Origin: Chitinophagales bacterium | GTDB lineage: Bacteria > Bacteroidota > Bacteroidia > Chitinophagales > UBA10324 | Direction of reading: 5' to 3' | DNA length: 64,000 nt | Assembly: GCA_038326325.1 (NCBI GenBank) | Contig: JBBQJW010000010.1 | Span: 65,187 to 129,186 of the forward strand | Program-made: the position numbers and the translations under genes | Notes under the pieces: generated by a model | What the model was told of the DNA's origin: nothing | The model's input: only the letters and a program-made list of their open reading frames with translations | The model's database searches: none | In this document: positions 1 through 64,000 of the stretch, in pieces | Layout: the number at the start of each line of letters is the position of its first letter | Position numbering within the stretch: the first letter of the stretch is position 1

Positions 1-2
1 TT

Positions 3-380
3 TCGTCAATGCCATCGTGGTTCGATTTAATTTTAATTCTTTCATTCGCTTGGACGGGTTTGCTATTTGGCTTTCTCAGTTTATGGGACATCGAACGGGT
101 ACTGAAAATTAATTTCAGTCGCAGAAGTGTTACAATCATTTCTATTATGCTATTGTTTATTGGAAGTTTTGGAATTTATGTTGGTCGTTATCTGAGGTGG
201 AACAGCTGGGATATTCTTTCCCAACCTTTAGCATTGATGTATGATATCAGCGACCGTGTGATAAATCCGTTACAGCATCCACGCACATGGGGTATGACAC
301 TTTTTATGGGTGTATTTCTAAATATGATTTACTGGACTTTCAGAATGGTGAGAAAAAGAAATGAGCAGATGAATTATTAA
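3..380 (+). CDS. DUF1361-like integral membrane protein, probably 5'-truncated by the window edge
   Basis: The frame is open from nt 3, with no stop before the first Met at nt 9. It has several hydrophobic helices. The segment GRYLRWNSWD...NP resembles the DUF1361 family from memory. Confidence 0.55.
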   Translation, partial: SSMPSWFDLILILSFAWTGLLFGFLSLWDIERVLKINFSRRSVTIISIMLLFIGSFGIYVGRYLRWNSWDILSQPLALMYDISDRVINPLQHPRTWGMTLFMGVFLNMIYWTFRMVRKRNEQMNY

Positions 381-811
381 AACTATAAATTCATCTTACT
401 GGATGTAACAGTCCTAACTTGTGACATTGAAGCCGAATAAAAAGTAAAGTCCTTATTGTTTTTTGTGTTTAAATATTCCTTTTGATTTTTTGAATCATCC
501 TGAGCACTTTTTGCAAATCCATAGATTTCATGCAAGTAATATCCTACTAAAAAGGGAAATAATTATTAGAATTGAAGACAGTATTTTTCTTTTTATTCCT
601 TATCTCAACAAACAAACTGAAATTTTATTGCGACAAAGTATCATTCAGCGACTGTTACACTTAGCTTTCCGAATAGGACGCTTGAGTAGGTATAGTTAGG
701 CTCAATGGAACAGAAGATTAATATATGTGAATCAGAATTGACTTCAGATATAAATCAATGCTTTATTAAATCTCATTTCAACTTTAGTAAGCGATATATA
801 AATTTTTAGAT

Positions 812-1669
812 TTATAACAATGGAAAAAGTGATTTTACTTCCTTCACAAAATCAGTGAATAATTGTGACTTTTCAATATCAGGTTGCCATGCAAGTCCAC
901 GCTCAATTAAACTTATCTCTTTTAAAATCTTAGCTCCGGGAATTACCTGTCCACGCTCATCGCGCTCGCGTCCCATCAGCCAAAGGTGATCGGAGATAAT
1001 GCTTGTTGATGTAACATCGTGTGATACAATTATCAGTGTATTCAATTCATCGAGCAATGATATGTCGCGCATAAGGTCGAGTACCTGCCGAATGTTGAGA
1101 ATATCTAAACCACTGAACGGCTCATCGAATAATAAAAAATGCTTCGAGCATAATAGCTGCTGTATGATTGCAATTCGTTGCCTCTGCCCCCCTGAAAGCT
1201 CCGAAGGGTAATAATCTTTCCTTGACATGAGCCCGAATCGGTCTAAATAAAAATCGATTTTATCGTGTTGTTCCTTTTTTGTGAATGAAGGAAATCCTTT
1301 TCTGGCTGCCACTAACAGGTTTCCCATTATAGTGCGGTGTCGGAATAGAGGATAGTTTTGCTGTAACACTCCAACAGAACCTCGCTCAACAGGAAGTTGT
1401 TCGGCTCCAATTAAAACCTCGCCTGTAAGATTATAAACAGGATTTTTTCCGGGCAATGGTTTAATAAGTCCAGAAATTACTTCGAAGAACTTTGTTTTAC
1501 CCATACCAGATGGCGCAAGTAGTCCGACTACCTGTCCCTGTCTTACCCCCGAACGATGAACATCTTTTATTTCACAGTTCACATTACGAAGTATAACCGA
1601 ATCACCATAACTGAGTGACATATTTGAAACCTTAAGTAGCGTATTGCCAAATGAATGTTCTTGCGTCAT
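812..1669 (-). CDS. ABC transporter ATP-binding protein (NitT/TauT nitrate/sulfonate/bicarbonate-like family)
   Basis: Walker A is APSGMGKT, the ABC signature is LSGGQRQRIAI, and Walker B is LLFDEPFSGLD. It is the last gene of a co-oriented five-gene cluster. Confidence 0.9.
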   Translation of the reverse strand: MTQEHSFGNTLLKVSNMSLSYGDSVILRNVNCEIKDVHRSGVRQGQVVGLLAPSGMGKTKFFEVISGLIKPLPGKNPVYNLTGEVLIGAEQLPVERGSVGVLQQNYPLFRHRTIMGNLLVAARKGFPSFTKKEQHDKIDFYLDRFGLMSRKDYYPSELSGGQRQRIAIIQQLLCSKHFLLFDEPFSGLDILNIRQVLDLMRDISLLDELNTLIIVSHDVTSTSIISDHLWLMGRERDERGQVIPGAKILKEISLIERGLAWQPDIEKSQLFTDFVKEVKSLFPLL

Positions 1670-1723
1670 TGAATAATTTTTAGAATAAAATCATGAGTGA
1701 AATAAAATTCATTTTAATTTTCA

Positions 1724-2518
1724 TCAATTACGGTTTTTTGAATATGGCATGAACCATACTTTTATTGCACCAAGTAACCAGTCCTGTAACACTCCGAGTA
1801 CTAATACCGATAACTGAATGGCGAATACCATGTCGAAATTCAGAAACTTATTTTGCCTCCATAATAAAACCCCCACTCCACCATCGGCCTGTGAAATAAC
1901 TTCCACCATTGTAAGCATCGCCCATGTAATGGCAAAGTTTTGCCGTACAATTTCAAAAGCCATATCAAATTTCCCAAGTATTACCACTTCCCACATTACC
2001 TGCCATTCATTCATTCGCAGTGTGCGGGCAAGATTAAATTCTTCAACCGGAATTGCCTGAATTGCTGAAACCATGCTTGTAATAAAAAAGACCGACATAC
2101 TGAAAACAAGCAGCAACACTTTTGTGCCATGAGCATCCGGCATCATTCTTTGAAACACAAATGTTAATCCAACCAAAGTAAGAAACCTGAACTTACTACT
2201 TACAACTGGAATGAATTTGAGTATCGGAATTTTAATAAGGTAAGTAATAATTAATCCGATGGCAGTAGCAATCAAAATAGATTCTAAACTTAGAGCAAGA
2301 CTTGTCATAAGCTCTCCTGCTAAATTGAACTGGCTAAACAAAACACCAAGCGCTTTAAATATTTCGTATGGTGTCGGGAAATAATAAAGATTAGTTGAAC
2401 TCCAAAGCAATAGAACAGCAAGTGCTTCTATTCCAAACAACCAACCCAAAGCAGTTTGACTCAGTATTGAGTTTGGTGTGATAAGTGGTTTTATCTTATT
2501 CCATCCTGGGCGATTCAT
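1724..2518 (-). CDS. ABC transporter permease (NitT/TauT-type, BPD_transp_1-like)
   Basis: About 6 predicted TM helices. It lies 54 nt upstream of the ATPase gene on the same strand, and its size (264 aa) is typical of SsuC/TauC-like permeases. Confidence 0.8.
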   Translation of the reverse strand: MNRPGWNKIKPLITPNSILSQTALGWLFGIEALAVLLLWSSTNLYYFPTPYEIFKALGVLFSQFNLAGELMTSLALSLESILIATAIGLIITYLIKIPILKFIPVVSSKFRFLTLVGLTFVFQRMMPDAHGTKVLLLVFSMSVFFITSMVSAIQAIPVEEFNLARTLRMNEWQVMWEVVILGKFDMAFEIVRQNFAITWAMLTMVEVISQADGGVGVLLWRQNKFLNFDMVFAIQLSVLVLGVLQDWLLGAIKVWFMPYSKNRN

Positions 2519-2654
2519 TTTAATTTTTGTTTTGAGTGATGAAAGAAAAAAAATTAAAATAGTTAAGTAAAGAAAATATACTTAGGTATTAGTATCGGTC
2601 AATTGAAAGAATAACTCGACTATTAAATCTTCAATTTTTAAACAAAAAGAAAAA

Positions 2655-4430
2655 TCAATTTCCACTTGGTCGGCTCATAGTAATATCTACACGACGGGTA
2701 CTCCGGTCTGCAAATCCCTGTACTTTTATAAAACGCTTTTCAGGAAATGAAGCTTGATCCTTTTTCTGTAACCAGTTTTTTACAGCCTCTGCTCTTTGTT
2801 GCGCAAGTAAATCATTTGCTGATTGCACACCTGTTGCATCCGTGTGACCTTCAATTGTCAGATACAAACTCATCCCATTTATGCATTGCGCATACAGATC
2901 ATTTAACTGTGCAATTGCATCAGGTAGAAACTGCGATGATCCCGTTTCGAAATTAATGGACCATGAACGGCTGCTGACTTTTTCAACTTTCGTTGAACTG
3001 TTATAATTCGTTTCAGACGGGGCAGTAATTTCGGTTCCGTTTGTTTTATCCTGTAAATCGCGAAGGAACCTTAAGTTAACTACCTGTGAATAATCAGGAT
3101 AGGTTGGCATTAAATCTTTATAGTAAAAAGTATCAATGCTTCCGAAAGTGTTGTAAATCACTTTGTAAATATTTGTACCACCATTCAATCCGAAGTAAGC
3201 AAAGTTATCAGCAAGATTATGAACCATTGAGCCCCCGCAAAAAATCTGCTCACCCGTTTGGCCATCAATAGCAGGTGCTCCGTTATAATATCTTTTCCAA
3301 TAAGCACCATGTGCTTCTTTATGGTCGTTATAAATAAGTGAACTGATTTCCCCGGCTTTAGCTAAAGCTTCAGAATATGATTTTACAAAATCACCGCCTT
3401 CTGTTACAGCAAGAATCAATTCCTCAATTTGAGCGGCATGGTCTTCATTAAATTTATGAATACTGATAATTGTATTTGGCATTTGCGATGGATAATCTTT
3501 TGTTGAGGCAAGTGTCACCAATCCGCCTTTTTGTTCTACGGCATTTACATCACCTGGTGTCCAAGTAACAATCCCATTTGCAACGACCTCAATGGTTTTG
3601 CCAGTCAGTTTTCCGCTCTTAACTATTTTGCGGGTTTCTTTTACATCGTTAATATAATTATTTGCTGCATCGAGATATGTTCCTACAGATTGAAAATTCA
3701 TTGCATCAGCATCGTAAGTAGTCGGATCAGGGTTTACAGGAATATTATTCGCTGATGCATATTGAACCGCAATGTTCCAGTCGCCATCGCGTACTACTCC
3801 AGCTATTACAGACCCTCGAAGTTTTTGCGGATCTTCTTTCATTGCCGGAGTGCCCATTAGTTTATCTTCACCAAAAGATCTTCCACATGTGAAAATTATT
3901 TCAGCACGATATTCCTTTCCTAATTTTTCAAGATTTTTATTCAGACTGAAAAGAAACTGAGGCGCTCCGTCACCCATGATGTTACAGAATTGAATTCCTT
4001 TCCATTCACCTTCAGGATTATCTCTGTAAGAAGTTGCGAAATCCAGTAAGCTGTTTGCCATTGGCCCATAATCATCTTGCCTTTCAATATTTAAATTTAA
4101 ACTATGCTTCTCCATCAAACTTCCTTTTGTGGTTTGCGGACCGCCGTTGGCGAGGTTAAGACCCATTTGTGAATTCCATTCCATTTCCCACATTGTCCAA
4201 ACCTTACCTGAAAGATTTGCTTTTTCATCAGAAGGTAATACGAGAGGTCCTACAGTTGATTCGGCGTTCTTAGGCGCGCTAGGCAAATCAATTTTAGTTG
4301 TTGTTTTAGATACAGACACTTTAGGTGCGAGAATTCCATTTTTCAGAAAAAACCAGTACCCACAGAATAAAGCTATTCCGATTATAAGAACAACTAATAC
4401 TTTCCCAATTGGTGTTAATCCTTTTTTCAT
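2655..4430 (-). CDS. Membrane-anchored periplasmic-binding-protein-like domain fused to a C-terminal OmpA-like peptidoglycan-binding domain
   Basis: There is an N-terminal TM anchor (KVLVVLIIGIALFCGYWFF) followed by a roughly 430-aa alpha/beta region. The C-terminal part, FETGSSQFLPDAIAQLNDL...LTIEGHTDATGVQSANDLLAQQRAEAVKNWL, matches the OmpA_C pattern (F..gs..l...GHTD..G....N..LS..RA..V). It sits directly upstream of the ABC permease and ATPase. Confidence 0.7.
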   Translation of the reverse strand: MKKGLTPIGKVLVVLIIGIALFCGYWFFLKNGILAPKVSVSKTTTKIDLPSAPKNAESTVGPLVLPSDEKANLSGKVWTMWEMEWNSQMGLNLANGGPQTTKGSLMEKHSLNLNIERQDDYGPMANSLLDFATSYRDNPEGEWKGIQFCNIMGDGAPQFLFSLNKNLEKLGKEYRAEIIFTCGRSFGEDKLMGTPAMKEDPQKLRGSVIAGVVRDGDWNIAVQYASANNIPVNPDPTTYDADAMNFQSVGTYLDAANNYINDVKETRKIVKSGKLTGKTIEVVANGIVTWTPGDVNAVEQKGGLVTLASTKDYPSQMPNTIISIHKFNEDHAAQIEELILAVTEGGDFVKSYSEALAKAGEISSLIYNDHKEAHGAYWKRYYNGAPAIDGQTGEQIFCGGSMVHNLADNFAYFGLNGGTNIYKVIYNTFGSIDTFYYKDLMPTYPDYSQVVNLRFLRDLQDKTNGTEITAPSETNYNSSTKVEKVSSRSWSINFETGSSQFLPDAIAQLNDLYAQCINGMSLYLTIEGHTDATGVQSANDLLAQQRAEAVKNWLQKKDQASFPEKRFIKVQGFADRSTRRVDITMSRPSGN

Positions 4431-4484
4431 TTTTTTGATTTTTTCTTTTTGCTTTTTAGCAATTTTAAAATTGATAAATGGTTT

Positions 4485-5471
4485 TTATTTTTTATCAAAA
4501 AGGTCATCGAAATTTTTTAAATCAGAAGATCCGCCCGATTGCGGTGCACTGGAATTGCCTCCTTGCGATAATTCCATTTTTTCGCCAACAGGTGCTAACA
4601 TTATTTCCATGCTCCGGTTACCCATTTGATCGAGCATCCTTAATCCTTCATCAGCGAATGCTCCATTTTCAATATCAATTTTATCAATCACACTTTGCGA
4701 TTCGCGCATGAAGCGTTCCATTTCAGCCGCCTTAAAACTGATGTTAGATTCTACTAATTCAACACTTTGATCGAAAGCTGCCTTCTTATCTGGATCCCCT
4801 TTAAAAATGCTCATTGCAGATCGTAAAGCATTGTAACCTCGTTTTACAGTTTCATACTCTACTTTTCTGATTCTCACTTCGTTTGTCATATCAGTGATTG
4901 CAATCTCTGCATTTTCATACATCTTGATTAAAACTTTTTTCACTGCTTCCATTTTCAACGAGAGTGGAGTGAGTTTTTCAATTAAATCCTTTTGCCTTCC
5001 AACTTCACGGGAGTAAAGTGTAACAGAACTTGTATTATTTTTTGACTTTGCAGAGGCTGCAAACTCCAGATTCTTTTCTTGCTCATCTTTTGCATCATTA
5101 ATAGCTCTTTTCAGTTTTATCAGTTCACCATCGAGTTTGGTTATTTGTTCATTCATTCCTTCGCGTTTATTTCGAAGGTCAGCAATGTAAATTTCCATAA
5201 TGGCAATTGGATCAATGCGAATTATTATTCCTGTCAGCGCGCGGCAACCCATTTTAAAAAGATACCACACACCGGTTCTAACCCCCGGATCAAGTATTGC
5301 ATAAATTATAGCAAGTAAAACTACTCCGAGTACAATTGCATAAATTGTATTTGCAAGAAGCGATATAATAAATGGCATGAGATAATAAAATCCTACTGCA
5401 GCACCTATTATTAAAAGAATTCCTGTTATACCTTCCGGCTTTTGCCAGAATGATTTTTTAGTTGGATTCAT
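4485..5471 (-). CDS. Membrane protein: about 3 N-terminal TM helices plus a long coiled-coil region, possibly PspA/IM30 (ESCRT-III)-like
   Basis: The N-terminal 95 aa are hydrophobic. Then IDPIAIMEIYIADLRNKREGMNEQITKLDGELIKLKRAINDAKDEQEKNLEFAASAK resembles the start of PspA helix 1 (DP...M..YI.DM). The remaining ~230 aa are heptad-rich. The CDS call is solid, but the family call is only inference. Confidence 0.6.
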   Translation of the reverse strand: MNPTKKSFWQKPEGITGILLIIGAAVGFYYLMPFIISLLANTIYAIVLGVVLLAIIYAILDPGVRTGVWYLFKMGCRALTGIIIRIDPIAIMEIYIADLRNKREGMNEQITKLDGELIKLKRAINDAKDEQEKNLEFAASAKSKNNTSSVTLYSREVGRQKDLIEKLTPLSLKMEAVKKVLIKMYENAEIAITDMTNEVRIRKVEYETVKRGYNALRSAMSIFKGDPDKKAAFDQSVELVESNISFKAAEMERFMRESQSVIDKIDIENGAFADEGLRMLDQMGNRSMEIMLAPVGEKMELSQGGNSSAPQSGGSSDLKNFDDLFDKK

Positions 5472-5488
5472 TTAAGATTGGGATTTTT

Positions 5489-6124
5489 TTAGTTAATGAA
5501 TTTGGTAATACTTTCAATGTGATTTTGAATCTGTGTAACAACAAAGTTGTATGTGTTTTTAAATGCTGTAGTTGTTAGTGCAATTGTGCTTCCTGCGTTT
5601 TGAACCTTTTCTTTCAATTCGCTTATTTCACTTTTATTTGACAATAATTCACGGGTAATTTCTTCATTGCGATTTTCAAGTAATGTAATTTTATCGCGCG
5701 ACTGCCCTACTTCCTTTTGCTCTTTCTGTTTTGCAGAAGCATTGAAGTCGTCATATTCTTTAGATAGAATTTCGAGATATTGTTTTGCTGTACTTAATAA
5801 TTTTTCTTTGGTAACCCCTTGAGCCTTTAACATGGCAAAAGCTGCTTTTAGTTTACTCGTTTCATCTGGTATATAGTCCATTTCTGCCACTGCTACCATC
5901 AGTTCGTAATAATCAGGCCCCTGAATATTAGCTTCCCTGAGTGTTTCATCAAAGTGTGAAAGCATTTTTTGATCTGGCTCTCCCGGTCTTTGATTTGAAT
6001 TAGAATAAACCTGATTAGGATTAACATTGTCAATTGGATTGTACGCTTTGGAAGTGAAAACTTTTGAAGGAGGTGGTTGAGTTTCCTTTGTTCCACTATT
6101 CCAGAATATGTCCTTAAAGCTCAT
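5489..6124 (-). CDS. Hypothetical soluble coiled-coil protein, first gene of the cluster
   Basis: 211-aa ORF located 17 nt upstream of the next gene. It has a low-complexity N-terminus (Q/P/N-rich) followed by predicted helices. I recognise no family. Confidence 0.55.
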   Translation of the reverse strand: MSFKDIFWNSGTKETQPPPSKVFTSKAYNPIDNVNPNQVYSNSNQRPGEPDQKMLSHFDETLREANIQGPDYYELMVAVAEMDYIPDETSKLKAAFAMLKAQGVTKEKLLSTAKQYLEILSKEYDDFNASAKQKEQKEVGQSRDKITLLENRNEEITRELLSNKSEISELKEKVQNAGSTIALTTTAFKNTYNFVVTQIQNHIESITKFIN

Positions 6125-6362
6125 GTTACTTTTTTATTCAATTTTGTTGAAATAAAATTTTGTTCTATTAACTAATTGCAAATCAATTTGATTGTATTTT
6201 TTTACTGAAAAATTCCTTTTCTAATACCTACCTCAATTTTTAGATTTGAGTCGTCGCAATTATAATAAAGGTTAAACAAATAAAGTAAAATATAATAGCA
6301 CAATCCAAAATCATTTTGCTATAAAAAATCAGGGAGCCACAAGTGAGGTCTCATATAAGCCC

Positions 6363-7076
6363 CTAAACACTTAATTGCTCAGACCATTTCAATTCATCAG
6401 GAAGTGTTTGGTTACTGAATTCAAGATGTAACACTCTTCGTTTTTGATTATTTGTTGTTCTTTTTGAAGAGTGAAGTAAAAGTGGCTTCATAATCATGAC
6501 TCCCCCCTTTTTTACACAGCAAATTGTTTCAGTTTCACTTTCCCAAATAATTGTTTCGGGACGGTAAATACCTTTGAGATGAGACCCGGGAATTACATTC
6601 AGTGCGCCGTTATTTTGATTCACATCATCCAAATGAATTCGCAAAGTGAAATTATCCTTTAAAATTTCAAGGGGTGGTTGAACTGCAAATTGATTTTGTT
6701 TTACCGTCCATGGCCCGAATCCCTCAATGGCAATCCGCTTGTCAACTGAAATTGTTAAATCCTGATGATAAGAAACAAACCAATTTGATTTTTCGGGTTT
6801 ATCAAAATAAATTGATTTAGTTAAAAAATAATCTTCTCCAAAAAGTTGTTTGATCAGATCAATAAATCTTTTTGTAAAAATTAATTTCCGAACCTCCGGT
6901 AATACTATCATGAACTGCCTGATAGCAAACAAATCAATTGATTTTCTGATTAGTGGATTCGATTTATCGATAGTATTTATTACAAAAAGAAACTGCTCAA
7001 TTTCACTTTCAGAAAAGATGTTTTCGATAACAGCAAATCCGTTTACAATAATTTCCTTTCTATAATTTTCTAACAT
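6363..7076 (-). CDS. Phytanoyl-CoA dioxygenase (PhyH) family Fe(II)/2-oxoglutarate oxygenase
   Basis: The motifs SYHQDLT (HxD iron ligands), NGALNVIPGSH and a distal LLLHSS..R are characteristic of the PhyH family. Confidence 0.75.
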   Translation of the reverse strand: MLENYRKEIIVNGFAVIENIFSESEIEQFLFVINTIDKSNPLIRKSIDLFAIRQFMIVLPEVRKLIFTKRFIDLIKQLFGEDYFLTKSIYFDKPEKSNWFVSYHQDLTISVDKRIAIEGFGPWTVKQNQFAVQPPLEILKDNFTLRIHLDDVNQNNGALNVIPGSHLKGIYRPETIIWESETETICCVKKGGVMIMKPLLLHSSKRTTNNQKRRVLHLEFSNQTLPDELKWSEQLSV

Positions 7077-7308
7077 TTCTAAACATTCCTTTTTGTTTAC
7101 TTTTAAATGAATTCTTCACAATAAATTTAAGTCTCTTGTTTTCCTTTTTCCTGTCTTATTCAAAATCATTGACTTATTTTTTATAGTAACTAATTTAAAT
7201 GAATTTGTTCAATAAATTTCAATTTCCCAAAAGAGTGAATACATTCCTAATGATTTGTTCTTTTCCTTATTTACAAACTATTGCTAATTAACTTTCGAAA
7301 ATTTTTTT

Positions 7309-10071
7309 ATGGTAACAGGTTTACTTTTTATTGCATTAGTTATATGGTTTTTTGAATCAAGGAGCCAACGAACGCGTCTTAATATTTTAGAAGATGCTGT
7401 AAGAAAACTTAACCAGAGGATTAAAGAATTTACTCTGCCAAAAGAAGAATCTAATTATAAGGAAACACCAAAGAAAGAAACGAACCCCTCTCCTATTGCT
7501 AAAAAAATTATTCCTGAAATTAAGGAAGTAACCATTGATGAAATAAATAAAGTTAAAGCTGGCGTCGAAAACATCTTCACCAAACCTACTGAGAGTGTAA
7601 CATTCGAAAATATTATTGAGAATAAAGAAATAACTCCTCCGAAAAAATCAAGAACCTATGCGGAGTGGGAATCGCTGATAGGAGGGAAAATTTTAAACCG
7701 GATTGGTGCGCTTGCGCTCATTATAGGAATGGGTTTTTTTCTAAAATATGCTTTCGACAATAACTGGATAACAGAAGCAATGCGTGTGGCAATCGGAATC
7801 GGAACAGGAGCAATATTGCTGTTTAGTGGACATTATTATTCGAAAAAAAGTTTTCAGATCTTTTCGCAGGGACTTGTTGGTGCAGGTATAGCCATACTTT
7901 ACCTGTCTGCTTATTCATCATTCAATTATTATCATCTCGTAAGTCAATCAGTCGCCATTGGAATCATGTCGGTTGTTACAGCTGTTACTTTCTGGCAGGC
8001 ATTCAAGTACAATTCAATTGTGATTGCCATCTTTGGATGGCTCGGTGGTTTTATTACTCCATTCTTGGTGAGTACAGGAAATGCAAATGAAGCAGGGCTA
8101 TTCACCTACATAGCTTTGCTGGATGTTGGTTTATTATTTATAATTCTTAAAAAAGAAAAATGGAATGTACTGGAACCGCTAACTCTTGCAGCAACCATTG
8201 TTGTTTACCTCTTGTGGTTCTACATTGACTACAGTGAGAACAAACTTTTACTTACAGTCTTTTTTCTTTGCATCTTCTGGTTACTATTTCTTGGGGTTGA
8301 GTTAACAAGAATTATTAATAAGGAAAGAAACATTTTGCTGTTACATCAGTTTGTTTCAGTCGTAAATGCCTCTTTCTTTTTTATCGCACTATTCAATATT
8401 GTTGATTCGCAATTTCATGAATGGATGGGAGCTGTTACAGTTGTTATAGCAACAATTTACCTGCTCGTTTATCTTTTGATAAAACAAAAAAGAGCAGGAG
8501 AAGAATGGTTACTGATTCGCTACCTACTTTCTGTCATTTTATTATTGACAATCGCTGCAGGTATTCAGTATAAAAATTTCGATCTGAGTATTGCCTGGGC
8601 CATTGAATCTATTGCGCTTGCTGCAGTTGCTGCCAGGTATAAAAATTTAATAATAGTTTATTCAGCATTGGTGCTTCTTGCATTGTCGTTCCTGAATTTT
8701 ATTATATCTCCTAATGCATTTTACATGTCGCCACAGGTTTTTCATTTCATTTTAAATTGGAGATTGGTTTCATTAATCACAATGATGAGCGCTTCAATTG
8801 CTTCTTATTATTTGCTATCGCGGGTTCAGAATAAATATTCTTCCTTCATAAATTCAGGACTTATTTATTCATGGATTTTATTTTTTTTCATTCTGCTAAG
8901 TATTGAAACAAAGGATAAATTTTTACAACTTGCTTTCTTCTCAGATAATTCACACAACAGATTTTACCTGTATATTTTATTATTTGTTTTAGGAATATTA
9001 TGGATGCTGTTTGCAGTTCCACTGATGTATTTCGGATTAAAGAAAAAAATTCATCCGTTATTCTTCAGTGGATTATCCGTTTCTGCACTTTCAGTTCTTA
9101 TCATTTCACTGAGAAGTTTACTTCCGGCTGATCCAATGGCATTGTATTATCCAATAGTTAATCTGCGGGTATTATCACTTTCAGTAATTATAACAGGGCT
9201 TTTCATCCAGTTAAGATGGATGAATAAAGAAATTCTTTTCCCTTGGTTTAACGAATTGATGGGCGGCATTAGGGTAACAATAGCAGCAGTAATTTTAATT
9301 CTGATAACTGTTGAAACGCGCGATGTATTTACAATGCTTGGTTCTGATGTAAATGAAGTATGGCGCAGATTTTTTTCAAACAACCTTGTATTTATGTTAA
9401 GTATTGAATGGATACTACTTGCAATTCCTGTTTTATATATAGCGATAAAGAAAAACAGAAACGAGTTATTTTTTACCGGGTTGACTGTTACAGGTGCAGC
9501 AATTCTTACTGTAATGGTTAGCGATTTCGTTTCTTACAATCCGATTGAATTGTTTTATCCTCTTTTAAATATGAGAGCAGTGTCATTGATTATAATTTCC
9601 TCTTGCATTTTTATTCAGACACGCATGATAGAGAAAATAAATTATTATCCGTGGATTCACATTCTTTTAAATAGCATGCGTGTGACACTTGTCACCCTGA
9701 TTTTTATTTTCATCACCACAGACACGATGGATTTTTTCGAGAAAAAAATATTTCTTGTTTCGAACATTCATAACTCTGCAATTTCTGTACTAATTAATAA
9801 CTATCGCAATCAGCAACAACTTTCAATATCTGGAATCTGGTTGCTTTATTCAGTAATCATAATGGTAATTGGAATTTACAGAAGCAGATTTAATGTTCGA
9901 ATTGCTTCCATTATTGTGTTTGGTATTACAATCGTCAAGGTTTTCTTTTTCGACCTTTCCAATTTAGATACTCTTCATCGTATCATTTCATTCATGGCAT
10001 TAGGAGTAATACTGATTTTCGTTTCGTTCCTTTACCAGAGATTCAAGCATTTAATTTTTAAAGCAACCTGA
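7309..10071 (+). CDS. DUF2339-like very large polytopic membrane protein
   Basis: 920 aa. A short N-terminal TM helix and coiled-coil segment is followed by more than 20 hydrophobic helices in repeated blocks. This architecture is typical of DUF2339. Confidence 0.75.
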   Translation: MVTGLLFIALVIWFFESRSQRTRLNILEDAVRKLNQRIKEFTLPKEESNYKETPKKETNPSPIAKKIIPEIKEVTIDEINKVKAGVENIFTKPTESVTFENIIENKEITPPKKSRTYAEWESLIGGKILNRIGALALIIGMGFFLKYAFDNNWITEAMRVAIGIGTGAILLFSGHYYSKKSFQIFSQGLVGAGIAILYLSAYSSFNYYHLVSQSVAIGIMSVVTAVTFWQAFKYNSIVIAIFGWLGGFITPFLVSTGNANEAGLFTYIALLDVGLLFIILKKEKWNVLEPLTLAATIVVYLLWFYIDYSENKLLLTVFFLCIFWLLFLGVELTRIINKERNILLLHQFVSVVNASFFFIALFNIVDSQFHEWMGAVTVVIATIYLLVYLLIKQKRAGEEWLLIRYLLSVILLLTIAAGIQYKNFDLSIAWAIESIALAAVAARYKNLIIVYSALVLLALSFLNFIISPNAFYMSPQVFHFILNWRLVSLITMMSASIASYYLLSRVQNKYSSFINSGLIYSWILFFFILLSIETKDKFLQLAFFSDNSHNRFYLYILLFVLGILWMLFAVPLMYFGLKKKIHPLFFSGLSVSALSVLIISLRSLLPADPMALYYPIVNLRVLSLSVIITGLFIQLRWMNKEILFPWFNELMGGIRVTIAAVILILITVETRDVFTMLGSDVNEVWRRFFSNNLVFMLSIEWILLAIPVLYIAIKKNRNELFFTGLTVTGAAILTVMVSDFVSYNPIELFYPLLNMRAVSLIIISSCIFIQTRMIEKINYYPWIHILLNSMRVTLVTLIFIFITTDTMDFFEKKIFLVSNIHNSAISVLINNYRNQQQLSISGIWLLYSVIIMVIGIYRSRFNVRIASIIVFGITIVKVFFFDLSNLDTLHRIISFMALGVILIFVSFLYQRFKHLIFKAT

Positions 10072-10147
10072 TTAAAATAGAATCATTGAATTATTTATTA
10101 AATCAACTTTAGTTCATTTTCAAAAATGTCAAATTGAAATTTGTTTT

Positions 10148-11272
10148 TTAAAATTTTGATGCCGCCTGATATTTCATTTTCCCATCAAGCACAAGAACTA
10201 CTTCTTTCCTTAAATCGTCGAGTGGAATAATATCGTCATTCCATCCATACGGATAAGTGTAATGCATACCTGCACTTTTATCCTTTTCGCACAACAGATA
10301 TTTCGGACCGTCAGGCAATTTAATTGTTTGTTCAACTAAAAATGTCCGTTCAACTTTATTGCCTTCTTTATTAAGAAGATAAATTTTGTAAAAAATATCC
10401 AGCGACTCCTTTGGATCAACGAGATATTTATAAACAGTCGCTTTTTGTCCATTCCAATCAAATTCGTCTATCGCAACATTTTTGAAATTCATAATGTCCT
10501 CTGAAAGTTCTTTGTTCTTATAAGCAACTTTCATTAACGCAAAAATGCTATCTGCTTTTTCAAAATCATTTTCAGCATTATAAGCTTTCATTAACTTCGG
10601 ATACAGAATATAATTTTTAGGATCAAGAGCAATTGCCCGGGAATATGCCTTCGCAGATTTTTTATAATCAAAAGTAAAAGTGTATTCAAGTTGTCCGATG
10701 GCAACTAATACATCTTCATAATAACTATTATCCGATGACATACTATCCAGTGCTTCGTAATACAATATCAATGCTTTTTTGTAATCCTGTCTATCATGAT
10801 AAATTGCTGCAACCCAGAAGTAAGGCTCCGGATAAGTCTTAGGAAGTTTTTTCGCCTGCTCAAAAACTTCTAATGCTTTGTCAATTTCTCCTTCGTTGTA
10901 ATAAATCACTCCTTTCTCGTTCATAAATTCCTGATTAGCGGGTTCCATTTTAATTGCAATTTCAATTTCTATTATTGCCTCATTATACCTTTTCTCGTAA
11001 CGGAGTGAAAGTCCTTTATAAAAATGAACAGAACCATCATTCAATCCTTTGGAGATCGCCTTATCGTAAAACTCAATGGCCTTATCATCATTTTCAAGTT
11101 GGAAATAAGCATACCCTACCATGTAAAGTTGTTCGCCTGTTAATTCGTCAGACTTGCTATCGTATTTTATTAGTTCATGATAATTTCTTGAATTGTAGAA
11201 TTCCTCAAGAGTCTGACTATAAGTCAAAGAATAAATTAAAATTGTTAGTAGAGTTAAAATAATTCTCATCAT
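10148..11272 (-). CDS. Secreted TPR-repeat protein
   Basis: Signal peptide MMRIILTLLTILIYSLTYSQ. It contains several TPR-like A..Y..A...P repeats (AIEFYDKAI, AIIEIEIAIKMEP, AKAYSRAIALDP). Confidence 0.75.
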   Translation of the reverse strand: MMRIILTLLTILIYSLTYSQTLEEFYNSRNYHELIKYDSKSDELTGEQLYMVGYAYFQLENDDKAIEFYDKAISKGLNDGSVHFYKGLSLRYEKRYNEAIIEIEIAIKMEPANQEFMNEKGVIYYNEGEIDKALEVFEQAKKLPKTYPEPYFWVAAIYHDRQDYKKALILYYEALDSMSSDNSYYEDVLVAIGQLEYTFTFDYKKSAKAYSRAIALDPKNYILYPKLMKAYNAENDFEKADSIFALMKVAYKNKELSEDIMNFKNVAIDEFDWNGQKATVYKYLVDPKESLDIFYKIYLLNKEGNKVERTFLVEQTIKLPDGPKYLLCEKDKSAGMHYTYPYGWNDDIIPLDDLRKEVVLVLDGKMKYQAASKF

Positions 11273-11398
11273 GTTATTTAGTTATTGTGTTCTTCCGTTT
11301 ATCATTTAATCAAATAAAAATAAATTTTATTTCAGCAATCAGGAATTTTTTGATGAACGGATTGTCCATAAACTGCTTAAATGCAAAGGGAATAACTG

Positions 11399-11821
11399 TT
11401 ACAGTCTGTTAAATTTAGATGCGAAGAAAATCATTAAGAAAACAATACTGAGGTATATCCAGAACATAGTAAATGCTATGTGAACCATTGTTTCAAAGAA
11501 TTTTCCTTTCCAGAGCTGTGTTGAGTACCCGAACAGTTGAATAAAAAAACGGATGTTCCAGAAAACGGCAAGCCCCAGTATTATTCTGTTTCCTAAAACT
11601 GTTCGTATCAATTCAGTTGAAGATGTGAGACAGAGTATTCCCATCAAAAAAACAGTAAGTGCAATAAAAAAGGAATGCACCTTCATCATTTGTCTATTCA
11701 TAATGCTCAAAGAACTCAATTCACTTTTCCATTTAAAGTATCTCGGAAAGATGATATGAATGAGTGCAAGTATGACCAGGAGCCATCCGCATATTTTAAG
11801 ATGTAGTTCCATATTTTTCAA
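11399..11821 (-). CDS. Small 4-TM membrane protein, unknown function
   Basis: 140 aa with four hydrophobic segments. It overlaps the upstream gene by 26 nt, which suggests co-translation. Confidence 0.55.
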   Translation of the reverse strand: MKNMELHLKICGWLLVILALIHIIFPRYFKWKSELSSLSIMNRQMMKVHSFFIALTVFLMGILCLTSSTELIRTVLGNRIILGLAVFWNIRFFIQLFGYSTQLWKGKFFETMVHIAFTMFWIYLSIVFLMIFFASKFNRL

Positions 11822-12560
11822 GTATAAAAGTTTTAATGAAAGATGTTACACTAATCGTTTTAACAATTTTAAAATGAGCAGTTTCAAAAATTTTCTTCCA
11901 CGACGATTCAGAGAAAAAATGAAAAGCACCAATGTTATAAGCAAAAAAATTCGGAAGATTTCTTAAATGTTCAGTCACTATTATTTGACCTTTTTGATTG
12001 AGCATTCGTTCAAGCTCCTTAAAAAAAATAATTCGTTCAGATTCATTTCTGATTTCGTGTGCAGACAGAATTACAAAAATCTTATCGGCATAATTATCAT
12101 CCAATGGAATTGCTGATGTACTTACTTGTATAGTATTGGGAAACGGAGGATATGCCTTTCTCGCACGACTGATAGAAACTTCAGTGTGCTTTAACGGATT
12201 GTAAAAATCAAAAACAATTAATTCAGAGTCCGGGAATTTCTCTTTCAGTAAAATGCTTGTTTCATCAAAACCTGAATTAATATTTACAATTTTGTTATTG
12301 TTCTCATTTAACAATTCGCTTAACCAATTCAATTTATATAATCCGGATAAATCATAAACATAAAATGAAACAAGAAGCGTAATTACAGTTGTCAAAAGAA
12401 TTAAACTTAATAAAATACTGAAATAAATATGGAATGGTTCATTAAAATAATTTTTCAGAAACAAAAGGAAAAAAGCAAGTGTAACAGACAACAAATAAAA
12501 ATGCCAATTAAACCTGATGATATTTCCAACTCCCTGAAAAGGTTTTCTTATGCTTTCCAT
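11796..12560 (-). CDS. Membrane-anchored class I SAM-dependent methyltransferase-like protein
   Basis: Two N-terminal TM helices are followed by a Rossmann-like region (VNINSGFDETS ... LIVFDFYNP ... ADKIFVILSAHEI ... LNQKGQIIVTEH) that fits Methyltransf_11/25 topology. Confidence 0.6.
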   Translation of the reverse strand: MESIRKPFQGVGNIIRFNWHFYLLSVTLAFFLLFLKNYFNEPFHIYFSILLSLILLTTVITLLVSFYVYDLSGLYKLNWLSELLNENNNKIVNINSGFDETSILLKEKFPDSELIVFDFYNPLKHTEVSISRARKAYPPFPNTIQVSTSAIPLDDNYADKIFVILSAHEIRNESERIIFFKELERMLNQKGQIIVTEHLRNLPNFFAYNIGAFHFFSESSWKKIFETAHFKIVKTISVTSFIKTFILEKYGTTS

Positions 12561-13288
12561 TTCTCAATTTTTCCTTTCTTCCAGTAATAAGGAATATTGT
12601 TTGTGATAAACGCATTCGCTAAAGTCACATCTTTAAGTTTAAGAGAATCTAAAAATGATATTTGATAATCATTAACCTTTAAAGGAGCAGGTATCCAGTT
12701 TTCCCTCACTCCTTCAATGATTAAAACTTCCTTTTTCATGGAATTGAATGTAAAAGTAAATGGTAATGGTCCTGCAAATTTTCTTGCTTCTTTCCAATCA
12801 ATGAATGGAGAATTTTCAGGAAGAGAAATTGATTCTGTTTGAGTTTCAATTTCAATTTTTAATCCTGACTTAACTGAGGTTATCCTTAATTTATTTTCGT
12901 TCCCGATTTTTTTAATATCAGTAGTAGTATAGTTATAGTGTGTAAATATGTTTCCGAGTAATTCCATTTTTTTCTTGTCAGTTTCAGATTTAAGAATGAA
13001 TAACCCACGGAGTCTTTTTCCTTCAGCATTGACATACTTCACAAAGACGCGATACCCAATTAAGAAAAAATCATTGCCTAGTAATTTGGGAAAACCTTTT
13101 GGCCTTAGTCCTTTTGTTTGAACCATCGCAACAGCAATGAAAGCCCAGCGCTCGTTTAAAGTATCCAACTTTAAACATTCCGGAATCAGTTTTTCTATTT
13201 CCTCTTTAGGAACTGCAAATGTTAAAACAATTGAACTTTCAAAAAATGCTTCAACTGCAAAGGGATGATTTTTCAGAAATGAAAACAT
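12548..13288 (-). CDS. DUF2071 (YqjF-like) family protein
   Basis: The stretch HPFAVEAFFESSIVLTFAVPKEEIEKLIP..L.LD......AFIAVAMVQ resembles DUF2071. I moved the start to the Met at 13288 (MFSFLKNHPF), which abuts the stop of the upstream gene. The track ORF starts at 13330. Confidence 0.65.
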   Translation of the reverse strand: MFSFLKNHPFAVEAFFESSIVLTFAVPKEEIEKLIPECLKLDTLNERWAFIAVAMVQTKGLRPKGFPKLLGNDFFLIGYRVFVKYVNAEGKRLRGLFILKSETDKKKMELLGNIFTHYNYTTTDIKKIGNENKLRITSVKSGLKIEIETQTESISLPENSPFIDWKEARKFAGPLPFTFTFNSMKKEVLIIEGVRENWIPAPLKVNDYQISFLDSLKLKDVTLANAFITNNIPYYWKKGKIEKWKA

Positions 13289-13289
13289 T

Positions 13290-13679
13290 CTATGAATGTT
13301 GAATTGATCGCTTGTTGATGATAAACTCATTACAATATATCAAAAGAATAAACAGCATCGCAAATACCGAATTGAATTTTCCCCAAAGCAATAAATCAGG
13401 GGCAAGGAAAAATTCAAGAGTGTTCATTGAAGCAATAATCACCATTTGTGTTACACTATTGAAACGAGATTTAATACCACTGATAACCCATACCGCAATT
13501 AGTATTTCAGAAATACCAATTGCTCTCGTAAAAAGTGTCGCATATTCTTCACCTAAAATTCTTGCAACAATTTGCTCGTGTCGCGGAACAAGATTCAACA
13601 CTTTACAAAAAAGTCCGTTCGCAATCCAAACCATTGCAATGAGATAATTAAGAATTTTATAAATAGTATTTGCTTTCAT
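13290..13679 (-). CDS. DoxX-like family small membrane protein
   Basis: 129 aa with 4 TM helices. The N-terminal YKILNYLIAMVWIANGLFCKVLNLVPRHEQIV is typical of the DoxX-like (DoxX_2) family. Confidence 0.65.
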   Translation of the reverse strand: MKANTIYKILNYLIAMVWIANGLFCKVLNLVPRHEQIVARILGEEYATLFTRAIGISEILIAVWVISGIKSRFNSVTQMVIIASMNTLEFFLAPDLLLWGKFNSVFAMLFILLIYCNEFIINKRSIQHS

Positions 13680-13851
13680 TTTTACTTTATCAATATGAAA
13701 GAAGTCAGTTTGCCCTTTTGTGTTTTGTTTAACAATGTAATTCTTAGTTCAAACATACTACTGGGTTCCAAATGCTGCCGTATAAAACACACCCACACAC
13801 GAAAAACATACACTTCTCGTTATTTTCACATAACCAAATTAAAAACATTGT

Positions 13852-16209
13852 ATGAAAGCGACATTAATGTTCCTGCACAGGAACGCAAAGTGCTCTTCTT
13901 TTTTTCTTTTTCTGCTGTTCACAAATTCGTTTTTGCTTAAGGCGCAAAATGGGGAGGATGCAGATGACAAAACTCTTTCACCTTACTTTGTCGTACTCAG
14001 CGAGCATCCTGGAACCGACAATCTTCCGCTGAAAGAAACTTCGGCAAGTGTAAATATTGTTGGAGTGATTGCAGATGTAACAGTGAAGCAGGTGTATATC
14101 AATTCAGGATTAAACACACTCGAAGCCATTTATACTTTTCCGCTTTCGACAAGGGCTGCAGTGTATGGGATGCAGATGAAGATCGGCTCGCGCACCGTTA
14201 CAGCAAAAATTGAAGAGAAGAAAAAAGCGCGCGATGATTATGAAAAAGCGAAGACGGAGGGCAAGCGCACTTCACTGCTGGAGCAAAGTCGTCCCAATGT
14301 GTTTACGATGAATGTCGGCAACATTGCAGCGAACGACACCATAACGGTTGAACTGAAATACACCGAACTGCTCATTCCTGAAAAGGGAATTTATTCTTTT
14401 GTTTATCCAACTGTTGTAGGTCCGCGGTATTCGAACAAGTCAAAAGAAACAGCAAGCGCCGACGACAATTTTGTGAGCACTCCTTACACCAAGGAAGGTG
14501 TGATGCCCGCTTACCGGTATGGAATTAATGTTCAGATTCATTCGGGTATACCGGTACAGAATGTGGTTTGCATCACTCATAAAACTGTGGTTGCCTATAC
14601 TGATTTATATAACGCAACTGTGATGATAGACCCTGCCGAAACCAACGGCGGAAACAGGGATGTGATTATTAACTATTCGCTTCAGGGAGATAAAATAGAA
14701 TCGGGTGTGATGCTCTACGAAAACGGAGACGAAAATTTTTTCATGGTGATGATTCAGCCACCGAAAAAAGTGTTGAAAGAAGAAATTCCTCCGAGAGAAT
14801 ATATTTTCATTGTAGATGTGTCGGGTTCAATGCACGGATTTCCGATTGACCTCTCTAAAAAATTATTGCGGAATCTTATTCTTAACCTGAACCCAAACGA
14901 TAAATTTAATGTGCTGCTTTTCTCAGGTGCTACTGCTACCATGAGTCCTTCATCGGTGGATGCGACAATTGAAAATTTCAATAAGGCAGTTGCATTTCTT
15001 GATGCTGAAAGAGGATATGGCGGAACAGAATTGCTTCCGGCAATGCAGGTGGCGTATGCACTTCCGCGCACTGACCCCGACCTCTCGCGGTCGTTTGTGA
15101 TTGTGACAGACGGATATGTTTCCATTGAAAAAGAAACTTTCGATTACATACGCAACAACACTGGCAATACTAATTTTTTCAGCTTCGGAATTGGTAGCTC
15201 AGTGAACCGATACCTGATGGAAGGCATGGCATTCATGGGTGGTGGTGAAGCAATGATTGTGACCAAGCCGGAATTTGCTGATGAACAGGCGGAGAAATTC
15301 AGAAACTACATTAACACGCCTGTACTCACTCAGATAAAAACAGACTTCGGAAATTTTTCTGCTTATGATGTGCAGCCTTCTTCGTCGCCCGACATGCTTG
15401 CGGAGCGCCCGATAATTATTTTCGGAAAGTACACCGGAAGCCCGACAGGAATTATTACTGTAAAAGGTAAAGCAGGAAGAAATACTTACAAGCAATCGTT
15501 CGACCTATCGCAGGTGAAACCGCTTAAAACAAATTCAGCACTCCGTTATTTATGGGCGAGAGAAAAAATTAAATTGCTCGATTATTATGATTCGGATAAC
15601 GGATACAGTAATAGCGGAGATAAATCAGAAGGAGAAATATTAGCACTCGGATTAAAATACAACCTGATGACCAACTACACTTCTTTCATTGCAATTGATG
15701 AAGAAGTTATTCGCGACAAGGATGGAAAATTAGTGACTGTTACACAGGCAAATCCGTTACCTGAAGGTGTATCAGATTATGCAGTTGGGTTTGATATGAC
15801 TGTAAGCGGAAACAGTTTGGGGTCGATAAATGCCAATGGTTCTTCTATCTATAATTATTCTGTAACAACGGAAAATGAAATTACCACCGAGGATTCATCT
15901 TATCTGTTTGCTGAAGCAATGCCAATATTTCCGGGTGGAGAAGATTCACTTGCTGCCTTCATACAAAGAAATATTATATATCCGTCATGTGAAAAAGACA
16001 AAGGTGTTACAGGAGTAGTGTATGTTTCTTTCTTTGTGGAAACTGACGGAAGCATTTCGGATGTGAAACTGATGAAAGGAATAAGTAATGCACTGAATGA
16101 GGAAGCGCTGCGCGTCGTGAAGAAAATGCCAAAGTGGATTCCGGGAACACTGAATGGAAATGCTCAAAGAGTGCAGATGACATTGCCTGTTAAATTCAAG
16201 TTGAAATAG
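13852..16209 (+). CDS. Secreted VIT domain + von Willebrand A domain protein with a C-terminal TonB_C-like domain
   Basis: It has a signal peptide and a VIT-like N-terminus (LPLKETSASVNIVGVIADVTVKQVY...FPLS). The vWA MIDAS motif is FIVDVSGSM. The C-terminus AMPIFPGGEDSLAAFIQRNIIYP...GVVYVSFFVETDGSISDVKLMKG...EEALRVVKKMPKWIPG matches the TonB C-terminal fold pattern. Confidence 0.85.
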   Translation: MKATLMFLHRNAKCSSFFLFLLFTNSFLLKAQNGEDADDKTLSPYFVVLSEHPGTDNLPLKETSASVNIVGVIADVTVKQVYINSGLNTLEAIYTFPLSTRAAVYGMQMKIGSRTVTAKIEEKKKARDDYEKAKTEGKRTSLLEQSRPNVFTMNVGNIAANDTITVELKYTELLIPEKGIYSFVYPTVVGPRYSNKSKETASADDNFVSTPYTKEGVMPAYRYGINVQIHSGIPVQNVVCITHKTVVAYTDLYNATVMIDPAETNGGNRDVIINYSLQGDKIESGVMLYENGDENFFMVMIQPPKKVLKEEIPPREYIFIVDVSGSMHGFPIDLSKKLLRNLILNLNPNDKFNVLLFSGATATMSPSSVDATIENFNKAVAFLDAERGYGGTELLPAMQVAYALPRTDPDLSRSFVIVTDGYVSIEKETFDYIRNNTGNTNFFSFGIGSSVNRYLMEGMAFMGGGEAMIVTKPEFADEQAEKFRNYINTPVLTQIKTDFGNFSAYDVQPSSSPDMLAERPIIIFGKYTGSPTGIITVKGKAGRNTYKQSFDLSQVKPLKTNSALRYLWAREKIKLLDYYDSDNGYSNSGDKSEGEILALGLKYNLMTNYTSFIAIDEEVIRDKDGKLVTVTQANPLPEGVSDYAVGFDMTVSGNSLGSINANGSSIYNYSVTTENEITTEDSSYLFAEAMPIFPGGEDSLAAFIQRNIIYPSCEKDKGVTGVVYVSFFVETDGSISDVKLMKGISNALNEEALRVVKKMPKWIPGTLNGNAQRVQMTLPVKFKLK

Positions 16210-16258
16210 GGTTAGTGAATTGTCAAGAGTGAATTCTTCGACCGGCTCAGAATGACAA

Positions 16259-17452
16259 ATGGTGAATAGAAAAAAAATCTTCTTCCGGTTTTTTAGTGCG
16301 ATTATTCTCTGTATGATTTTTTGTTCGTGCTGCGAAAACAAAACAAACGAAAAATCTGTTACAGTAATTCCGCTCACTCAAACGGATACCATTGCGCGAA
16401 CGAGCATCACATTTATTCTTGGCAAAGACGACAACACACGAAACCCGTATTACGCACTGGCTAATCAGTATTATCGTCTGAGCGAAACGGAGAAAACAGA
16501 GATAGTGATTGATTCACTCATTTCACTCACCGAGGTTCGCAATTATCTCGCTGTGCACCGTCCGGTAAATAAGCGTCCGTGGGGATTGATAAACTTAGTG
16601 ACACACGGAAACGAATTCGTTGACCTGAGTGTGTATGTTTCGCCTACGGGTTCGCGTGTGTCGGAAGAAAGTTTGCAAAAAGCAATTGACGATTCTGTTT
16701 TTCTGCCACTTGATTCTTTAACGATTGATGATAAAACACTTTTCAATTTACATGGATGTGCAGTTGGGAATAATACACGGTTGCTGAATCTGCTTGGCGT
16801 TGCGTTTGGCGGGGGTCCCACTCCCGCGCTTGTGAAGGCATCACGGATGTTTGAATATTATGCTTACCTCTCGCCGAATAAAAATCCGCAGAGCATAAGG
16901 CATTACTACGCGCGGGTGTGGTACGGATATTACAAAGTTGATTCGCTGCCCGACGAACAGATTTTAACGGCGCAACTGAAAAACAAATATCCAAACGACT
17001 CGGTTGATTGGGTACAAGCACTGCGCAGGCAATATCCTTCAGACCCTTCACAGGTGTATCACATGAACCTGCACATACCAGTGGTATGGGAAGATTTTTA
17101 CGAAAGCAAAAATGAGATGCCTGACCTGCGCACCAAAGCAAAGCAGGACAAATGGGTGGATGATAAAACGGAATTTCTTGCGCTGCTCTCCAAAACGGCA
17201 ATACCCCGCGAATATTTCCGCATTAAATTTTACACTCTCACCTACAGCCGCGACTCCGGTATCATTTATTCCGGTAAGGTAAAAGGTATGGCAGGCATCA
17301 TCTGCATCATAAAACCAGAAGTGAAAGCCGTCGATGTACAGGGCATAAAACACCTCCCTTACATTCCTGCCGATAACGACAATCAGTTTTTCAGTTACTC
17401 CGTTACGAGACAAAATGAAAGTAATGGGTTGATGAGAATTTTACCATTATAA
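16259..17452 (+). CDS. Lipoprotein of unknown function with a THGN...LHGCAVGN motif pair
   Basis: The lipoprotein-like signal MIFCSCC is present. The gene starts 50 nt after the VIT-vWA gene on the same strand and shares its elevated GC. I recognise no family with confidence. Confidence 0.65.
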   Translation: MVNRKKIFFRFFSAIILCMIFCSCCENKTNEKSVTVIPLTQTDTIARTSITFILGKDDNTRNPYYALANQYYRLSETEKTEIVIDSLISLTEVRNYLAVHRPVNKRPWGLINLVTHGNEFVDLSVYVSPTGSRVSEESLQKAIDDSVFLPLDSLTIDDKTLFNLHGCAVGNNTRLLNLLGVAFGGGPTPALVKASRMFEYYAYLSPNKNPQSIRHYYARVWYGYYKVDSLPDEQILTAQLKNKYPNDSVDWVQALRRQYPSDPSQVYHMNLHIPVVWEDFYESKNEMPDLRTKAKQDKWVDDKTEFLALLSKTAIPREYFRIKFYTLTYSRDSGIIYSGKVKGMAGIICIIKPEVKAVDVQGIKHLPYIPADNDNQFFSYSVTRQNESNGLMRILPL

Positions 17453-17607
17453 AATCATTGAAGAAATTGGAAAGGAAAAAATCAAAGTGATATCTGATAT
17501 TGTAGCAATAATTTTTTTTGTGTTACAGAACTGAAGCGAAACTTAATTATACAAATAGAAGATAATATTTAATAAATATTAATCTCAGTAATAAAATAAT
17601 TATTAAG

Positions 17608-18264
17608 CTAATTCTTCAAAGTTGTAAAAACTCCAAGCGGTTCAGCATATAATGAATTATCCTTACTACTTCCATCACATTTACTTGCAACTGTCCAGAT
17701 ATATTTTGTTTCTGGATTTAGATTAGAGAGCAGGAAATAATTTCCGTTTCCCTCTCCAACACTTACCATTACCCATTTCGGCCTCTCATTCTGAGTTTTA
17801 TAACGAATTATATACTTAGTACTATTCAGTGGTCCTGTCCAGTGTAACAGTACAGAAGTTGAAGTTATACTATCTACCTTAAGGTTAAATGGAGTTTCAC
17901 AGGGAAACTCAGTCGTGAAATTTACTTTAACAGAATATTCTGAAGTGTCTTTAAAATCAATATTGCAATAAGAAAGTATCTGTAATTCATAAGTCGAGTT
18001 CGGAGCAAGGTTAGAAATTTTCGTTATTGAGTCAGAAGGTAAAACACGCATTGAACTCCAAACCGATGTTCCAACTACTCTTGCCCTTAATTTATACCCG
18101 CAAGAACCTTTGACTTTTGACCATGAAATTTTCGCAAAAGAACTACCAGCTTTTACTGCTTTTAAATTTTCAGGAGTCAAACATTTATTTTGGGCCGTTA
18201 CATCACAAACTGAAAAAATCAATGCCACAATCAATGCAATGGATGTATTATAAAATTTAAACAT
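17608..18264 (-). CDS. Secreted protein with two fibronectin type III-like domains
   Basis: It has a signal peptide (ALIFSVCDVTAQ). The FN3 pattern occurs twice: P.NL......S..A.ISW......Y.L..R... L.P.T.Y...I. Confidence 0.7.
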   Translation of the reverse strand: MFKFYNTSIALIVALIFSVCDVTAQNKCLTPENLKAVKAGSSFAKISWSKVKGSCGYKLRARVVGTSVWSSMRVLPSDSITKISNLAPNSTYELQILSYCNIDFKDTSEYSVKVNFTTEFPCETPFNLKVDSITSTSVLLHWTGPLNSTKYIIRYKTQNERPKWVMVSVGEGNGNYFLLSNLNPETKYIWTVASKCDGSSKDNSLYAEPLGVFTTLKN

Positions 18265-18268
18265 TTTT

Positions 18269-18967
18269 CTATTTTAAAGTTTTGAATTTAATATAAGGAG
18301 CAAAGAGGGGCGAAATTCCTCTTTCAGCACTGCCACAAATTGATTTTAAGGAAAGCACATATTCAGTATCAGGTTTCAGGTTTATTAATATATAGGCGGG
18401 TTGATATGTAGCATCAACTGTAACACTTAACCAATTTTTTATTTTTTGTTCATTAGGAGCATAAAACAATTTGAATTTTTTTGAATCGAGAGTTGAAGAC
18501 CATTCAATTGCAGCTGAAGAACTATCAATATTAGTTACCATTATTTTATTAGGAAGTTCGCAACCACAGCTAGTGATTAGCGTATCAGCCAGAGAAAAAT
18601 CAGAGGTATCATCAATATGACCGCTGCACATTATTCCCATTTGAACAATGTAAACAGAAACTGATTTCATCTTTGGAATCTGCATCACAGTATCAGGCGC
18701 ATTGACCATAAAATAATTCCAAACAGAGTCATGAGGAGATTTTATTCTTGCACGATAAGCAAACGCCCCGGGAATTGAATTCCACTTTGTATTAATTGTT
18801 TTACCCGTGATACTTACAACAGAAAAATTTTTAAGCCCATTACATTTAGATTGAGAATAAGAATTCTGATAAAAAAAAATCAATAACAAAAAAATAATCG
18901 AGCCTATAAAAGAATATCTGGCTTCAGATAAATTTCGTATCAGATTAGCATTTACTTTGTTTTCCAT
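18269..18967 (-). CDS. Membrane-anchored or secreted protein with two fibronectin type III-like domains
   Basis: It has an N-terminal hydrophobic anchor and two FN3-like modules (NFSVVSITGKTINTKWNS..GAFAYRARIK; NKIMVTNIDSSSAAIEWSS). Its ATG overlaps the stop of the upstream giant gene by 1 nt (ATGA-type junction at 18967). Confidence 0.7.
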   Translation of the reverse strand: MENKVNANLIRNLSEARYSFIGSIIFLLLIFFYQNSYSQSKCNGLKNFSVVSITGKTINTKWNSIPGAFAYRARIKSPHDSVWNYFMVNAPDTVMQIPKMKSVSVYIVQMGIMCSGHIDDTSDFSLADTLITSCGCELPNKIMVTNIDSSSAAIEWSSTLDSKKFKLFYAPNEQKIKNWLSVTVDATYQPAYILINLKPDTEYVLSLKSICGSAERGISPLFAPYIKFKTLK

Positions 18968-21900
18968 TAATGAGCTACTACAATTTTTTTAGTGTAAGTA
19001 TTATTTTCCCCTTTGATTTCTAAAATGTAACAGCCACTTGCAAGATTCGCTGAGTTAATTATTTCGTTTGTAGTTCCTGTTTTAAGAAGGATAATTTTTG
19101 ATTGCATTACCTGTCCTAATTCATTTAATAAAACAAGGCGAACATTTGAACTTATCGAATAATTTGAAAAAGAAACATTAATTAAATCATCAGCCGGATT
19201 TGGAGCAATTACAATTCGAAACTCATTAGCAGTTAAATCTTCCGCACCTGTAAAGTTAAATTCAATAGACTGCGAGCTGCAACCGAAACTATCTGTAACA
19301 GCCACCGAATAATTTCCATAGTTAAGAATGATAATCTGCTGATAAATTGCTCCATTGATAATATTACCATTCAGATACCATTGATAGGACGAGTATAAAG
19401 TTGTAGAAAGAATATTTCCGCTTAGTGAAATCGCGGGGGTAACAGGCAAGGCATTTACAGTTACGAGATTATTCATTACGAGTGTATCACTGCCTGTAGC
19501 ATTTGAACTTATAAGTGTTACATCAAAAGCACCTGCCTGATTATAACATACATTTGGGTTCTGAGAATTAGTATTTCCAATTGAAGTTCCTGGCAATATC
19601 CAATGCCATGAAGTTGGTTGGTTGGTTGAAATATCGGTAAGTGAAATACAATCTCCTTCACAAATATTATTGTCGCTTAGGTTTAATGCAGCAAATGGTT
19701 TTGCTGTGAATGAATAATTAAAAGGTGTAGTATTTGAACACCCCCCTCCGCTCTCAACAAATACTTTATAGTTTCCTGATGTGTTTGCTATATAAAAATA
19801 ATTTGTCGCACCTGAAATTGCTGATCCATTTAGCAACCATTGATACTGTAACAGTCCCGAAGTTGTAAATAATGTATCGTCATGTTGTGTAATAATCGCT
19901 GTTGGTATTGAACTCGTATTAACCAATTGCATAAGCATTAATGTATCATAACCGTAAAAATTCCCTGTTATTAGTTGAACATTATATAACCCTGACTGAT
20001 TAAAACAAACTGTTGGGTTTGCCTGAATGGATATTGCCGGACTTCCCCCCTGAAAACTCCAGTTCCAATAATTTGGTTGATTGCTTGAGTTATCAGAGAA
20101 AGTAATGCATTCACCAACGCATATTTGGGTTGCAGAATAAGAGAATGATGTAACAGGAATAAAACTCTGAGAACTATAATAAAGTGGAATTGCAATTGAT
20201 GAACAACCTGAATTATTAAAAACTTCAACAGTATAAAATCCGGCTTGAGTTGCCTGATAGTTTTGATTAATAGCTCCGAAAATTGCGACTCCATTGAAAT
20301 ACCATTGATACGAAACCGCTGAGCTTAAACAACTTAAAAGATTACCAGAAATTGAAAACGAAGGTATTGGCGGTGTCGCATTAACAGTGATGTTTATTGT
20401 TTGTGAAAAATAATTACCACAAGGTGACTGAGTATAACAGAAATAACTTCCCCCGCCGCTCACAACATCTTGGTTATTAGTTGCCCCTGAAATCTGAATT
20501 CCGTCATGATACCATTGATAATTAAATGCGGGATTACCAGCAACAGACAAAACAGTTGATTCACCTTCACAAAAAATACTGTCGCCCGATAATGTAACAG
20601 TTGAAACAGGTACTGAAATAACATGCAATTGCAATCCATTTGAAGTTAAAGACCCGCAATAATTCTGAGCCTGACATTGATAAACCCCCTGCACCTGAGC
20701 AGAATAAGTTGAGTTCGTAGCACCACTGATATTTATTCCATTAAACATCCATTGGTATGAAGTAACATTGATTCCATTTGAAATTAACAACGAAGAAGTA
20801 TTGGAACAAATGGTATCGTTACCCGAAAATGAAATTGAAATTGAAGGTTGAGCAGAGCCTGCTGAAAGAACTAATGCATTAGTAGTATCACTTAGGCAGT
20901 TTGATTGAATAATGCAACTGTAAGTTCCCTGCTGCTGTGTGCTGTAAACAGAGTTGGTTGCGCCGGAAATAACTACATTTCCTGAAAGCCATTGAAACAA
21001 AAACCCTGAACCACTTGGTGCAATTAAATCAACTGTTACACCTGGGCATAACACATTTCCCTGAGAAGAAGTAATGACCAATGATGATAGTTGAAACACA
21101 TTAACACTTATCACAGTTGAATTGAATGTTCCACAAGAAATGCTACTGAACTCACATGAATAAACTCCGGTTGTTGTTGCGTAATAAAAATTATGGGTGC
21201 CACCTGAAATGTTACTTCCATTCAGTTTCCATTGATAAGACAATTGATTATTTGCTGTCGCAAAAAGATAAACCGAATCACCCGGACAAAGGTTACTTCC
21301 ATTCGGAGCATAAATAATATTTGTGAGATTGAAAGAACTAAGAATTAAATTATTTGAAAATATTGTTCCGCACTGGTTAGAAAACCGACAAGAATAAACT
21401 CCGGATATACTAGTCTGATAAGTATTTCCTGTTGCTCCATTAACAGGGTTTCCATTACGATACCATAAATAATTTATTCCTGATATGAAGAGCGCATTAA
21501 ATGTAACAGTTTGACCTGGACAAATATTCAAGCTGTCGTTCGTTTCAATTGAATCAGGCAATGATGGTGCAACAGAAATATTTAATGCGTTTGATAAATT
21601 TGAATTACAGAAATTACTTACAAGACAGGTATATGATCCCTGTTGCGTCGCTATAAATGATAGTCCTGTAGAATCCAAAACATCAATACCATTAAACCTC
21701 CATTGATACTGATAATCAATTCCGGGACTTGCCGTCAAAAGAGCGGATTGCCCCGAACAAAGTGATGTTAAACCGGTAGTACCAATTGAGGCAACAACAG
21801 GATTATTCAAATGAACAGAAATTATATTTGAATAAGTAGACCCGCAAGCATGATTGATTCGTAAAGTATAATTACCACTTTGATTTGTAGTATAATTATT

Positions 21901-24471
21901 TAAAGTTGCTCCGCTGATTGTTACACCATCTCTATACCATTGAAAAATTAATGTTCCGTTCCCATAGTTTACATAACTACTGTTAAAAATCACATTCGAA
22001 CCCGAACAACCTTGAATCATACTTGAAGTTGAAATATAAACAGATGGAACTCCTAATGGATTCAGGTAAGCATAATTAGATGTTACATAATTCCCGCATT
22101 GATTATAAACTCTTACATAATAAGTTCCGGTTTGATTTACATTAAGTGTATCCTGATTTGCATTAGGTATTATGTAATTATTGTAATACCATTCATAATA
22201 AATATTTACAGGATGATTTGTTAAAGCGAGATGGGCCGAAGAACCGTTACACATGTATGTTAGACTGGAAACCAAAGTTCCTGCACTTGTAATTGTTGGT
22301 ATAATAGAAGTAATGTGAATGGTATCAGAATAAACATCCCAGCCACAACCACTAACCGCCCTAACATAATAATCGCCAACTGTTGTTGCGGTAAATACTC
22401 CACTTGCCGATGTACTACTTGAAGTGAGAATTCCGTTTTTATAAAAGTAAACAAACACTCCACCTGAAAGCGATACACAATTAAAAACCTCATAACTAAA
22501 ATGAATAGGGTTGCATCCTGATGTTGAAGTATTAAAAAGTGAAATGTGAGCGAGCGATTGGTTATTTACATTGACTGCTTTGGTTCCAAACGCACAATTA
22601 GATCCTGAGTGCGCTGTATAAATATAAGTTGCATTGCTGCTGGGAACTGAAGTAATGACATTCTGATTTTGCGTGATAACACTAGCTTCAGGATACCAGA
22701 TATAATTCTGATAAAACTGATATGCTGTAACAGTAATAGTATCTCCTGCGCATATAACAGATGGTCCCGCGATTGAACCTGAAAAAGAAGAACAATAATT
22801 TAGCTGGTTCTCACTCCTTATCATTATGTTTTTATCGGAGAAATTCAGGTTTAAAAAGTAACTACCGGAACCTGAAGTTGGATTATTTAATGAAGAAGTT
22901 ACTGTAACAGTATTCAAATTAAGGTTTCCATAACCCTCAAAATAATAATTCGCATTTACGGTTTTGGGATAACCAAGTTTTACTTCCGAGGCAGAGGGTG
23001 ACAACCCTTGTCCGCTAAAATTCAAAATAAGATTGAGCGGATGATAGGTCGAATAAATAGTTGGAAGAATTAAAGTATCCGATGGTGTCACAGTCAGATG
23101 AGGAACATTTATTTTCTGAAGAAAAACCGAACCGCCATTTAGACCATTAGAATAGATAGTACTCGAATGAAAATAAGTACTGTCAGGCATTTTAACATCT
23201 GATCCACAAAATCCACCAATCAAAAAACTGTTATTGCCATTATTTAAAACCCTAAAACATCTTTCAGTATTCGAAGCTAAGGCTGCTGAATACTTTCCAA
23301 TTGACAATGCATTTAAGTTTTGATCTAGCAAAATAAAATAGCCATTACACTGTATATTGCTTAGCGAAAATGGAATAGAGGAATCTAAAGGAATCTGGGC
23401 ACCAGGCCTGGCCCTTCCACAAACAACAGGATTATTATTTATTAAATCAATATCAATGGTATTCCCTGAATTAATGGTTGTAGCTAATTTTAAATAAACA
23501 CCATTAGAATCAAATTCAGCAATGAATCCACTTCTGTAGTTGTTAAAATTTAGTGTTGAAACATTTGGGTCAATGAAAAATGTGTAATTCCCAGACCTTC
23601 CCACTACAAAAATATTTCCTGATGAATCGATTGCAAGACTTCTCATTTCATCATAGGCTGTGCTTCCTGCAGTTTTAACCCAACTAACATTCATTGAAGC
23701 ATTAAGCTTCATTAAAAAGCAATCCTGATATCCATGGGCTATTAATGAAAAAGTCGAAATTAAAAATGAAGCAGAATACTCGCCACATACAAAAATGTTT
23801 CCGTTGTTATCCGTTTTAATTTTTGATGCATTATCCAATCCAATTCCGCCATATCGGCTTCCACTTACCCAGATTCCAGCAGTATCCAATTTCAAAATAC
23901 AAATATCTGTTGCACCTGCTGAGGTTAAATTATTTCCATAATAGTTAAATGTGTTACTGAATCCTCCGGCAAGAAATAAACTATTATTTCGGATATCAGC
24001 CGAGTAAATAAATGATTCGTCAGATGAGGAAACTTTTATCCATTTAAAATTTCCATTACTGTTATACTTCGCTATAAAAAATTTTCTTGCATGAGAAATC
24101 ACAGTCGTGAACATCTGTGCTCCTACTTTCATTGTATCATAAAAATTTCCAACAACATAAATATTGCTTGCATCATCAATCAAAATACTTCGCGGGGTTA
24201 TTTCTTCGCCTTTAATATTATTCATCCTCCATATCTCAATTCCCGAAGAATTCATTTTGGTTAAAAACATTCCCTTATTCCGAATGGTATCGCCAGAAGC
24301 AGCAATAGCATTTTTTCCAATGCGACCTGCGGTGTAAATAAATCCATTGTTGTCACGCTCAATGCACGAACAGAACCCACTTTCGCTTTCATACATGTGT
24401 AACAGTTGAGTCAACTGGGCATGTGCTACTGTCTGAAAGAAGAAAAGAAAAAGTATTAAATATTTTTTCAC
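18967..24471 (-). CDS. Giant (1834 aa) T9SS-secreted adhesin-like protein: N-terminal beta-propeller-like repeats, at least 11 Ig-like modules, 2 PKD domains, and a type-A T9SS C-terminal sorting domain
   Basis: It has a signal peptide. The module C.G..v.L......YQW..NG..I.GAT...Y....G.Y.C recurs many times. PKD signatures are W.W.F.GG.P and NP.V.Y...G.Y.V.LI. The C-terminus IAPNPADDLINVSF...LASGCYILEIKGEN...KKIVV fits the Por_Secre_tail pattern. A GTG start directly follows the TAG stop of the upstream gene. Confidence 0.9.
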   Translation of the reverse strand: MKKYLILFLFFFQTVAHAQLTQLLHMYESESGFCSCIERDNNGFIYTAGRIGKNAIAASGDTIRNKGMFLTKMNSSGIEIWRMNNIKGEEITPRSILIDDASNIYVVGNFYDTMKVGAQMFTTVISHARKFFIAKYNSNGNFKWIKVSSSDESFIYSADIRNNSLFLAGGFSNTFNYYGNNLTSAGATDICILKLDTAGIWVSGSRYGGIGLDNASKIKTDNNGNIFVCGEYSASFLISTFSLIAHGYQDCFLMKLNASMNVSWVKTAGSTAYDEMRSLAIDSSGNIFVVGRSGNYTFFIDPNVSTLNFNNYRSGFIAEFDSNGVYLKLATTINSGNTIDIDLINNNPVVCGRARPGAQIPLDSSIPFSLSNIQCNGYFILLDQNLNALSIGKYSAALASNTERCFRVLNNGNNSFLIGGFCGSDVKMPDSTYFHSSTIYSNGLNGGSVFLQKINVPHLTVTPSDTLILPTIYSTYHPLNLILNFSGQGLSPSASEVKLGYPKTVNANYYFEGYGNLNLNTVTVTSSLNNPTSGSGSYFLNLNFSDKNIMIRSENQLNYCSSFSGSIAGPSVICAGDTITVTAYQFYQNYIWYPEASVITQNQNVITSVPSSNATYIYTAHSGSNCAFGTKAVNVNNQSLAHISLFNTSTSGCNPIHFSYEVFNCVSLSGGVFVYFYKNGILTSSSTSASGVFTATTVGDYYVRAVSGCGWDVYSDTIHITSIIPTITSAGTLVSSLTYMCNGSSAHLALTNHPVNIYYEWYYNNYIIPNANQDTLNVNQTGTYYVRVYNQCGNYVTSNYAYLNPLGVPSVYISTSSMIQGCSGSNVIFNSSYVNYGNGTLIFQWYRDGVTISGATLNNYTTNQSGNYTLRINHACGSTYSNIISVHLNNPVVASIGTTGLTSLCSGQSALLTASPGIDYQYQWRFNGIDVLDSTGLSFIATQQGSYTCLVSNFCNSNLSNALNISVAPSLPDSIETNDSLNICPGQTVTFNALFISGINYLWYRNGNPVNGATGNTYQTSISGVYSCRFSNQCGTIFSNNLILSSFNLTNIIYAPNGSNLCPGDSVYLFATANNQLSYQWKLNGSNISGGTHNFYYATTTGVYSCEFSSISCGTFNSTVISVNVFQLSSLVITSSQGNVLCPGVTVDLIAPSGSGFLFQWLSGNVVISGATNSVYSTQQQGTYSCIIQSNCLSDTTNALVLSAGSAQPSISISFSGNDTICSNTSSLLISNGINVTSYQWMFNGINISGATNSTYSAQVQGVYQCQAQNYCGSLTSNGLQLHVISVPVSTVTLSGDSIFCEGESTVLSVAGNPAFNYQWYHDGIQISGATNNQDVVSGGGSYFCYTQSPCGNYFSQTINITVNATPPIPSFSISGNLLSCLSSAVSYQWYFNGVAIFGAINQNYQATQAGFYTVEVFNNSGCSSIAIPLYYSSQSFIPVTSFSYSATQICVGECITFSDNSSNQPNYWNWSFQGGSPAISIQANPTVCFNQSGLYNVQLITGNFYGYDTLMLMQLVNTSSIPTAIITQHDDTLFTTSGLLQYQWLLNGSAISGATNYFYIANTSGNYKVFVESGGGCSNTTPFNYSFTAKPFAALNLSDNNICEGDCISLTDISTNQPTSWHWILPGTSIGNTNSQNPNVCYNQAGAFDVTLISSNATGSDTLVMNNLVTVNALPVTPAISLSGNILSTTLYSSYQWYLNGNIINGAIYQQIIILNYGNYSVAVTDSFGCSSQSIEFNFTGAEDLTANEFRIVIAPNPADDLINVSFSNYSISSNVRLVLLNELGQVMQSKIILLKTGTTNEIINSANLASGCYILEIKGENNTYTKKIVVAH
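19251..22791 (-). repeat. Array of at least 11 Ig-like modules plus 2 PKD modules inside the 1834-aa CDS (approximate bounds)
   Basis: The (Y/F)QW..NG..ISGAT...Y...G.Y.C motif recurs roughly every 75-80 aa in the translation. Boundaries were estimated from amino-acid positions ~560-1740. Confidence 0.55.
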
Positions 24472-27400
24472 CTATTTGGGATTTACAATTAACTGATGAA
24501 ACAGCTGATTATCTATCGTATAAATTTCAACTACCACACAATCCGCGTTGTAATCTATTAAAGGAATGCTGCAACTTGTTTTCCCTTCAGGAATAATCTC
24601 ATCAAGCTTCTGTCCAATTGTATTGAATAGCAAAAGATGGTCTACCAAACCACATCCATCAATAATCAACTTATCATTTCTGATAAAGATTTTAATTTGA
24701 ACGGGATCAATTTTTTCTTCTCCTGTAATTATATATGGAACAGAGGTTCCACGACAACCATCTGATGAAATTACTACCACAGTATAATCACCATTTCCCA
24801 CTGGCGTTAAGGTATAAGTTCCCGCAGAAGCAATAAAAATTCCATTCAGATACCATTCAAAAGTATAGCCCGAACCATTTGGATAATTGCAAACCAAATT
24901 GCCACCTGAATATGAAATTATCGGAGCTGGATTCGCTAACACCTGAACAAAAGAATTAAAAACTGTTGTTCCGGTGCCTGAGAAATTACTTACCGAAAGT
25001 GAAACACTATAAATTCCAACATTAGGAAAACAAATTCCCGTTGGGTTTTGAAGGATTGAGGAAGGAGTTGTTGCTCCTGTAAAACTCCATTGCCAGCTAT
25101 AGGGTAAATTTGATGACTGATCAAAAAAATCAATGCAATCGTTCTGACAAATTATAGTATCAGAAGAAGCTATATGAGGAACAGGTATATCAAAAAATTT
25201 ATACGATAATAAATTGAACGCATTGCACCCTGTCTGATAATTAGCGTTAACATTATAAATACCTGATGAATCCGGTACAAAATAATTATTCGTTGCCCCT
25301 GAAATTGACCCAGAACCTCCATACCATTGGTAAGCAATAATTCCAGTACCCAACGCAAAGAGCGTATCACCAGATTGAGTAATAGTTGGAGGTGTCGCTA
25401 TTAAAACATGAATCATTTGCGGAAAATAAAAAGTATCGGAACCAAATACATTACTCGCAATTAAAGTCACATCAAAATCTCCTGGTTGAGTAAAACAAAT
25501 AATCGGATTTTGTTGTGTCGTTGTACCAGGATTACCACCACCAATTGTCCAAAACCACGAAGTGGGGAAATTGACTGAAAGATCAGTAAAGTTTATACAT
25601 GTTCCTGCACAAATATTTGAGTCAGATGACATAAGATTTATTTGTGGAGGACTATTAACTGTAACAGAAATATCATTGCTGATTCCTGTACACCCACTAC
25701 TATTTGACACAACAACATTGTAAACACCTCCGCTCGTAGGAACATAAGTAGAATTATTTCCACCGATAATTGTACTTCCATTCTCATGCCACTGATAAGT
25801 AAAAGGTCCACCTCCATTAGTAACTGTAGAAGTTATTGTGCCACCTGTTAAGGAAATCGTAACAACGGGAGATGGATTAACAATAACAAAATTATTTTGA
25901 TAAAGAGTATCACTTCCACTTAAGTTAGAAGTAATTAATTCCACCGAAAATGTATCAGTAGAATAATAGCATATTATGGGATTACTCAGAGTACTTGAAG
26001 AAGGAGTTCCCCCTGGAAAATACCACTGAATTGATGTCGGCGAATTGGAAGATGTACTACTAAAATATAAACAATTGTTTACACAGATATTCGGATTTCC
26101 CGAAATGAAAGAAGATAAAGGAGCAGGAGAGTATGCATAAGGAGCAAGGCTTGTGTTATGGCAACCAAATGAAGTATAAACTGTTACATTATAATTTCCC
26201 GATACAGTCGGAACATAAAAGCTATTTGTTGCTCCGGCAATTGCACTTCCATTTAAATCCCATTGATATGTATAAGAACCAACCGGAGCAAATAAAGTAT
26301 CGTTCTGATAAGTAATGTTTGCGGGCGGTATTCCAAAAACGGTAATGTATCCTGAGACTGTTACAGTATCGGAGCCAAATGAGTTGTGAGAAATAAGTGT
26401 TACATCATAAACGCCAGGAATCAAATAGCAAATAAAAGGGTTTTGTAATGTTGAACTGGATGGAACTCCCCCAGGAAAAGACCATTCCCATGATGTCGGA
26501 TTATTCAGCGTTTGATCACTATAGGTTATACAAAATGCCTGACAAATCTTAATTTGATTCGAAGTAAACAAAGCTGTAGGCAGAGTATTAATTGTAAAAA
26601 TCAATGAGGGACTCGTAGCCGAACAGCCGTTAACTCCGATTATCTCAACAGAATAATATCCGTTTTGAGTAGCTGTATAACTCTGGTTATTAGCTCCTCC
26701 GATTTGCACACCATTCAAATACCATTGATAATAAGTTGCTGTAACAGATGATGTAAGCACAGTTCCGTTCTGAACAATGACAGGTGTAACAGGTTGAGGC
26801 ATTACTGTTACACATGAAGTACAGTTAAAGGTATCAGCTCCGAATTGATTTGAAACGATCATTTGAACATCAAAAGTTCCTGAGCTATCAAAACAAATTG
26901 TAGGAGAAGAGGATGTTGATGAAGCCGGATTCCCACCATTGAAGGTCCATTGAAAAGTGTTTGGGGTATTTGTTGATGAGTTTACAAATGGAATACATTC
27001 ACCTTCGCAAATAGTATTATTTCCCAATATAAACGAAGCAACAGGGCTTGCCATAACCACAATATTTGAAAAAGCTGCACAACCAATGTACGATGTTACC
27101 ATCACCAGGTAGTTTCCAGGCTGAGTTGGAACATAACTTTGATTTGTTGCACCTGCAATCGGATTATTATTAATATACCACTGGTAAGAAGCTCCAACTG
27201 TATTACAAATCAAAGTATCGTTCTGATTTATAATTATTGGACTCAGATTCAACACATGTATATATCCAGGATAATATAGCGTGTCATAACCATATATGTT
27301 ATGAACTATGAGTGTTACATCAAATGTTCCGGCATTCGGATAACAAATATTTGACGGAGAAACCAGTGATGAGGTTGGAGGAGAACCGCCTTGAAAAATC

Positions 27401-29349
27401 CATTCATATGTTGTTGGGGTGTTAAAGGTTGCTGCTGAAAACTGAATACAATTATTCGGACACAAATAATTCATATTCGCGTTCATAGATTGAATATAAG
27501 GAGGTAAATTATTTACTGTATAGGTAATCGTAATCGGGCAAACACTTCCAGGGTTTACTATTACAGAATAAACTCCATCAATTAATGGTACCCATGTTGA
27601 ATCTGTGGCTCCTGAGATGGCAACGCCTGATAAATACCATTGAAACGCGACCGATGTAACACCTGTGTTACACACTAAAACTCCGCCTGAATATGACAGA
27701 ACGGGATTGACATTTTGCAACACATGAATGTAGTTTGGAAGATAAAGTGTATCAGCTCCCAAAGAATTACTAGCAATAACCTGAACATCAAAATATCCTG
27801 ATGTGTTATAACATACCTGAGGATTATAACCAATCGCAGTTGAAGGATTACCTCCAGGAAAACTCCATTGCACTGTTCCAACAGGATATAACGATCCTGT
27901 ATAAGCAAAATTAGCACAGGTTCCAACGCAAACATTTTGATTTACAACAGATAAGTTTGCTTCTGGTGGAGCTGCCGCTGCAAGGCAAATCATAAAATAA
28001 TCATTGCTGCCTTGTGTGTTTTGTGTTTTATCACCGCCAATTCCTGCTGTGGATGAGTTGCCCATTATGAATGATCCGTTTGATAATTCACAAACCAGGC
28101 TAACCTCAGCATGAGAATTTTCCAAAACAGTTCTATCCCAGATAATATTCTGTAGTGTATCAAGACGGAGCACCCAAGTACTTTCGTATCCTAAATTATT
28201 TTGAGTTTTGTCAAAACTTGCATTTGAATAAGAAGTGCATGATATCAAAATATTATTTTCATTATCTATGAACATATCTGACAGATCATCATCCAATGCA
28301 TTCCCCCCGATTTCTTTTTGATAAACCTGATTTCCGTTTTGATCCAATAAAATAAACCAATAATCAGATCCACCTCCTCCGGGATATTGAGCTGTGGTTT
28401 TATTACCACCTACATCAGATTTAGACAAACTGCAAACGGCGATATGTTGCCCGACAGATTTGACTGCAACAATGTTTTTAAAATTATAATCGAATACAAA
28501 CTGAATACCTTCCACTCCTGTGCCTCCAAATCTTTTTTGCCATATAATATTTCCTGTTTCGCTAATTTTAACAACCAAATAATCAAGATTGCCATACGAA
28601 GCAGAAGTAATATTTCCTGATATTCCACTGAGTACAGCTGCACCGATAACTAAGTTTCCATCAGGCAATAAATCAATATATCGTCCATAATCTTCACCTG
28701 ATCCTCCAATAGCATAATCACCTAAAAGGTTTCCCGAAGTATCCGTTTTTACAATCCATATATCATCGTTTCCAAAAGAAGGGGTAGTTTTATTTCCATT
28801 CGCCGTTGAATTACTTGACCCAACAAAAAAAATATGATGTTGCAAACTTTCAATTGCCTTCATCACATAATCATTAGAGGTTCCTCCAAAATCTTTATCC
28901 CATATTTTTATACCATTCTGATCTATTTCAACAATCCATAAATCAGTATTTCCAAAAGTATTTTGTGTTTTATCTCCGGAAGCAGGAGAGGTTGAATGAC
29001 CTGATAAAATCACTTTCCCATTATCCAACAAAATCATATCGAACATGTAATCGTTCGAACTGCCTCCAAAAGTTTTGTCCCATATTTTATTTCCACTGGG
29101 ATCAATCTTCACTACCCAATAATCAAATCCCCCCTTAGAGTTTTGAGTTTTATCACCTCCAATATTTGAACTACTACTTCCTCCTGCAAGAAAATTACCA
29201 TCCGGCAACGGAAGCAAACATGTTTGATAATCATAGCTAAGGCCTCCAAATCTTTTATCCCAGATTTTTGGCGGGGCTAAACTTTGCCCGAGCAAATCAG
29301 CCGAAACAAATAGCAAAGTAACCAAAAGTGTTACACTTAATGTTTTCAT
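24472..29349 (-). CDS. Giant (1625 aa) T9SS-secreted adhesin-like protein: about 7 SBBP/beta-propeller-like repeats, 7 tandem PKD + Ig-like units, and a divergent T9SS C-terminal domain
   Basis: It has a signal peptide. The N-terminal repeats read W(D/Q)K.FGG...D...... DG...GDKT....G..D.W..K.D..GN. Seven copies of W.(F/W).F.GG.P..S (PKD) are each followed by YQWY.NG..I.GAT...Y (Ig-like). The last ~80 aa are beta-rich, as in T9SS CTDs. Confidence 0.9.
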   Translation of the reverse strand: MKTLSVTLLVTLLFVSADLLGQSLAPPKIWDKRFGGLSYDYQTCLLPLPDGNFLAGGSSSSNIGGDKTQNSKGGFDYWVVKIDPSGNKIWDKTFGGSSNDYMFDMILLDNGKVILSGHSTSPASGDKTQNTFGNTDLWIVEIDQNGIKIWDKDFGGTSNDYVMKAIESLQHHIFFVGSSNSTANGNKTTPSFGNDDIWIVKTDTSGNLLGDYAIGGSGEDYGRYIDLLPDGNLVIGAAVLSGISGNITSASYGNLDYLVVKISETGNIIWQKRFGGTGVEGIQFVFDYNFKNIVAVKSVGQHIAVCSLSKSDVGGNKTTAQYPGGGGSDYWFILLDQNGNQVYQKEIGGNALDDDLSDMFIDNENNILISCTSYSNASFDKTQNNLGYESTWVLRLDTLQNIIWDRTVLENSHAEVSLVCELSNGSFIMGNSSTAGIGGDKTQNTQGSNDYFMICLAAAAPPEANLSVVNQNVCVGTCANFAYTGSLYPVGTVQWSFPGGNPSTAIGYNPQVCYNTSGYFDVQVIASNSLGADTLYLPNYIHVLQNVNPVLSYSGGVLVCNTGVTSVAFQWYLSGVAISGATDSTWVPLIDGVYSVIVNPGSVCPITITYTVNNLPPYIQSMNANMNYLCPNNCIQFSAATFNTPTTYEWIFQGGSPPTSSLVSPSNICYPNAGTFDVTLIVHNIYGYDTLYYPGYIHVLNLSPIIINQNDTLICNTVGASYQWYINNNPIAGATNQSYVPTQPGNYLVMVTSYIGCAAFSNIVVMASPVASFILGNNTICEGECIPFVNSSTNTPNTFQWTFNGGNPASSTSSSPTICFDSSGTFDVQMIVSNQFGADTFNCTSCVTVMPQPVTPVIVQNGTVLTSSVTATYYQWYLNGVQIGGANNQSYTATQNGYYSVEIIGVNGCSATSPSLIFTINTLPTALFTSNQIKICQAFCITYSDQTLNNPTSWEWSFPGGVPSSSTLQNPFICYLIPGVYDVTLISHNSFGSDTVTVSGYITVFGIPPANITYQNDTLFAPVGSYTYQWDLNGSAIAGATNSFYVPTVSGNYNVTVYTSFGCHNTSLAPYAYSPAPLSSFISGNPNICVNNCLYFSSTSSNSPTSIQWYFPGGTPSSSTLSNPIICYYSTDTFSVELITSNLSGSDTLYQNNFVIVNPSPVVTISLTGGTITSTVTNGGGPFTYQWHENGSTIIGGNNSTYVPTSGGVYNVVVSNSSGCTGISNDISVTVNSPPQINLMSSDSNICAGTCINFTDLSVNFPTSWFWTIGGGNPGTTTQQNPIICFTQPGDFDVTLIASNVFGSDTFYFPQMIHVLIATPPTITQSGDTLFALGTGIIAYQWYGGSGSISGATNNYFVPDSSGIYNVNANYQTGCNAFNLLSYKFFDIPVPHIASSDTIICQNDCIDFFDQSSNLPYSWQWSFTGATTPSSILQNPTGICFPNVGIYSVSLSVSNFSGTGTTVFNSFVQVLANPAPIISYSGGNLVCNYPNGSGYTFEWYLNGIFIASAGTYTLTPVGNGDYTVVVISSDGCRGTSVPYIITGEEKIDPVQIKIFIRNDKLIIDGCGLVDHLLLFNTIGQKLDEIIPEGKTSCSIPLIDYNADCVVVEIYTIDNQLFHQLIVNPK
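24669..27954 (-). repeat. Seven tandem ~155-aa PKD-like + Ig-like di-domain units inside the 1625-aa CDS (approximate bounds)
   Basis: I counted the recurring protein motifs (7x W.F.GG.P and 7x YQWY.NG) in the translated ORF. Boundaries were estimated from amino-acid positions ~465-1560. Confidence 0.6.
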
Positions 29350-29451
29350 ACAGAAACATTTTTCCGAAAGTTAATGAATATGTTTATCAAATTAGAACCT
29401 GTTTAAAATTAAATCCAATTTCTTTGTTTAACTTGTATCTACAATTGCTGA

Positions 29452-29690
29452 ATTTGGAATGCTTTTGCCATAATCAAAGTTTATGCATACAACTGTGTTA
29501 GTCAGCGAGTGGCTGACGCGATTCTTCAATTGCAGAAAAAATATCTGAGTGACCCTAAAGAAAAATTTTCAATTTTGTTTTCACACAACGATCTTGCTGA
29601 TATGGTCGGGACTGTTTTAAAAGTAGTATTTTAAAAATCACAGAAGTTCTTTGCAACGGGAAAACGCCATTCAAAATTCACAAATGAAAA
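29452..29690 (+). pseudogene. Remnant of a Crp/Fnr-family regulator (C-terminal HTH part only, disrupted)
   Basis: Translation from 29452 gives ...VSQRVADAILQLQKKYLSDPKEKFSILFSHNDLADMVGTVLKVVF*. This fits the Crp C-terminal pattern (..R.A..LL.L........ L.(L/F)S..DLA...GT.RE.V.R) up to a premature stop. A shifted frame continues SSILKITEVLCNGKTPFKIHK. No cNMP-binding N-terminal half is present upstream. Confidence 0.45.
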
Positions 29691-29975
29691 TCAATATGAT
29701 GGTTATCAATTTGGGGACATCTTCCATTTTAATTTTCACGAAAATTTGAACATTGTCAATTTTTAATTAAAGGTCACTTATCAATTTTATATCTTCAAAA
29801 AGGTTCGATAAATTGCCCATCACCCCGACAAAAATCCGAAACAAGTTTTGATTCGAATTTTTTATTTCATGACTTCATGTTAAATATTACAATCGCTGTC
29901 AAGTTGCTTCATTCATATATCTTTTTACTTTAGTGCTGTTTTAATTTTAAAACTCCAAAAACAAAAATTAAAAAC

Positions 29976-30389
29976 ATGAAAAAAAATTTAATTGGAGGTG
30001 TCGCCGACTTGGTTGTCTTCTTCTTACTTGAATGATTGCTTTATGGCTTATTATTTAAATACTTAATGGCTACTTATAGCGGAACCGTAAATTGTGTAGA
30101 AAAATCAGATGACGAAATGAGTCTTGGCGCTTTATTTATTAGAAAATATTATTAGGATTTTTACTCTCTATAATATTTAGTTGGTCAAAACAATGATGGT
30201 CTAATTTCTGAAAATTTTATAGGGGCTGTTGTTGGAATTTTAACTTGGGGACAGATTTAATTATGCACGGAACTTCAAACCTCATTAGTTTGAATGGAGC
30301 TATTTTTGATATTGGAATTTGACCCTTGCATTTTACACTTGGAGGAGGTGTAACTGATTGTGTTATTGGAATGATTAAAGAATAATTAA
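29976..30389 (+). pseudogene. Decayed small hydrophobic-protein gene with multiple in-frame stops and at least one probable frameshift
   Basis: One frame reads MKKNLIGGVADLVVFFLLE*LLYGLLFKYLMATYSGT...GAVVGILTWGQI*... with 7 internal stops (3 TGA, 1 TAG, 3 TAA). The 3' end reads better in another frame (TLGGGVTDCVIGMIKE*). Confidence 0.45.
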
Positions 30390-30513
30390 AACTTCTTTAA
30401 ATTTTTTTAAAAGAGTCTGATGAAATTCATCGAACTTTTTTATTTTAAAAAAACTTATTTGAATAATATTACAATTATTCTTTCAAAGTACATCAATTTT
30501 ATATTTACCAGCA

Positions 30514-32583
30514 GTGAATAAAATTCCTTCCATAAAAAAGAAACCTGGGTACTTGTATTATTTTTTGAGCCATAGACTGTTACAGGCACTTGTATTATTT
30601 TTTTTAGCCATTGGAATTTATTCAAACACTTTCAATCATGAATATGTGTATGACGACATTATTGTCATTCAGCAAAATTCTGTAGTGCAAAAAGGTATTG
30701 GTGGCATACCTGATTTGCTTACTAAGGATAGTTTTTATGGTTACAATCAGGGGCATAGTGATTTAACCGGAGGAAGATATCGCCCACTTTCGTTAATCAC
30801 TTTTGCAATAGAGCATGAGTTACTTGGCAACAATGCTCCTTTCGAACATATCGCAAGTGTTTTGTTATATGCTTTGTGCTGCGTGATTTTACTTTTTACA
30901 CTTTATAAATTATTCCCAAATCTTTCACCGCTTATTCTATTTGGTGGAGCTTTATTATTCACTGTTCATCCGGCGCATACCGAAGTTGTTGCGAACATAA
31001 AAAGCCGCGACGAAATTCTTTGCCTTCTTTTTTCATTTCTTACATTTTTTTTCTGGATGAATTTATTGAAGGAGAAAAAAGTGTTACATCTGATTTTCGG
31101 ATTAATGACCTTTGCACTCGCATTGCTTTCAAAAGAACAGGCAATACTGCTGATTATCTGGATGCCACTTGCATGGTGGTTGAATAATGAAACTTCATTT
31201 AAGAAAATTTTAACTTCTCTTTTTCCATTTATCGTTGTTGGTTGTTTGTATTTATTTATTCGTTCATCGGTTGCCGGTTCTGTTGGCGATAAAGTTTCAA
31301 CCGACATCATGAACAATCCCTATTTTCTTGCATCAACCTCTGAAAAATTTGCAACAATTTCAGGAGTACTGTTGACTTATTTCATAAAAACTTTTTATCC
31401 ATATAAACTCTCTTACGATTACACATATAATGCAATTCTCTATTTGAATTTTTCAAATCCTGAAGTATGGATTTCAATAATTTTATTTTCTGCAATGATT
31501 GCCTGGATAGTTTTTTCGATTATCAAAAAACAATATCATTCACTTTTACTACTCGTTTGGTTATTGCCCATTCTATTAGTGTCGAATTTATTTTTCAATG
31601 TCGGTGCTCCAATGGCAGACCGTTTTTTATTTATGCCCTCTGTCGGAATCTGTGTTATGATAGTTGGTACTTTATCTATGTTTTATAAAATTGAAAAAAA
31701 AGAGTCAAATCGACAACGAACTATTTTTATCGCTGTTCTAATTATTTCAGTTTTCTATTCTTATAAGACTTTCGAACGGAATTTCGATTGGAAAAGCAAT
31801 CACTCAATCTTTGCTTCTGATGAACCTAAAGTTCCAAACAGTGTAAAAGCAACTTTAAATTATGGTTCGATATTGATGAGCGAAGCTGATGTAGAAACAG
31901 ATTTGAACATCAAAAATGAAAAACTTGAAACTGCATTTTATTTATTCAAACGCGGAATTTCAATTTATGCAACAGCAGATTTACTGAATCATCTCGGGTC
32001 TTATTACTCAATAAAAAATCAACTCGACAGTTCCGAATTTTATTATCGAAAATCGCTTGAAGTAAAAAACGATTTCATTATGGCAAAGAATAATCTGCTT
32101 GGCATTCTTCAAAAGAAAGGCGGACAACTTCACGCAGAAAAAAAAGAAGATTCAGCATTAATAGTTTTCCGAATGCAATTAACTCTTGATTCAACTTATG
32201 CTGATGCTTTCAACAATATAGGTACAGTTTATTTTGCTCTTCAGAATTTTGATTCGGCTAAATATTACTTCAACAAAACACTTTCAATTCAGCCTGCTCA
32301 TCAGTTGGCAATTGGAAATCTTGCTAATACTTATTTGAATGAAGGAAATAATTATTTCGCTCATTCAAATTTCGATAAAGCATTAAATAATTATTTATCT
32401 GCTCTGAAATTTAAACCTGACTATGTTGAAGCATATGCAAATGCCGGAGTAATTTACATGCAGCAGAAAAATTTTTTAGAAGCTAAAAAGCAGTTTGAAC
32501 TTGCATTGCAATACAATCCTCAACATGAGTTCTCAAGAATTCGATTGGCCGAATGCGAATCCGTTCTAAAGGCGGGGAAATAA
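30514..32583 (+). CDS. TMTC/PMT_2-like polytopic membrane protein with C-terminal TPR repeats (putative protein O-mannosyl/glycosyl-transferase-like)
   Basis: It uses a GTG start. The N-terminal motif F.YDD is present (EYVYDDIIVIQQN), followed by ~10 TM helices and then several TPR units (AFNNIGTVYFALQNFDSAKYYFNKTLSIQP, AYANAGVIYMQQKNFLEAKKQFELALQYNP). Confidence 0.75.
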   Translation: MNKIPSIKKKPGYLYYFLSHRLLQALVLFFLAIGIYSNTFNHEYVYDDIIVIQQNSVVQKGIGGIPDLLTKDSFYGYNQGHSDLTGGRYRPLSLITFAIEHELLGNNAPFEHIASVLLYALCCVILLFTLYKLFPNLSPLILFGGALLFTVHPAHTEVVANIKSRDEILCLLFSFLTFFFWMNLLKEKKVLHLIFGLMTFALALLSKEQAILLIIWMPLAWWLNNETSFKKILTSLFPFIVVGCLYLFIRSSVAGSVGDKVSTDIMNNPYFLASTSEKFATISGVLLTYFIKTFYPYKLSYDYTYNAILYLNFSNPEVWISIILFSAMIAWIVFSIIKKQYHSLLLLVWLLPILLVSNLFFNVGAPMADRFLFMPSVGICVMIVGTLSMFYKIEKKESNRQRTIFIAVLIISVFYSYKTFERNFDWKSNHSIFASDEPKVPNSVKATLNYGSILMSEADVETDLNIKNEKLETAFYLFKRGISIYATADLLNHLGSYYSIKNQLDSSEFYYRKSLEVKNDFIMAKNNLLGILQKKGGQLHAEKKEDSALIVFRMQLTLDSTYADAFNNIGTVYFALQNFDSAKYYFNKTLSIQPAHQLAIGNLANTYLNEGNNYFAHSNFDKALNNYLSALKFKPDYVEAYANAGVIYMQQKNFLEAKKQFELALQYNPQHEFSRIRLAECESVLKAGK

Positions 32584-32612
32584 TTTATCCTCATTTCAGA
32601 TTTTATCAATGT

Positions 32613-32629
32613 GCGAAAAATCTTTTCGC
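32613..32629 (+). terminator. Possible hairpin terminator or attenuator between the TPR membrane protein gene and the aldehyde dehydrogenase gene
   Basis: Perfect 7-bp stem GCGAAAA-atc-TTTTCGC. There is no strong downstream T-run, so confidence is low. Confidence 0.3.
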
Positions 32630-32656
32630 CTAAATTTGGCGCCTCAATAAAAAATC

Positions 32657-34228
32657 ATGATTGACGCTCCTGCAAAACAGAAAACAAAATCGAAACCTTC
32701 TCACGCTTTTCTCAAAGCATTAAAATTAAAACAACTCAGTTCGGGCGCAAGTACCGGGGTTGATTGGCTGAAGACAAACGGCGAAGTGTTACACTCCTAT
32801 TCTCCCGTTGATTCTCATTTGATTGGTTCAGTAAAACAAGCCACCAAGGCAGACCTTGATAAAATTTTAACTATTGCCGAAAATGCTTTCAAAAAATGGC
32901 GATTGATTCCTGCACCGAAGCGCGGTGAAATTGTTCGACAGATGGGAAATGAATTGCGCAAGTACAAAGAGCCACTTGGTCAATTGGTTTCTTATGAGAT
33001 GGGAAAAAGTTTACAGGAAGGTTTGGGTGAAGTGCAGGAAATGATTGACATCTGCGATTTCGCTGTTGGTCTTTCGCGCCAGTTATATGGATTGAGTATG
33101 CACAGCGAGCGACCGAATCATCGAATGTACGAGCAATATCATCCACTTGGAATAGTTGGAGTTGTATCTGCATTTAATTTTCCTGTTGCAGTGTGGAGTT
33201 GGAACGCAATGCTTGCATTAGTATGTGGTGATGTCGTGTTGTGGAAACCTTCTTCAAAAACTCCAATTTGTGCTGTTGCAGTTCATCAATTAATGGAAAG
33301 TGTTTTGCGCGAAAACAAAATTCCTGAAGGAGTTCTTTCATTGATTATCGGAAGCGGAAAAGAAGTGGGTGACGATATTTTAAAAGACGCGCGTCTGCCA
33401 TTGTTAAGTGTAACAGGTTCAACACGAGTTGGGCGACATGTTGCAAAAGTTGTTGGCGAGCGTTTCGGAAAAACAATTCTCGAACTCGGCGGCAACAACG
33501 CAATTATTATTTCTGAAAATGCAAATCTTGATATAGCCATTCGTGCCGTAGCATTTGGCGCAGTTGGTACTGCCGGTCAACGATGTACTTCTACTCGCCG
33601 ATTAATTATTCACGAAAAGAATTACAACAAGGTGAAAGAAAAGTTGATGAAAGTTTATTCTCAACTCACCATCGGCGATCCATTAGATTCAAACAATCAT
33701 GTCGGTCCGCTCATTGATAAAGATGCAGTGCGACAATTTTCAGAAGCAATTCAAATAGCACAGGCGCAGGGAGGCAAAGTAATTTTCGGCGGCGAGGTGA
33801 TGAAGGGAAAAGGATATGAAAGCGGTTGCTATGTAAAACCTTGCATGATTGAAGTGAAAGGAAATTTACAGATAGTGAAAGAAGAAACCTTCGCTCCTAT
33901 TCTATATCTGATGAAGTATAAAAATTTAGACGAGGCGATACTGTTACAGAACGATGTTCCGCAGGGATTATCATCAGCCATTTTCACTGAAAATATTCTG
34001 GAAGCGGAAAAATATTTGTCAACTGCCGGAAGCGATTGCGGAATTGCCAATGTAAATATCGGAACTAGCGGAGCTGAAATCGGTGGCGCATTCGGTGGTG
34101 AAAAAGAAACAGGAGGCGGCAGAGAAAGCGGGAGCGACAGTTGGAAACTCTACATGCGCCGTCAGACTAACACAATCAACTACGGAAGCACTTTACCTCT
34201 TGCGCAGGGAATTAAGTTTGATGTTTAA
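32657..34228 (+). CDS. Aldehyde dehydrogenase family 7 (alpha-aminoadipic semialdehyde / piperideine-6-carboxylate dehydrogenase-like)
   Basis: ALDH catalytic motifs ELGGNNA and GTAGQRCTSTRR are present. The N-terminal region P.KRGEIVRQ.G..LR..K..LG.LVS.EMGK...EG.GEVQE.ID.CDFAVGLSR is characteristic of ALDH7/antiquitin-type enzymes. Confidence 0.88.
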   Translation: MIDAPAKQKTKSKPSHAFLKALKLKQLSSGASTGVDWLKTNGEVLHSYSPVDSHLIGSVKQATKADLDKILTIAENAFKKWRLIPAPKRGEIVRQMGNELRKYKEPLGQLVSYEMGKSLQEGLGEVQEMIDICDFAVGLSRQLYGLSMHSERPNHRMYEQYHPLGIVGVVSAFNFPVAVWSWNAMLALVCGDVVLWKPSSKTPICAVAVHQLMESVLRENKIPEGVLSLIIGSGKEVGDDILKDARLPLLSVTGSTRVGRHVAKVVGERFGKTILELGGNNAIIISENANLDIAIRAVAFGAVGTAGQRCTSTRRLIIHEKNYNKVKEKLMKVYSQLTIGDPLDSNNHVGPLIDKDAVRQFSEAIQIAQAQGGKVIFGGEVMKGKGYESGCYVKPCMIEVKGNLQIVKEETFAPILYLMKYKNLDEAILLQNDVPQGLSSAIFTENILEAEKYLSTAGSDCGIANVNIGTSGAEIGGAFGGEKETGGGRESGSDSWKLYMRRQTNTINYGSTLPLAQGIKFDV

Positions 34229-34473
34229 CAGTGAAAAACACACTTCACACAAATTGGATTTCCGTTTTTGTAAAAGAAAACTAACATCAATAACTAAAAC
34301 GAATAGACTAAGAGAGTAATTTAATACTAGCGTCTGCCTTTAATATCTCTTGATGCATTGATCACCATCAAGTGTCATAAAAAAATAGGACTCCATGGAA
34401 AAGGGATCAGTCTCGATTGTAGGGGGAGAATCAATCTTAAACTTTTTGGTTTTAATTTTCAGTGTCGAACCCT

Positions 34474-34683
34474 TTATTTGTAATCTTCCTTGAATAGTTT
34501 TTGTAAAACACCATCATCATAATGATAAAATGCTGTTCCATCTTCTTTCAACTCCAGATAGGTATGAAATCCTTCCCAAGTTCCTGCGTAAATCGATAAA
34601 CTTCCAGTCAATTCGGTTTTTTTGCATCCGCTTATTCCGATAATACAAACGAAAAGGAAGGAAAATAAAAAATACTTTTTCAT
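34474..34683 (-). CDS. Small lipoprotein, probably truncated by a frameshift (see findings)
   Basis: Lipobox IGISGC. The ORF ends after 69 aa, but a protein-like reading frame continues to 34340 in the +2 frame. Confidence 0.5.
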   Translation of the reverse strand: MKKYFLFSFLFVCIIGISGCKKTELTGSLSIYAGTWEGFHTYLELKEDGTAFYHYDDGVLQKLFKEDYK

Positions 34684-34845
34684 TTAAGTGTTTTTGAATG
34701 CGTAGGATAAAACCTAAGTCAAAATTAATCAAAGATTATCAAGATTTTCTATCATTCAATGTTCAATTATAGCGAGTAAACAAAATCAAATCTAAGTCAA
34801 TAAAAAAACTCCCTGTTACCTCCAGAACTACCTTATTTTCACATC

Positions 34846-36069
34846 ATGAATAAATATTTTCTCTTCTTAGGTTTTCTATTCATAAACCTTTCATCTCGCT
34901 CTCAATCAAAAATAGAAAATGGAGCTTGGTATTGTAATTTACAATTGGCGCCAAATGCCGACTTACCTTTTAAATTAAGTGTAACAGATAGTTCAGGAGT
35001 AAAAAAATTATTTATAATAAATGGAATTGAAAAAATTCAAGTTCGTAGTTATTGGGAGAAAGGAGATTCTGTTTTTATTATTCCTTCTGTATTCCAAACA
35101 GAAATAAAAGCTCAACTCAAACAAACAGATAAAGGCCTGAATTATTTGGAAGGAATGTGGACGGATTATGCGCGTGTCGGAGAATATCAGATTCCATTTA
35201 TTGCGTACTATAGACCAGGTAAAGAATTGTCAGTTGATCATCATAAATCTGATTTCAATGGTAATTGGGAAGTTCAATTTAGTCCAGACACTTCAGATAG
35301 TTCAAGTGCAGTTGGAATATTTAAACAGACTGGTGGTAGTGTTACAGGGACTTTTTTGACTACCACTGGAGATTATCGTTTTCTGTCAGGTAATATTTAT
35401 GACCATGAAATGGTATTATCTGCTTTTGATGGGGCACATGCATTTTTATTTTTAGCTGAAATGCAAAGCGATGGAACACTAAAAGGGAAATTCTGGAGTG
35501 GAAAACACTGGACTGAAGATTGGATTGCAAAACGAAATGAAAATTTTCAATTACCCGATGCATCATCACTCACCTATCTGAAAGATGGATTCAAAACTAT
35601 TTCATTTTCATTTCCTGATGCTGACAGCGCAATTATTTCTATGAGCGATGCGCGATTTAAAAATACTGTTACACTCATTCAAATCACCGGTTCGTGGTGC
35701 CCCAACTGCATGGATGAAACACGAGTACTTGTTCCGCTTTATAATGCGAAACATAACGATGGATTGGAAATAGTTGCTCTAGATTACGAACGAAAAAATG
35801 ACTGGACTTATATTCAGAAATCGTTGCGACACGAAAAAGAAGTATTCAATATTTCTTATCCGGTTATATTTGCTGGGTTGACAACAAATTCTTCTGCTTC
35901 ACTTCCGATGTTGAATAAAATTATGGGCTATCCAACATTAATTATCGTTGATAAAAAAGGAGTGGTCAGAAAAATAATTACAGGAATTGATGGTCCCGCT
36001 ACAGGAGATTTATATGAAAAGTGGAAGGATGATTTGAACAGTTTTGCTCAAAAACTTTTAGAAGAATAA
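34846..36069 (+). CDS. Secreted TlpA/redoxin-family thiol:disulfide oxidoreductase with an N-terminal extra domain
   Basis: It has a signal peptide. A thioredoxin-fold CxxC motif sits in ITGSWCPNCMDE, and the C-terminal GYPTLIIVDKKG is typical of TlpA-like proteins. Confidence 0.8.
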   Translation: MNKYFLFLGFLFINLSSRSQSKIENGAWYCNLQLAPNADLPFKLSVTDSSGVKKLFIINGIEKIQVRSYWEKGDSVFIIPSVFQTEIKAQLKQTDKGLNYLEGMWTDYARVGEYQIPFIAYYRPGKELSVDHHKSDFNGNWEVQFSPDTSDSSSAVGIFKQTGGSVTGTFLTTTGDYRFLSGNIYDHEMVLSAFDGAHAFLFLAEMQSDGTLKGKFWSGKHWTEDWIAKRNENFQLPDASSLTYLKDGFKTISFSFPDADSAIISMSDARFKNTVTLIQITGSWCPNCMDETRVLVPLYNAKHNDGLEIVALDYERKNDWTYIQKSLRHEKEVFNISYPVIFAGLTTNSSASLPMLNKIMGYPTLIIVDKKGVVRKIITGIDGPATGDLYEKWKDDLNSFAQKLLEE

Positions 36070-36131
36070 AATTTAATAATTCACTTCCTCTCAATGAGGA
36101 ATCAAAAATCGAATAGTCTATTTTCGCGCCC

Positions 36132-38060
36132 ATGATAAATGTAACCGGGCTTGGAATTTCGCATGGCGGCGAATACTTATTTAACAACATTACTTTTTTA
36201 ATTAACGACCGCGACCGAATTGGTCTTGTGGGTCGCAATGGTGCAGGCAAATCAACCATTCTAAAAATTCTTGCAAAAATTCGTAATGCCGATGAAGGAG
36301 GAATATCGTATCCACGCGAATGCACTGTTGGATATTTGCAACAGGATTTATCGTTTACAAGTGGCAAAACAATTTTTGATGAAACTGCTTCTGCACTTGA
36401 AGAAATAAAAAGATTGGAATTGCGTGTGCATGAACTCACAGAAAAAGTAACACACACTACTGATTTTTCTGATGACTCTTACATGGATCTGTTACAGGAG
36501 TTACACGATGCTCAGGAGCATCTGCACTTGCTTGAAGCAGGAAGTGCAGAAGGAAAAGTGGAGAAAATTTTATTGGGTCTTGGCTTTGACAGAAATGATT
36601 TTGACAAACCTGTTACAGCATTCAGCGGCGGATGGCAGATGCGAGTGGAACTTGCAAAAATTTTGTTGAAGCAACCAACTTTATTGTTGCTCGATGAGCC
36701 GACGAATCACTTAGATATTGAATCCATACAATGGCTCGAAAATTTTTTACAAGATTATCCGGGTGCAATTGTGATTGTATCGCACGATAAAAGATTTTTA
36801 GATAATCTTACCAATCGCACGATTGAAATTTCAAAAGGGAAAATTGAAGACTATAAAGCTGCGTACTCAAGATATGTTGAGTTACGAAAAGAGCGCCGCG
36901 AAAAAATGATGGCCGCTTATCAGAATCAGCAAAATGAAATTCGGCAGACTGAAGCGTTGATTGATAAGTTCAGAGCAAAAGCAAGTAAGGCGAAAATGGC
37001 TCAGTCGCTTATCAAGCAACTTGACAGAAAGGAAAGAATTGAAATGGAAGATGAAGACACGAGCAGTATTCGCTTTCGTTTTCCGGAAGCGCCGCGTTCA
37101 GGTGTTGTGGTGGCTGAAGCAAAAAAAATGACGAAGGCGTATGGTGAAAAAGTGATTTTAAAAAATCTGCAATTTGAAGTTGCACGAAACGAACGAATTG
37201 CTTTTGTAGGAAGAAACGGCGAAGGAAAAACAACACTTGCAAAAATTATTAAAGGCGGCGAACCATTTGAAGGCGATGTTACACTTGGTTATAATGTTAA
37301 ACTCGGTTACTACGCACAGCAACAGGCAGAAGAATTAGATGGCAACTTAACGGTGTTTCAAACGGTGGAGCGATTGGCCGGTGCTACTATGCGACCACAA
37401 CTCAGAAATTTGTTGGGTTCATTTTTATTTGGTGGTGATGATGTAGATAAAAAAGTGAAAGTGCTTTCAGGGGGAGAAAAATCTCGATTGGCACTTTGTT
37501 GTCTATTACTTGAACCTGTGAATTTGTTGATTCTGGATGAGCCGACGAATCACTTGGATATGCGCAGTAAGGAAGTATTGAAAGAAGCGTTGCAGAATTA
37601 TGACGGCACACTCATTCTCGTTTCGCACGATCGTGATTTTTTACAGGGACTAACGAACCGAACTTTTTATTTCCGAAATCAAACAGTAAAAGAATACATC
37701 GGCGACATTGAAGAATTCCTTTCGTCGCTGAACATTGATTCATTACAGGCATTGGAAGTAAAGCAGAAACAAATTGCTTCTGATAAACAGAAAGCCACAA
37801 CAACTGTTACAGATGGTGAACAGAAAAGAAATGCTGAGAAGGAGAAAAAGAAAATAGAAAACAAGTTACAAAAGGCGGAAAAGACAGTTGAAGAATACGA
37901 GGCGGCAATTGCAACGATAGAAAAAAAAATGGCTGACCCGAATGAAATGAAATCATCGAACAGCGCCGATATTTTTTTACAGTATGAAGAAATGAAAAAG
38001 AAATTAACTGTTGCTACAAAGGAATGGGAAGAATTGGCTGAGTTGATGGAGAAGAGTTAA
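36132..38060 (+). CDS. ABC-F family ATPase (two ABC domains, no TM domain; translation-factor type)
   Basis: Two Walker A motifs (GRNGAGKST, GRNGEGKTT) and two signatures (FSGGWQMRVELA, LSGGEKSRLALC) are present, plus an inter-domain linker and a C-terminal lysine/glutamate-rich coiled coil. Confidence 0.9.
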   Translation: MINVTGLGISHGGEYLFNNITFLINDRDRIGLVGRNGAGKSTILKILAKIRNADEGGISYPRECTVGYLQQDLSFTSGKTIFDETASALEEIKRLELRVHELTEKVTHTTDFSDDSYMDLLQELHDAQEHLHLLEAGSAEGKVEKILLGLGFDRNDFDKPVTAFSGGWQMRVELAKILLKQPTLLLLDEPTNHLDIESIQWLENFLQDYPGAIVIVSHDKRFLDNLTNRTIEISKGKIEDYKAAYSRYVELRKERREKMMAAYQNQQNEIRQTEALIDKFRAKASKAKMAQSLIKQLDRKERIEMEDEDTSSIRFRFPEAPRSGVVVAEAKKMTKAYGEKVILKNLQFEVARNERIAFVGRNGEGKTTLAKIIKGGEPFEGDVTLGYNVKLGYYAQQQAEELDGNLTVFQTVERLAGATMRPQLRNLLGSFLFGGDDVDKKVKVLSGGEKSRLALCCLLLEPVNLLILDEPTNHLDMRSKEVLKEALQNYDGTLILVSHDRDFLQGLTNRTFYFRNQTVKEYIGDIEEFLSSLNIDSLQALEVKQKQIASDKQKATTTVTDGEQKRNAEKEKKKIENKLQKAEKTVEEYEAAIATIEKKMADPNEMKSSNSADIFLQYEEMKKKLTVATKEWEELAELMEKS

Positions 38061-38650
38061 ATCACCTTCATACGAAGCATCTGCCGCACATATTTTCCAA
38101 TCACATCAAATTCAATATTCACCTTCTCTCCTTTTTTCAGTTTTGAGAAATTAGTGTGTTCATGAGTGTATGGAATAATTGCAACCGAAAATAATTTTTT
38201 ATTTTCTTCTGTAACAGTTAAACTAACTCCATTAATACAAACTGAACCTTTCTCAACTATTAATCCTTCGTGTGATTCAGATAATTTGAACTGATAAATC
38301 CACGAGCCGTTTTTCTCTTTCACCCTTTCAACTGTGGCTGTTGCATCAACATGTCCCTGAACAACATGACCATCGAAGCGCGAATTGGCAATCATTGCTC
38401 TTTCAATATTTATTGCTTTTCCGGCTTTCCATTCTGAAAGATTTGTTCGTTTCAGCGTTTCATCCACAGAAACAACTTTATGCGAATCATTTTTCACCTC
38501 AACAACTGTAAGGCAAACACCATCATGCGAAACACTCTGGTCAACTTTTAATTCGGGAGAAATTGATGACTGAATCGTAAATATTTTATTAGAACCGGAT
38601 GATTCAACTACTGTTACACTACCAATACATTCAATAATTCCGGTAAACAT
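38057..38650 (-). CDS. ribE: Riboflavin synthase alpha chain
   Basis: It has the canonical N-terminus MFTGIIECIG and a duplicated lumazine-binding repeat (GDS/H.GVCLTV ... G.VCINGVSLTV). Confidence 0.9.
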   Translation of the reverse strand: MFTGIIECIGSVTVVESSGSNKIFTIQSSISPELKVDQSVSHDGVCLTVVEVKNDSHKVVSVDETLKRTNLSEWKAGKAINIERAMIANSRFDGHVVQGHVDATATVERVKEKNGSWIYQFKLSESHEGLIVEKGSVCINGVSLTVTEENKKLFSVAIIPYTHEHTNFSKLKKGEKVNIEFDVIGKYVRQMLRMKVI

Positions 38651-38653
38651 TTT

Positions 38654-41407
38654 CTATCTGTACAAATGAATAAATCCTGAAAGTGGTTTGTTGCTCTTCA
38701 CTGTTCCTGCAAGTGTTTGCTGATATACATCGCATACATAGTAGTAAGTTCCATCAGCACACATTTTTCCATTCTGAATATTTTTTCCATCCCAGTTTAT
38801 ATTCGGGTCAGTAGTTTCATAAACCAAAACACCCCAGTTATCGAAAATTTTAATATCAATCTTTTCAATGTATTTCACGGGAGGAAAAGGATGAAACACA
38901 TCGTTTTGCTCGTCGCCATTAGGAGTGAATACATTCGGCAATTCATAATTCGGACAAACATCAACGCAAAGCAAATTACTCTTCGCCCCTTCGTTATAAT
39001 TTGAATCAGTTCCGGTAATGTAATAACAACCTGCAACCGTAGTTTTTAAATCGTGAAGGAAAGTGGTATCGAATGCCGTAACAGAAGAATCAATCAAACT
39101 AAAATCACCTCCTTCAGTTGAAGAATAATAAATATTGTAGTGTAACAGATCAGCCGCGCATTTATCAGTCACATGATTCCAACTAAGTAAATTAATGAAT
39201 GAACCAAAATTGAAATTTGGATCAAGACAATCATTTGAAACTTTTATTGACGGAGGGCAGGGGCCAACAGTATCAACAGGTGCAACACAAATTCTTTGCG
39301 AGAAATTAATAATCGGAGAAATAATTCCGGGAGCGGAATAACTACCTGTACTTCTGATGTAATAACAGTAAACAGAATCGTTGATCAATCCGTTATCAGT
39401 ATATGATTGAATGGATGAAATTCCGATTGAATCCCAAAGCAAAGTGATTTTGTTTTTCCTGAAAATTGTATAAAGTGTATTTGTCCATGGAACATTTTCA
39501 CTCCATGTTAAACCAACCTTTCTATCCTGCCCTACCCCATTCACAAAAACACTTGAAGCAATTTCTGTTTCACCTAATTTATTACCGTTGCTGTAAAATT
39601 CAACCTTGTACGAATATGCATTTGCAACAGTATTGATAAGTGTATCAGTATAAGTTGTATCTGTGAATTGCGAAAATGTCGGAGCAGTAATTGAGTTTAT
39701 CTGAGTGAGATTTGCACCTGTAAAACCTGTTGAATGAAAAATTCTATACTCGTATGGCCCCGGATTCTGAAGTGTATCTAAATCATTGGCTGATGGTTTG
39801 CTCCAGGCTACATACATGCTTCCGTTTACTGCATCAGTATTATTCACGCTTGCATTTGTAATAACCGGAACATCCTTTTTCAGCATTGCACAATCTTCAT
39901 TTGAAGGAAGGCCTTCACAAAAATTCAGTAACTCATTCGGCACTCCTGTAGTATCGGCAAACTCAGCTTCCACTCTGTAACAGTATTCCTTTCCGCGTTC
40001 AACATTTGCATCGGTAAAAGAATAAACTCTTAACCTCGATGCAATTTTTGTATATCCTTTTCCAATCATTGTTGGATTGCAGGTATCACTAACAAATGGA
40101 TTCGGTCCTTCTCGCTTCCACAAAGAGAATCCTATAAATCGTTTAGCACTGTAACACTCGTAAGGATTATCCCATGTAACAACAATATCATTTCCTTGGG
40201 CCGTTGCCACTAAGTTTTCAGGGGCGGGTGCCACCACTTTTATCAACCAGCTTTCCAAATCAGAAAGCGGATGATCCGGATAATTATCCGTTGCTTTAAA
40301 AACCACCTGATAAAACTGATCGCGCACATGGTTGCAGACTGTTTGCCAAATGAAAGTCCCGTAACCTATTGTATCAGTATCGGGAATGAAATGAGCAGTG
40401 TCAGGCGGGTTCGCAATAAAAGGTCCGCCGTTGGCAATGAGTGTAACGGTTTGTCCAACATCCGGATCAGTCGAACGAATACGAATATTCAGGAACGAAC
40501 CTGCAACTACACAAGTATCATGTATCACATCAATTTTCGGTTGATGATTCGGATCGCACACAATGATAATTTCCATATCGCGAATCATTGTTCCGATTTT
40601 TTTAAAAAGAATATTATTTCCTGATTGCACTTTTCGATAGGAAGTAATAAGAATTGCAATGTTATACACGCAACAATTTTGAGGTTCATTCCATATTAAT
40701 TCTCCGGTGTTAGGATTAATATCAAGCGAAGGATTTCCAGTTGTACCATCAATAAGATTAGGAGCAGTATAAGCAAGCACATTTGTTGTTTCGGAAGTTT
40801 TAGGAACTACTAATTGGTAGTGTAACACATCACCATCGGGGTCATAAGCATTCGGGTTATGAATGAAAGTATCATTCGCAATTCCAAAATCTATTGGGGG
40901 GTTCTGTAACTGAGGCGAATTATCGTAACCATAAAATTGCGGGTCAATCAAAAACAAAGTGTCCTCAACATAAAAAGGTTCGTTGATTGAATTTGTAATG
41001 TTACAGATCTCGCCAATTCGATTAAGGTCCTGCATTGAAATTATATAATCACCAAAGCCCGGAAATGTGTGATGGCTTACATACAAATTTCGCTTGATAT
41101 CATTTCCAACCAATTCTCCATCCGGAATGCCATTGGCTGGCAGTACATCCGGACCATTTACTCTCGCAATTGTATCAAAAATTACTGTGCCTGTACTTAT
41201 GTAAGTATATCTCACCACCAACGAATCTCTATCGGCAGCAACACTGCTTTCTTTTGTATAGGTGATAACTGTTACAGTATATGAAAGATTATTACCCGGA
41301 TCTTTAGTATAAGTTATTTCGCCTGCGCGATTGTGTGTTGCCCATAAAAACATAGGGCTTAAAAAGAAAAGAGAAAATGAAAATATTTTTTTCAGCATCA
41401 GGTGCAA
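38654..41407 (-). CDS. Large secreted protein with a T9SS type-B sorting domain (gliding motility-associated C-terminal domain)
   Basis: It has a signal peptide. The C-terminus is PNVFTPNGDEQNDVFHPF....IEKIDIKIFDNWGVLVYET......WDGK...G....DGTYYYV, matching the TIGR04131-type pattern. Confidence 0.85.
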   Translation of the reverse strand: MHLMLKKIFSFSLFFLSPMFLWATHNRAGEITYTKDPGNNLSYTVTVITYTKESSVAADRDSLVVRYTYISTGTVIFDTIARVNGPDVLPANGIPDGELVGNDIKRNLYVSHHTFPGFGDYIISMQDLNRIGEICNITNSINEPFYVEDTLFLIDPQFYGYDNSPQLQNPPIDFGIANDTFIHNPNAYDPDGDVLHYQLVVPKTSETTNVLAYTAPNLIDGTTGNPSLDINPNTGELIWNEPQNCCVYNIAILITSYRKVQSGNNILFKKIGTMIRDMEIIIVCDPNHQPKIDVIHDTCVVAGSFLNIRIRSTDPDVGQTVTLIANGGPFIANPPDTAHFIPDTDTIGYGTFIWQTVCNHVRDQFYQVVFKATDNYPDHPLSDLESWLIKVVAPAPENLVATAQGNDIVVTWDNPYECYSAKRFIGFSLWKREGPNPFVSDTCNPTMIGKGYTKIASRLRVYSFTDANVERGKEYCYRVEAEFADTTGVPNELLNFCEGLPSNEDCAMLKKDVPVITNASVNNTDAVNGSMYVAWSKPSANDLDTLQNPGPYEYRIFHSTGFTGANLTQINSITAPTFSQFTDTTYTDTLINTVANAYSYKVEFYSNGNKLGETEIASSVFVNGVGQDRKVGLTWSENVPWTNTLYTIFRKNKITLLWDSIGISSIQSYTDNGLINDSVYCYYIRSTGSYSAPGIISPIINFSQRICVAPVDTVGPCPPSIKVSNDCLDPNFNFGSFINLLSWNHVTDKCAADLLHYNIYYSSTEGGDFSLIDSSVTAFDTTFLHDLKTTVAGCYYITGTDSNYNEGAKSNLLCVDVCPNYELPNVFTPNGDEQNDVFHPFPPVKYIEKIDIKIFDNWGVLVYETTDPNINWDGKNIQNGKMCADGTYYYVCDVYQQTLAGTVKSNKPLSGFIHLYR

Positions 41408-41452
41408 TGTAATCGCTGCTGCAATTTACATCATGAAATCTTTTGCAAAAAC

Positions 41453-42205
41453 TTATTCCTTTTCAACGGCAAGTTTTGCAGCAATAAATTCCCTGTTCAA
41501 TCGCATAATATTCGCAACAGAAATTTCTTTCGGGCATTCTGCTTCACATGCTCCGGTATTTGTGCATCCGCCAAAACCTTCTTCATCCATTTGCGCAACC
41601 ATATTCAACACACGCTCCTGCCGCTCAGGATGACCATGAGGCAACAATGCAAACTGTGACACTTTAGCGCCCACAAATAACATGGCAGAACCATTCTTAC
41701 AGGCAGCAACACAGGCACCACATCCAATGCAAGCCGCAGCATCAAATGCTTTTTCTGCATCATTTTTATTTACAGGAATGGTATTCGCTTCAGGTGCTGA
41801 ACCGGTTCCGACAGAAATATATCCTCCCGCCTGAATGATGCGATCAAAAGAAGAACGGTCAACAACTAAATCGCGCAACACGGGAAATGAATTTGCTCGC
41901 CAAGGTTCAACTGTAACAGTTTCGCCATCTTTAAAATGACGCATGTGCAATTGGCAAGTGGTTGTTCCTTTTAATGGTCCGTGCGGTCTTCCGTTAATCA
42001 CCATGCTACATGACCCACAAATACCTTCACGGCAATCGTGATCGAAAGCAACAGGTTCCTTGTTTTCGACTATTAATTTTTCGTTGAGCACATCCATCAT
42101 TTCAAGAAATGAAGCGTGTGTATCAACATTGTTTAACTGATATGTTTCGAAAGCGCCTTTGTCGCTTTTATTTTTTTGTCGCCAAACTTTAAGTGTGAGA
42201 TTCAT
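41453..42205 (-). CDS. sdhB: Succinate dehydrogenase/fumarate reductase iron-sulfur subunit
   Basis: Cys clusters CREGICGSC (2Fe-2S), [11 protein letters not shown] (4Fe-4S) and [12 protein letters not shown] (3Fe-4S) are present. Confidence 0.92.
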
Positions 42206-42232
42206 GAAAGAGTTTGAAGTTTGATTTTGATT

Positions 42233-44149
42233 TTACTTGTAACTGCGCTGAGTAAGATGAACACTTTCAAAAACTAATTCTTCTTTGTGTAACTCAGCAA
42301 CCTGATTTTCTCCTTTGAATTCCCAGGCCGCTACATAAGCGAATTTGTCATCGTCGCGGCGCGCTTCGCCATCAGGAGTTTGAAACTCTTCGCGGAAATG
42401 CCCGCCACAACTTTCTTCACGATGCAGTGCATCTCGACACATCAATTCTCCCAATTCAATAAAGTCCGCAACACGAATTGCTTTTTCTAATTCAGGATTT
42501 AATGATTCGGCTGAACCCGGAACTTTTACATCGCTCCAGAATTCTTCTTTGATTTTTTTTATTTCATCTATCGCTTCTGTTAATCCTTTTGCATTTCTCG
42601 CCATTCCGCATTTGTCCCACATCACTTTTCCTAATTTGCGGTGGAAGAAATCAACTGACTTGCTTCCTTTAATGTTCATCAGTTTATCAATCTGCGCACG
42701 AACATTTTTTTCTGCTTCATCAAATGCAGCACTATCAGTTTTTATTTTCCCTGTTTGAATTTCACTTGATAAATAATCACCGATTGTATATGGAAGAACA
42801 AAATATCCATCAGCCAATCCCTGCATCAAAGCAGAAGCGCCCAAACGATTTGCCCCATGGTCAGAAAAATTACATTCGCCTGTTGCATACATACCGGGAA
42901 CATTGGTCATCAGATTATAATCAACCCACAAACCACCCATTGTATAATGCACCGCAGGATAAATCATCATCGGAGTTTTGTATGGATCGTCACCTGTGAT
43001 TTTATCATACATCTCAAAAAGATTTCCGTAACGCGAACTGATTACATCATGACCATATTTTTTTATCGCATCAGCAAAATCAAGATAGACAGCCATTGCA
43101 GTTTCGCCAACTCCTCTCCCATCATCACAAGCTTCCTTCGCTGCTCGCGAAGCAATATCACGAGGAACCAGGTTTCCGAATGATGGATACTTTCTTTCTA
43201 AATAATAATCTCTTTCTTCTTCAGGAATATCCTGCGGTTTGCGTTTATCACCTTTTGCTTTTGGCACCCAAACTCTTCCATCATTGCGCAAACTTTCGCT
43301 CATCAATGTCAGCTTCGATTGATAGTCGCCATGAACAGGAATACAAGTCGGATGAATTTGCGTGAAACAAGGATTGCCAAAAAAAGCACCTTTCTTATGC
43401 GCCTTCCATGCGGCTGTTACATTACATCCCATTGCATTTGTTGAAAGGAAAAAAACATTTCCGTAACCACCGGTTGCAAGCACAACTGCGTGTGCAGCAT
43501 GTCGTTGAATTTCGCCTGTGACTAAATCACGAACAATTGCTCCGCGCGCTTTTCCATTTTCAATTACAAAATCAATTATCTCGTGACGGGTAAATAACTC
43601 GACAGATTTTTCGTGAACCTGACGACTCAATGCACTGTAAGCCCCCAGCAATAATTGTTGTCCTGTTTGACCGCGGGCATAAAAAGTACGCGACACCTGC
43701 ACGCCACCAAATGAACGATTATCTAACAAGCCACCATACTCTCTTGCGAATGGAACTCCCTGCGCAACACATTGGTCAATTATATTTACACTCACCTCAG
43801 CCAGGCGATGAACATTTCCTTCGCGTGAACGATAGTCGCCGCCTTTGATAGTATCATAGAACAAACGATAAATACTATCGCCATCGTTGCGATAATTTTT
43901 CGCCGCATTTATTCCACCTTGTGCAGCAATACTATGCGCACGACGCGCGCTATCCTGAAAACAAAATGCTTTTACATTATACCCTAATTCTCCCAATGAA
44001 GCTGCGGCAGATGCCCCGGCTAATCCGGTTCCAACAACTATTACATCAATCTTTTTTTTGTTGGCGGGATTTACCAACTTCACTGTTGAACGATATGTAT
44101 TCCACTTTTCATTTAGTGGACCAGCGGGAATTTTTGAATCTAAAGCCAT
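42233..44149 (-). CDS. sdhA: Succinate dehydrogenase/fumarate reductase flavoprotein subunit
   Basis: The FAD-binding motif [12 protein letters not shown], the covalent-FAD His context [15 protein letters not shown], and the active-site HYTMGG and ESCGGHFRE are present. Confidence 0.95.
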
Positions 44150-44159
44150 GACAGTTGAA

Positions 44160-44834
44160 TCATTTTTTCAATAAGAAGTAAAGAGGCATTGCGGCAAACA
44201 CGCCGGGAATTATTATTGAATAAGCAATTCCGAGAAGTTCAATTACCGGAGTATATTTTTTATGATAAACACCGAGCGAACGAAATGCACTTTGAAATCC
44301 GTGTAACAGATGATACCCGAGAACGATACACGAGAAAATATAAAGTGCGTCGTAAGCAGGAATTTCAAAAGTTGATTTAACTACCGCATACAAATCAGGA
44401 GTGCCATTATTATCTAATCCAAGATGTGTAGTGAAATGTGTTTCGTAAAAAAAGTTTTTCATGTGAACCACGAGAAAGAAAAAAATCAATGAACCGAGAA
44501 TTCCCATGCTGCGCGAATACCATTTTGAATTTGCACTGCTTGCTGTAACAGCGTAACCGATGGGTCGCGCTTTCATATTCTGCCTTGTGATTACAATTGA
44601 TTGGAGAATGTGAATGATAAAACCAGCGAACAATACGATTTCCATTATACGAATAAGAATATTGGTTTCCATGAACAATGAGGCTTCATTAAAAAGCAAC
44701 CCACCATCATTTAAAAAAAGGAACGAATTGATGGCAGCATGAACAACTAAAAATGTAATCAGGAATAATCCAGTGGCGGACATAACCACTTTTCGTCCGA
44801 CTGTTGATGTTAAAAATTTTGTGAACCAATTCAT
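44160..44834 (-). CDS. sdhC: Succinate dehydrogenase/fumarate reductase cytochrome b subunit (b558 family, single 5-TM anchor)
   Basis: 224 aa with 5 TM helices and conserved His residues. It lies immediately upstream of sdhA, in the arrangement typical of Bacteroidota sdhCAB/frdCAB. Confidence 0.8.
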
Positions 44835-44956
44835 TCAAATATTTTTTCGAGAGCGACAAAATTAACAGTCAAAGTTTCGCTTGCAAGCGAGCAATGATTA
44901 ATGTGAATAAGAATTAAATCTTACTTTAAACAGAACTGTTATCCGATTGAAAAAGT

Positions 44957-46360
44957 TTACGATTGCTCCTGATTAATGCAATATTTTTTCAGAAGTATAA
45001 CATATATATAATCGTAACCAGTAAACACACTTTCTAATAATGGAATAAATGGTTTCAGTGATTTCGATTTTGCTTTAGCACGAAATAATTTACTTAAAAC
45101 TTCCTGCTTTTTTATTTGTTGACCCAATTCTTTCGTTTTAACTTTTTCGCGCAGGAATTTTAAAGTTCTGATTAAAATGGATCTGGCAAATTTCATATCG
45201 CCTGAGATCATAAAATAAAGCTGTTCAATAGTTCTTTGGTCCACATCATGAAGCAGATAAAATTTCTTGTTCAGATGCTCTCTTGATACCTGAAGACTTT
45301 CAAAAGCTTTGGGTAAATCGTGAATGAATAAATAATATTTCGCAAAAGTAATTGAAGTTAATTGAACAGCATCTGGTTCTCCAGATTCAGCAAATCTTTT
45401 CAAATGCAGTTCTAGAATTTCCAGCGCATCTTTTTCACGGTCTTTAATCATATACAATTCGCATAACCGAATCATCAGGTGCGGCTGAGAAAAAAAGAAT
45501 GGATTTTTTTCTGTCACATATTTTTCATAAGAAACAAGAGCTTCGTCAAATTCATTTAAAAGATAACAACTACTTGCATAAAATCCATTGACTGACAGAG
45601 CGAAATCTGTCGGTAATAAATCAAGATGCGTCATATTGTTGAGCAGGTTTAAAAACTCGTTTTTCGCCTTTGCGATATTTCTTTCAATACAAAAAACATA
45701 AATAGCATTGCAATAAAGTGAGAGCGCTAAAAGTTTTTCGTCTTTTAATTTCTTATTCGCATCATCTAAATTTTTCAGTTCATTTAGAATTAAAATTTTA
45801 TTCGGGTTTTTTAAATCGCGACCATAGAATTCTTCAATAATTCTTATTACAAGTATTCTACCGGAATGATAATAAGCCTGTACTTCCTTTTCGCTGTTTT
45901 TTGAATATTGAAGATTTAGCTTAGCATAGTGTTCAAGTTCATCAATATTCTGAGAGCTGAAGGGAAGTCTTAACAAATAAGTTATTGCATTATCATAAAA
46001 ATCACTTTTAATTTTTGAGTCATTTTGTCTTTTGATTTTTATTTCCTGATGCGCTAATTCCCTCTTGTAATTTTCAACCAAACGATAACGACTTAAAATA
46101 TCAAGAAGGGGAAGTCCGCCTTCGGGAACAAGTGCCTCATAACATTTGCGCAATAAAATTGATTTCATTTTGCGATACAGTTTATCATCGACACGCAAAT
46201 ACACCATTAGTTCTTGCTTCGTCATCTCCTTGCTTGTCTGTGTTTCTACCAGATAAGCAAGAAAAATTTTCATTTTGGAAACTTTAAGATGAATCGATTT
46301 TATTTTCTTTAAATCATCTTCATTTAAAACTTTAATAAGTTTTTCTAAATATGCCTTCAT
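44957..46360 (-). CDS. Hypothetical all-alpha (TPR-like) cytoplasmic protein
   Basis: 467-aa ORF with no signal peptide. It is helix-rich with TPR-like A..Y/F spacing. I recognise no family. Confidence 0.55.
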   Translation of the reverse strand: MKAYLEKLIKVLNEDDLKKIKSIHLKVSKMKIFLAYLVETQTSKEMTKQELMVYLRVDDKLYRKMKSILLRKCYEALVPEGGLPLLDILSRYRLVENYKRELAHQEIKIKRQNDSKIKSDFYDNAITYLLRLPFSSQNIDELEHYAKLNLQYSKNSEKEVQAYYHSGRILVIRIIEEFYGRDLKNPNKILILNELKNLDDANKKLKDEKLLALSLYCNAIYVFCIERNIAKAKNEFLNLLNNMTHLDLLPTDFALSVNGFYASSCYLLNEFDEALVSYEKYVTEKNPFFFSQPHLMIRLCELYMIKDREKDALEILELHLKRFAESGEPDAVQLTSITFAKYYLFIHDLPKAFESLQVSREHLNKKFYLLHDVDQRTIEQLYFMISGDMKFARSILIRTLKFLREKVKTKELGQQIKKQEVLSKLFRAKAKSKSLKPFIPLLESVFTGYDYIYVILLKKYCINQEQS

Positions 46361-46378
46361 AAAAATTCAACCTAAAGA

Positions 46379-46975
46379 TTAAGCTGTTTTGTTTTTTAGT
46401 GTTAAAGAAAAATCGAGTAAACTATTTTCTGTTATGTCCGCACTAAGGTAAGTTTTTTTTGCGGTTCCAATCCAAACTTTTAATAATTGGAGTTTTTCAG
46501 CCATCTGCATATCAGATATTGAATCACCAACCATTATGGATTTTTTAAAATCAATTTCAGGAAAATCATGTTTTGCTTTTAATAACATTCCTGTTCCGGG
46601 TTTGCGCATCGCATTATTTTCTTCTTTTAAATGCTGGCTGAAATAAAAAGCATCAATTCTTCCGCCAGAAACTTCAATTTCAGTTTTCATGAACGAATGA
46701 ATCTTTTCCAAATCATTTTCTGTCATTAATTTTTTCCCAATCCCTTGTTGATTAGTAACGACGATTACTCTTCCGAAAATATTTGAAAGCGTAACGATTG
46801 CCTCCCTGCTTCCTTCAATCCACTCAAACATTTCTAAGTTGAGAACATAACCATTATCAATTTTTTTATTGATAACACCATCTCTGTCGAGAAATAGCGT
46901 CCAGGTTTTATCAATGTTCAAATCGTGCAAGTTCATGTTGTGCTCTTTGATAATCTTCAGGAATTCCGATGTCAA
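46379..46975 (-). CDS. gmhB: D-glycero-D-manno-heptose 1,7-bisphosphate phosphatase (HAD superfamily)
   Basis: HAD motif I is FLDRDGVIN and motif II is VVTNQQGIG; the distal motif is MVGDSISD. The real start may be the Met at 46936 (MNLHDLNIDK), which reduces the overlap with the upstream gene. Confidence 0.8.
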   Translation of the reverse strand: MTSEFLKIIKEHNMNLHDLNIDKTWTLFLDRDGVINKKIDNGYVLNLEMFEWIEGSREAIVTLSNIFGRVIVVTNQQGIGKKLMTENDLEKIHSFMKTEIEVSGGRIDAFYFSQHLKEENNAMRKPGTGMLLKAKHDFPEIDFKKSIMVGDSISDMQMAEKLQLLKVWIGTAKKTYLSADITENSLLDFSLTLKNKTA

Positions 46976-47615
46976 TAAAATATTCGTCGAATGAAAATCC
47001 TTTTATTGTTAGTTGATTGATTTTTTTTTCAAGGAAATCTTTTTCGAATGAAAATTTCTCTTCATCGGGAAAAATTTTACTCAAAGTGTTCTTAATAATA
47101 TAAACTCCGCCGTTAATTGTTCCTTCACTACGAAATGCTTTTTCTTCAAACCCGGAAATAGAATTATCTGGTGTAACATTTACAATTCCGTAACGGTCAA
47201 AATTTTTCATTGGCTTTAATGCTAAACTTAAGTCAGCTTTATTTTTTTTATGCTGGAAATACATTTCATCAACTGGAACATTAAAAAATGTGTCGCCATT
47301 CAAAATTAAAATTTCTTTTGCATCAGTCATTTTCATTGAGGCCTTTATTGCTCCACCAGTTCCCAATGGACTTTCTTCAAAACAATTTTTCAAATCGATA
47401 TTCAAAAACTTATTTCCGAAATAACTCAGAATCTTTTCTGATTTATAACCGACACTCAGAATACAATTCGTAATTCCACTTGAGGAACAATAATTTAAAA
47501 TATATTCGAGAAATGGTTTTCCGTTTATCGGCGCCATTGGTTTTGGTAAATCTTTAACTACACTTTGCAATCGTGTTCCGAAACCGCCTGCCAGAATGAT
47601 TGCGGTATCAAGCAT
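46911..47615 (-). CDS. hddC: D-glycero-alpha-D-manno-heptose 1-phosphate guanylyltransferase (sugar nucleotidyltransferase)
   Basis: It has the nucleotidyltransferase N-terminus AIILAGGFGTRL....LPKPMAPINGKPFLEY. It lies between gmhA and gmhB in one operon. Confidence 0.78.
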   Translation of the reverse strand: MLDTAIILAGGFGTRLQSVVKDLPKPMAPINGKPFLEYILNYCSSSGITNCILSVGYKSEKILSYFGNKFLNIDLKNCFEESPLGTGGAIKASMKMTDAKEILILNGDTFFNVPVDEMYFQHKKNKADLSLALKPMKNFDRYGIVNVTPDNSISGFEEKAFRSEGTINGGVYIIKNTLSKIFPDEEKFSFEKDFLEKKINQLTIKGFSFDEYFIDIGIPEDYQRAQHELARFEH

Positions 47616-48207
47616 TTTTTTTGAACAGTTGTTCTTCAGTCAACTCACATAAAATATGTCCGACCATAATATGACATTCCTGAATTCGTGGTGTATCATT
47701 CGAAGCAACATTGAGCAAGTAGTTACAGCAATCGCGCATCTTCCCTCCTTTCTCACCTGTAATTGCAATCACAATCATTCCCTGCTTTTGCGCCTGCTCC
47801 ATAGCTCGAACCACATTGACAGAGTTTCCTGAAGTTGAAATCCCTACCAGCACATCTCCTATTTTCCCTTGGGCGCGAACCATGCGCGAATAAACTTCGT
47901 CGTACGAATAATCATTCGCAACGGCGGTTAGGTATGAAGTATTTACATGCAAGGCTTCGGCGTGTAACGGTTCGCGATCGAAATAAAATCGTCCGCTTAA
48001 TTCTGCTGCGATGTGTTGAGCATCGGCAGCGCTTCCGCCGTTTCCGCAAAACAAAATTTTCCCTTTTGAGCGGAGGCATTTCACCCATTCATCAACAACT
48101 ACTGAAATTGTTTTTAATAAATTTTCATCCGACAAAAGTTTTTGTTTCACTTCAATCGAAGAACTAACTATTGACCTTATTTTTTCAATTTGCATTTCTA
48201 TATTCAA
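47608..48207 (-). CDS. gmhA: Phosphoheptose isomerase (SIS domain)
   Basis: The motifs ILFCGNGGSAADAQHIAAEL and GISTSGNS are present, and the size is about 195 aa. Confidence 0.88.
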   Translation of the reverse strand: MNIEMQIEKIRSIVSSSIEVKQKLLSDENLLKTISVVVDEWVKCLRSKGKILFCGNGGSAADAQHIAAELSGRFYFDREPLHAEALHVNTSYLTAVANDYSYDEVYSRMVRAQGKIGDVLVGISTSGNSVNVVRAMEQAQKQGMIVIAITGEKGGKMRDCCNYLLNVASNDTPRIQECHIMVGHILCELTEEQLFKKNA

Positions 48208-48239
48208 AATCTAAATTCTAAAATCATAAATCTAAAATC

Positions 48240-49265
48240 CTACTTTACTAACCAAGTCATCGCACCATTATGCGTGAACTGAAATCTGCGAAACTCACCG
48301 CCAAACTGATGCAATCTGTCAATGACTTTATAACGAGTATGTGCAGGGCACCAAAAGAACATAAAACCTCCACCACCGGCACCAGAAATTTTTCCTCCGG
48401 TTGCTCCGGTCTTCAAAGCAGTTTCATAAATCTCATCAATCATCGGATTACTGATTCCATCGGCTGTTTGCTTTTTTGATTGCCAGCCTTCATTCAACAC
48501 TTCACCAATTTCATTTAGGTTTCCCTTTAGAATTGCTTCCTTCATTCGCACCGCCTGCAATTTCAATTGGTGCATTGCCTCAATTGATTTATCATTTTTC
48601 GCATGAACATTATTCGATTGCATTTCAATAATTTTTGAACTTAACCGACTTGTACCGGTGTAATACAAAAGCAAACTGAATTGCATTTCGTTCAGGTAAT
48701 TTTCTTTTATGCGAAGTGGATTCACAATAACTTTTTCGTCGCTATAAAATTCCATCAGATTAAATCCTCCGAATGCAGCAGCATACTGATCTTGCTTTCC
48801 TCCAGCCATTGCCAAATCTTTTCGCTCAATATCAAAAGCAAGTTTCGCTAACTCATATTCTCCCAATGGAATATTCTGCCATTCAGCAAATGCAGCAAGA
48901 ATAGCAACTACCAATGAAGACGATGAACCCAAACCACTTCCGGCAGGTGCATCAACATAAGTTGACAAACGAAAACTCAACGGCTTCTTCACATAATCGC
49001 GAACAACCCGATTGTAAATTCCTTTAAGTAAATCAAGCTTTCCATCAATCGGTAATTCTGTTACACTTGAAAATTCCAGTTGTTCGTTTTTATCAATTGC
49101 GTGTAACACAATCTTTCCATCGTCAGTCGGCTCAATGGTTGCGTAAGCATACATGCTCACTGTTGCATTCAAAATAACACCACCATATAAATCGGAATAG
49201 GGACTAACATCGGTGCCACCACCTGCAAGACCGATTCGTAAAGGACTTTTACTTCTGATTAACAT
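48240..49265 (-). CDS. hddA: D-glycero-alpha-D-manno-heptose 7-phosphate kinase (GHMP kinase family)
   Basis: It has the N-terminus RSKSPLRIGLAGGGTD, GHMP motif II PAGSGLGSSSS, and the C-terminal GGKISGAGGGGF. I moved the start to the Met at 49265 (MLIRSKSPLRIG). The track ORF starts at 49298. Confidence 0.85.
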   Translation of the reverse strand: MLIRSKSPLRIGLAGGGTDVSPYSDLYGGVILNATVSMYAYATIEPTDDGKIVLHAIDKNEQLEFSSVTELPIDGKLDLLKGIYNRVVRDYVKKPLSFRLSTYVDAPAGSGLGSSSSLVVAILAAFAEWQNIPLGEYELAKLAFDIERKDLAMAGGKQDQYAAAFGGFNLMEFYSDEKVIVNPLRIKENYLNEMQFSLLLYYTGTSRLSSKIIEMQSNNVHAKNDKSIEAMHQLKLQAVRMKEAILKGNLNEIGEVLNEGWQSKKQTADGISNPMIDEIYETALKTGATGGKISGAGGGGFMFFWCPAHTRYKVIDRLHQFGGEFRRFQFTHNGAMTWLVK

Positions 49266-49366
49266 CGGGCGCGAAAATAGAACGAAACGATTTGACAACT
49301 AGAAATGGCAAGTGAAGATATTCCAACCCACTTCGTGAATAGTGAATCTGCTTATTGAGTTTCGAT

Positions 49367-50728
49367 TTACAATTTAGAAATATCGGTAGCAGTATATTTT
49401 ATTATTGAAGACCAGTTCGGAAATTGTATTGCAACAGAAGATTCATTTCCGGCAATTAAAAGTTTATAGGAATCTGGCGTGTAATATTTTTTTATCAGTT
49501 TATTTACTTCATCCAATGAAATTGTCTGTAGTGCTGCCATGTATCCTTTTCGTAATTCAGGATTGGCATATAAAATCGGGTTGAAGAAAGCTGTGATTGC
49601 AGCAGGGTCACTCATTCCCTTGATTGATTTTTCGAAATTATTTTTTGCAGTTTTTAATTGTGCCGCTGTTATTCCATTGTTATAAAAATTCTGAAGTGTT
49701 ACATCAAACAAATCCATTGTGTTTTTTGTTTCTTCTACTCTCACTTGTGTTGTAATTGAAAAAACAGGTGACCCCGAATTCGGATTGTAAGAACTTCTAA
49801 TGCCGTAAGTCTTTCCGCCCTTCTCTCTTATTTCTTTAAACAACACCTGACTGAAAACAAAATTTGCTAAACGAAATACATCGGCTTCATGCGATGTTGG
49901 TGCCGGACCAATTTTATTCCATTGCAATGCTGATTGAGTTGCGTTGCTTCGGTTTACAAATGCAATTTCCTTTTTCTTAACGGGTGTAACAGCGAAGTTC
50001 ACTCCATTTACTTCACCATAAGGAGCAGCCCACGAAGAGAAATATTTTTCGACTAACTGTTTTACCTGAGCAGCATCAAACTTTCCGCAAATAACTAATT
50101 TGGAATTTCCGGGTGTGTAGTTGAATGAATAAAACTCCTTCAGTAAAGCAGCAGTAATTTTTATTAATTGGTCTTTATAGAAATATCTTCCCATTGGATT
50201 TTCGTTTCCGTAAACCATTAAATCAGAAAACACAGAAGCCATATTTCCTATATCTAATTTTTCCAGATTATTAAAATCAACTAACTGTGAAATTTCCTGT
50301 TTTAAATCTTCATCTGGGAAAAGCGGTTTCATAATCGCTGCCGAAAAAATATCCATTCCTTTATCTAAATCCTTTGTCAGAAATTTTGCTGTAACAGTTG
50401 TGTAATTCTCGTTTGCGTTTGCACTTATTCCGGTTCCCATTCTGAATAATTCATCCTGCATGGAGTCGCGGTCATATTTTTCGCATCCGTACATCAGACT
50501 GCTAGCCACGATTTGCGAATAATATTGCTGCCCAGGAATTTCATTTTTCTGTCCGCAATTAACATAAAGAGTTACCTGTGTTGCATCTACTCCACCAAAC
50601 GGAATAATGTAAACTTTCAATCTATTCGGTAATTGAAATTGTTCAATGATGGGAAAGGTCTGTGCGAATACGCAAGTGAAAAGCGAAAAGTGAAAAGTGA
50701 AAAATATTGTTGCGACTATTTTTTTCAT
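49367..50728 (-). CDS. M16 (pitrilysin/insulinase) family peptidase-like protein lacking the HxxEH motif (non-catalytic partner)
   Basis: It has a signal peptide MKKIVATIFFTFHFSLFTCVFAQ and M16 fold-like length, but I see no HxxEH zinc motif. It lies immediately downstream of the catalytic M16 gene. The start is set at the second Met (50728). Confidence 0.75.
   Translation of the reverse strand: MKKIVATIFFTFHFSLFTCVFAQTFPIIEQFQLPNRLKVYIIPFGGVDATQVTLYVNCGQKNEIPGQQYYSQIVASSLMYGCEKYDRDSMQDELFRMGTGISANANENYTTVTAKFLTKDLDKGMDIFSAAIMKPLFPDEDLKQEISQLVDFNNLEKLDIGNMASVFSDLMVYGNENPMGRYFYKDQLIKITAALLKEFYSFNYTPGNSKLVICGKFDAAQVKQLVEKYFSSWAAPYGEVNGVNFAVTPVKKKEIAFVNRSNATQSALQWNKIGPAPTSHEADVFRLANFVFSQVLFKEIREKGGKTYGIRSSYNPNSGSPVFSITTQVRVEETKNTMDLFDVTLQNFYNNGITAAQLKTAKNNFEKSIKGMSDPAAITAFFNPILYANPELRKGYMAALQTISLDEVNKLIKKYYTPDSYKLLIAGNESSVAIQFPNWSSIIKYTATDISKL
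50675..50702. repeat. Four tandem heptamers GTGAAAA GCGAAAA GTGAAAA GTGAAAA inside the signal-peptide codons of the 49367-50728 gene
   Basis: I read this directly from the sequence. On the coding (minus) strand it is (TTTTCAC)n, translated as FTFHFSLFT. Confidence 0.85.
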
Positions 50729-50781
50729 TTGAATTGTGAATTTCAATTGTTAGAAATTTATTTCATTACCAAATTACCAAA

Positions 50782-52107
50782 TCAAAATGTTGGTTTGATG
50801 TTTATGACTTGAAATTTTTCGGGATTAAAATATTTCATAGCTGTTTGCTGCAATTGTTCGGGAGTAATTTTTTCCATTGACGAAATCGCCAAATCGTATT
50901 TATTGTAATCACCAAAATACATTTCGGCAATACCTAATTCGTTGGCAATACTGAAATCATCGTACAAACTTAAAATCCGTTGTGCCTTCATACTAGAAAT
51001 ATAATCTTTCAATAAATTTTCATCAATGCCTTCGTCAATGATGGATTGAATTTCAGCATTGATAGTTTTTTTCACGCGCACATTTCCTGGTGCCGCCTGC
51101 ATAATGAAATAAATTTCGCAGTAGTTGGTGTACATACTCCAGTCATCACTCACTTCAGAAATCTGATATGCAGCCTGCATTTCATCAACAATCTTTTTAC
51201 TGAAAACAGAATTTGCATTCGTAAACAAAATATCTTTCAGCAAAAGGAAACTGAAAAAGTCGGCATCTGTTACAGCAGGTTTCGGAATAATGTAACCATA
51301 AATCTGCACAGGAAAATCAACTGAGTATTCATACTGCCGCAACGAATCAGAAAAAATATTCGGCACTTTGTAAACATCACGGGCAGGGACCTGTTTTTTT
51401 ATTCCTCCGAAAATTTTATCTGCTAAAGAAAATACATCAGCGCTTTTCACATCACCAACTACAACGAGAAAACAATTATTCGGGCTGTAATACTTATCGT
51501 AAAAATCCTGACACTGCTTTGTTGTGAATGCAAGTATCTGTGGTAAGTAACCAATCACATCTACTCTATATGGATGACCATCGGGATACAAATGATCATA
51601 TACATCGTCGTGCATTCGCTGAAACCAATTGTTTTGTCCATTGCGCAATTCCTCTCCTACAACCTGTCTCTCTACATCCAAAGTATTTTGACTTAAAACT
51701 AAATTCTCCATTCTATCTGCCTCCATTTTCAAAACCATTTCTAATTTTTCAGTTGGAATTGTTTCGTGATAAACTGTTTTATCAAACGAAGTATAAGCAT
51801 TCACATTTGCTCCGATAGCTTCCATGCTATCAATGAACACATCGCCTTCGCCCATGTAATTTTTCGATCCACGAAACATCATGTGCTCGAACATGTGCGC
51901 CATACCGCGAATGCCATCTACTTCATCTTTGCTTCCCGTCTTATACCACAGTTGCACTTCGGTCATTGTGCCTCTGGGTTTTTCACATACAATTATTTTC
52001 AATCCATTGCTCAGTGTTTTTGAGTAAGTGGGATAATCGTAAGCGAGAGCGCCGGTGAAAAGTGAAAGGTGAAAAGTGAAGGTGAGTGCGATTAGAATTT
52101 TTTTCAT
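50782..52107 (-). CDS. M16 family zinc metallopeptidase (catalytic subunit)
   Basis: It has a signal peptide. The inverted zinc motif HMFEHMMFRGS (HxxEH) is present, with downstream Glu residues. Confidence 0.88.
   Translation of the reverse strand: MKKILIALTFTFHLSLFTGALAYDYPTYSKTLSNGLKIIVCEKPRGTMTEVQLWYKTGSKDEVDGIRGMAHMFEHMMFRGSKNYMGEGDVFIDSMEAIGANVNAYTSFDKTVYHETIPTEKLEMVLKMEADRMENLVLSQNTLDVERQVVGEELRNGQNNWFQRMHDDVYDHLYPDGHPYRVDVIGYLPQILAFTTKQCQDFYDKYYSPNNCFLVVVGDVKSADVFSLADKIFGGIKKQVPARDVYKVPNIFSDSLRQYEYSVDFPVQIYGYIIPKPAVTDADFFSFLLLKDILFTNANSVFSKKIVDEMQAAYQISEVSDDWSMYTNYCEIYFIMQAAPGNVRVKKTINAEIQSIIDEGIDENLLKDYISSMKAQRILSLYDDFSIANELGIAEMYFGDYNKYDLAISSMEKITPEQLQQTAMKYFNPEKFQVINIKPTF
52055..52085. 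repeat. Degenerate tandem heptamer tract GTGAAAA GTGAAAG GTGAAAA GTGAAGG TGA inside the signal-peptide codons of the 50782-52107 gene
   Basis: I read this directly from the sequence. It is translated on the minus strand as TFTFHLSLFT. Confidence 0.8.
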
Positions 52108-52223
52108 TTTGATAATTCAGATTTCAAAGAAAAGAAAATAAATGAAAATCAAAATTCAAATGAAAAACCAGTCAGAAAATAAATCTGAGGTCAATTAGAC
52201 AAAAAAAATCAAACTATAAAACT

Positions 52224-54209
52224 TTAACGAAGCAAAGTCAGATTACCCTGTAACACTTTAACGATTCCATACACATTATCCTTGTATCGAATTGTATAGA
52301 TATAAACCCCAACAGTACAAGGAGAATCGTTGTATCTGCCATCCCAGTTAATATCACCATTTGCGTAAGTAAAAACCTGCTGACCCCAACGATTATAAAT
52401 ATCATATTGTAACAGTGTGGCATTTCCAATTCTGATTGGAAAAATAAAATCATTCTTTCCATCCCTATTCGGTGAAAAAGCATTCGGCATAATGTATTCG
52501 CCAGGGCATTGAGTTATGTTTATTGAATCAACAGCGCTGCCGCAATTGTTATTTACATCAACCCAGTATTTCCCGGCTTTCGGTATGTTGATAAAAATAG
52601 TCGTATCACCTGTTGACCATAAAAAATGTGTAGCGTTTGTATTTGCAAAAATGAAATAGCCTTCCGGCAAACAAAGCATTGTGTCGTTAGGAAGTGTTAC
52701 ATATGGAAGCGGTGTTGCATCAATAACAACTGTATCTCTATCCGCTCCGCAATAATTGCTGACGGCAACTGTTATAATTCCGGGATTGTTAAAAGTAACC
52801 TGAGGTGTAACAGAATTATCTGACCATAAATAATAACAGCCAACACAATTCACATTATAATTCATCGTAAAGTCACCGCAGAAAGAAGTATCGTTTCCCA
52901 ATGAAATTTGTGGTGATGATGCTTCAAGTATATGAATGGAATCGGCAAGTGTTCCGCAAATATTTGTCACCTGAACCAAGTAAGTTCCGGTTTGAGTAAC
53001 TGTAACGGTTTGAGTGGTTGCACCTGTTGACCATAAATAAGCGCTTCCTGCATTTGCAGCATTTAAGGTTAGTGAACTTCCGTTGCAAAGTGTTGTGTCA
53101 TTTCCAAGATTCAGCGAACCGCCTAAAGCAAATGTCACATCTATTGAATCAATTGAATAACAAATTCCACTTGTAACTGTTACAGCATAAGTTCCAGTTG
53201 TGTTAACTGAAATAGTTTGCGTGTTTGCTCCGGAGCTCCATGAATAAGACAATCCCGAATTTTGTGCATCAAGTGTTAATGGCTGTGCATTACAAATGAG
53301 CGTATCGTTTCCAAGATTAACAATTGGATAAGCATTGACTGTTACATTATTGGTCATAGTATCGCTTGTTCCGTTTGTGTAGTTTAGAATCAATTGAACA
53401 TTGAAATTTCCGGAAGAAGAAAATAAATGAGAGGGGTTTAAAAGTGTAGAAGTGTTTTGCGCTCCACTTGCCGCATCACCGAAATTCCATAATGAGGAAT
53501 TTAATCCTGTTACACCTGCAGGTGCAGTGAAATGTGTTGAATCGCCAAAGCAATCAGTAGTGAATGTGAATGAACTTGTTGTTGCTACAAAATTGAAATT
53601 ATCGACATGAATATATTCAGGGCAGTTAGCGCATCCTGTACACATAGCAACAAAATCAATATTAGCAGGCGCGGTAAAATCAACCTGAAACTGTTGCCAC
53701 AAATCGTTAGTTACCATAGTAGATGAACCAAGCAAAAAAGAACCGGGGAATGTACTCGGACAAACACCTACCGATGAACCACCACTTACAGGATTCCCAA
53801 CCCAACCATAAAATTCAACCCCAGAACAGTTTTGACTATAAAATCCTGAAGGAGATTTCTTTGCCCAGAAGGTTATTGAGTAGCTTGTACCGGTAACAAG
53901 TGGGGCAACTAAAGTTTGACCAACTGATTCTGATGCATTCGATGAACCATAAGTTGCAAACCCCATATATCCAGTTCCGCTTTCTGCGCCAATAATAGTT
54001 TGACCTGACCAGCCAGTAAATAAACAGTTCATATAGTCAGCACTCTGCACCACTTCAATCCAATCGGTTGCTAATGCGCACTGACTATTCATTGTTGGGC
54101 ACGAAGAGTATAATTCGAAATCAGGATTACTGAATAAGTTTTGTGCAGACAATTTATTTCCAACAAAAAACAGATTGAGGAAAAGAAAGCAGAAAATAAT
54201 TTTTTTCAT
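52224..54209 (-). CDS. Secreted protein with a PKD domain, repeated Ig-like modules and a T9SS type-B sorting domain
   Basis: It has a signal peptide. A PKD-like segment (WNFGD....NP.H.F...G.F.V.L) is present, followed by repeated LG.DT..C......L.A....YLWS.G..TQ.. modules. The C-terminus is MPNAFSPNRDGKNDFIFPI......YDIYNRWGQQVF......WDG.....C..GVYIY. Confidence 0.85.
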   Translation of the reverse strand: MKKIIFCFLFLNLFFVGNKLSAQNLFSNPDFELYSSCPTMNSQCALATDWIEVVQSADYMNCLFTGWSGQTIIGAESGTGYMGFATYGSSNASESVGQTLVAPLVTGTSYSITFWAKKSPSGFYSQNCSGVEFYGWVGNPVSGGSSVGVCPSTFPGSFLLGSSTMVTNDLWQQFQVDFTAPANIDFVAMCTGCANCPEYIHVDNFNFVATTSSFTFTTDCFGDSTHFTAPAGVTGLNSSLWNFGDAASGAQNTSTLLNPSHLFSSSGNFNVQLILNYTNGTSDTMTNNVTVNAYPIVNLGNDTLICNAQPLTLDAQNSGLSYSWSSGANTQTISVNTTGTYAVTVTSGICYSIDSIDVTFALGGSLNLGNDTTLCNGSSLTLNAANAGSAYLWSTGATTQTVTVTQTGTYLVQVTNICGTLADSIHILEASSPQISLGNDTSFCGDFTMNYNVNCVGCYYLWSDNSVTPQVTFNNPGIITVAVSNYCGADRDTVVIDATPLPYVTLPNDTMLCLPEGYFIFANTNATHFLWSTGDTTIFINIPKAGKYWVDVNNNCGSAVDSINITQCPGEYIMPNAFSPNRDGKNDFIFPIRIGNATLLQYDIYNRWGQQVFTYANGDINWDGRYNDSPCTVGVYIYTIRYKDNVYGIVKVLQGNLTLLR

Positions 54210-54338
54210 TTGTTAATTATTTCAAGGATGAAAATTTTCAGAGTATAAAAGTAAATTAATGAGCTGTGTCTTTTTTACTTAGTTCATTCTTTTCTTACTC
54301 AATCGAAAAAAATACATGGCGATTAAATTTTCATCTCA

Positions 54339-54959
54339 TCAAATTCCTCTCATATATTCTTTAGCATCTGGACCTAAACAAAAAAGTAAGTCAATTGCAC
54401 TCATGTTTTTCTCAAAGCCGAATTTATTTTCAAATACCTGGTGATATTTTTTCTCAGATTCAATATTAAGTTCCATTGAAGAATTTTCTTCTTCTGAAAT
54501 TACAATTGAAATTTTCGGAATCAGCTGCTCTTTCAACCATTTTATTAGTGTTACACTTAAGTCAAAAAAATCACTATCAGAGTTCAGCAAAATATTTTCT
54601 AACTCATCCTTGTAATAGAGAAAGTATGGCGACTTGCCATAAGCCGATTGAATTGCATGAAGGTGTTTTCGTTTCCAATCATTATTCGCAATTTTCAAAT
54701 CACTGAATTTTATTTTTTGGTTTCTACCACCTGCTAATGGAACACTTAAGTTAATTATTCCATTTGCTGTCGGAATGGTGTAACGGTTTGGGTGATTTTC
54801 CTTTCTGTAAAATTCATTTGAGATAATAATCAATTCATTTTTATGCGCAGCATTTGCAAACCAATTAACAGATGGCAGAAGTTTCAATGGCAGGCAAACA
54901 GCATTTTCATTTATCATGGAATTGTCAGAAGTGCTTTTGAATTTTTGTTCGTGAAGCAA
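54339..54959 (-). CDS. WbqC-like family protein
   Basis: LP..LLPSVNWFA......LIIISNEFYRK....NRY.I..ANG...LSVPL and SAYGKSPYF fit the WbqC family from memory. An alternative start is the Met at 54917. Confidence 0.7.
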   Translation of the reverse strand: MLHEQKFKSTSDNSMINENAVCLPLKLLPSVNWFANAAHKNELIIISNEFYRKENHPNRYTIPTANGIINLSVPLAGGRNQKIKFSDLKIANNDWKRKHLHAIQSAYGKSPYFLYYKDELENILLNSDSDFFDLSVTLIKWLKEQLIPKISIVISEEENSSMELNIESEKKYHQVFENKFGFEKNMSAIDLLFCLGPDAKEYMRGI

Positions 54960-54976
54960 AGTCGTAAATTTATTCC

Positions 54977-56434
54977 GTGAAAAAAATATTCCTTCTTTCT
55001 CCGCTTTTGCTTTTGTTTTTCAATGCATCTGCAACAAACATAAATGCCTATATGCGCAATTGCGTTTTTCGTTCATTAAGCGACACTGCTTATGTTGAAA
55101 CGCAATTTACAATTCCGGCAAAAAATCTTTTGTTCGTTAAGCGCGAAGACAAAAAATGGGAAGCAACTGTTCAGGTTACTTTATTTTATATGCATGATAC
55201 AACTGTAGTAAAACATTTGAAATATCTTTTGTTTAGCGAAGCAATTGCCGACACAAGTAATTTAAAATTCAATCTCAGTGATTTAAAAAGAGTGAGCCTG
55301 CCAAATGGAGATTACTCGGTAGAAATTTATTTTCAAGACGACAACAACAAAGAATCAAAGGGATATATCTCTGAGGGTATCACTATCAATTACAAAACCG
55401 ACTCACTTTCTTTTTCCGATATTGAATTGGTGGATTCATATTCTGAAGCAAAAGAAAAATCCATTTTCGCAAAACATGGTTACGAAATTCAACCTTATAC
55501 GATTGAATATTTTCCGACTGCTTTAGCGAAGATGACTTTCTATACTGAGATTTATCACACTGATAAATATTTTAATCAGGATAATTTTTTGTCAAGCATT
55601 TACATCCGCGAAAGTTTGCTGGGTAAGCCAATGGATGGTTTCATTTTCAGTTCCAAACAATCACCTGAGCCGCTCAAGGTTTTATTTTCTTCATTCGATA
55701 TTTCTTCTTTGCCAACAGGTTCGTATTATTTGACAATAGAACTCCGTAACAAAAAAAACGAACATGTGGCTGAGCAGAATTTATATTTCCTTCGAACTAA
55801 CACCACTATTGTTTTTAACCCGAAGCAACTGGATAGTGTAACAGTTGAAAAAGAATTTGCTGCTGCCTTGCCTCAGGACTCACTGAATTTTTACATTCAA
55901 AGCCTTTTCCCGATTGCGGATAATGAGGAACACAATTACATTGACTACTTTAAAAAATCAACTGATTATACCTCTATGCGCGCAATGCTTTTTAAATTCT
56001 GGATAAAACGAAATCCGCAGGCGCCGTTAGCTGAATGGAATAAATACAAGCAATTGGTTTATGAGGCAGAAGATAATTTTCGAACACAGGTTAAACCGGG
56101 TTATGCAACCGACCGCGGAAGAGTTTATCTGCAATACGGCGCTCCTGATGACATCAATGAAAATTCACATGAACCCGGAACATATCCTTACGAAATATGG
56201 CACTACTACTTTATAAAACCTAATCAATCAGATGTGCATTTTGTTTTTTATAATCCTGATTTGGTTTCGAATAATTATAAACTGTTACACTCCGATGCAA
56301 TTGGCGAGCAAAAAAATCCGCGTTGGAAATTTGTTTTGAACGATGCGTTTAAAAATAAAACCGGAGTTAATAATTCTGATGCAACTGAATTTCCTGATTC
56401 TTTTGGTTCGCATGTAGATGACTTTATGAAGTAG
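54977..56434 (+). CDS. GWxTD domain-containing secreted protein
   Basis: It has a GTG start and a signal peptide. The C-terminal region is W..........GYATDRGRVYLQYGAPD......PYEIWHY, typical of the GWxTD domain (here GYATD). Confidence 0.78.
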   Translation: MKKIFLLSPLLLLFFNASATNINAYMRNCVFRSLSDTAYVETQFTIPAKNLLFVKREDKKWEATVQVTLFYMHDTTVVKHLKYLLFSEAIADTSNLKFNLSDLKRVSLPNGDYSVEIYFQDDNNKESKGYISEGITINYKTDSLSFSDIELVDSYSEAKEKSIFAKHGYEIQPYTIEYFPTALAKMTFYTEIYHTDKYFNQDNFLSSIYIRESLLGKPMDGFIFSSKQSPEPLKVLFSSFDISSLPTGSYYLTIELRNKKNEHVAEQNLYFLRTNTTIVFNPKQLDSVTVEKEFAAALPQDSLNFYIQSLFPIADNEEHNYIDYFKKSTDYTSMRAMLFKFWIKRNPQAPLAEWNKYKQLVYEAEDNFRTQVKPGYATDRGRVYLQYGAPDDINENSHEPGTYPYEIWHYYFIKPNQSDVHFVFYNPDLVSNNYKLLHSDAIGEQKNPRWKFVLNDAFKNKTGVNNSDATEFPDSFGSHVDDFMK

Positions 56435-56477
56435 GTTTCAATTGCGATTTTATATTTAGCCCATTCGATATTGCTGA

Positions 56478-57506
56478 ATGACCCAAACCGATGTTGCTGT
56501 AATTATTTTAAGCTGGAACGGAAGAATTTTTTTAGAAAAATTTCTTCCTTCGGTGGTCGCCCATACACCTTCTACAGTTGCTCGAATTATTGTTGCCGAT
56601 AACGGAAGCACTGATGATTCAGAAGAAATTGTAAAACGATTTTCTGGAGTGGAATGGCTGCCACTTAATAATAATTTCGGTTTTGCGGAAGGTTATAATC
56701 AAGCAATAGCGAAGACCGAAGCTAAATGGATTGTATTGCTGAATCAGGATGTGGAAGTGAGCGATGGTTGGTTGCAATCATTATTAAATTTTACTGTTAC
56801 ACATCCGAACCTCGGTGCGTGTCAACCGAAAATACTTTCGCTTAATCAGCCCTCGCGTTTTGAATATGCCGGTGCAGCAGGTGGATTTTTAGATAAGTAT
56901 GCTTACCCGTTTTGTCGAGGACGAATTTTTGATTCACTTGAAGAAGACAAAGGTCAGTACGATAATGAGATTGAAATTGCTTGGGCAAGCGGCGCGTGCA
57001 TGCTGGTACGAAAAGATGCCTATATAAATGCCGGAGGATTGGATGCTGAATTTTTCGCGCATATGGAAGAAATTGATTTATGCTGGCGAATGAAGAATAT
57101 GGGAATGGAAGTGTGGTATGCGCCTGATTCAAAAATTTATCATCTTGGTGGAGGTAGCTTGCCCCAGGGTAATCCGCAAAAAACTTATCTCAACTTCCGT
57201 AACAGTTTAATGATGTTGTATAAAAACCTGCCGACACATAAACGGAGCAGAATTATTTTCTCACGAATACTGATTGACCACATTGCCGCTTATCGAGCGC
57301 TTTTCACTGGTAACACGAAAGAATATAAAGCGATTGCAAAAGCGCATTATCATTTTCTGTTCAAATCAAAAGAGTGGAAGAAAAAGCAAAACCAACCTGT
57401 AACATCCGACTATTTAAAATTATCAGGATTTTATAACAGAAGTATTGTATGGCAATATTTTGTTAAGAAGAAAAAATATTTTTCGGAGTTGCGTTTCAGG
57501 AAATAA
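56478..57506 (+). CDS. Glycosyltransferase family 2
   Basis: VIILSWNG, VADNGSTDDS and LLNQDVEV (DxD-like), together with the size and topology, fit GT2 rhamnosyltransferase-like enzymes. Confidence 0.85.
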   Translation: MTQTDVAVIILSWNGRIFLEKFLPSVVAHTPSTVARIIVADNGSTDDSEEIVKRFSGVEWLPLNNNFGFAEGYNQAIAKTEAKWIVLLNQDVEVSDGWLQSLLNFTVTHPNLGACQPKILSLNQPSRFEYAGAAGGFLDKYAYPFCRGRIFDSLEEDKGQYDNEIEIAWASGACMLVRKDAYINAGGLDAEFFAHMEEIDLCWRMKNMGMEVWYAPDSKIYHLGGGSLPQGNPQKTYLNFRNSLMMLYKNLPTHKRSRIIFSRILIDHIAAYRALFTGNTKEYKAIAKAHYHFLFKSKEWKKKQNQPVTSDYLKLSGFYNRSIVWQYFVKKKKYFSELRFRK

Positions 57507-57912
57507 AACTCTCCACCGCTAACTTGTAACTATTCATTCCAAAGCCTGAAATAATTCCCTTGCATTTTGCAGTGAGTAATGATGTATGCCTGAACTCTTC
57601 GCGCGCCGCGGGGTTACTTATATGAACTTCAACCACAGGAGTTTTAATGGAAGCAATACAATCGGCAATAGCAACTGAAGTATGAGTGTATCCGCCCGCG
57701 TTTAAAATAATTCCATCGTAACTGAAACCAACCTTCTGCAAATAATTAATCAGTTCGCCTTCCACATTGCTTTGAAAATATTCAAGTGTAACAGTCTGGA
57801 AATTTTTTTTCAGCATTTCAAAAAATTCTTCAAACGATTGGTTGCCGTAAATATGCGGTTCGCGTATTCCGAGTAAATTCAGATTAGGTCCATTAACAAT
57901 TGCGAGCTTCAT
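57496..57912 (-). CDS. aroQ: Type II 3-dehydroquinate dehydratase
   Basis: NGPNLNLLG.REP..YG and the INAGGYTHTSVA and H.SN motifs are present. Confidence 0.92.
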   Translation of the reverse strand: MKLAIVNGPNLNLLGIREPHIYGNQSFEEFFEMLKKNFQTVTLEYFQSNVEGELINYLQKVGFSYDGIILNAGGYTHTSVAIADCIASIKTPVVEVHISNPAAREEFRHTSLLTAKCKGIISGFGMNSYKLAVESFIS

Positions 57913-57999
57913 TTATAGTGAACAGTTTTGTCAAATATCAATAACAAATCGTGAAACGGATACTGCTGTTTACCAACCCGTCGTTCATTCCTTTGTTTC

Positions 58000-58917
58000 A
58001 TGGACTGGAATTCGACCATCAAAGGTTTTGGCTCTTATTTAAAACTCGAGCGCTCGGTATCGCCGAACACGCTTGAGGCGTATTTGCACGATGTGGAAAT
58101 GCTCAGTCATTTTTTTTCGGAGCAGGATAAAAAAATTGCGCCTGAAGATGTGAAGCAGGAACACCTGCAGGAATTCATCGCCACCATCAACGAAAAAAAA
58201 ATGTCGGATTATTCGCAGGGAAGAATTCTCAGTGGCATCCGCGCGTTTTATAAGTACATGCAGATGGAAGATATTTCGGACAACGATCCCACGAAATTAA
58301 TTTCTGGTCCAAAGCTGCGACGACAACTGCCTGATATTTTAAGTTATCCCGAAATAGAATCTATTCTAAATGCCATTGATCAAAGCACTCCCGATGGAGT
58401 TCGTAATCGCGCGATATTAGAATTGCTTTATAGCAGTGGGTTGCGCGTGAGTGAAGCAGTGAATCTTAAAATCTCGAATCTTTTTTTCGATGTCGGATTT
58501 ATAAAAGTGATTGGGAAAGGCGATAAAGAAAGATTAGTTCCAATTGGTGATTCGGCAATCAAGCACATCAATATTTATAAAAATGAAATTCGAGTTCATG
58601 CGAACATTAAAAAGGATTTCGAAAACTTTATATTTCTGAATAGTCGCGGTGCGTCACTTTCGCGCGTAATGGTTTTTCTGGTGATAAAAGATGCCGTGAC
58701 GAAAGCAGGAATAAAAAAGACTGTGAGTCCGCACACCTTTCGTCACTCGTTCGCGACACATTTAATTGAAGGTGGTGCCGACCTCCGGGCAGTTCAGGAA
58801 ATGCTCGGTCACGCAAGTATTACTACAACCGAAATTTATACTCACTTAGACAGAGATTATCTCAGACAAAGTTTGATCGAGCATCATCCGATTTATAGTA
58901 GAAAGGAGAAAGCATAA
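58000..58917 (+). CDS. xerD: Tyrosine site-specific recombinase XerD-like
   Basis: It has an N-terminal SAM-like domain (YLKLERSVSPNTLEAYLHD) and the catalytic residues ...R...HTFRHSFATHLIEGGADLRAVQEMLGHASITTTEIYTH. Confidence 0.88.
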   Translation: MDWNSTIKGFGSYLKLERSVSPNTLEAYLHDVEMLSHFFSEQDKKIAPEDVKQEHLQEFIATINEKKMSDYSQGRILSGIRAFYKYMQMEDISDNDPTKLISGPKLRRQLPDILSYPEIESILNAIDQSTPDGVRNRAILELLYSSGLRVSEAVNLKISNLFFDVGFIKVIGKGDKERLVPIGDSAIKHINIYKNEIRVHANIKKDFENFIFLNSRGASLSRVMVFLVIKDAVTKAGIKKTVSPHTFRHSFATHLIEGGADLRAVQEMLGHASITTTEIYTHLDRDYLRQSLIEHHPIYSRKEKA

Positions 58918-58944
58918 AGCGGAAATTTTTTCGCTGCTGTTTTT
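58918..58944 (+). terminator. Possible rho-independent terminator after xerD
   Basis: AGCGGA-aatttt-TTCGCT hairpin (6 bp with one G-T pair), followed by GCTGTTTTT. Confidence 0.35.
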
Positions 58945-59159
58945 CAGATTTATTATTTCTATTTTATCATTTACAGATTATCATTTCTCCTTGATAACGA
59001 AATCTTACATTCGCAACCCCAATTGAATCACAGATTGACAGTCAGAACGAAAATTTTTCACTCAAAACTGTCAGAATTGTCTGCAAATTTCCATCGGCAC
59101 AATTAGTGACTATCGGGGTCGCACGATAAATTTTAAAAACCAAATCAATAAATAACACA

Positions 59160-59438
59160 ATGGCAAAAGTTGCATTAAAACCAATTGCAGACCGCGTAAT
59201 AATAAAGGCGGCAGCAGCAGAAGAAACCACTAAAGGTGGAATCATCATTCCTGATACAGCTAAAGAAAAACCACAGCGTGGTGAAGTAATAGCAGTAGGA
59301 ACAGGAAAAAAAGACGAACCAATGACTGTTAAAGTCGGCGACACTGTTCTTTATGGCAAGTATGCCGGAACTGAAGTTACTGTTGAAGGAACTGATTACT
59401 TAATCATGCGCGAATCTGACATTTTCGCTGTAATCTAA
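59160..59438 (+). CDS. groES: Co-chaperonin GroES
   Basis: [11 protein letters not shown]......[24 protein letters not shown] is the canonical sequence. Confidence 0.96.
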
Positions 59439-59510
59439 ATCAGTTGGCAGTTTGCAATTGGCTGTTTGCTGATTTCAAATGTCAATACATAATTCATCAA
59501 ATAATCTTAA

Positions 59511-61169
<1,659 letters not shown>

Positions 61170-61235
61170 TAAATGAAAAGTTAAAAATTAAAAGTTAAAA
61201 ATTTTTCACTTTTAGATTTTCATTTTTAATTAATT

Positions 61236-61276
61236 AAAAATCCCGCTTCGATTTATTTCGGAGCGGGATTTTTTTT
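61236..61276 (+). terminator. Rho-independent (bidirectional-looking) terminator after groEL
   Basis: AAAAA-TCCCGCTTCGA-tttatt-TCGGAGCGGGA-TTTTTTTT forms an 11-bp stem with one G-T pair, an A-run upstream and a T-run downstream. Confidence 0.78.
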
Positions 61277-61312
61277 ATTTTATAATTTAGCACCCATCAA
61301 AATTTTCAAACC

Positions 61313-61561
61313 ATGAAATATGGAGCTATAAGTATTGACCCCGAAACAATGGGTGGAACTCCGGTGTTTTCAGGAACACGGGTTCCTCTTCAAACTCTTT
61401 TTGATTATTTGGAAGGTGGCGATTCTATTGAAGATTTTATTGACGACTATCCAAGTGTTACAAAAGAAAACGCAATCGAAGTGCTTGAAATGGCTAAGCA
61501 AACTATCACTACCGAAAAAACGCTGAATGAAAATTTTGCTGGACGAAAATCTGCCGCGTAA
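61313..61561 (+). CDS. DUF433 family protein (putative antitoxin)
   Basis: IDPETMGGTPVFSGTRVPLQTLFDYLEGGDSIEDFIDDYPSVTKE is the canonical DUF433 core. It overlaps the downstream gene by 35 nt. Confidence 0.8.
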   Translation: MKYGAISIDPETMGGTPVFSGTRVPLQTLFDYLEGGDSIEDFIDDYPSVTKENAIEVLEMAKQTITTEKTLNENFAGRKSAA

Positions 61562-61850
61562 ACTCAAGGCCGATTTTGGAGAAGGGTATGAAGTTAAAAC
61601 CGTGCGCGATATGGAATGGCTCGGAAAGAAAAACGGTGAACTGCTCGGACTTATAACTTTTAATGGGTTTGACTTTTTTATAACAATTGATAAGAACCTG
61701 CAACATCAGCAGAATCTCGACAAATTCAATATCACCATTTTTCTTCTTCTCGCAAAAAACAACCGCCTTGAAACACTTCAATTTCTTGTTTCGAAAATAA
61801 AGGACAAAATTACTTCGGGTGATTTCGCTAAGCTGAATGTGATTGAGTAA
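61527..61850 (+). CDS. DUF5615 family PIN-like/Mut7-C-like protein (putative toxin)
   Basis: MKILLDENLPRKL......GYEV.TV...W.G..NGELL........DFFIT.DKNL..QQNL is the typical DUF5615 pattern, and the family is commonly paired with DUF433. Confidence 0.8.
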   Translation: MKILLDENLPRKLKADFGEGYEVKTVRDMEWLGKKNGELLGLITFNGFDFFITIDKNLQHQQNLDKFNITIFLLLAKNNRLETLQFLVSKIKDKITSGDFAKLNVIE

Positions 61851-61870
61851 TTTTTCACTTTTCACAAAAT

Positions 61871-61910
61871 AAAAATCCCGCTTCGATTTATTTCGGAGCG
61901 GGATTTTTTT
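61871..61910. terminator. Second, identical copy of the groEL terminator hairpin, between the toxin gene and the convergent GLPGLI gene
   Basis: It is 40/40 nt identical to 61236-61275 (AAAAATCCCGCTTCGATTTATTTCGGAGCGGGATTTTTTT). Confidence 0.75.
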
Positions 61911-61956
61911 ATCTGAGCTTGATTGCAAATCGAGCAGAACTGATATTCTTTGCTTT

Positions 61957-62655
61957 TCAATCCCTGTCCACCTTCTGCAATTTTATAAACTCTTCTTCGG
62001 TTACTTCTTTTCCTTTAGTTGGAATAATGATTACATCGGGCTGTAACGGTTTTTGCTCAACGAGAGTAGCTCGATAAATTTCGTTTCCGTTTTTAATATC
62101 CAATTTTAAAATAAGACCAGGTAGCTCACAATATCCTTTCGGCCCTGTCGAAAAAGGAATTTGCGGAGTAAACCATGCTACCACATTATTGGTATCATTT
62201 TGTAAAACTGCTTTCATGCAGGTATATCCGGCTATGGTATCCTGGTCACCGGATATTTTCCATTTAAATGTTTTCAAGTTTGATTTAAGGAGAAATATTT
62301 TACCCTTAATAACACGATTTTCAACTACTTTCTTTTCTAAGTAATTAGTATAAAGTTTTACTTCACTGTTTTCCATTCCCGCTACATATAGCTCTTCCCC
62401 TTGTAAATTAAACACGGGAATCCCGTGTGCAAAAGCTTCTTCTTTATCAGTCATTTGCCAAAGGCTTTCGTTGCTGCGATACAGCAATTCCATTTTTGTA
62501 TTCGGCAAATTGAATTTTAATTTAAAAGTATCTTTAACAACTAAAGTTTGTTGTATATACACAATCCGAAATTCTCCTGACTGTGCGTGCAATTTTTTTT
62601 CAATTGAAAAAATCAGAATCAGCAATAGAAAAGTAAAGATGAATTTGTTTTTCAT
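61957..62655 (-). CDS. GLPGLI family protein
   Basis: It has a signal peptide. The family-defining motif is present as GYCELPGLILKLD, and the size (~230 aa) is typical of the TIGR01200 family. Confidence 0.85.
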   Translation of the reverse strand: MKNKFIFTFLLLILIFSIEKKLHAQSGEFRIVYIQQTLVVKDTFKLKFNLPNTKMELLYRSNESLWQMTDKEEAFAHGIPVFNLQGEELYVAGMENSEVKLYTNYLEKKVVENRVIKGKIFLLKSNLKTFKWKISGDQDTIAGYTCMKAVLQNDTNNVVAWFTPQIPFSTGPKGYCELPGLILKLDIKNGNEIYRATLVEQKPLQPDVIIIPTKGKEVTEEEFIKLQKVDRD

Positions 62656-62744
62656 TCAAGAAAATAATCTATTTTGTTCACGCAGGGTTACCCAATTAGC
62701 AACCCTGCACCTCTACTCCTTCATTTTTATCAAAAATTCGCACA

Positions 62745-62849
62745 TTTTTGTGCATTTCAGTCAATATTTTGTGCATTTCCAGGCTTTTTTTGTGCACTTT
62801 TCTCAATTTTTTGTGCACTTCTTTCATTTTTTTGTGCACAATTGTCTTC
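62745..62849 (+). repeat. Five head-to-tail 21-bp repeats with the core (T/A)TTTTGTGCA(T/C)
   Basis: The units are TTTTTGTGCATTTCAGTCAAT / ATTTTGTGCATTTCCAGGCTT / TTTTTGTGCACTTTTCTCAAT / TTTTTGTGCACTTCTTTCATT / TTTTTGTGCACAATTGTCTTC. GTGCA starts at 62750, 62771, 62792, 62813 and 62834, exactly 21 nt apart. Confidence 0.9.
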
Positions 62850-62881
62850 CGTTAAATCAAATGAAGCTCAATAATGCACAA

Positions 62882-63820
62882 TTATCTGGAAACTATGCAC
62901 ACAAACACCGCAGTTTTTAATGCATCGGGGTTCATAACGGTTATTTTGCTGTAGCCCTTCATTACTCCAAACTCATTATTGGGTGCAATTATTATAGGAA
63001 TGCCTGCTGTGTTGGTTCCCTGATATATATGTATGGCGCAGGTGCCTAAATTTTTTACCGAACTGCCTAACTGAATGCCGCCAACAGTTTTTTTCTGCCC
63101 GGGAATTAATTTAGTGGTGCGGGTTATGGGTTTGCGCTTGCTGTCGTCGACTTCGTAACCCCAGCTGCCGCATTTTTTCTGGTTGGTGCTAAACAGCCCC
63201 ATTAAAAAAGCGCCTATACCAATCAGGTGGTTGCGCACCGGGTTCCATAAAACATCGCGCTGTGCGGTGGCTTGTTCGGCGTCCATGGCGGCGGCGATAA
63301 AATTGCCGTGAGCAACTTTTGCAAGACTTGTGTTTGCAAGGTCGGTGGTTAGGTTTATAGCGTTTTCGGTTAAATAGGGTTCCAGCGGGCTGGTGCCTGC
63401 GGCATAAGTATTATGCTTGGCCACAAAAGTGGTGTATATGGTGGTTCGGTTTATAAATTCTTTGGGCAAATTAATTTTATTGGCAGCGAGTGGAATGGTC
63501 CAGTCGCCCAATTTATTGGGGTTGCTTTTAAATAATTTTTTCAGAAACTGAATTTCGCCCTGCCATCTTTTGTCAATGGGGTCCCAGAGATGGTCGCGAT
63601 GCTCGCGCTCAATTTCGGCGGTTTTGTTTTTTGTGTTTCGAAGCAGTTCCTCTGCATCGGCATTGGTGCCAGCCGTGTTATCGGTGGCCAGCACAATTGC
63701 TTCTTCGGTCATAAACGGTCGAATAACACTGGCTGCGCCATCGAGTGTGTCTTTTGCTTTTACTTTTACGAATAGGTCTCTTGAAAGTAAAAAATTGTCG
63801 GGGTAAATAATTCTGCCCAT
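62882..63820 (-). CDS. Hypothetical protein (312 aa), compositionally atypical (GC-rich), no family recognised
   Basis: It is a long ORF with consistent coding-like composition. Spot counts of the 60-nt lines at 63181 and 63241 give 31/60 and 36/60 G+C, whereas the surrounding AT-rich DNA gives about 18-25/60. Confidence 0.6.
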   Translation of the reverse strand: MGRIIYPDNFLLSRDLFVKVKAKDTLDGAASVIRPFMTEEAIVLATDNTAGTNADAEELLRNTKNKTAEIEREHRDHLWDPIDKRWQGEIQFLKKLFKSNPNKLGDWTIPLAANKINLPKEFINRTTIYTTFVAKHNTYAAGTSPLEPYLTENAINLTTDLANTSLAKVAHGNFIAAAMDAEQATAQRDVLWNPVRNHLIGIGAFLMGLFSTNQKKCGSWGYEVDDSKRKPITRTTKLIPGQKKTVGGIQLGSSVKNLGTCAIHIYQGTNTAGIPIIIAPNNEFGVMKGYSKITVMNPDALKTAVFVCIVSR

Positions 63821-64000
63821 GGTAGTAAGTGGTTTTGTTGGTGAAGAATTTTATGAAGATGAAAAAAAATTATTTCAAATGAGTGTAACACTATACCATC
63901 CCGCAGAATCGTGCACTAAAAATATATTTATTTTCAGACTTTCAAATAAAAATAATTAATTATTGAAGCAAAAAAAAATGGTTGAACTCTTCTCTGCTGC

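What the first reader, a model, noticed from the sequence alone, without database searches (positions are those of the whole stretch)
812..6124. Five-gene envelope operon: ABC importer + OmpA-fused binding protein + two coiled-coil proteins. Candidate undescribed membrane/cell-wall system.
Seen in sequence: five co-oriented minus-strand genes with short gaps (17, 54, 136 and 54 nt). In transcription order they are a 211-aa coiled-coil protein, a 328-aa 3-TM + coiled-coil protein, a 591-aa TM-anchored binding-protein-like domain fused to an OmpA-like domain, a NitT/TauT-type permease, and an ATPase. Established knowledge: NitT/TauT ABC importers normally use a free or lipid-anchored binding protein and have no coiled-coil partners. 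OmpA-like domains bind peptidoglycan non-covalently. PspA/IM30 proteins are ESCRT-III-type membrane remodellers. Inference: the combination suggests a machine that physically links the inner membrane, an ATP-driven transporter and the cell wall, for example envelope-stress sensing or repair, or a tethered uptake device. It does not look like a plain nutrient importer. I know of no described system with this gene set.
Basis: partly seen in the sequence, partly recalled or inferred. Interest (0 to 1): 0.7.

Follow-up and report, generated by a model that had tools for sequence, protein, structure and literature searches.

The report
PspA-like protein with wall-tethered ABC importer
Five adjacent genes pair a membrane-anchored protein with the fold of membrane-repair proteins (PspA/ESCRT-III), and its coiled-coil partner, with an ABC importer whose binding protein is pinned to the cell wall; the set is conserved in many Bacteroidota, was noted once in a 2024 genomics survey, and has never been tested.

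Summary
Five minus-strand ORFs lie at 812-6124 with gaps of 17, 54, 136 and 54 nt.

- **A (211 aa):** a soluble protein of an unnamed family, with a disordered N-terminus, a small helical domain and a helix of about 105 residues. It has no Pfam or PDB match.
- **B (328 aa):** two TM helices plus an amphipathic helix (not three TMs), then a PspA/Vipp1/ESCRT-III-like core. The support is sub-threshold collinear PF04012 hits in relatives and ESCRT-III-dominated Foldseek hits.
- **C (591 aa):** a divergent member of a family built as TM anchor + NMT1/SsuA/TauA-type binding domain + OmpA-like domain.
- **D and E:** a type-I ABC permease and an intact ATPase.

The linkage is not chance. In 80 metagenome loci found through C, B lies directly upstream in 49 of 52 testable loci. 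D follows in 53 of 56 and E in 40 of 43. In loci found through B, A-B is the core (64 of 83), A-B-C occurs in about 40 and all five genes in about 21. These include Saprospiraceae, Bacteroidales, Tenacibaculum, Lacihabitans and two MAGs labelled Spirochaetes.

The set is not undescribed. Ravi et al. 2024 list analogous operons (PspA, TM-Snf7, PBPB+OmpA, permease, ABC ATPase, AAA+). This Bacteroidota form lacks the canonical PspA and the AAA+ ATPase. Function and substrate remain unknown. I rate it a new variant of a known kind, of moderate interest.

The parts
5489..6124 (-). Gene A (211 aa): soluble coiled-coil partner protein of an unnamed family. It has a disordered N-terminus (residues 1-50, with an N-terminal SFKDIFW motif matching the family's KSLF motif), three short helices (52-100) and one long helix (106-210).
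   Evidence: ORF. No TM segment. AF2 model pLDDT 83.6. No Pfam family among 44 members. No PDB fold match. No relation to B or to E. coli PspA by hhalign. A family profile built without the window protein matches it at E=1.5e-33. A lies directly upstream of B in 64 of 83 B-anchored loci.
4485..5471 (-). Gene B (328 aa): membrane-anchored PspA/IM30/ESCRT-III-like protein.
   Evidence: ORF. The family has 257+ relatives and 698 50%-identity clusters at E<=1e-30. Nineteen of 40 members hit PF04012, collinear over profile positions 22-192 of 220 at 25-31 bits, against a cut-off of 33.9. The top Foldseek PDB hits of the AF2 model are almost all Vipp1, PspA, CHMP, Snf7 or CdvB.
5292..5429 (-). B residues 15-60: TM hairpin (TM1 18-36, TM2 42-60). 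It is preceded by the invariant cytoplasmic motif KSFWxxPEG and followed by amphipathic helix 62-83.
   Evidence: Hydropathy and hydrophobic moment. AF2 helices. Invariant columns K6 S7 F8 W9 P12 E13 G14.
4599..5210 (-). B residues 88-291: ESCRT-III-like helical core. It consists of a hairpin (H88-143 and H147-220), then H228-264 and H273-291.
   Evidence: AF2 secondary structure. Foldseek alignments to 6zvr, 8qhx and 7o3w (Vipp1), 7abk (PspA) and 6tz9 (CHMP1B). PF04012 alignments of relatives cover the equivalent residues 89-268.
4497..4514 (-). B residues 320-325 (NFDDLF): the family's conserved C-terminal motif (N/S)xYDx(L/F)F, which follows a disordered tail.
   Evidence: Alignment. The motif is present in nearly all 80 B orthologues, whether or not A or C is adjacent.
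2655..4430 (-). Gene C (591 aa): N-terminal TM anchor, divergent NMT1/SsuA/TauA-type solute-binding domain and C-terminal OmpA-like peptidoglycan-binding domain.
   Evidence: ORF. In family alignment A4, 35 of 36 members match NMT1 and 36 of 36 match OmpA. The family profile hits SsuA 2x26 (4e-15), TauA 6ssy (6.5e-13) and many OmpA-like domains. The window protein aligns full-length (residues 2-570) to relatives by tblastn.
4344..4400 (-). C residues 11-29: single TM anchor. The short cytoplasmic tail before it is conserved (L5 and T6 invariant; K10 and L12 nearly invariant).
   Evidence: Hydropathy. Invariant columns in alignment A4.
2706..2951 (-). C residues 494-575: OmpA-like domain, with the Asp (D531) and Arg (R546) of the peptidoglycan-binding motif retained.
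   Evidence: PF00691 at E=5.1e-12. PDB OmpA-like domains 7rjj and 5wtp. Invariant T530, D531, G534, N539, L542, R546 and A547.
1724..2518 (-). Gene D (264 aa): type-I ABC importer permease, loosely NitT/TauT-like.
   Evidence: BPD_transp_1 at 26.7 bits against a cut-off of 26.4. TauC, NtrB and SaoP are the best but sub-threshold NCBIfam hits. A family profile built without the window protein matches it at E=5.7e-20. D follows C in 53 of 56 C-anchored loci.
812..1669 (-). Gene E (285 aa): ABC ATPase with all catalytic motifs.
   Evidence: ABC_tran at E=3.8e-21. Motifs read in the translation. A family profile built without the window protein matches it at E=4.3e-37. E is present in 40 of 43 C-anchored loci with enough downstream sequence.
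6125..6362 (-). AT-rich 238-nt region upstream of A: presumed promoter region of the cluster (not demonstrated).
   Evidence: Sequence. GC is 0.30 here. No Rfam element. The sigma-70 scan is no better than shuffles, and no Bacteroidetes-type consensus was found.

Best explanation
The locus is the Bacteroidota form of a conserved envelope module with two parts.

**Part 1: the A-B pair.** B sits in the inner membrane through a two-helix hairpin. It exposes an ESCRT-III/PspA-like helical core to the cytoplasm, preceded by an amphipathic helix that takes the place of PspA helix alpha-0. By analogy with PspA, Vipp1 and ESCRT-III, B is expected to polymerise on the cytoplasmic face of the membrane and to stabilise or remodel it. 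A is a soluble coiled-coil partner or regulator.

**Part 2: the C-D-E importer.** This is a type-I ABC importer of the NitT/TauT kind. Its binding protein C is held at the inner membrane by an N-terminal anchor and tied non-covalently to peptidoglycan by a C-terminal OmpA-like domain.

Most likely the two parts act together at one membrane site. Uptake of an unknown small solute would then be coupled, physically or through regulation, to PspA-like protection or remodelling of the inner membrane. C would fix the site relative to the wall.

**Shown:** gene content, domain and fold assignments, membrane topology by hydropathy, and strong reciprocal gene linkage.

**Inferred:** polymerisation of B, A-B contact, contact between B or A and the transporter, direction of transport, the substrate, and the physiological role.
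For: **Gene structure and domains.**

**B is ESCRT-III/PspA-like.**
- Nineteen of 40 family members hit PF04012.
- Those hits are collinear over about 170 profile positions.
- The AF2 helix layout fits the fold.
- The Foldseek top-20 is almost exclusively Vipp1, PspA, CHMP and Snf7.
- B has 2 TM segments plus an amphipathic helix.

**C is anchor + NMT1-type binding domain + OmpA-like domain.**

**Linkage.**
- B-anchored species loci: AB in 64 of 83, ABC in about 40, ABCDE in about 21, across several Bacteroidota orders and two MAGs labelled Spirochaetes.
- C-anchored metagenome loci: B upstream in 49 of 52, D in 53 of 56, E in 40 of 43. ABCDE occurs in 21 of 28 loci with both flanks.
- The three apparent exceptions still carry a divergent TM + coiled-coil gene next to the cluster.
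- Median intergenic gaps are 23, 50, 86 and 3 nt.
- The long-linker form of A is the only form found with C: 38 of 48 long against 0 of 8 short.

**Other support.**
- The conserved cytoplasmic tail of C (L5 and T6 invariant at about 21% overall identity) suggests a specific cytoplasmic or intramembrane contact.
- Ravi et al. 2024 independently report analogous operons and the same idea.
Against: - A-B occurs without C-D-E in about half of the B-anchored loci. The pair can therefore work alone.
- C occurs with A-B but without D-E in 14 B-anchored loci.
- The window's own B gives no PF04012 hit.
- The B profile finds no PspA or Vipp1 in PDB sequences, and hhalign against E. coli PspA is negative. 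The ESCRT-III assignment therefore rests on sub-threshold hits in relatives and on a model of pLDDT 72.
- No protein-protein contact, transcript or phenotype was or could be tested.
- The substrate is unknown, and no riboswitch or regulator was found.
- Metabolic genes inserted in some relatives (a TenA/haem-oxygenase-like gene between D and E) fit an ordinary nutrient role for C-D-E.
Confidence: 0.6

Rival explanations
1. There are two independent units that merely travel together. A-B would be a self-sufficient Psp-like membrane-stress pair. C-D-E would be an ordinary nutrient importer for a sulfonate-, nitrate-, pyrimidine- or betaine-like solute, whose binding protein happens to be wall-tethered. 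Adjacency would reflect shared regulation or genomic hitch-hiking, not joint action.
For: - A-B occurs without C-D-E in 25 loci, and B occurs alone in 17 of 83.
- A short-linker subfamily of A is never found with C.
- Some relatives carry a TenA/Haem_oxygenas_2 enzyme between D and E, or a methyltransferase plus a 2OG-Fe dioxygenase after E. This suggests solute catabolism, as in tauABCD.
- The 136-nt C-D gap in the window could hold an internal promoter.
Against: - The dependence is strong in one direction: C is next to a B-like gene in 49 of 52 loci. The other three keep a divergent TM + coiled-coil gene.
- The linkage survives divergence to about 21% identity for C and about 22-30% for A, and across orders and phyla.
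- Gene order changes (B-like gene after E in L150 and in the published Handelsmanbacteria operon), yet the association persists.
- C stays with A-B when D-E are absent.
Confidence: 0.2
2. The ABC system serves as an engine or sensor rather than a nutrient importer. C would act as a periplasmic, wall-anchored ligand or strain sensor. The D-E ATPase cycle would drive or gate assembly and disassembly of the B polymer. It would thus take the role that Vps4-type or other AAA+ ATPases play for ESCRT-III, much as FtsEX uses an ABC scaffold for mechanotransmission.
For: - The published Handelsmanbacteria operon carries an AAA+ ATPase. The Bacteroidota loci examined here show none among recurrent neighbours, which leaves E as the only ATPase.
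- C stays with A-B without D-E in 14 loci, which suggests a role beyond substrate delivery.
- The cytoplasmic tail of C is conserved.
- No substrate family can be assigned: all NCBIfam hits of D and E are far below their cut-offs.
Against: - D has the ordinary type-I importer fold (BPD_transp_1), and C has an ordinary class-II binding-protein domain related to SsuA and TauA.
- There is no precedent for a type-I importer acting on an ESCRT-III polymer.
- Loci with A-B-C but no D-E would then lack the engine.
- Nothing here tests contacts.
Confidence: 0.13
3. B (and A) are generic membrane-associated coiled-coil scaffolds, not ESCRT-III relatives. On this view the PspA/Vipp1 similarity is a product of long-helix bias in sequence and fold comparison.
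For: - The window's B has no PF04012 hit.
- All family hits are below the gathering score.
- The profile search of PDB sequences finds only generic coiled coils.
- hhalign against E. coli PspA gives a probability of 1.8%.
- Foldseek E-values are weak (best 6e-3) and rmsd values are large. The model's pLDDT is 72.
Against: - The PF04012 alignments are collinear over about 170 of 220 positions in many members.
- Nearly all of the top 20 fold hits are ESCRT-III superfamily members from bacteria, archaea and eukaryotes, rather than random coiled coils.
- The helix order and lengths match alpha1, alpha2/3, alpha4 and alpha5.
- An independent study classified the TM-anchored proteins of analogous operons as divergent Snf7.
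Confidence: 0.07

Closest known systems
PspA/TM-Snf7 operons with ABC ATPase, permease and PBPB+OmpA protein (Ravi et al. 2024, mSystems, PMC11237479; examples OGG56892.1 Ca. Handelsmanbacteria, AKJ06548.1 Archangium, CBH24266.1 Salinibacter)
   Same: Both have a membrane-anchored ESCRT-III-superfamily protein with two N-terminal hydrophobic segments ('SIG+TM'). Both have a solute-binding protein fused to an OmpA domain, an ABC permease and an ABC ATPase in one predicted operon. In Salinibacter, an extra coiled-coil protein (Rmar_0091 type) precedes the TM-Snf7 gene, as A precedes B here. In both cases the system is known from comparative genomics only.
   Different: The published examples start with a canonical PspA, and the Handelsmanbacteria example ends with a double AAA+ ATPase. 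The window and the Bacteroidota relatives examined have neither. Gene order also differs: here A-B-C-D-E, there PspA-C-D-E-B-AAA+. B relatives here give sub-threshold PspA_IM30 hits, not Snf7 hits. I could not fetch the published proteins, so orthology of B with 'TM+Snf7' and of A with 'Rmar_0091 coiled-coil' is untested.
Classical Psp/Lia systems (E. coli PspABC-F; B. subtilis LiaIH; PspA-YdjGHI)
   Same: Both centre on an ESCRT-III-fold effector at the cytoplasmic face of the membrane, with small partner proteins encoded alongside.
   Different: In those systems PspA or LiaH is soluble and is recruited by separate membrane anchors (PspB/C, LiaI). Here the ESCRT-III-like protein is itself anchored. 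No PspB, PspC, PspF, LiaI, Toastrack or band-7 partner is present. An ABC importer and an OmpA-like domain are linked instead.
NitT/TauT-family ABC importers (TauABC, SsuABC, NrtABCD/CmpABCD, ThiXYZ)
   Same: All have a class-II binding protein of the NMT1/SsuA/TauA type, a BPD_transp_1 permease and a single ATPase gene. Cyanobacterial NrtA and CmpA are also membrane-tethered.
   Different: Known members use free or lipid-anchored binding proteins, without an OmpA-like domain and without ESCRT-III-like partners. D and E score far below every curated subfamily cut-off, so no substrate can be transferred.
MotB/PomB/ZorB-type and YiaD/Pal-type OmpA-like anchors
   Same: C shares with MotB the layout of N-terminal TM helix + periplasmic region + C-terminal OmpA-like peptidoglycan-binding domain. 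The peptidoglycan-contact Asp and Arg are conserved.
   Different: No conserved acidic residue is visible in the TM segments of C or B in the alignments, and no MotA, TolQ or ExbB-type partner is present. The periplasmic region is a solute-binding domain, not a plug or linker.

Membership tests
PspA/IM30 (PF04012), ESCRT-III superfamily: protein B | Sequence match to the PspA_IM30 profile at or above Pfam's gathering score (33.9 bits) | tested here: not met
   The window's B has no PF04012 hit at E<=0.1. Nineteen of 40 relatives hit at E<=0.01. The six members scanned individually score 24.6-30.9 bits, all below the cut-off.
PspA/IM30 (PF04012), ESCRT-III superfamily: protein B | ESCRT-III fold: alpha1-alpha2/3 helical hairpin followed by alpha4 and alpha5 | tested here: met
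   The AF2 model has helices 88-143, 147-220, 228-264 and 273-291, with hairpin pLDDT above 90. The Foldseek PDB top hits are Vipp1 6zvr, 8qhx and 7o3w, CHMP1B 6tz9, CHMP2A/3 7zcg, Snf7/Shrub and CdvB, and PspA 7abk is at rank 42. Probabilities reach 1.0, but E-values are only 6e-3 to 1.5.
PspA/IM30 (PF04012), ESCRT-III superfamily: protein B | N-terminal membrane-binding element (amphipathic helix alpha-0 in PspA and Vipp1) | tested here: inconclusive
   B has a TM hairpin plus an amphipathic helix 62-83 (hydrophobic moment 1.42) directly before the hairpin. This is functionally analogous, but homology to alpha-0 is not shown.
PspA/IM30 (PF04012), ESCRT-III superfamily: protein B | Homo-oligomerisation into rings, rods or filaments, and membrane remodelling | not testable with these tools
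   This needs purification with EM, or multimer prediction. Only single-chain prediction was available.
PspA/IM30 or ESCRT-III: protein A | Sequence or fold similarity to PspA, Vipp1 or Snf7 | tested here: not met
   None of the 44 members has a PF04012 or Snf7 hit. hhalign against the B family gives a probability of 6.4% and against E. coli PspA 1.4%. Foldseek PDB has no match with E<1.
NitT/TauT-type ABC importer (TC 3.A.1.16/17): C, D, E | Binding protein of the NMT1/SsuA/TauA class-II fold | tested here: met
   This is met at family level. Thirty-five of 36 C relatives match NMT1 (best 1.6e-16) and 34 match NMT1_2. The family profile hits SsuA 2x26, TauA 6ssy and 3e4r (deposited as 'Nitrate transport protein'). 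The window's own copy is divergent: only its residues 253-570 are covered by the family profile, though tblastn alignments are full-length.
NitT/TauT-type ABC importer (TC 3.A.1.16/17): C, D, E | Permease and ATPase reaching a curated subfamily score (TauC/SsuC/NtrB; TauB/SsuB/NtrCD) | tested here: not met
   For D, TauC scores 23 bits (cut-off 342) and NtrB 22 bits (cut-off 209). For E, the best hit is 103 bits (cut-off 343). Only the generic BPD_transp_1 and ABC_tran models pass.
NitT/TauT-type ABC importer (TC 3.A.1.16/17): C, D, E | Catalytically competent ATPase motifs | tested here: met
   Read in the translation of 812-1669: Walker A APSGMGKT, signature LSGGQ, Walker B LLFDEP and H-loop SHD.
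OmpA-like peptidoglycan-binding domain (PF00691): C-terminus of C | Profile match above the gathering score and conserved peptidoglycan-contact Asp and Arg | tested here: met
   PF00691 scores 46.4 bits against a cut-off of 27.2. D531 and R546 are invariant in alignment A4. PDB relatives are 7rjj and 5wtp. Actual peptidoglycan binding was not tested.
Ravi et al. 2024 'PspA / TM-Snf7 / PBPB+OmpA / ABC' operon type | Co-operonic TM-anchored ESCRT-III-like protein, PBP+OmpA fusion, ABC permease and ABC ATPase | tested here: met
   for the window. for conservation. The published architecture is quoted.
Ravi et al. 2024 'PspA / TM-Snf7 / PBPB+OmpA / ABC' operon type | Canonical PspA gene and double AAA+ ATPase gene in the same operon | tested here: not met
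   The window flanks hold a PhyH dioxygenase and DUF1361/DUF2339 membrane proteins. No AAA+ or canonical PspA cluster appears among recurrent neighbours in 83 loci.
Ravi et al. 2024 'PspA / TM-Snf7 / PBPB+OmpA / ABC' operon type | Orthology of B with OGG56892.1-type TM-Snf7 and of A with Rmar_0091-type coiled-coil protein | not testable with these tools

The most novel reading that the evidence does not exclude
In Bacteroidota the ABC transporter has replaced the AAA+ ATPase of related operons as the energy source or gate for a membrane-anchored ESCRT-III-like polymer. A-B-C-D-E would then be one trans-envelope machine. ATP hydrolysis by E, and ligand or strain sensing by the wall-tethered C, would control assembly of B on the inner membrane. 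That would make it an ESCRT-III system driven by an ABC engine, which is unprecedented.
Probability: 0.1. Interest if true: 0.85.

Novelty: new variant of a known kind. Interest (0 to 1): 0.55.

Why it matters
How bacterial ESCRT-III relatives are regulated without a Vps4-like ATPase is an open question. So is what they do outside the few model Psp, Lia and Vipp1 systems.

In it, a permanently membrane-anchored ESCRT-III-like protein is genetically locked to an ATP-driven transporter and to a peptidoglycan anchor. Culturable hosts such as Tenacibaculum, Lacihabitans and Flavilitoribacter carry it, so it can be tested directly.

If the parts do interact, the module would link solute uptake, membrane maintenance and cell-wall attachment in one complex. 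If they do not, it still defines two uncharacterised protein families (A and B) and an unusual wall-tethered binding protein.

Tried and rejected
- **Anti-phage defence system.** PADLOC gave only weak coiled-coil or ABC noise and PHROGs gave nothing meaningful. Rejected.
- **A as a second PspA/ESCRT-III protein.** Rejected.
- **A as an MIT-like three-helix reader of B's C-terminal motif.** Its helices are only 10-13 residues long, and no MIT hit appears in Foldseek. Dropped.
- **C and B as a MotAB/TolQR-like stator.** I saw no conserved acidic residue in the TM segments of C or B in the alignments. Dropped.
- **Riboswitch or other cis-RNA that would reveal the substrate.** None in the window at 1-7500, and none in seven related loci.
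- **Promoter and terminator scans.** Sigma-70 sites are no more frequent than in shuffles, and there are no convincing terminators inside the cluster. The Bacteroidetes-type pattern had 0 matches. Operon status is therefore inferred from spacing and synteny only.
- **Direct sequence link of B to solved PspA or Vipp1.** Negative by profile search of PDB sequences and by hhalign against E. coli PspA.
- **The PhyH gene upstream as part of the system.** It is not conserved in any of 163 related loci.

Full report
**Observation.** The five minus-strand ORFs are where the finding places them: E 812-1669, D 1724-2518, C 2655-4430, B 4485-5471 and A 5489-6124. The gaps are 54, 136, 54 and 17 nt. The window comes from a Bacteroidota genome of about 35% GC. 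Two proteins carry the T9SS type-B sorting domain and one carries Por_Secre_tail.

**E and D.** E is an ABC ATPase (ABC_tran, E=3.8e-21) with Walker A, LSGGQ, Walker B and H-loop intact in the translation. D is a type-I importer permease. Its BPD_transp_1 score of 26.7 bits only just clears the 26.4-bit cut-off. Its best NCBIfam hits are TauC, NtrB and SaoP, at about 22 bits against cut-offs of 200-340. 'NitT/TauT-like' is therefore a reasonable label, but no subfamily or substrate can be assigned.

**C.** On its own, the window protein shows only the OmpA-like domain (PF00691, 46 bits, residues 494-575; PDB relatives 7rjj and 5wtp). I collected 35 orthologues from related loci (alignment A4).
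- All 36 sequences match OmpA, 35 match NMT1 and 34 match NMT1_2.
- The family profile finds SsuA (2x26, 4e-15), TauA (6ssy, 6.5e-13) and 3e4r, deposited as 'Nitrate transport protein'.
- The window protein is a very divergent member, at about 21% identity with several insertions. Even so, tblastn aligns its residues 2-570 collinearly with relatives.
- A profile built without it covers its residues 253-570.

It has one N-terminal TM segment (11-29) with lysines before it. The binding and OmpA-like domains are therefore periplasmic. The peptidoglycan-contact Asp and Arg are invariant, and so are L5 and T6 of the short cytoplasmic tail. That is unusual for a mere signal anchor.

**B.** The family is well conserved (57% mean column identity) and moderately large. 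A search found 257+ proteins. Among 1.84 billion representatives, 698 50%-identity clusters match at E<=1e-30. More than 572 species genomes carry it.
- The window protein gives no PspA hit.
- Nineteen of 40 relatives hit PF04012. Those alignments run collinearly over profile positions 22-192 of 220 at 25-31 bits, just below the 33.9-bit cut-off.
- The AF2 model (pLDDT 72; the hairpin above 90) shows helices 15-39, 42-60, 62-83, 88-143, 147-220, 228-264 and 273-291.
- Its Foldseek PDB hits are dominated by Vipp1, PspA, CHMP1B, CHMP2A/3, Snf7/Shrub, CdvB and Asgard ESCRT-IIIB. E-values are weak, however (best 6e-3).
- A profile search of PDB sequences and hhalign against E. coli PspA were both negative.

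I conclude that B has an ESCRT-III/PspA-like fold and is probably a distant homologue. It does not pass the Pfam membership test. Hydropathy gives two TM segments, and helix 62-83 is amphipathic. Both ends, and the helical core, therefore face the cytoplasm. The N-terminal KSFWxxPEG motif and the C-terminal (N/S)xYDx(L/F)F motif are near-universal.

**A.** The protein is soluble. A single-sequence search found almost nothing. A profile built from neighbouring genes found 112 relatives, all unnamed.
- No Pfam family fits.
- The AF2 model (pLDDT 83.6) has a disordered first 50 residues, three short helices (52-100) and one helix spanning 106-210.
- It has no PDB or viral fold match of note.
- It shows no relation to B or to PspA.

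Relatives begin with a conserved KSLF motif. A long form has a linker of 50-80 residues and a short form has about 22. Only the long form is found with C: 38 of 48 long against 0 of 8 short (after reassigning six long proteins that my pattern missed).

**Linkage.** I tested this in both directions.
- Starting from B (80 species loci plus 3 others), the patterns were AB 25, ABCDE 21, B alone 17, ABC 14, ABCD 4, BCDE 1 and BC 1. These counts include three copies of the Flavilitoribacter locus.
- The full set occurs in Saprospiraceae, Bacteroidales, Chitinophagales, Tenacibaculum xiamenense, Lacihabitans and two MAGs labelled Spirochaetes.
- Starting from C (80 metagenome loci), B lies directly upstream in 49 of 52 loci with room for it. 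D follows in 53 of 56 and E in 40 of 43. ABCDE accounts for 21 of 28 loci with both flanks.
- The three exceptions carry a divergent TM + coiled-coil gene. In L085 and L159 it is upstream of C, and in L150 it follows E.
- Median gaps are 23, 50, 86 and 3 nt.

C is thus almost never without a B-like neighbour, while A-B can stand alone.

**Prior knowledge.** Ravi et al. [quoted passage not shown] They suggest a link between membrane remodelling and solute transport. Their Table S3 lists three relevant contexts:
- PspA -> PBPB+OmpA -> TM(s) -> ABC-ATPase -> TM+Snf7 -> AAA+ (Ca. Handelsmanbacteria);
- PspA -> PBPB -> TM+Snf7 (Archangium);
- PspA -> Rmar_0091 coiled-coil -> TM+Snf7 (Salinibacter).

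No other paper in the library covers this. The kind of system is therefore described in silico, but has never been studied. The Bacteroidota form differs in three ways: it has no canonical PspA, it has no AAA+ ATPase, and it has A in first position. A may correspond to the Rmar_0091-type protein, but I could not test that.

**Mechanism.** The best-supported reading has two coupled parts. B, helped or regulated by A, acts like an anchored PspA on the inner membrane. C-D-E import an unknown small solute through a binding protein fixed to both the inner membrane and the wall. The two activities are coupled at one site.

Composition, topology and linkage are shown. Polymerisation, contacts, transport direction, substrate and physiological role are inferred.

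Weak hints about the substrate come from neighbours. A Haem_oxygenas_2/TenA-like gene sits between D and E in seven loci. A methyltransferase plus a PF10014 dioxygenase sits after E in four. The PhyH gene upstream in the window is not conserved. No riboswitch was found.

**Verdict.** I rate it a new variant of a known, purely computational kind, with interest of about 0.55.

Noticed in passing
L011:13902-14447, L012:11777-12466, L013:4544-5269, L015:12851-13534, L049:13749-14432, L069:8616-9299, L082:5102-5785: In seven related loci, a gene for a Haem_oxygenas_2 / TENA-THI-4 family iron enzyme (E about 1e-26 and 1e-15 to 1e-18) is inserted between permease D and ATPase E. This may be a clue to the transported solute, since NMT1/ThiY-type binding proteins and TenA work together in thiamine-pyrimidine salvage.
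   Followed up: partly
L001:14666-15562 and 17170-18120; also L040, L051, L053: A PRMT-like methyltransferase and a PF10014 2OG-Fe dioxygenase recur next to E in four loci from different families. This is reminiscent of tauABCD-type importer-plus-dioxygenase clusters.
   Followed up: partly
window 6363-7076 (-): A PhyH-family Fe/2OG dioxygenase (E=4.7e-17) lies directly upstream of A on the same strand, 238 nt away. It has no counterpart in any of the 163 related loci, so it is probably not part of the module.
   Followed up: yes
L016, L019, L025, L039, L054, L059, L062, L064, L070, L072, L078, L081 (A genes): A exists in a short form (about 176-195 aa, with about 22 residues between the N-terminal motif and the helical domain). 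This form was found only in A-B loci without C. The long-linker form accompanies C in 38 of 48 cases. There are therefore probably two A-B subfamilies.
   Followed up: partly
L150:10537-11502; L085:5541-7292; L159:3471-4589: Three loci hold divergent versions of the module. In L150 a TM + coiled-coil gene lies after E, as in the published Handelsmanbacteria order. In L085 and L159, unrecognisably diverged A- or B-like genes lie upstream of C. None of them has a PF04012 or Snf7 match; the L150 gene has only a weak, sub-threshold CheZ hit, and the others have no Pfam hit.
   Followed up: partly
window 1-64000: The Bacteroidetes-type promoter pattern TTTG-N17-23-TANNTTTG has 0 matches in the whole window, against 6.8 +/- 2.4 expected from shuffles. 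This depletion is unexplained, unless it is a limit of the pattern search.
   Followed up: no
window 18967-29349 (-): Two adjacent giant ORFs (1834 and 1625 aa) carry PKD, Ig and SBBP beta-propeller repeats. The first ends in a T9SS Por_Secre_tail sorting domain.
   Followed up: no
window 13852-16209 (+): A 785-aa VIT + vWA protein ends in a TonB_C domain. It matches the 'marine proteobacterial sortase target' model at 408 bits (cut-off 552), which is an odd combination in a Bacteroidota genome.
   Followed up: no
window 7309-10071 (+): A 920-aa DUF2339 polytopic membrane protein is encoded on the opposite strand, upstream of and divergent from the PhyH gene and the cluster. It is not conserved near the module elsewhere.
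   Followed up: no
window 2655-4430 (-), residues 3-129 of C: PHROG family phrog_25518 (526 positions, unknown function) matches the N-terminal part of C at E=1e-9. A C-like protein may therefore have been catalogued from a prophage or a mis-binned viral contig.
   Followed up: no

Follow-up and report, generated by a model that had tools for sequence, protein, structure and literature searches.

A tightly packed operon of a Chitinophagales bacterium encoding two giant proteins and two small tandem-FN3 proteins, candidate binding partners

[quoted passage not shown] Cargo-specific helpers are, to our knowledge, known only for type B substrates, where they belong to the PorP/SprF family. The chaperone-usher pili offer another case of small proteins encoded next to adhesins: their PapD-like periplasmic chaperones carry a Sec signal peptide and consist of two beta-sandwich domains, with a mature length of about 200 aa. 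The sprCDBF operon of F. johnsoniae (Rhodes et al. 2011, PMC3021240), as summarised in PMC12635249, combines the gene of a giant adhesin exported by the T9SS with smaller co-transcribed genes on which the export or function of this adhesin depends. No precedent was found in the literature searched for soluble cargo-specific helpers of type A substrates.

Here, we analyse a four-gene cluster within a window of 64,000 nucleotides from a Chitinophagales bacterium (contig JBBQJW010000010.1). The reading that we favour, with a probability of about 0.4, is that the cluster is a lineage-specific, fast-evolving surface-protein operon, whose two small products (F1 and F2) most probably serve its two giant products (G1 and G2) as dedicated binding partners.

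Operon layout and upstream region

According to the list of open reading frames, the four genes lie on the minus strand in the order G1 (24472-29349, 1625 aa), G2 (18967-24471, 1834 aa, with a GTG start), F1 (18269-18967, 232 aa) and F2 (17608-18264, 218 aa). The public gene calls have identical ends for all four proteins, none of which has a name in public records. The original observation that these genes leave essentially no intergenic DNA was borne out, with exact coordinates: on the minus strand, the TAG of G1 abuts the GTG of G2 with 0 nt between them (24469-24474), G2 and F1 overlap by 1 nt (18965-18969) and F1 and F2 are separated by a 4-nt gap in the sequence TAG aaaa ATG (18262-18271). 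The G2/F1 overlap had been described as ATGA-type; one base is indeed shared by stop and start, but the sequence is TAATG, whereas an ATGA-type junction overlaps by 4 nt.

Tight gene packing was seen again in the orthologous clusters of other lineages. G1 and G2 are separated there by a 3-nt gap (L001, L004 and L008) or by a 44-nt gap (L005), F1 and F2 by a 5-nt gap or joined by a 4-nt overlap, and a TAATG or TGATG overlap is also found in L001, L005 and L008 at the G2/F1 junction or, where an extra SBBP + CTD paralogue named S is present, at the G2/S or S/F1 junction. The alternative that G1 and G2 are a single read-through gene was rejected, since G2 starts with a separate signal peptide and, in L005, the 44 nt between the two genes place them out of frame. 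With this arrangement, F1 and F2 would be produced from the same message as the giants. Termination-reinitiation is the probable mechanism where stop and start codons overlap or abut, and would result in roughly fixed ratios of F1 and F2 to the giants.

Upstream of G1, about 1.16 kb of non-coding DNA (29350-30513, minus strand), bounded by a divergent TPR/PMT_2 gene, presumably contains the promoter and leader of the operon. No open reading frame of at least 60 aa is present in this region, and no Rfam family was found in the 16-32 kb part of the window. Neither the 1.16 kb preceding G1 nor the 400 nt preceding F1 and F2 contain the Bacteroidota motif TAnnTTTG. Sigma-70 promoter-like sites were not enriched compared to shuffled sequences (58 observed vs. 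63.5 expected), and a terminator scan performed no better than shuffles (8 observed vs. 8.1 expected). The same region also holds a fragment of a Crp-like HTH pseudogene on the plus strand.

Domain organisation of the giant and small proteins

All four proteins begin with a hydrophobic signal sequence ending in a small-x-small site followed by Gln at +1, as judged from the sequence only, without a dedicated predictor. In the giants it reads MKTLSVTLLVTLLFVSADLLG↓Q for G1 (aa 1-21, LLG↓Q) and MKKYLILFLFFFQTVAHA↓Q for G2 (aa 1-18, AHA↓Q), with the +1 Gln kept in the orthologues; at the sequence level, both would be exported by Sec through a type I signal peptidase (SPI) signal peptide. In G1, the signal peptide is followed by a seven-bladed propeller of the SBBP/CylK type (about aa 23-460) and by seven PKD + Ig-like 'YQWY' units that repeat about every 153 aa (about aa 462-1540). 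In G2, an N-terminal region with an SBBP propeller (about aa 19-720) precedes about nine Ig-like modules (about aa 735-1435, Pfam Ig_2) and two PKD + Ig units (about aa 1437-1745, Pfam PKD_4). Pfam SBBP (PF06739) was matched by G2 (49.6 bits, cut-off 20.5) and not by G1. CylK is a cyanobacterial alkylating enzyme, and its solved beta-propeller structure matches the N-termini of G1 (E 1e-22) and G2 (E 2e-20). Thus, the signal peptides, N-terminal propellers and PKD/Ig arrays proposed for both giants were recovered in both. The likeness of their N-terminal domains to the C-terminal beta-propeller of CylK (PDB 7fh6, 7ron) is confined to the propeller scaffold and carries no claim of catalysis. 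Each giant would fold as a propeller 'head' on a long PKD/Ig 'stalk'.

The C-terminal ends of the two giants differ. The CTD of G2 (aa 1757-1834, nt 18970-19203, minus strand) is a canonical type A domain, scoring 39.6 bits with Por_Secre_tail (PF18962, cut-off 27, aa 1757-1832, E 6.5e-10) and 38.5 bits with TIGR04183 (cut-off 23); both the PNPA motif and, at K95 of the alignment, the conserved Lys are present. The C-terminal domain of G1 (about aa 1545-1625, nt 24475-24717, minus strand) had no match at E<0.1 to the Pfam and NCBIfam CTD models, and one of five G1 orthologues reached E 0.054. However, it aligned with the profile of the G2 and S CTDs by hhalign (84.7% probability, E 6.7e-6), and its own HMM matched the extreme C-termini of bona fide CTD proteins. 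The PNP motif is missing from it, and all five G1 orthologues have His-Gln at the position of the near-invariant Lys; in F. johnsoniae structures, this Lys makes contact with PorV (PMC10994853). At the profile level, this domain is a divergent homologue of the T9SS CTD. Of the T9SS-type C-terminal domains predicted for both giants, that of G2 therefore stands as canonical type A, while that of G1 has to be qualified as divergent. Compared with described type A cargo, such as the RemA-type adhesins of F. johnsoniae, G2 shows the same plan, in which a Sec signal peptide and a large passenger of several domains precede a sorting domain that clears the curated cut-offs, whereas the resemblance of the G1 domain holds at profile level only. 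The giants would be passed to the T9SS through these C-terminal beta-sandwich domains; for G2, hand-over through a type A CTD is a well-founded prediction, and for G1, hand-over through the divergent CTD is only probable. Two further cargo genes with type B CTDs are present in the window (38654-41407 and 52224-54209), which points to use of a T9SS by the organism, and no T9SS machinery genes were found within the 64-kb window.

F1 has a long signal sequence with cleavage at SYS↓Q (about aa 38) and two FN3 modules (about aa 42-133 and 136-232), and F2 has a signal peptide (aa 1-24, VTA↓Q) and FN3 modules at aa 28-119 and 122-218. Export of both by Sec is predicted. The modules of both proteins are bracketed by Cys, four of which are invariant in F2 (28, 100, 122 and 196), and each module has a probable disulfide, in F2 presumably Cys28-Cys100 and Cys122-Cys196. 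Pfam fn3 (PF00041, cut-off 25 bits) was matched by F1 with 29 bits and by F2 with 63.1 bits, and AF2 models of each protein showed two seven-strand sandwiches (pLDDT 82-83). The best 50 Foldseek matches per model were all tandem FN3-type, essentially all from animal proteins. The module, C..P..L...W....Y.v.yR...W....L..L.p.T.Y...v...C....S.(F/Y)S....F.T., is common: a profile of the F alignment matched 21,882 proteins, and six of eight tested carry Por_Secre_tail. Among the best 150 of these, ranked by summed score, giant FN3 arrays dominate, and this ranking could not list other small CTD-less double-FN3 proteins. The FN3 type of F1 and F2 is a generic one, repeated in thousands of T9SS FN3-array proteins, where it usually serves just as a spacer.

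F1 and F2 have no CTD, in agreement with the description of two FN3 modules without a recognisable one. PF18962, PF13585, TIGR04183 and TIGR04131 gave no match in either protein, and the search for a cryptic CTD detected none, the CTD profiles reaching only E>=2 by hmmsearch and 0.1% probability by hhalign, where the positive controls gave 97% and 85%. These data bear on the possibility that F1 and F2 are independent cargo of the T9SS (or of another system) with an unrecognised signal, for example a C-terminal FN3 acting as an atypical CTD. CTDs, like FN3 domains, are seven-stranded beta-sandwiches (PMC10994853), and G1 in the same operon illustrates how far a CTD can diverge. However, neither protein resembles either CTD profile, their C-terminal domain is scored as a genuine fn3 and aligns with the N-terminal FN3 (hhalign, 97% probability), and none of the best 50 Foldseek matches was a CTD, making independent export quite improbable.

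Other assignments of the small proteins were discarded as well. A lipoprotein reading of F2 was rejected, as the Cys of 'FSVC' is not conserved in the orthologues and the cleavage site (A or S before Q) is. A polymorphic toxin and immunity pair is at odds with giants that end in CTDs and not in toxin domains and with the signal peptides of F1 and F2. A carrier of the PorP/SprF type, an outer-membrane beta-barrel whose gene neighbours that of a type B cargo, does not fit predicted soluble FN3 proteins whose adjacent cargo is type A and not type B.

Distribution and evolutionary rate

Homologues of F1 and F2 were searched for in about 5.8 billion protein clusters, 185,579 species genomes and JGI metagenomes. 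Each query returned 3-4 proteins from the clusters, itself included, and the species genomes yielded one homologue; in the JGI metagenomes, the closest sequence was a 25%-identical FN3 array within a 1789-aa protein. No further copies were found in the window or in the fetched loci. All homologues found belong to this same cluster, which recurs in five other lineages, and their genes immediately follow G2 or S. The gene order G1-G2-(S)-F1-F2 is conserved on the five contigs of sufficient length (L001, L004, L005, L006 and L008), and the F1-F2 pair is visible on two short ones (L002 and L007). On the question of synteny raised at the outset, every homologue found was directly downstream of orthologous giants on all contigs long enough to show it, and the small genes are co-inherited with the giant ones. 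The lineages belong to a small clade of uncultured, Chitinophagaceae-like freshwater Bacteroidota; as this clade is narrow, shared ancestry contributes to the synteny.

The intact cluster is found in at least three genomic neighbourhoods. In L001, L002 and L005/L006, a GT2 gene lies convergent to it, in L004/L008 a MoxR-like gene adjoins it, and the orthologue of the GT2 gene in the window (56478-57506) lies 39 kb from the cluster. Propeller proteins also occur without small partners: an S-like paralogue, 46% identical to the N-terminal 560 aa of G2, is a solitary gene next to miaB that lacks FN3 neighbours, and numerous SBBP + CTD proteins elsewhere are likewise without FN3 partners. In lineages with three CTD proteins, the number of F genes is still only two.

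F1 and F2 are intact in all six lineages, with length, signal peptide, four Cys and core Trp/Tyr conserved. Short genes at the tail of an operon that contain only a common repeat module could be decaying fragments or annotation artefacts, but this conservation and a dN/dS of 0.14 effectively refute such an origin, and the confident AF2 models also speak against it. Between L004 and L008, dN/dS was 0.141 for G1, 0.150 for G2, 0.141 for F1 and 0.142 for F2, so the four genes are under equal constraint (about 0.14). They also share an elevated rate: between the window and L001, dN was 0.32-0.37 for the cluster and 0.09-0.13 for flanking genes, a difference of about three times.

These patterns can be set against the view that F1 and F2 act independently, as small proteins of the periplasm or envelope tied to the giants by co-transcription and inheritance only, for example as leftovers of an FN3-array gene that retain a function of their own. 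They would then have no direct role in how the giants are made or what these do. The generic nature of the Cys-bracketed modules, the narrow clade and the SBBP + CTD proteins that manage without F genes, the S-like paralogue among them, are in line with it. However, the co-occurrence of F1 and F2 with the giants is strict in each lineage, even though the clusters lie in at least three contexts and S has been gained or lost, the stop-start overlaps are conserved and the raised dN and the dN/dS match those of the giants, so we consider independence possible but doubtful.

A second alternative keeps F1 and F2 bound to the giants but places them at the surface, as co-subunits that fold in the periplasm and leave through the SprA translocon as giant-bound hitchhikers. 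They evolve as fast as the presumably surface-located giants, outside the cluster their FN3 type is known from extracellular T9SS cargo, and their production would be coupled to that of the giants, but no precedent for T9SS hitchhiking was found in the literature searched, and we regard this route as unlikely.

Possible roles and comparison with known systems

A dedicated functional link between F1/F2 and the giants is supported by the lack of homologues away from the giants and of any detectable cryptic CTD, together with exclusive co-occurrence, overlaps conserved across at least three contexts, equal constraint and a shared raised dN. In the favoured reading, this link would consist of binding to the giants with an accessory, chaperone or anchor role. 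A CTD-less signal-sequence-mCherry fusion served as the control construct in T9SS export assays of F. johnsoniae (PMC10994853), from which we take the CTD to be needed for export. Lacking one, F1 and F2 alone should stay in the periplasm, following established T9SS biology, where they may act as cargo-specific escorts or assembly subunits before or during export of the giants, and they may remain bound to them afterwards. That they are the first cargo-specific soluble partners of type A substrates, binding in the periplasm and then escorting the giants or hitchhiking with them, is a more specific proposal that we hold to be rather unlikely.

If escort does take place, it could be of greatest importance to G1, in whose CTD the Lys that contacts PorV has been lost. 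Should F1 and F2 prove to be required partners, they would represent a new class of T9SS helpers or the first hitchhiking cargo, and would explain how a CTD that lacks the conserved Lys might remain functional. Otherwise, the cluster would be one more fast-evolving, lineage-restricted surface-protein operon.

Regarding their modules, F1 and F2 are closest to the FN3-array T9SS cargo (for example P0036, P0025 and P0040), which has the same Cys-bracketed FN3; these proteins combine 5-40 modules with a CTD, in contrast to exactly two modules and no CTD in F1 and F2. SBBP + FN3 fusions (P0160, P0178 and P0193) were considered as 'Rosetta-stone' support and set aside as weak, since their FN3 has no Cys bracket and they have no CTD. 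With the PapD-like chaperones, F1 and F2 have in common the size, the two sandwiches, the Sec signal and the location of their genes next to those of adhesins. This is an analogy and not membership, as neither Pfam PapD_N nor PapD_C was matched and no chaperone appeared among the best 50 Foldseek matches of each protein. The likeness to sprCDBF, as that operon is summarised in the source cited above, is the association of a giant adhesin with smaller co-transcribed genes, an analogy in operon logic only: the CTD of SprB is type B and its partner SprF is an outer-membrane protein resembling PorP, whereas the giants described here are type A and F1 and F2 are predicted soluble tandem-FN3 proteins with no similarity to SprC, SprD or SprF.

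Operon structure and conservation of the gene cluster

The four minus-strand ORFs of the original prediction were recovered at exactly the coordinates proposed, corresponding to the two giant surface proteins G1 (24472-29349, 1625 aa) and G2 (18967-24471, 1834 aa, GTG start) and to the two small double-FN3 proteins F1 (18269-18967, 232 aa) and F2 (17608-18264, 218 aa), and public gene calls on a 130-kb NCBI contig and on a Logan assembly agree with all four, start and stop included. The near absence of intergenic DNA was also confirmed, with a gap of 0 nt between G1 and G2 (TAG abutting GTG), an overlap of 1 nt between G2 and F1, and a gap of 4 nt between F1 and F2 (TAG-aaaa-ATG); the "ATGA-type" label given to the overlap has to be dropped, as its sequence is TAATG.

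The operon is bounded at both ends. A convergent plus-strand gene ends at 17452 on its 3' side (16259-17452), encoding a 397-aa protein without Pfam or NCBIfam match, and a second convergent gene (13852-16209, plus strand) encodes a 785-aa protein with VIT, VWA and TonB_C domains. At the 5' side, around 1.16 kb without ORFs precede a divergent TPR/PMT_2 gene that starts at 30514. This non-coding DNA holds a remnant of a Crp/Fnr-type regulator (29480-29730, plus strand), consisting of the C-terminal HTH part only, with an in-frame stop (…SQRVADAILQLQKKYLSDPKEKFSILFSHNDLADMVGTVLKVVF*KSQKFFATGK…) and a match to HTH_Crp_2 under the cut-off (E 1e-4).

Homologues of F1 and F2 are extremely rare, as 3-4 proteins per query, the query included, were found among 5.8 billion clusters, a scan of 185,579 species genomes returned one locus, and the search of JGI metagenomes gave no close match. 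Synteny of the giants with two FN3 genes was kept on every sufficiently long contig, either as G1-G2-F1-F2 (L004 and L008, the latter from a MAG titled "Chitinophagaceae bacterium", CANJII010000011.1) or as G1-G2-S-F1-F2 (L001 and L005/L006), and the F1-F2 pair was seen on the short contigs L002 and L007. The extra gene S (L001 6889-9285; L005 7602-10001) encodes 798-799 aa and joins a paralogue of the G2 N-terminus (first ~720 residues) to a type A C-terminal sorting domain (CTD). Two sister lineages carry it, downstream of G2 and ahead of F1, and neither the window nor L004/L008 has any trace of it. The third copy, the S-like P0157 (L010 2642-5023, 46% identical), is solitary beside miaB, without FN3 genes. 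Stop-start overlaps (TAATG/TGATG) recur at G2/S, S/F1 or G2/F1 in L001, L005 and L008, and the G1/G2 and F1/F2 spacing is 0-5 nt in all clusters except L005 (gap of 44 nt and overlap of 4 nt, respectively).

The cluster was found in at least three genomic contexts: convergent with a GT2 gene (L001 10651-11679, L002 1201-1494, L005 11324-11893, and L006), adjoining a MoxR-like gene (L004/L008), and, in the window, adjoining the unannotated 397-aa gene and the VIT/VWA/TonB_C gene. The block therefore remained intact while its surroundings were rearranged and S was gained or lost. The GT2 orthologue of the window (56478-57506, 73-90% identical) is 39 kb from the cluster. Beyond GT2, L001 carries GWxTD, WbqC-like and CHU_C cargo genes whose window orthologues lie at 52-57.5 kb, so either the cluster or this neighbourhood moved by ~39 kb in the window lineage.

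Domains and sorting signals of the giant proteins

As predicted, both giants combine N-terminal propeller-like domains with PKD/Ig arrays. Their N-termini are homologous to the solved seven-bladed CylK propeller (E 1e-22 for G1, 2e-20 for G2), and G2 passes the Pfam SBBP model. The G1 array comprises seven PKD + Ig-like units with a period of ~153 aa, and that of G2 about nine Ig-like modules followed by two PKD + Ig units, both arrays being paralogous (~28-35% identity). The last 460 aa of G1 give discordant identities. Here the window resembles L005 most (60%) and L001 much less (47%), whereas L001 is the best match for its G2, F1 and F2. Recombination or a reshuffling of the repeat units might explain this, as might a misalignment of the repeats.

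A T9SS CTD had been proposed for both giants, which held in full for G2 only. The C-terminus of G2 scored 39.6 bits against PF18962 (cut-off 27) and 38.5 bits against TIGR04183 (cut-off 23); by sequence it is a canonical type A sorting domain, and G2 joins the type A cargo class as a new member. Both models failed with the C-terminus of G1 (24475-24717), and an alignment of five G1 orthologues matched the G2/S CTD profile (hhalign probability 84.7%, E 6.7e-6), with HMM matches almost exclusively at the extreme C-termini of Por_Secre_tail proteins. The PNP motif is missing from the G1 domain, and the Lys position (K95) kept in G2 and S is an invariant His-Gln in 5/5 G1 orthologues (alignment A3). 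In type A CTDs this Lys hardly ever varies, matters for function and contacts PorV (Lauber et al., 2024, PMC10994853). Because the models failed and PNP and Lys were lost while profile homology was kept, G1 appears to carry a divergent CTD of uncertain competence, a putative sorting signal.

The small FN3 proteins and their putative role

F1 and F2 are paralogues (27% identity, E 8e-27). Their signal sequences end in small-x-small followed by Gln, a feature kept in all orthologues that fits the +1-Gln pattern typical of signal peptidase I substrates in Bacteroidota. F2 was also considered as a lipoprotein, which was ruled out because the Cys of "FSVC" varies among orthologues. The two FN3 modules predicted for each protein, with no further domain, were supported by Pfam fn3 (63 bits for F2, 29 for F1; cut-off 25), by AF2 models (pLDDT 83 and 82, respectively) and by Foldseek, whose best 50 matches per model were all tandem FN3-type and essentially all animal proteins. 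Both families share four invariant Cys, two per module (the first where the module starts, the second in its F/G region), which probably form one disulfide in each module. Cys-bracketed FN3 repeats of this type are common in T9SS FN3-array proteins; a search with the F profile matched 21,882 proteins, with Por_Secre_tail in 6/8 examined. The predicted lack of a CTD also held, as no such signal was detected in F1 or F2 by hmmsearch (E>=2) or hhalign (probability 0.1%; positive controls 97% and 85%), so that their being cryptic independent cargo is quite improbable.

In the comparison of L004 with L008 (dS ~0.33-0.42), dN/dS was 0.141 for G1, 0.150 for G2, 0.141 for F1 and 0.142 for F2, and 0.058 for the MoxR-like flank. 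Between the window and L001, dN was 0.32-0.37 for the cluster genes and 0.09 (GT2) and 0.13 (GWxTD) for the flanks, with protein identities of 47-60% and 67-86%, respectively. Therefore, the F genes are real, constrained and evolve at the elevated rate of the giants. Gene decay is contradicted by these ratios and by the conservation of orthologues with their invariant Cys, and is highly improbable. The common elevated rate and the strict co-occurrence are the main evidence suggesting a shared function.

The four genes show operon-like packing, co-inheritance and equal constraint, and Sec signals are present, at the sequence level, on all four products, the CTD being canonical in G2, divergent in G1 and absent from F1 and F2. 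Production of F1 and F2 would be coupled to that of the giants, and once in the periplasm they may bind them as dedicated partners. The most parsimonious reading, with a probability of about 40%, is a periplasmic escort or assembly role; that they hitchhike to the surface with the giants is rather unlikely. Limits on the link are the narrow clade, the S-like P0157 without FN3 genes, hundreds of SBBP + CTD proteins without such partners, and clusters with three CTD proteins that still hold just two F genes; the first three of these points favour the absence of any direct functional tie to the giants, a somewhat less probable alternative. Proteins in which SBBP is fused to FN3 (P0160, P0178, P0193) also exist and add little support, because the FN3 domains in them belong to another type that lacks the Cys.

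Comparison with known systems

Two type B T9SS cargo genes (CHU_C / TIGR04131) are also encoded in the window on the minus strand (38654-41407 and 52224-54209), and no PorP/SprF-like gene was recognised beside either; a riboflavin synthase gene lies downstream of the former. The literature searches turned up neither SBBP-type T9SS cargo nor FN3 partners without a CTD. The analogy of F1 and F2 to PapD-like chaperones is limited to size and two-domain shape. A similar operon logic is found in sprCDBF (Rhodes et al., 2011, as cited in PMC12635249), where, by contrast, the CTD is of type B and the partner is a PorP-like protein of the outer membrane. The arrangement appears to be a variant on a known kind of system, present in a small clade and with a putative function.
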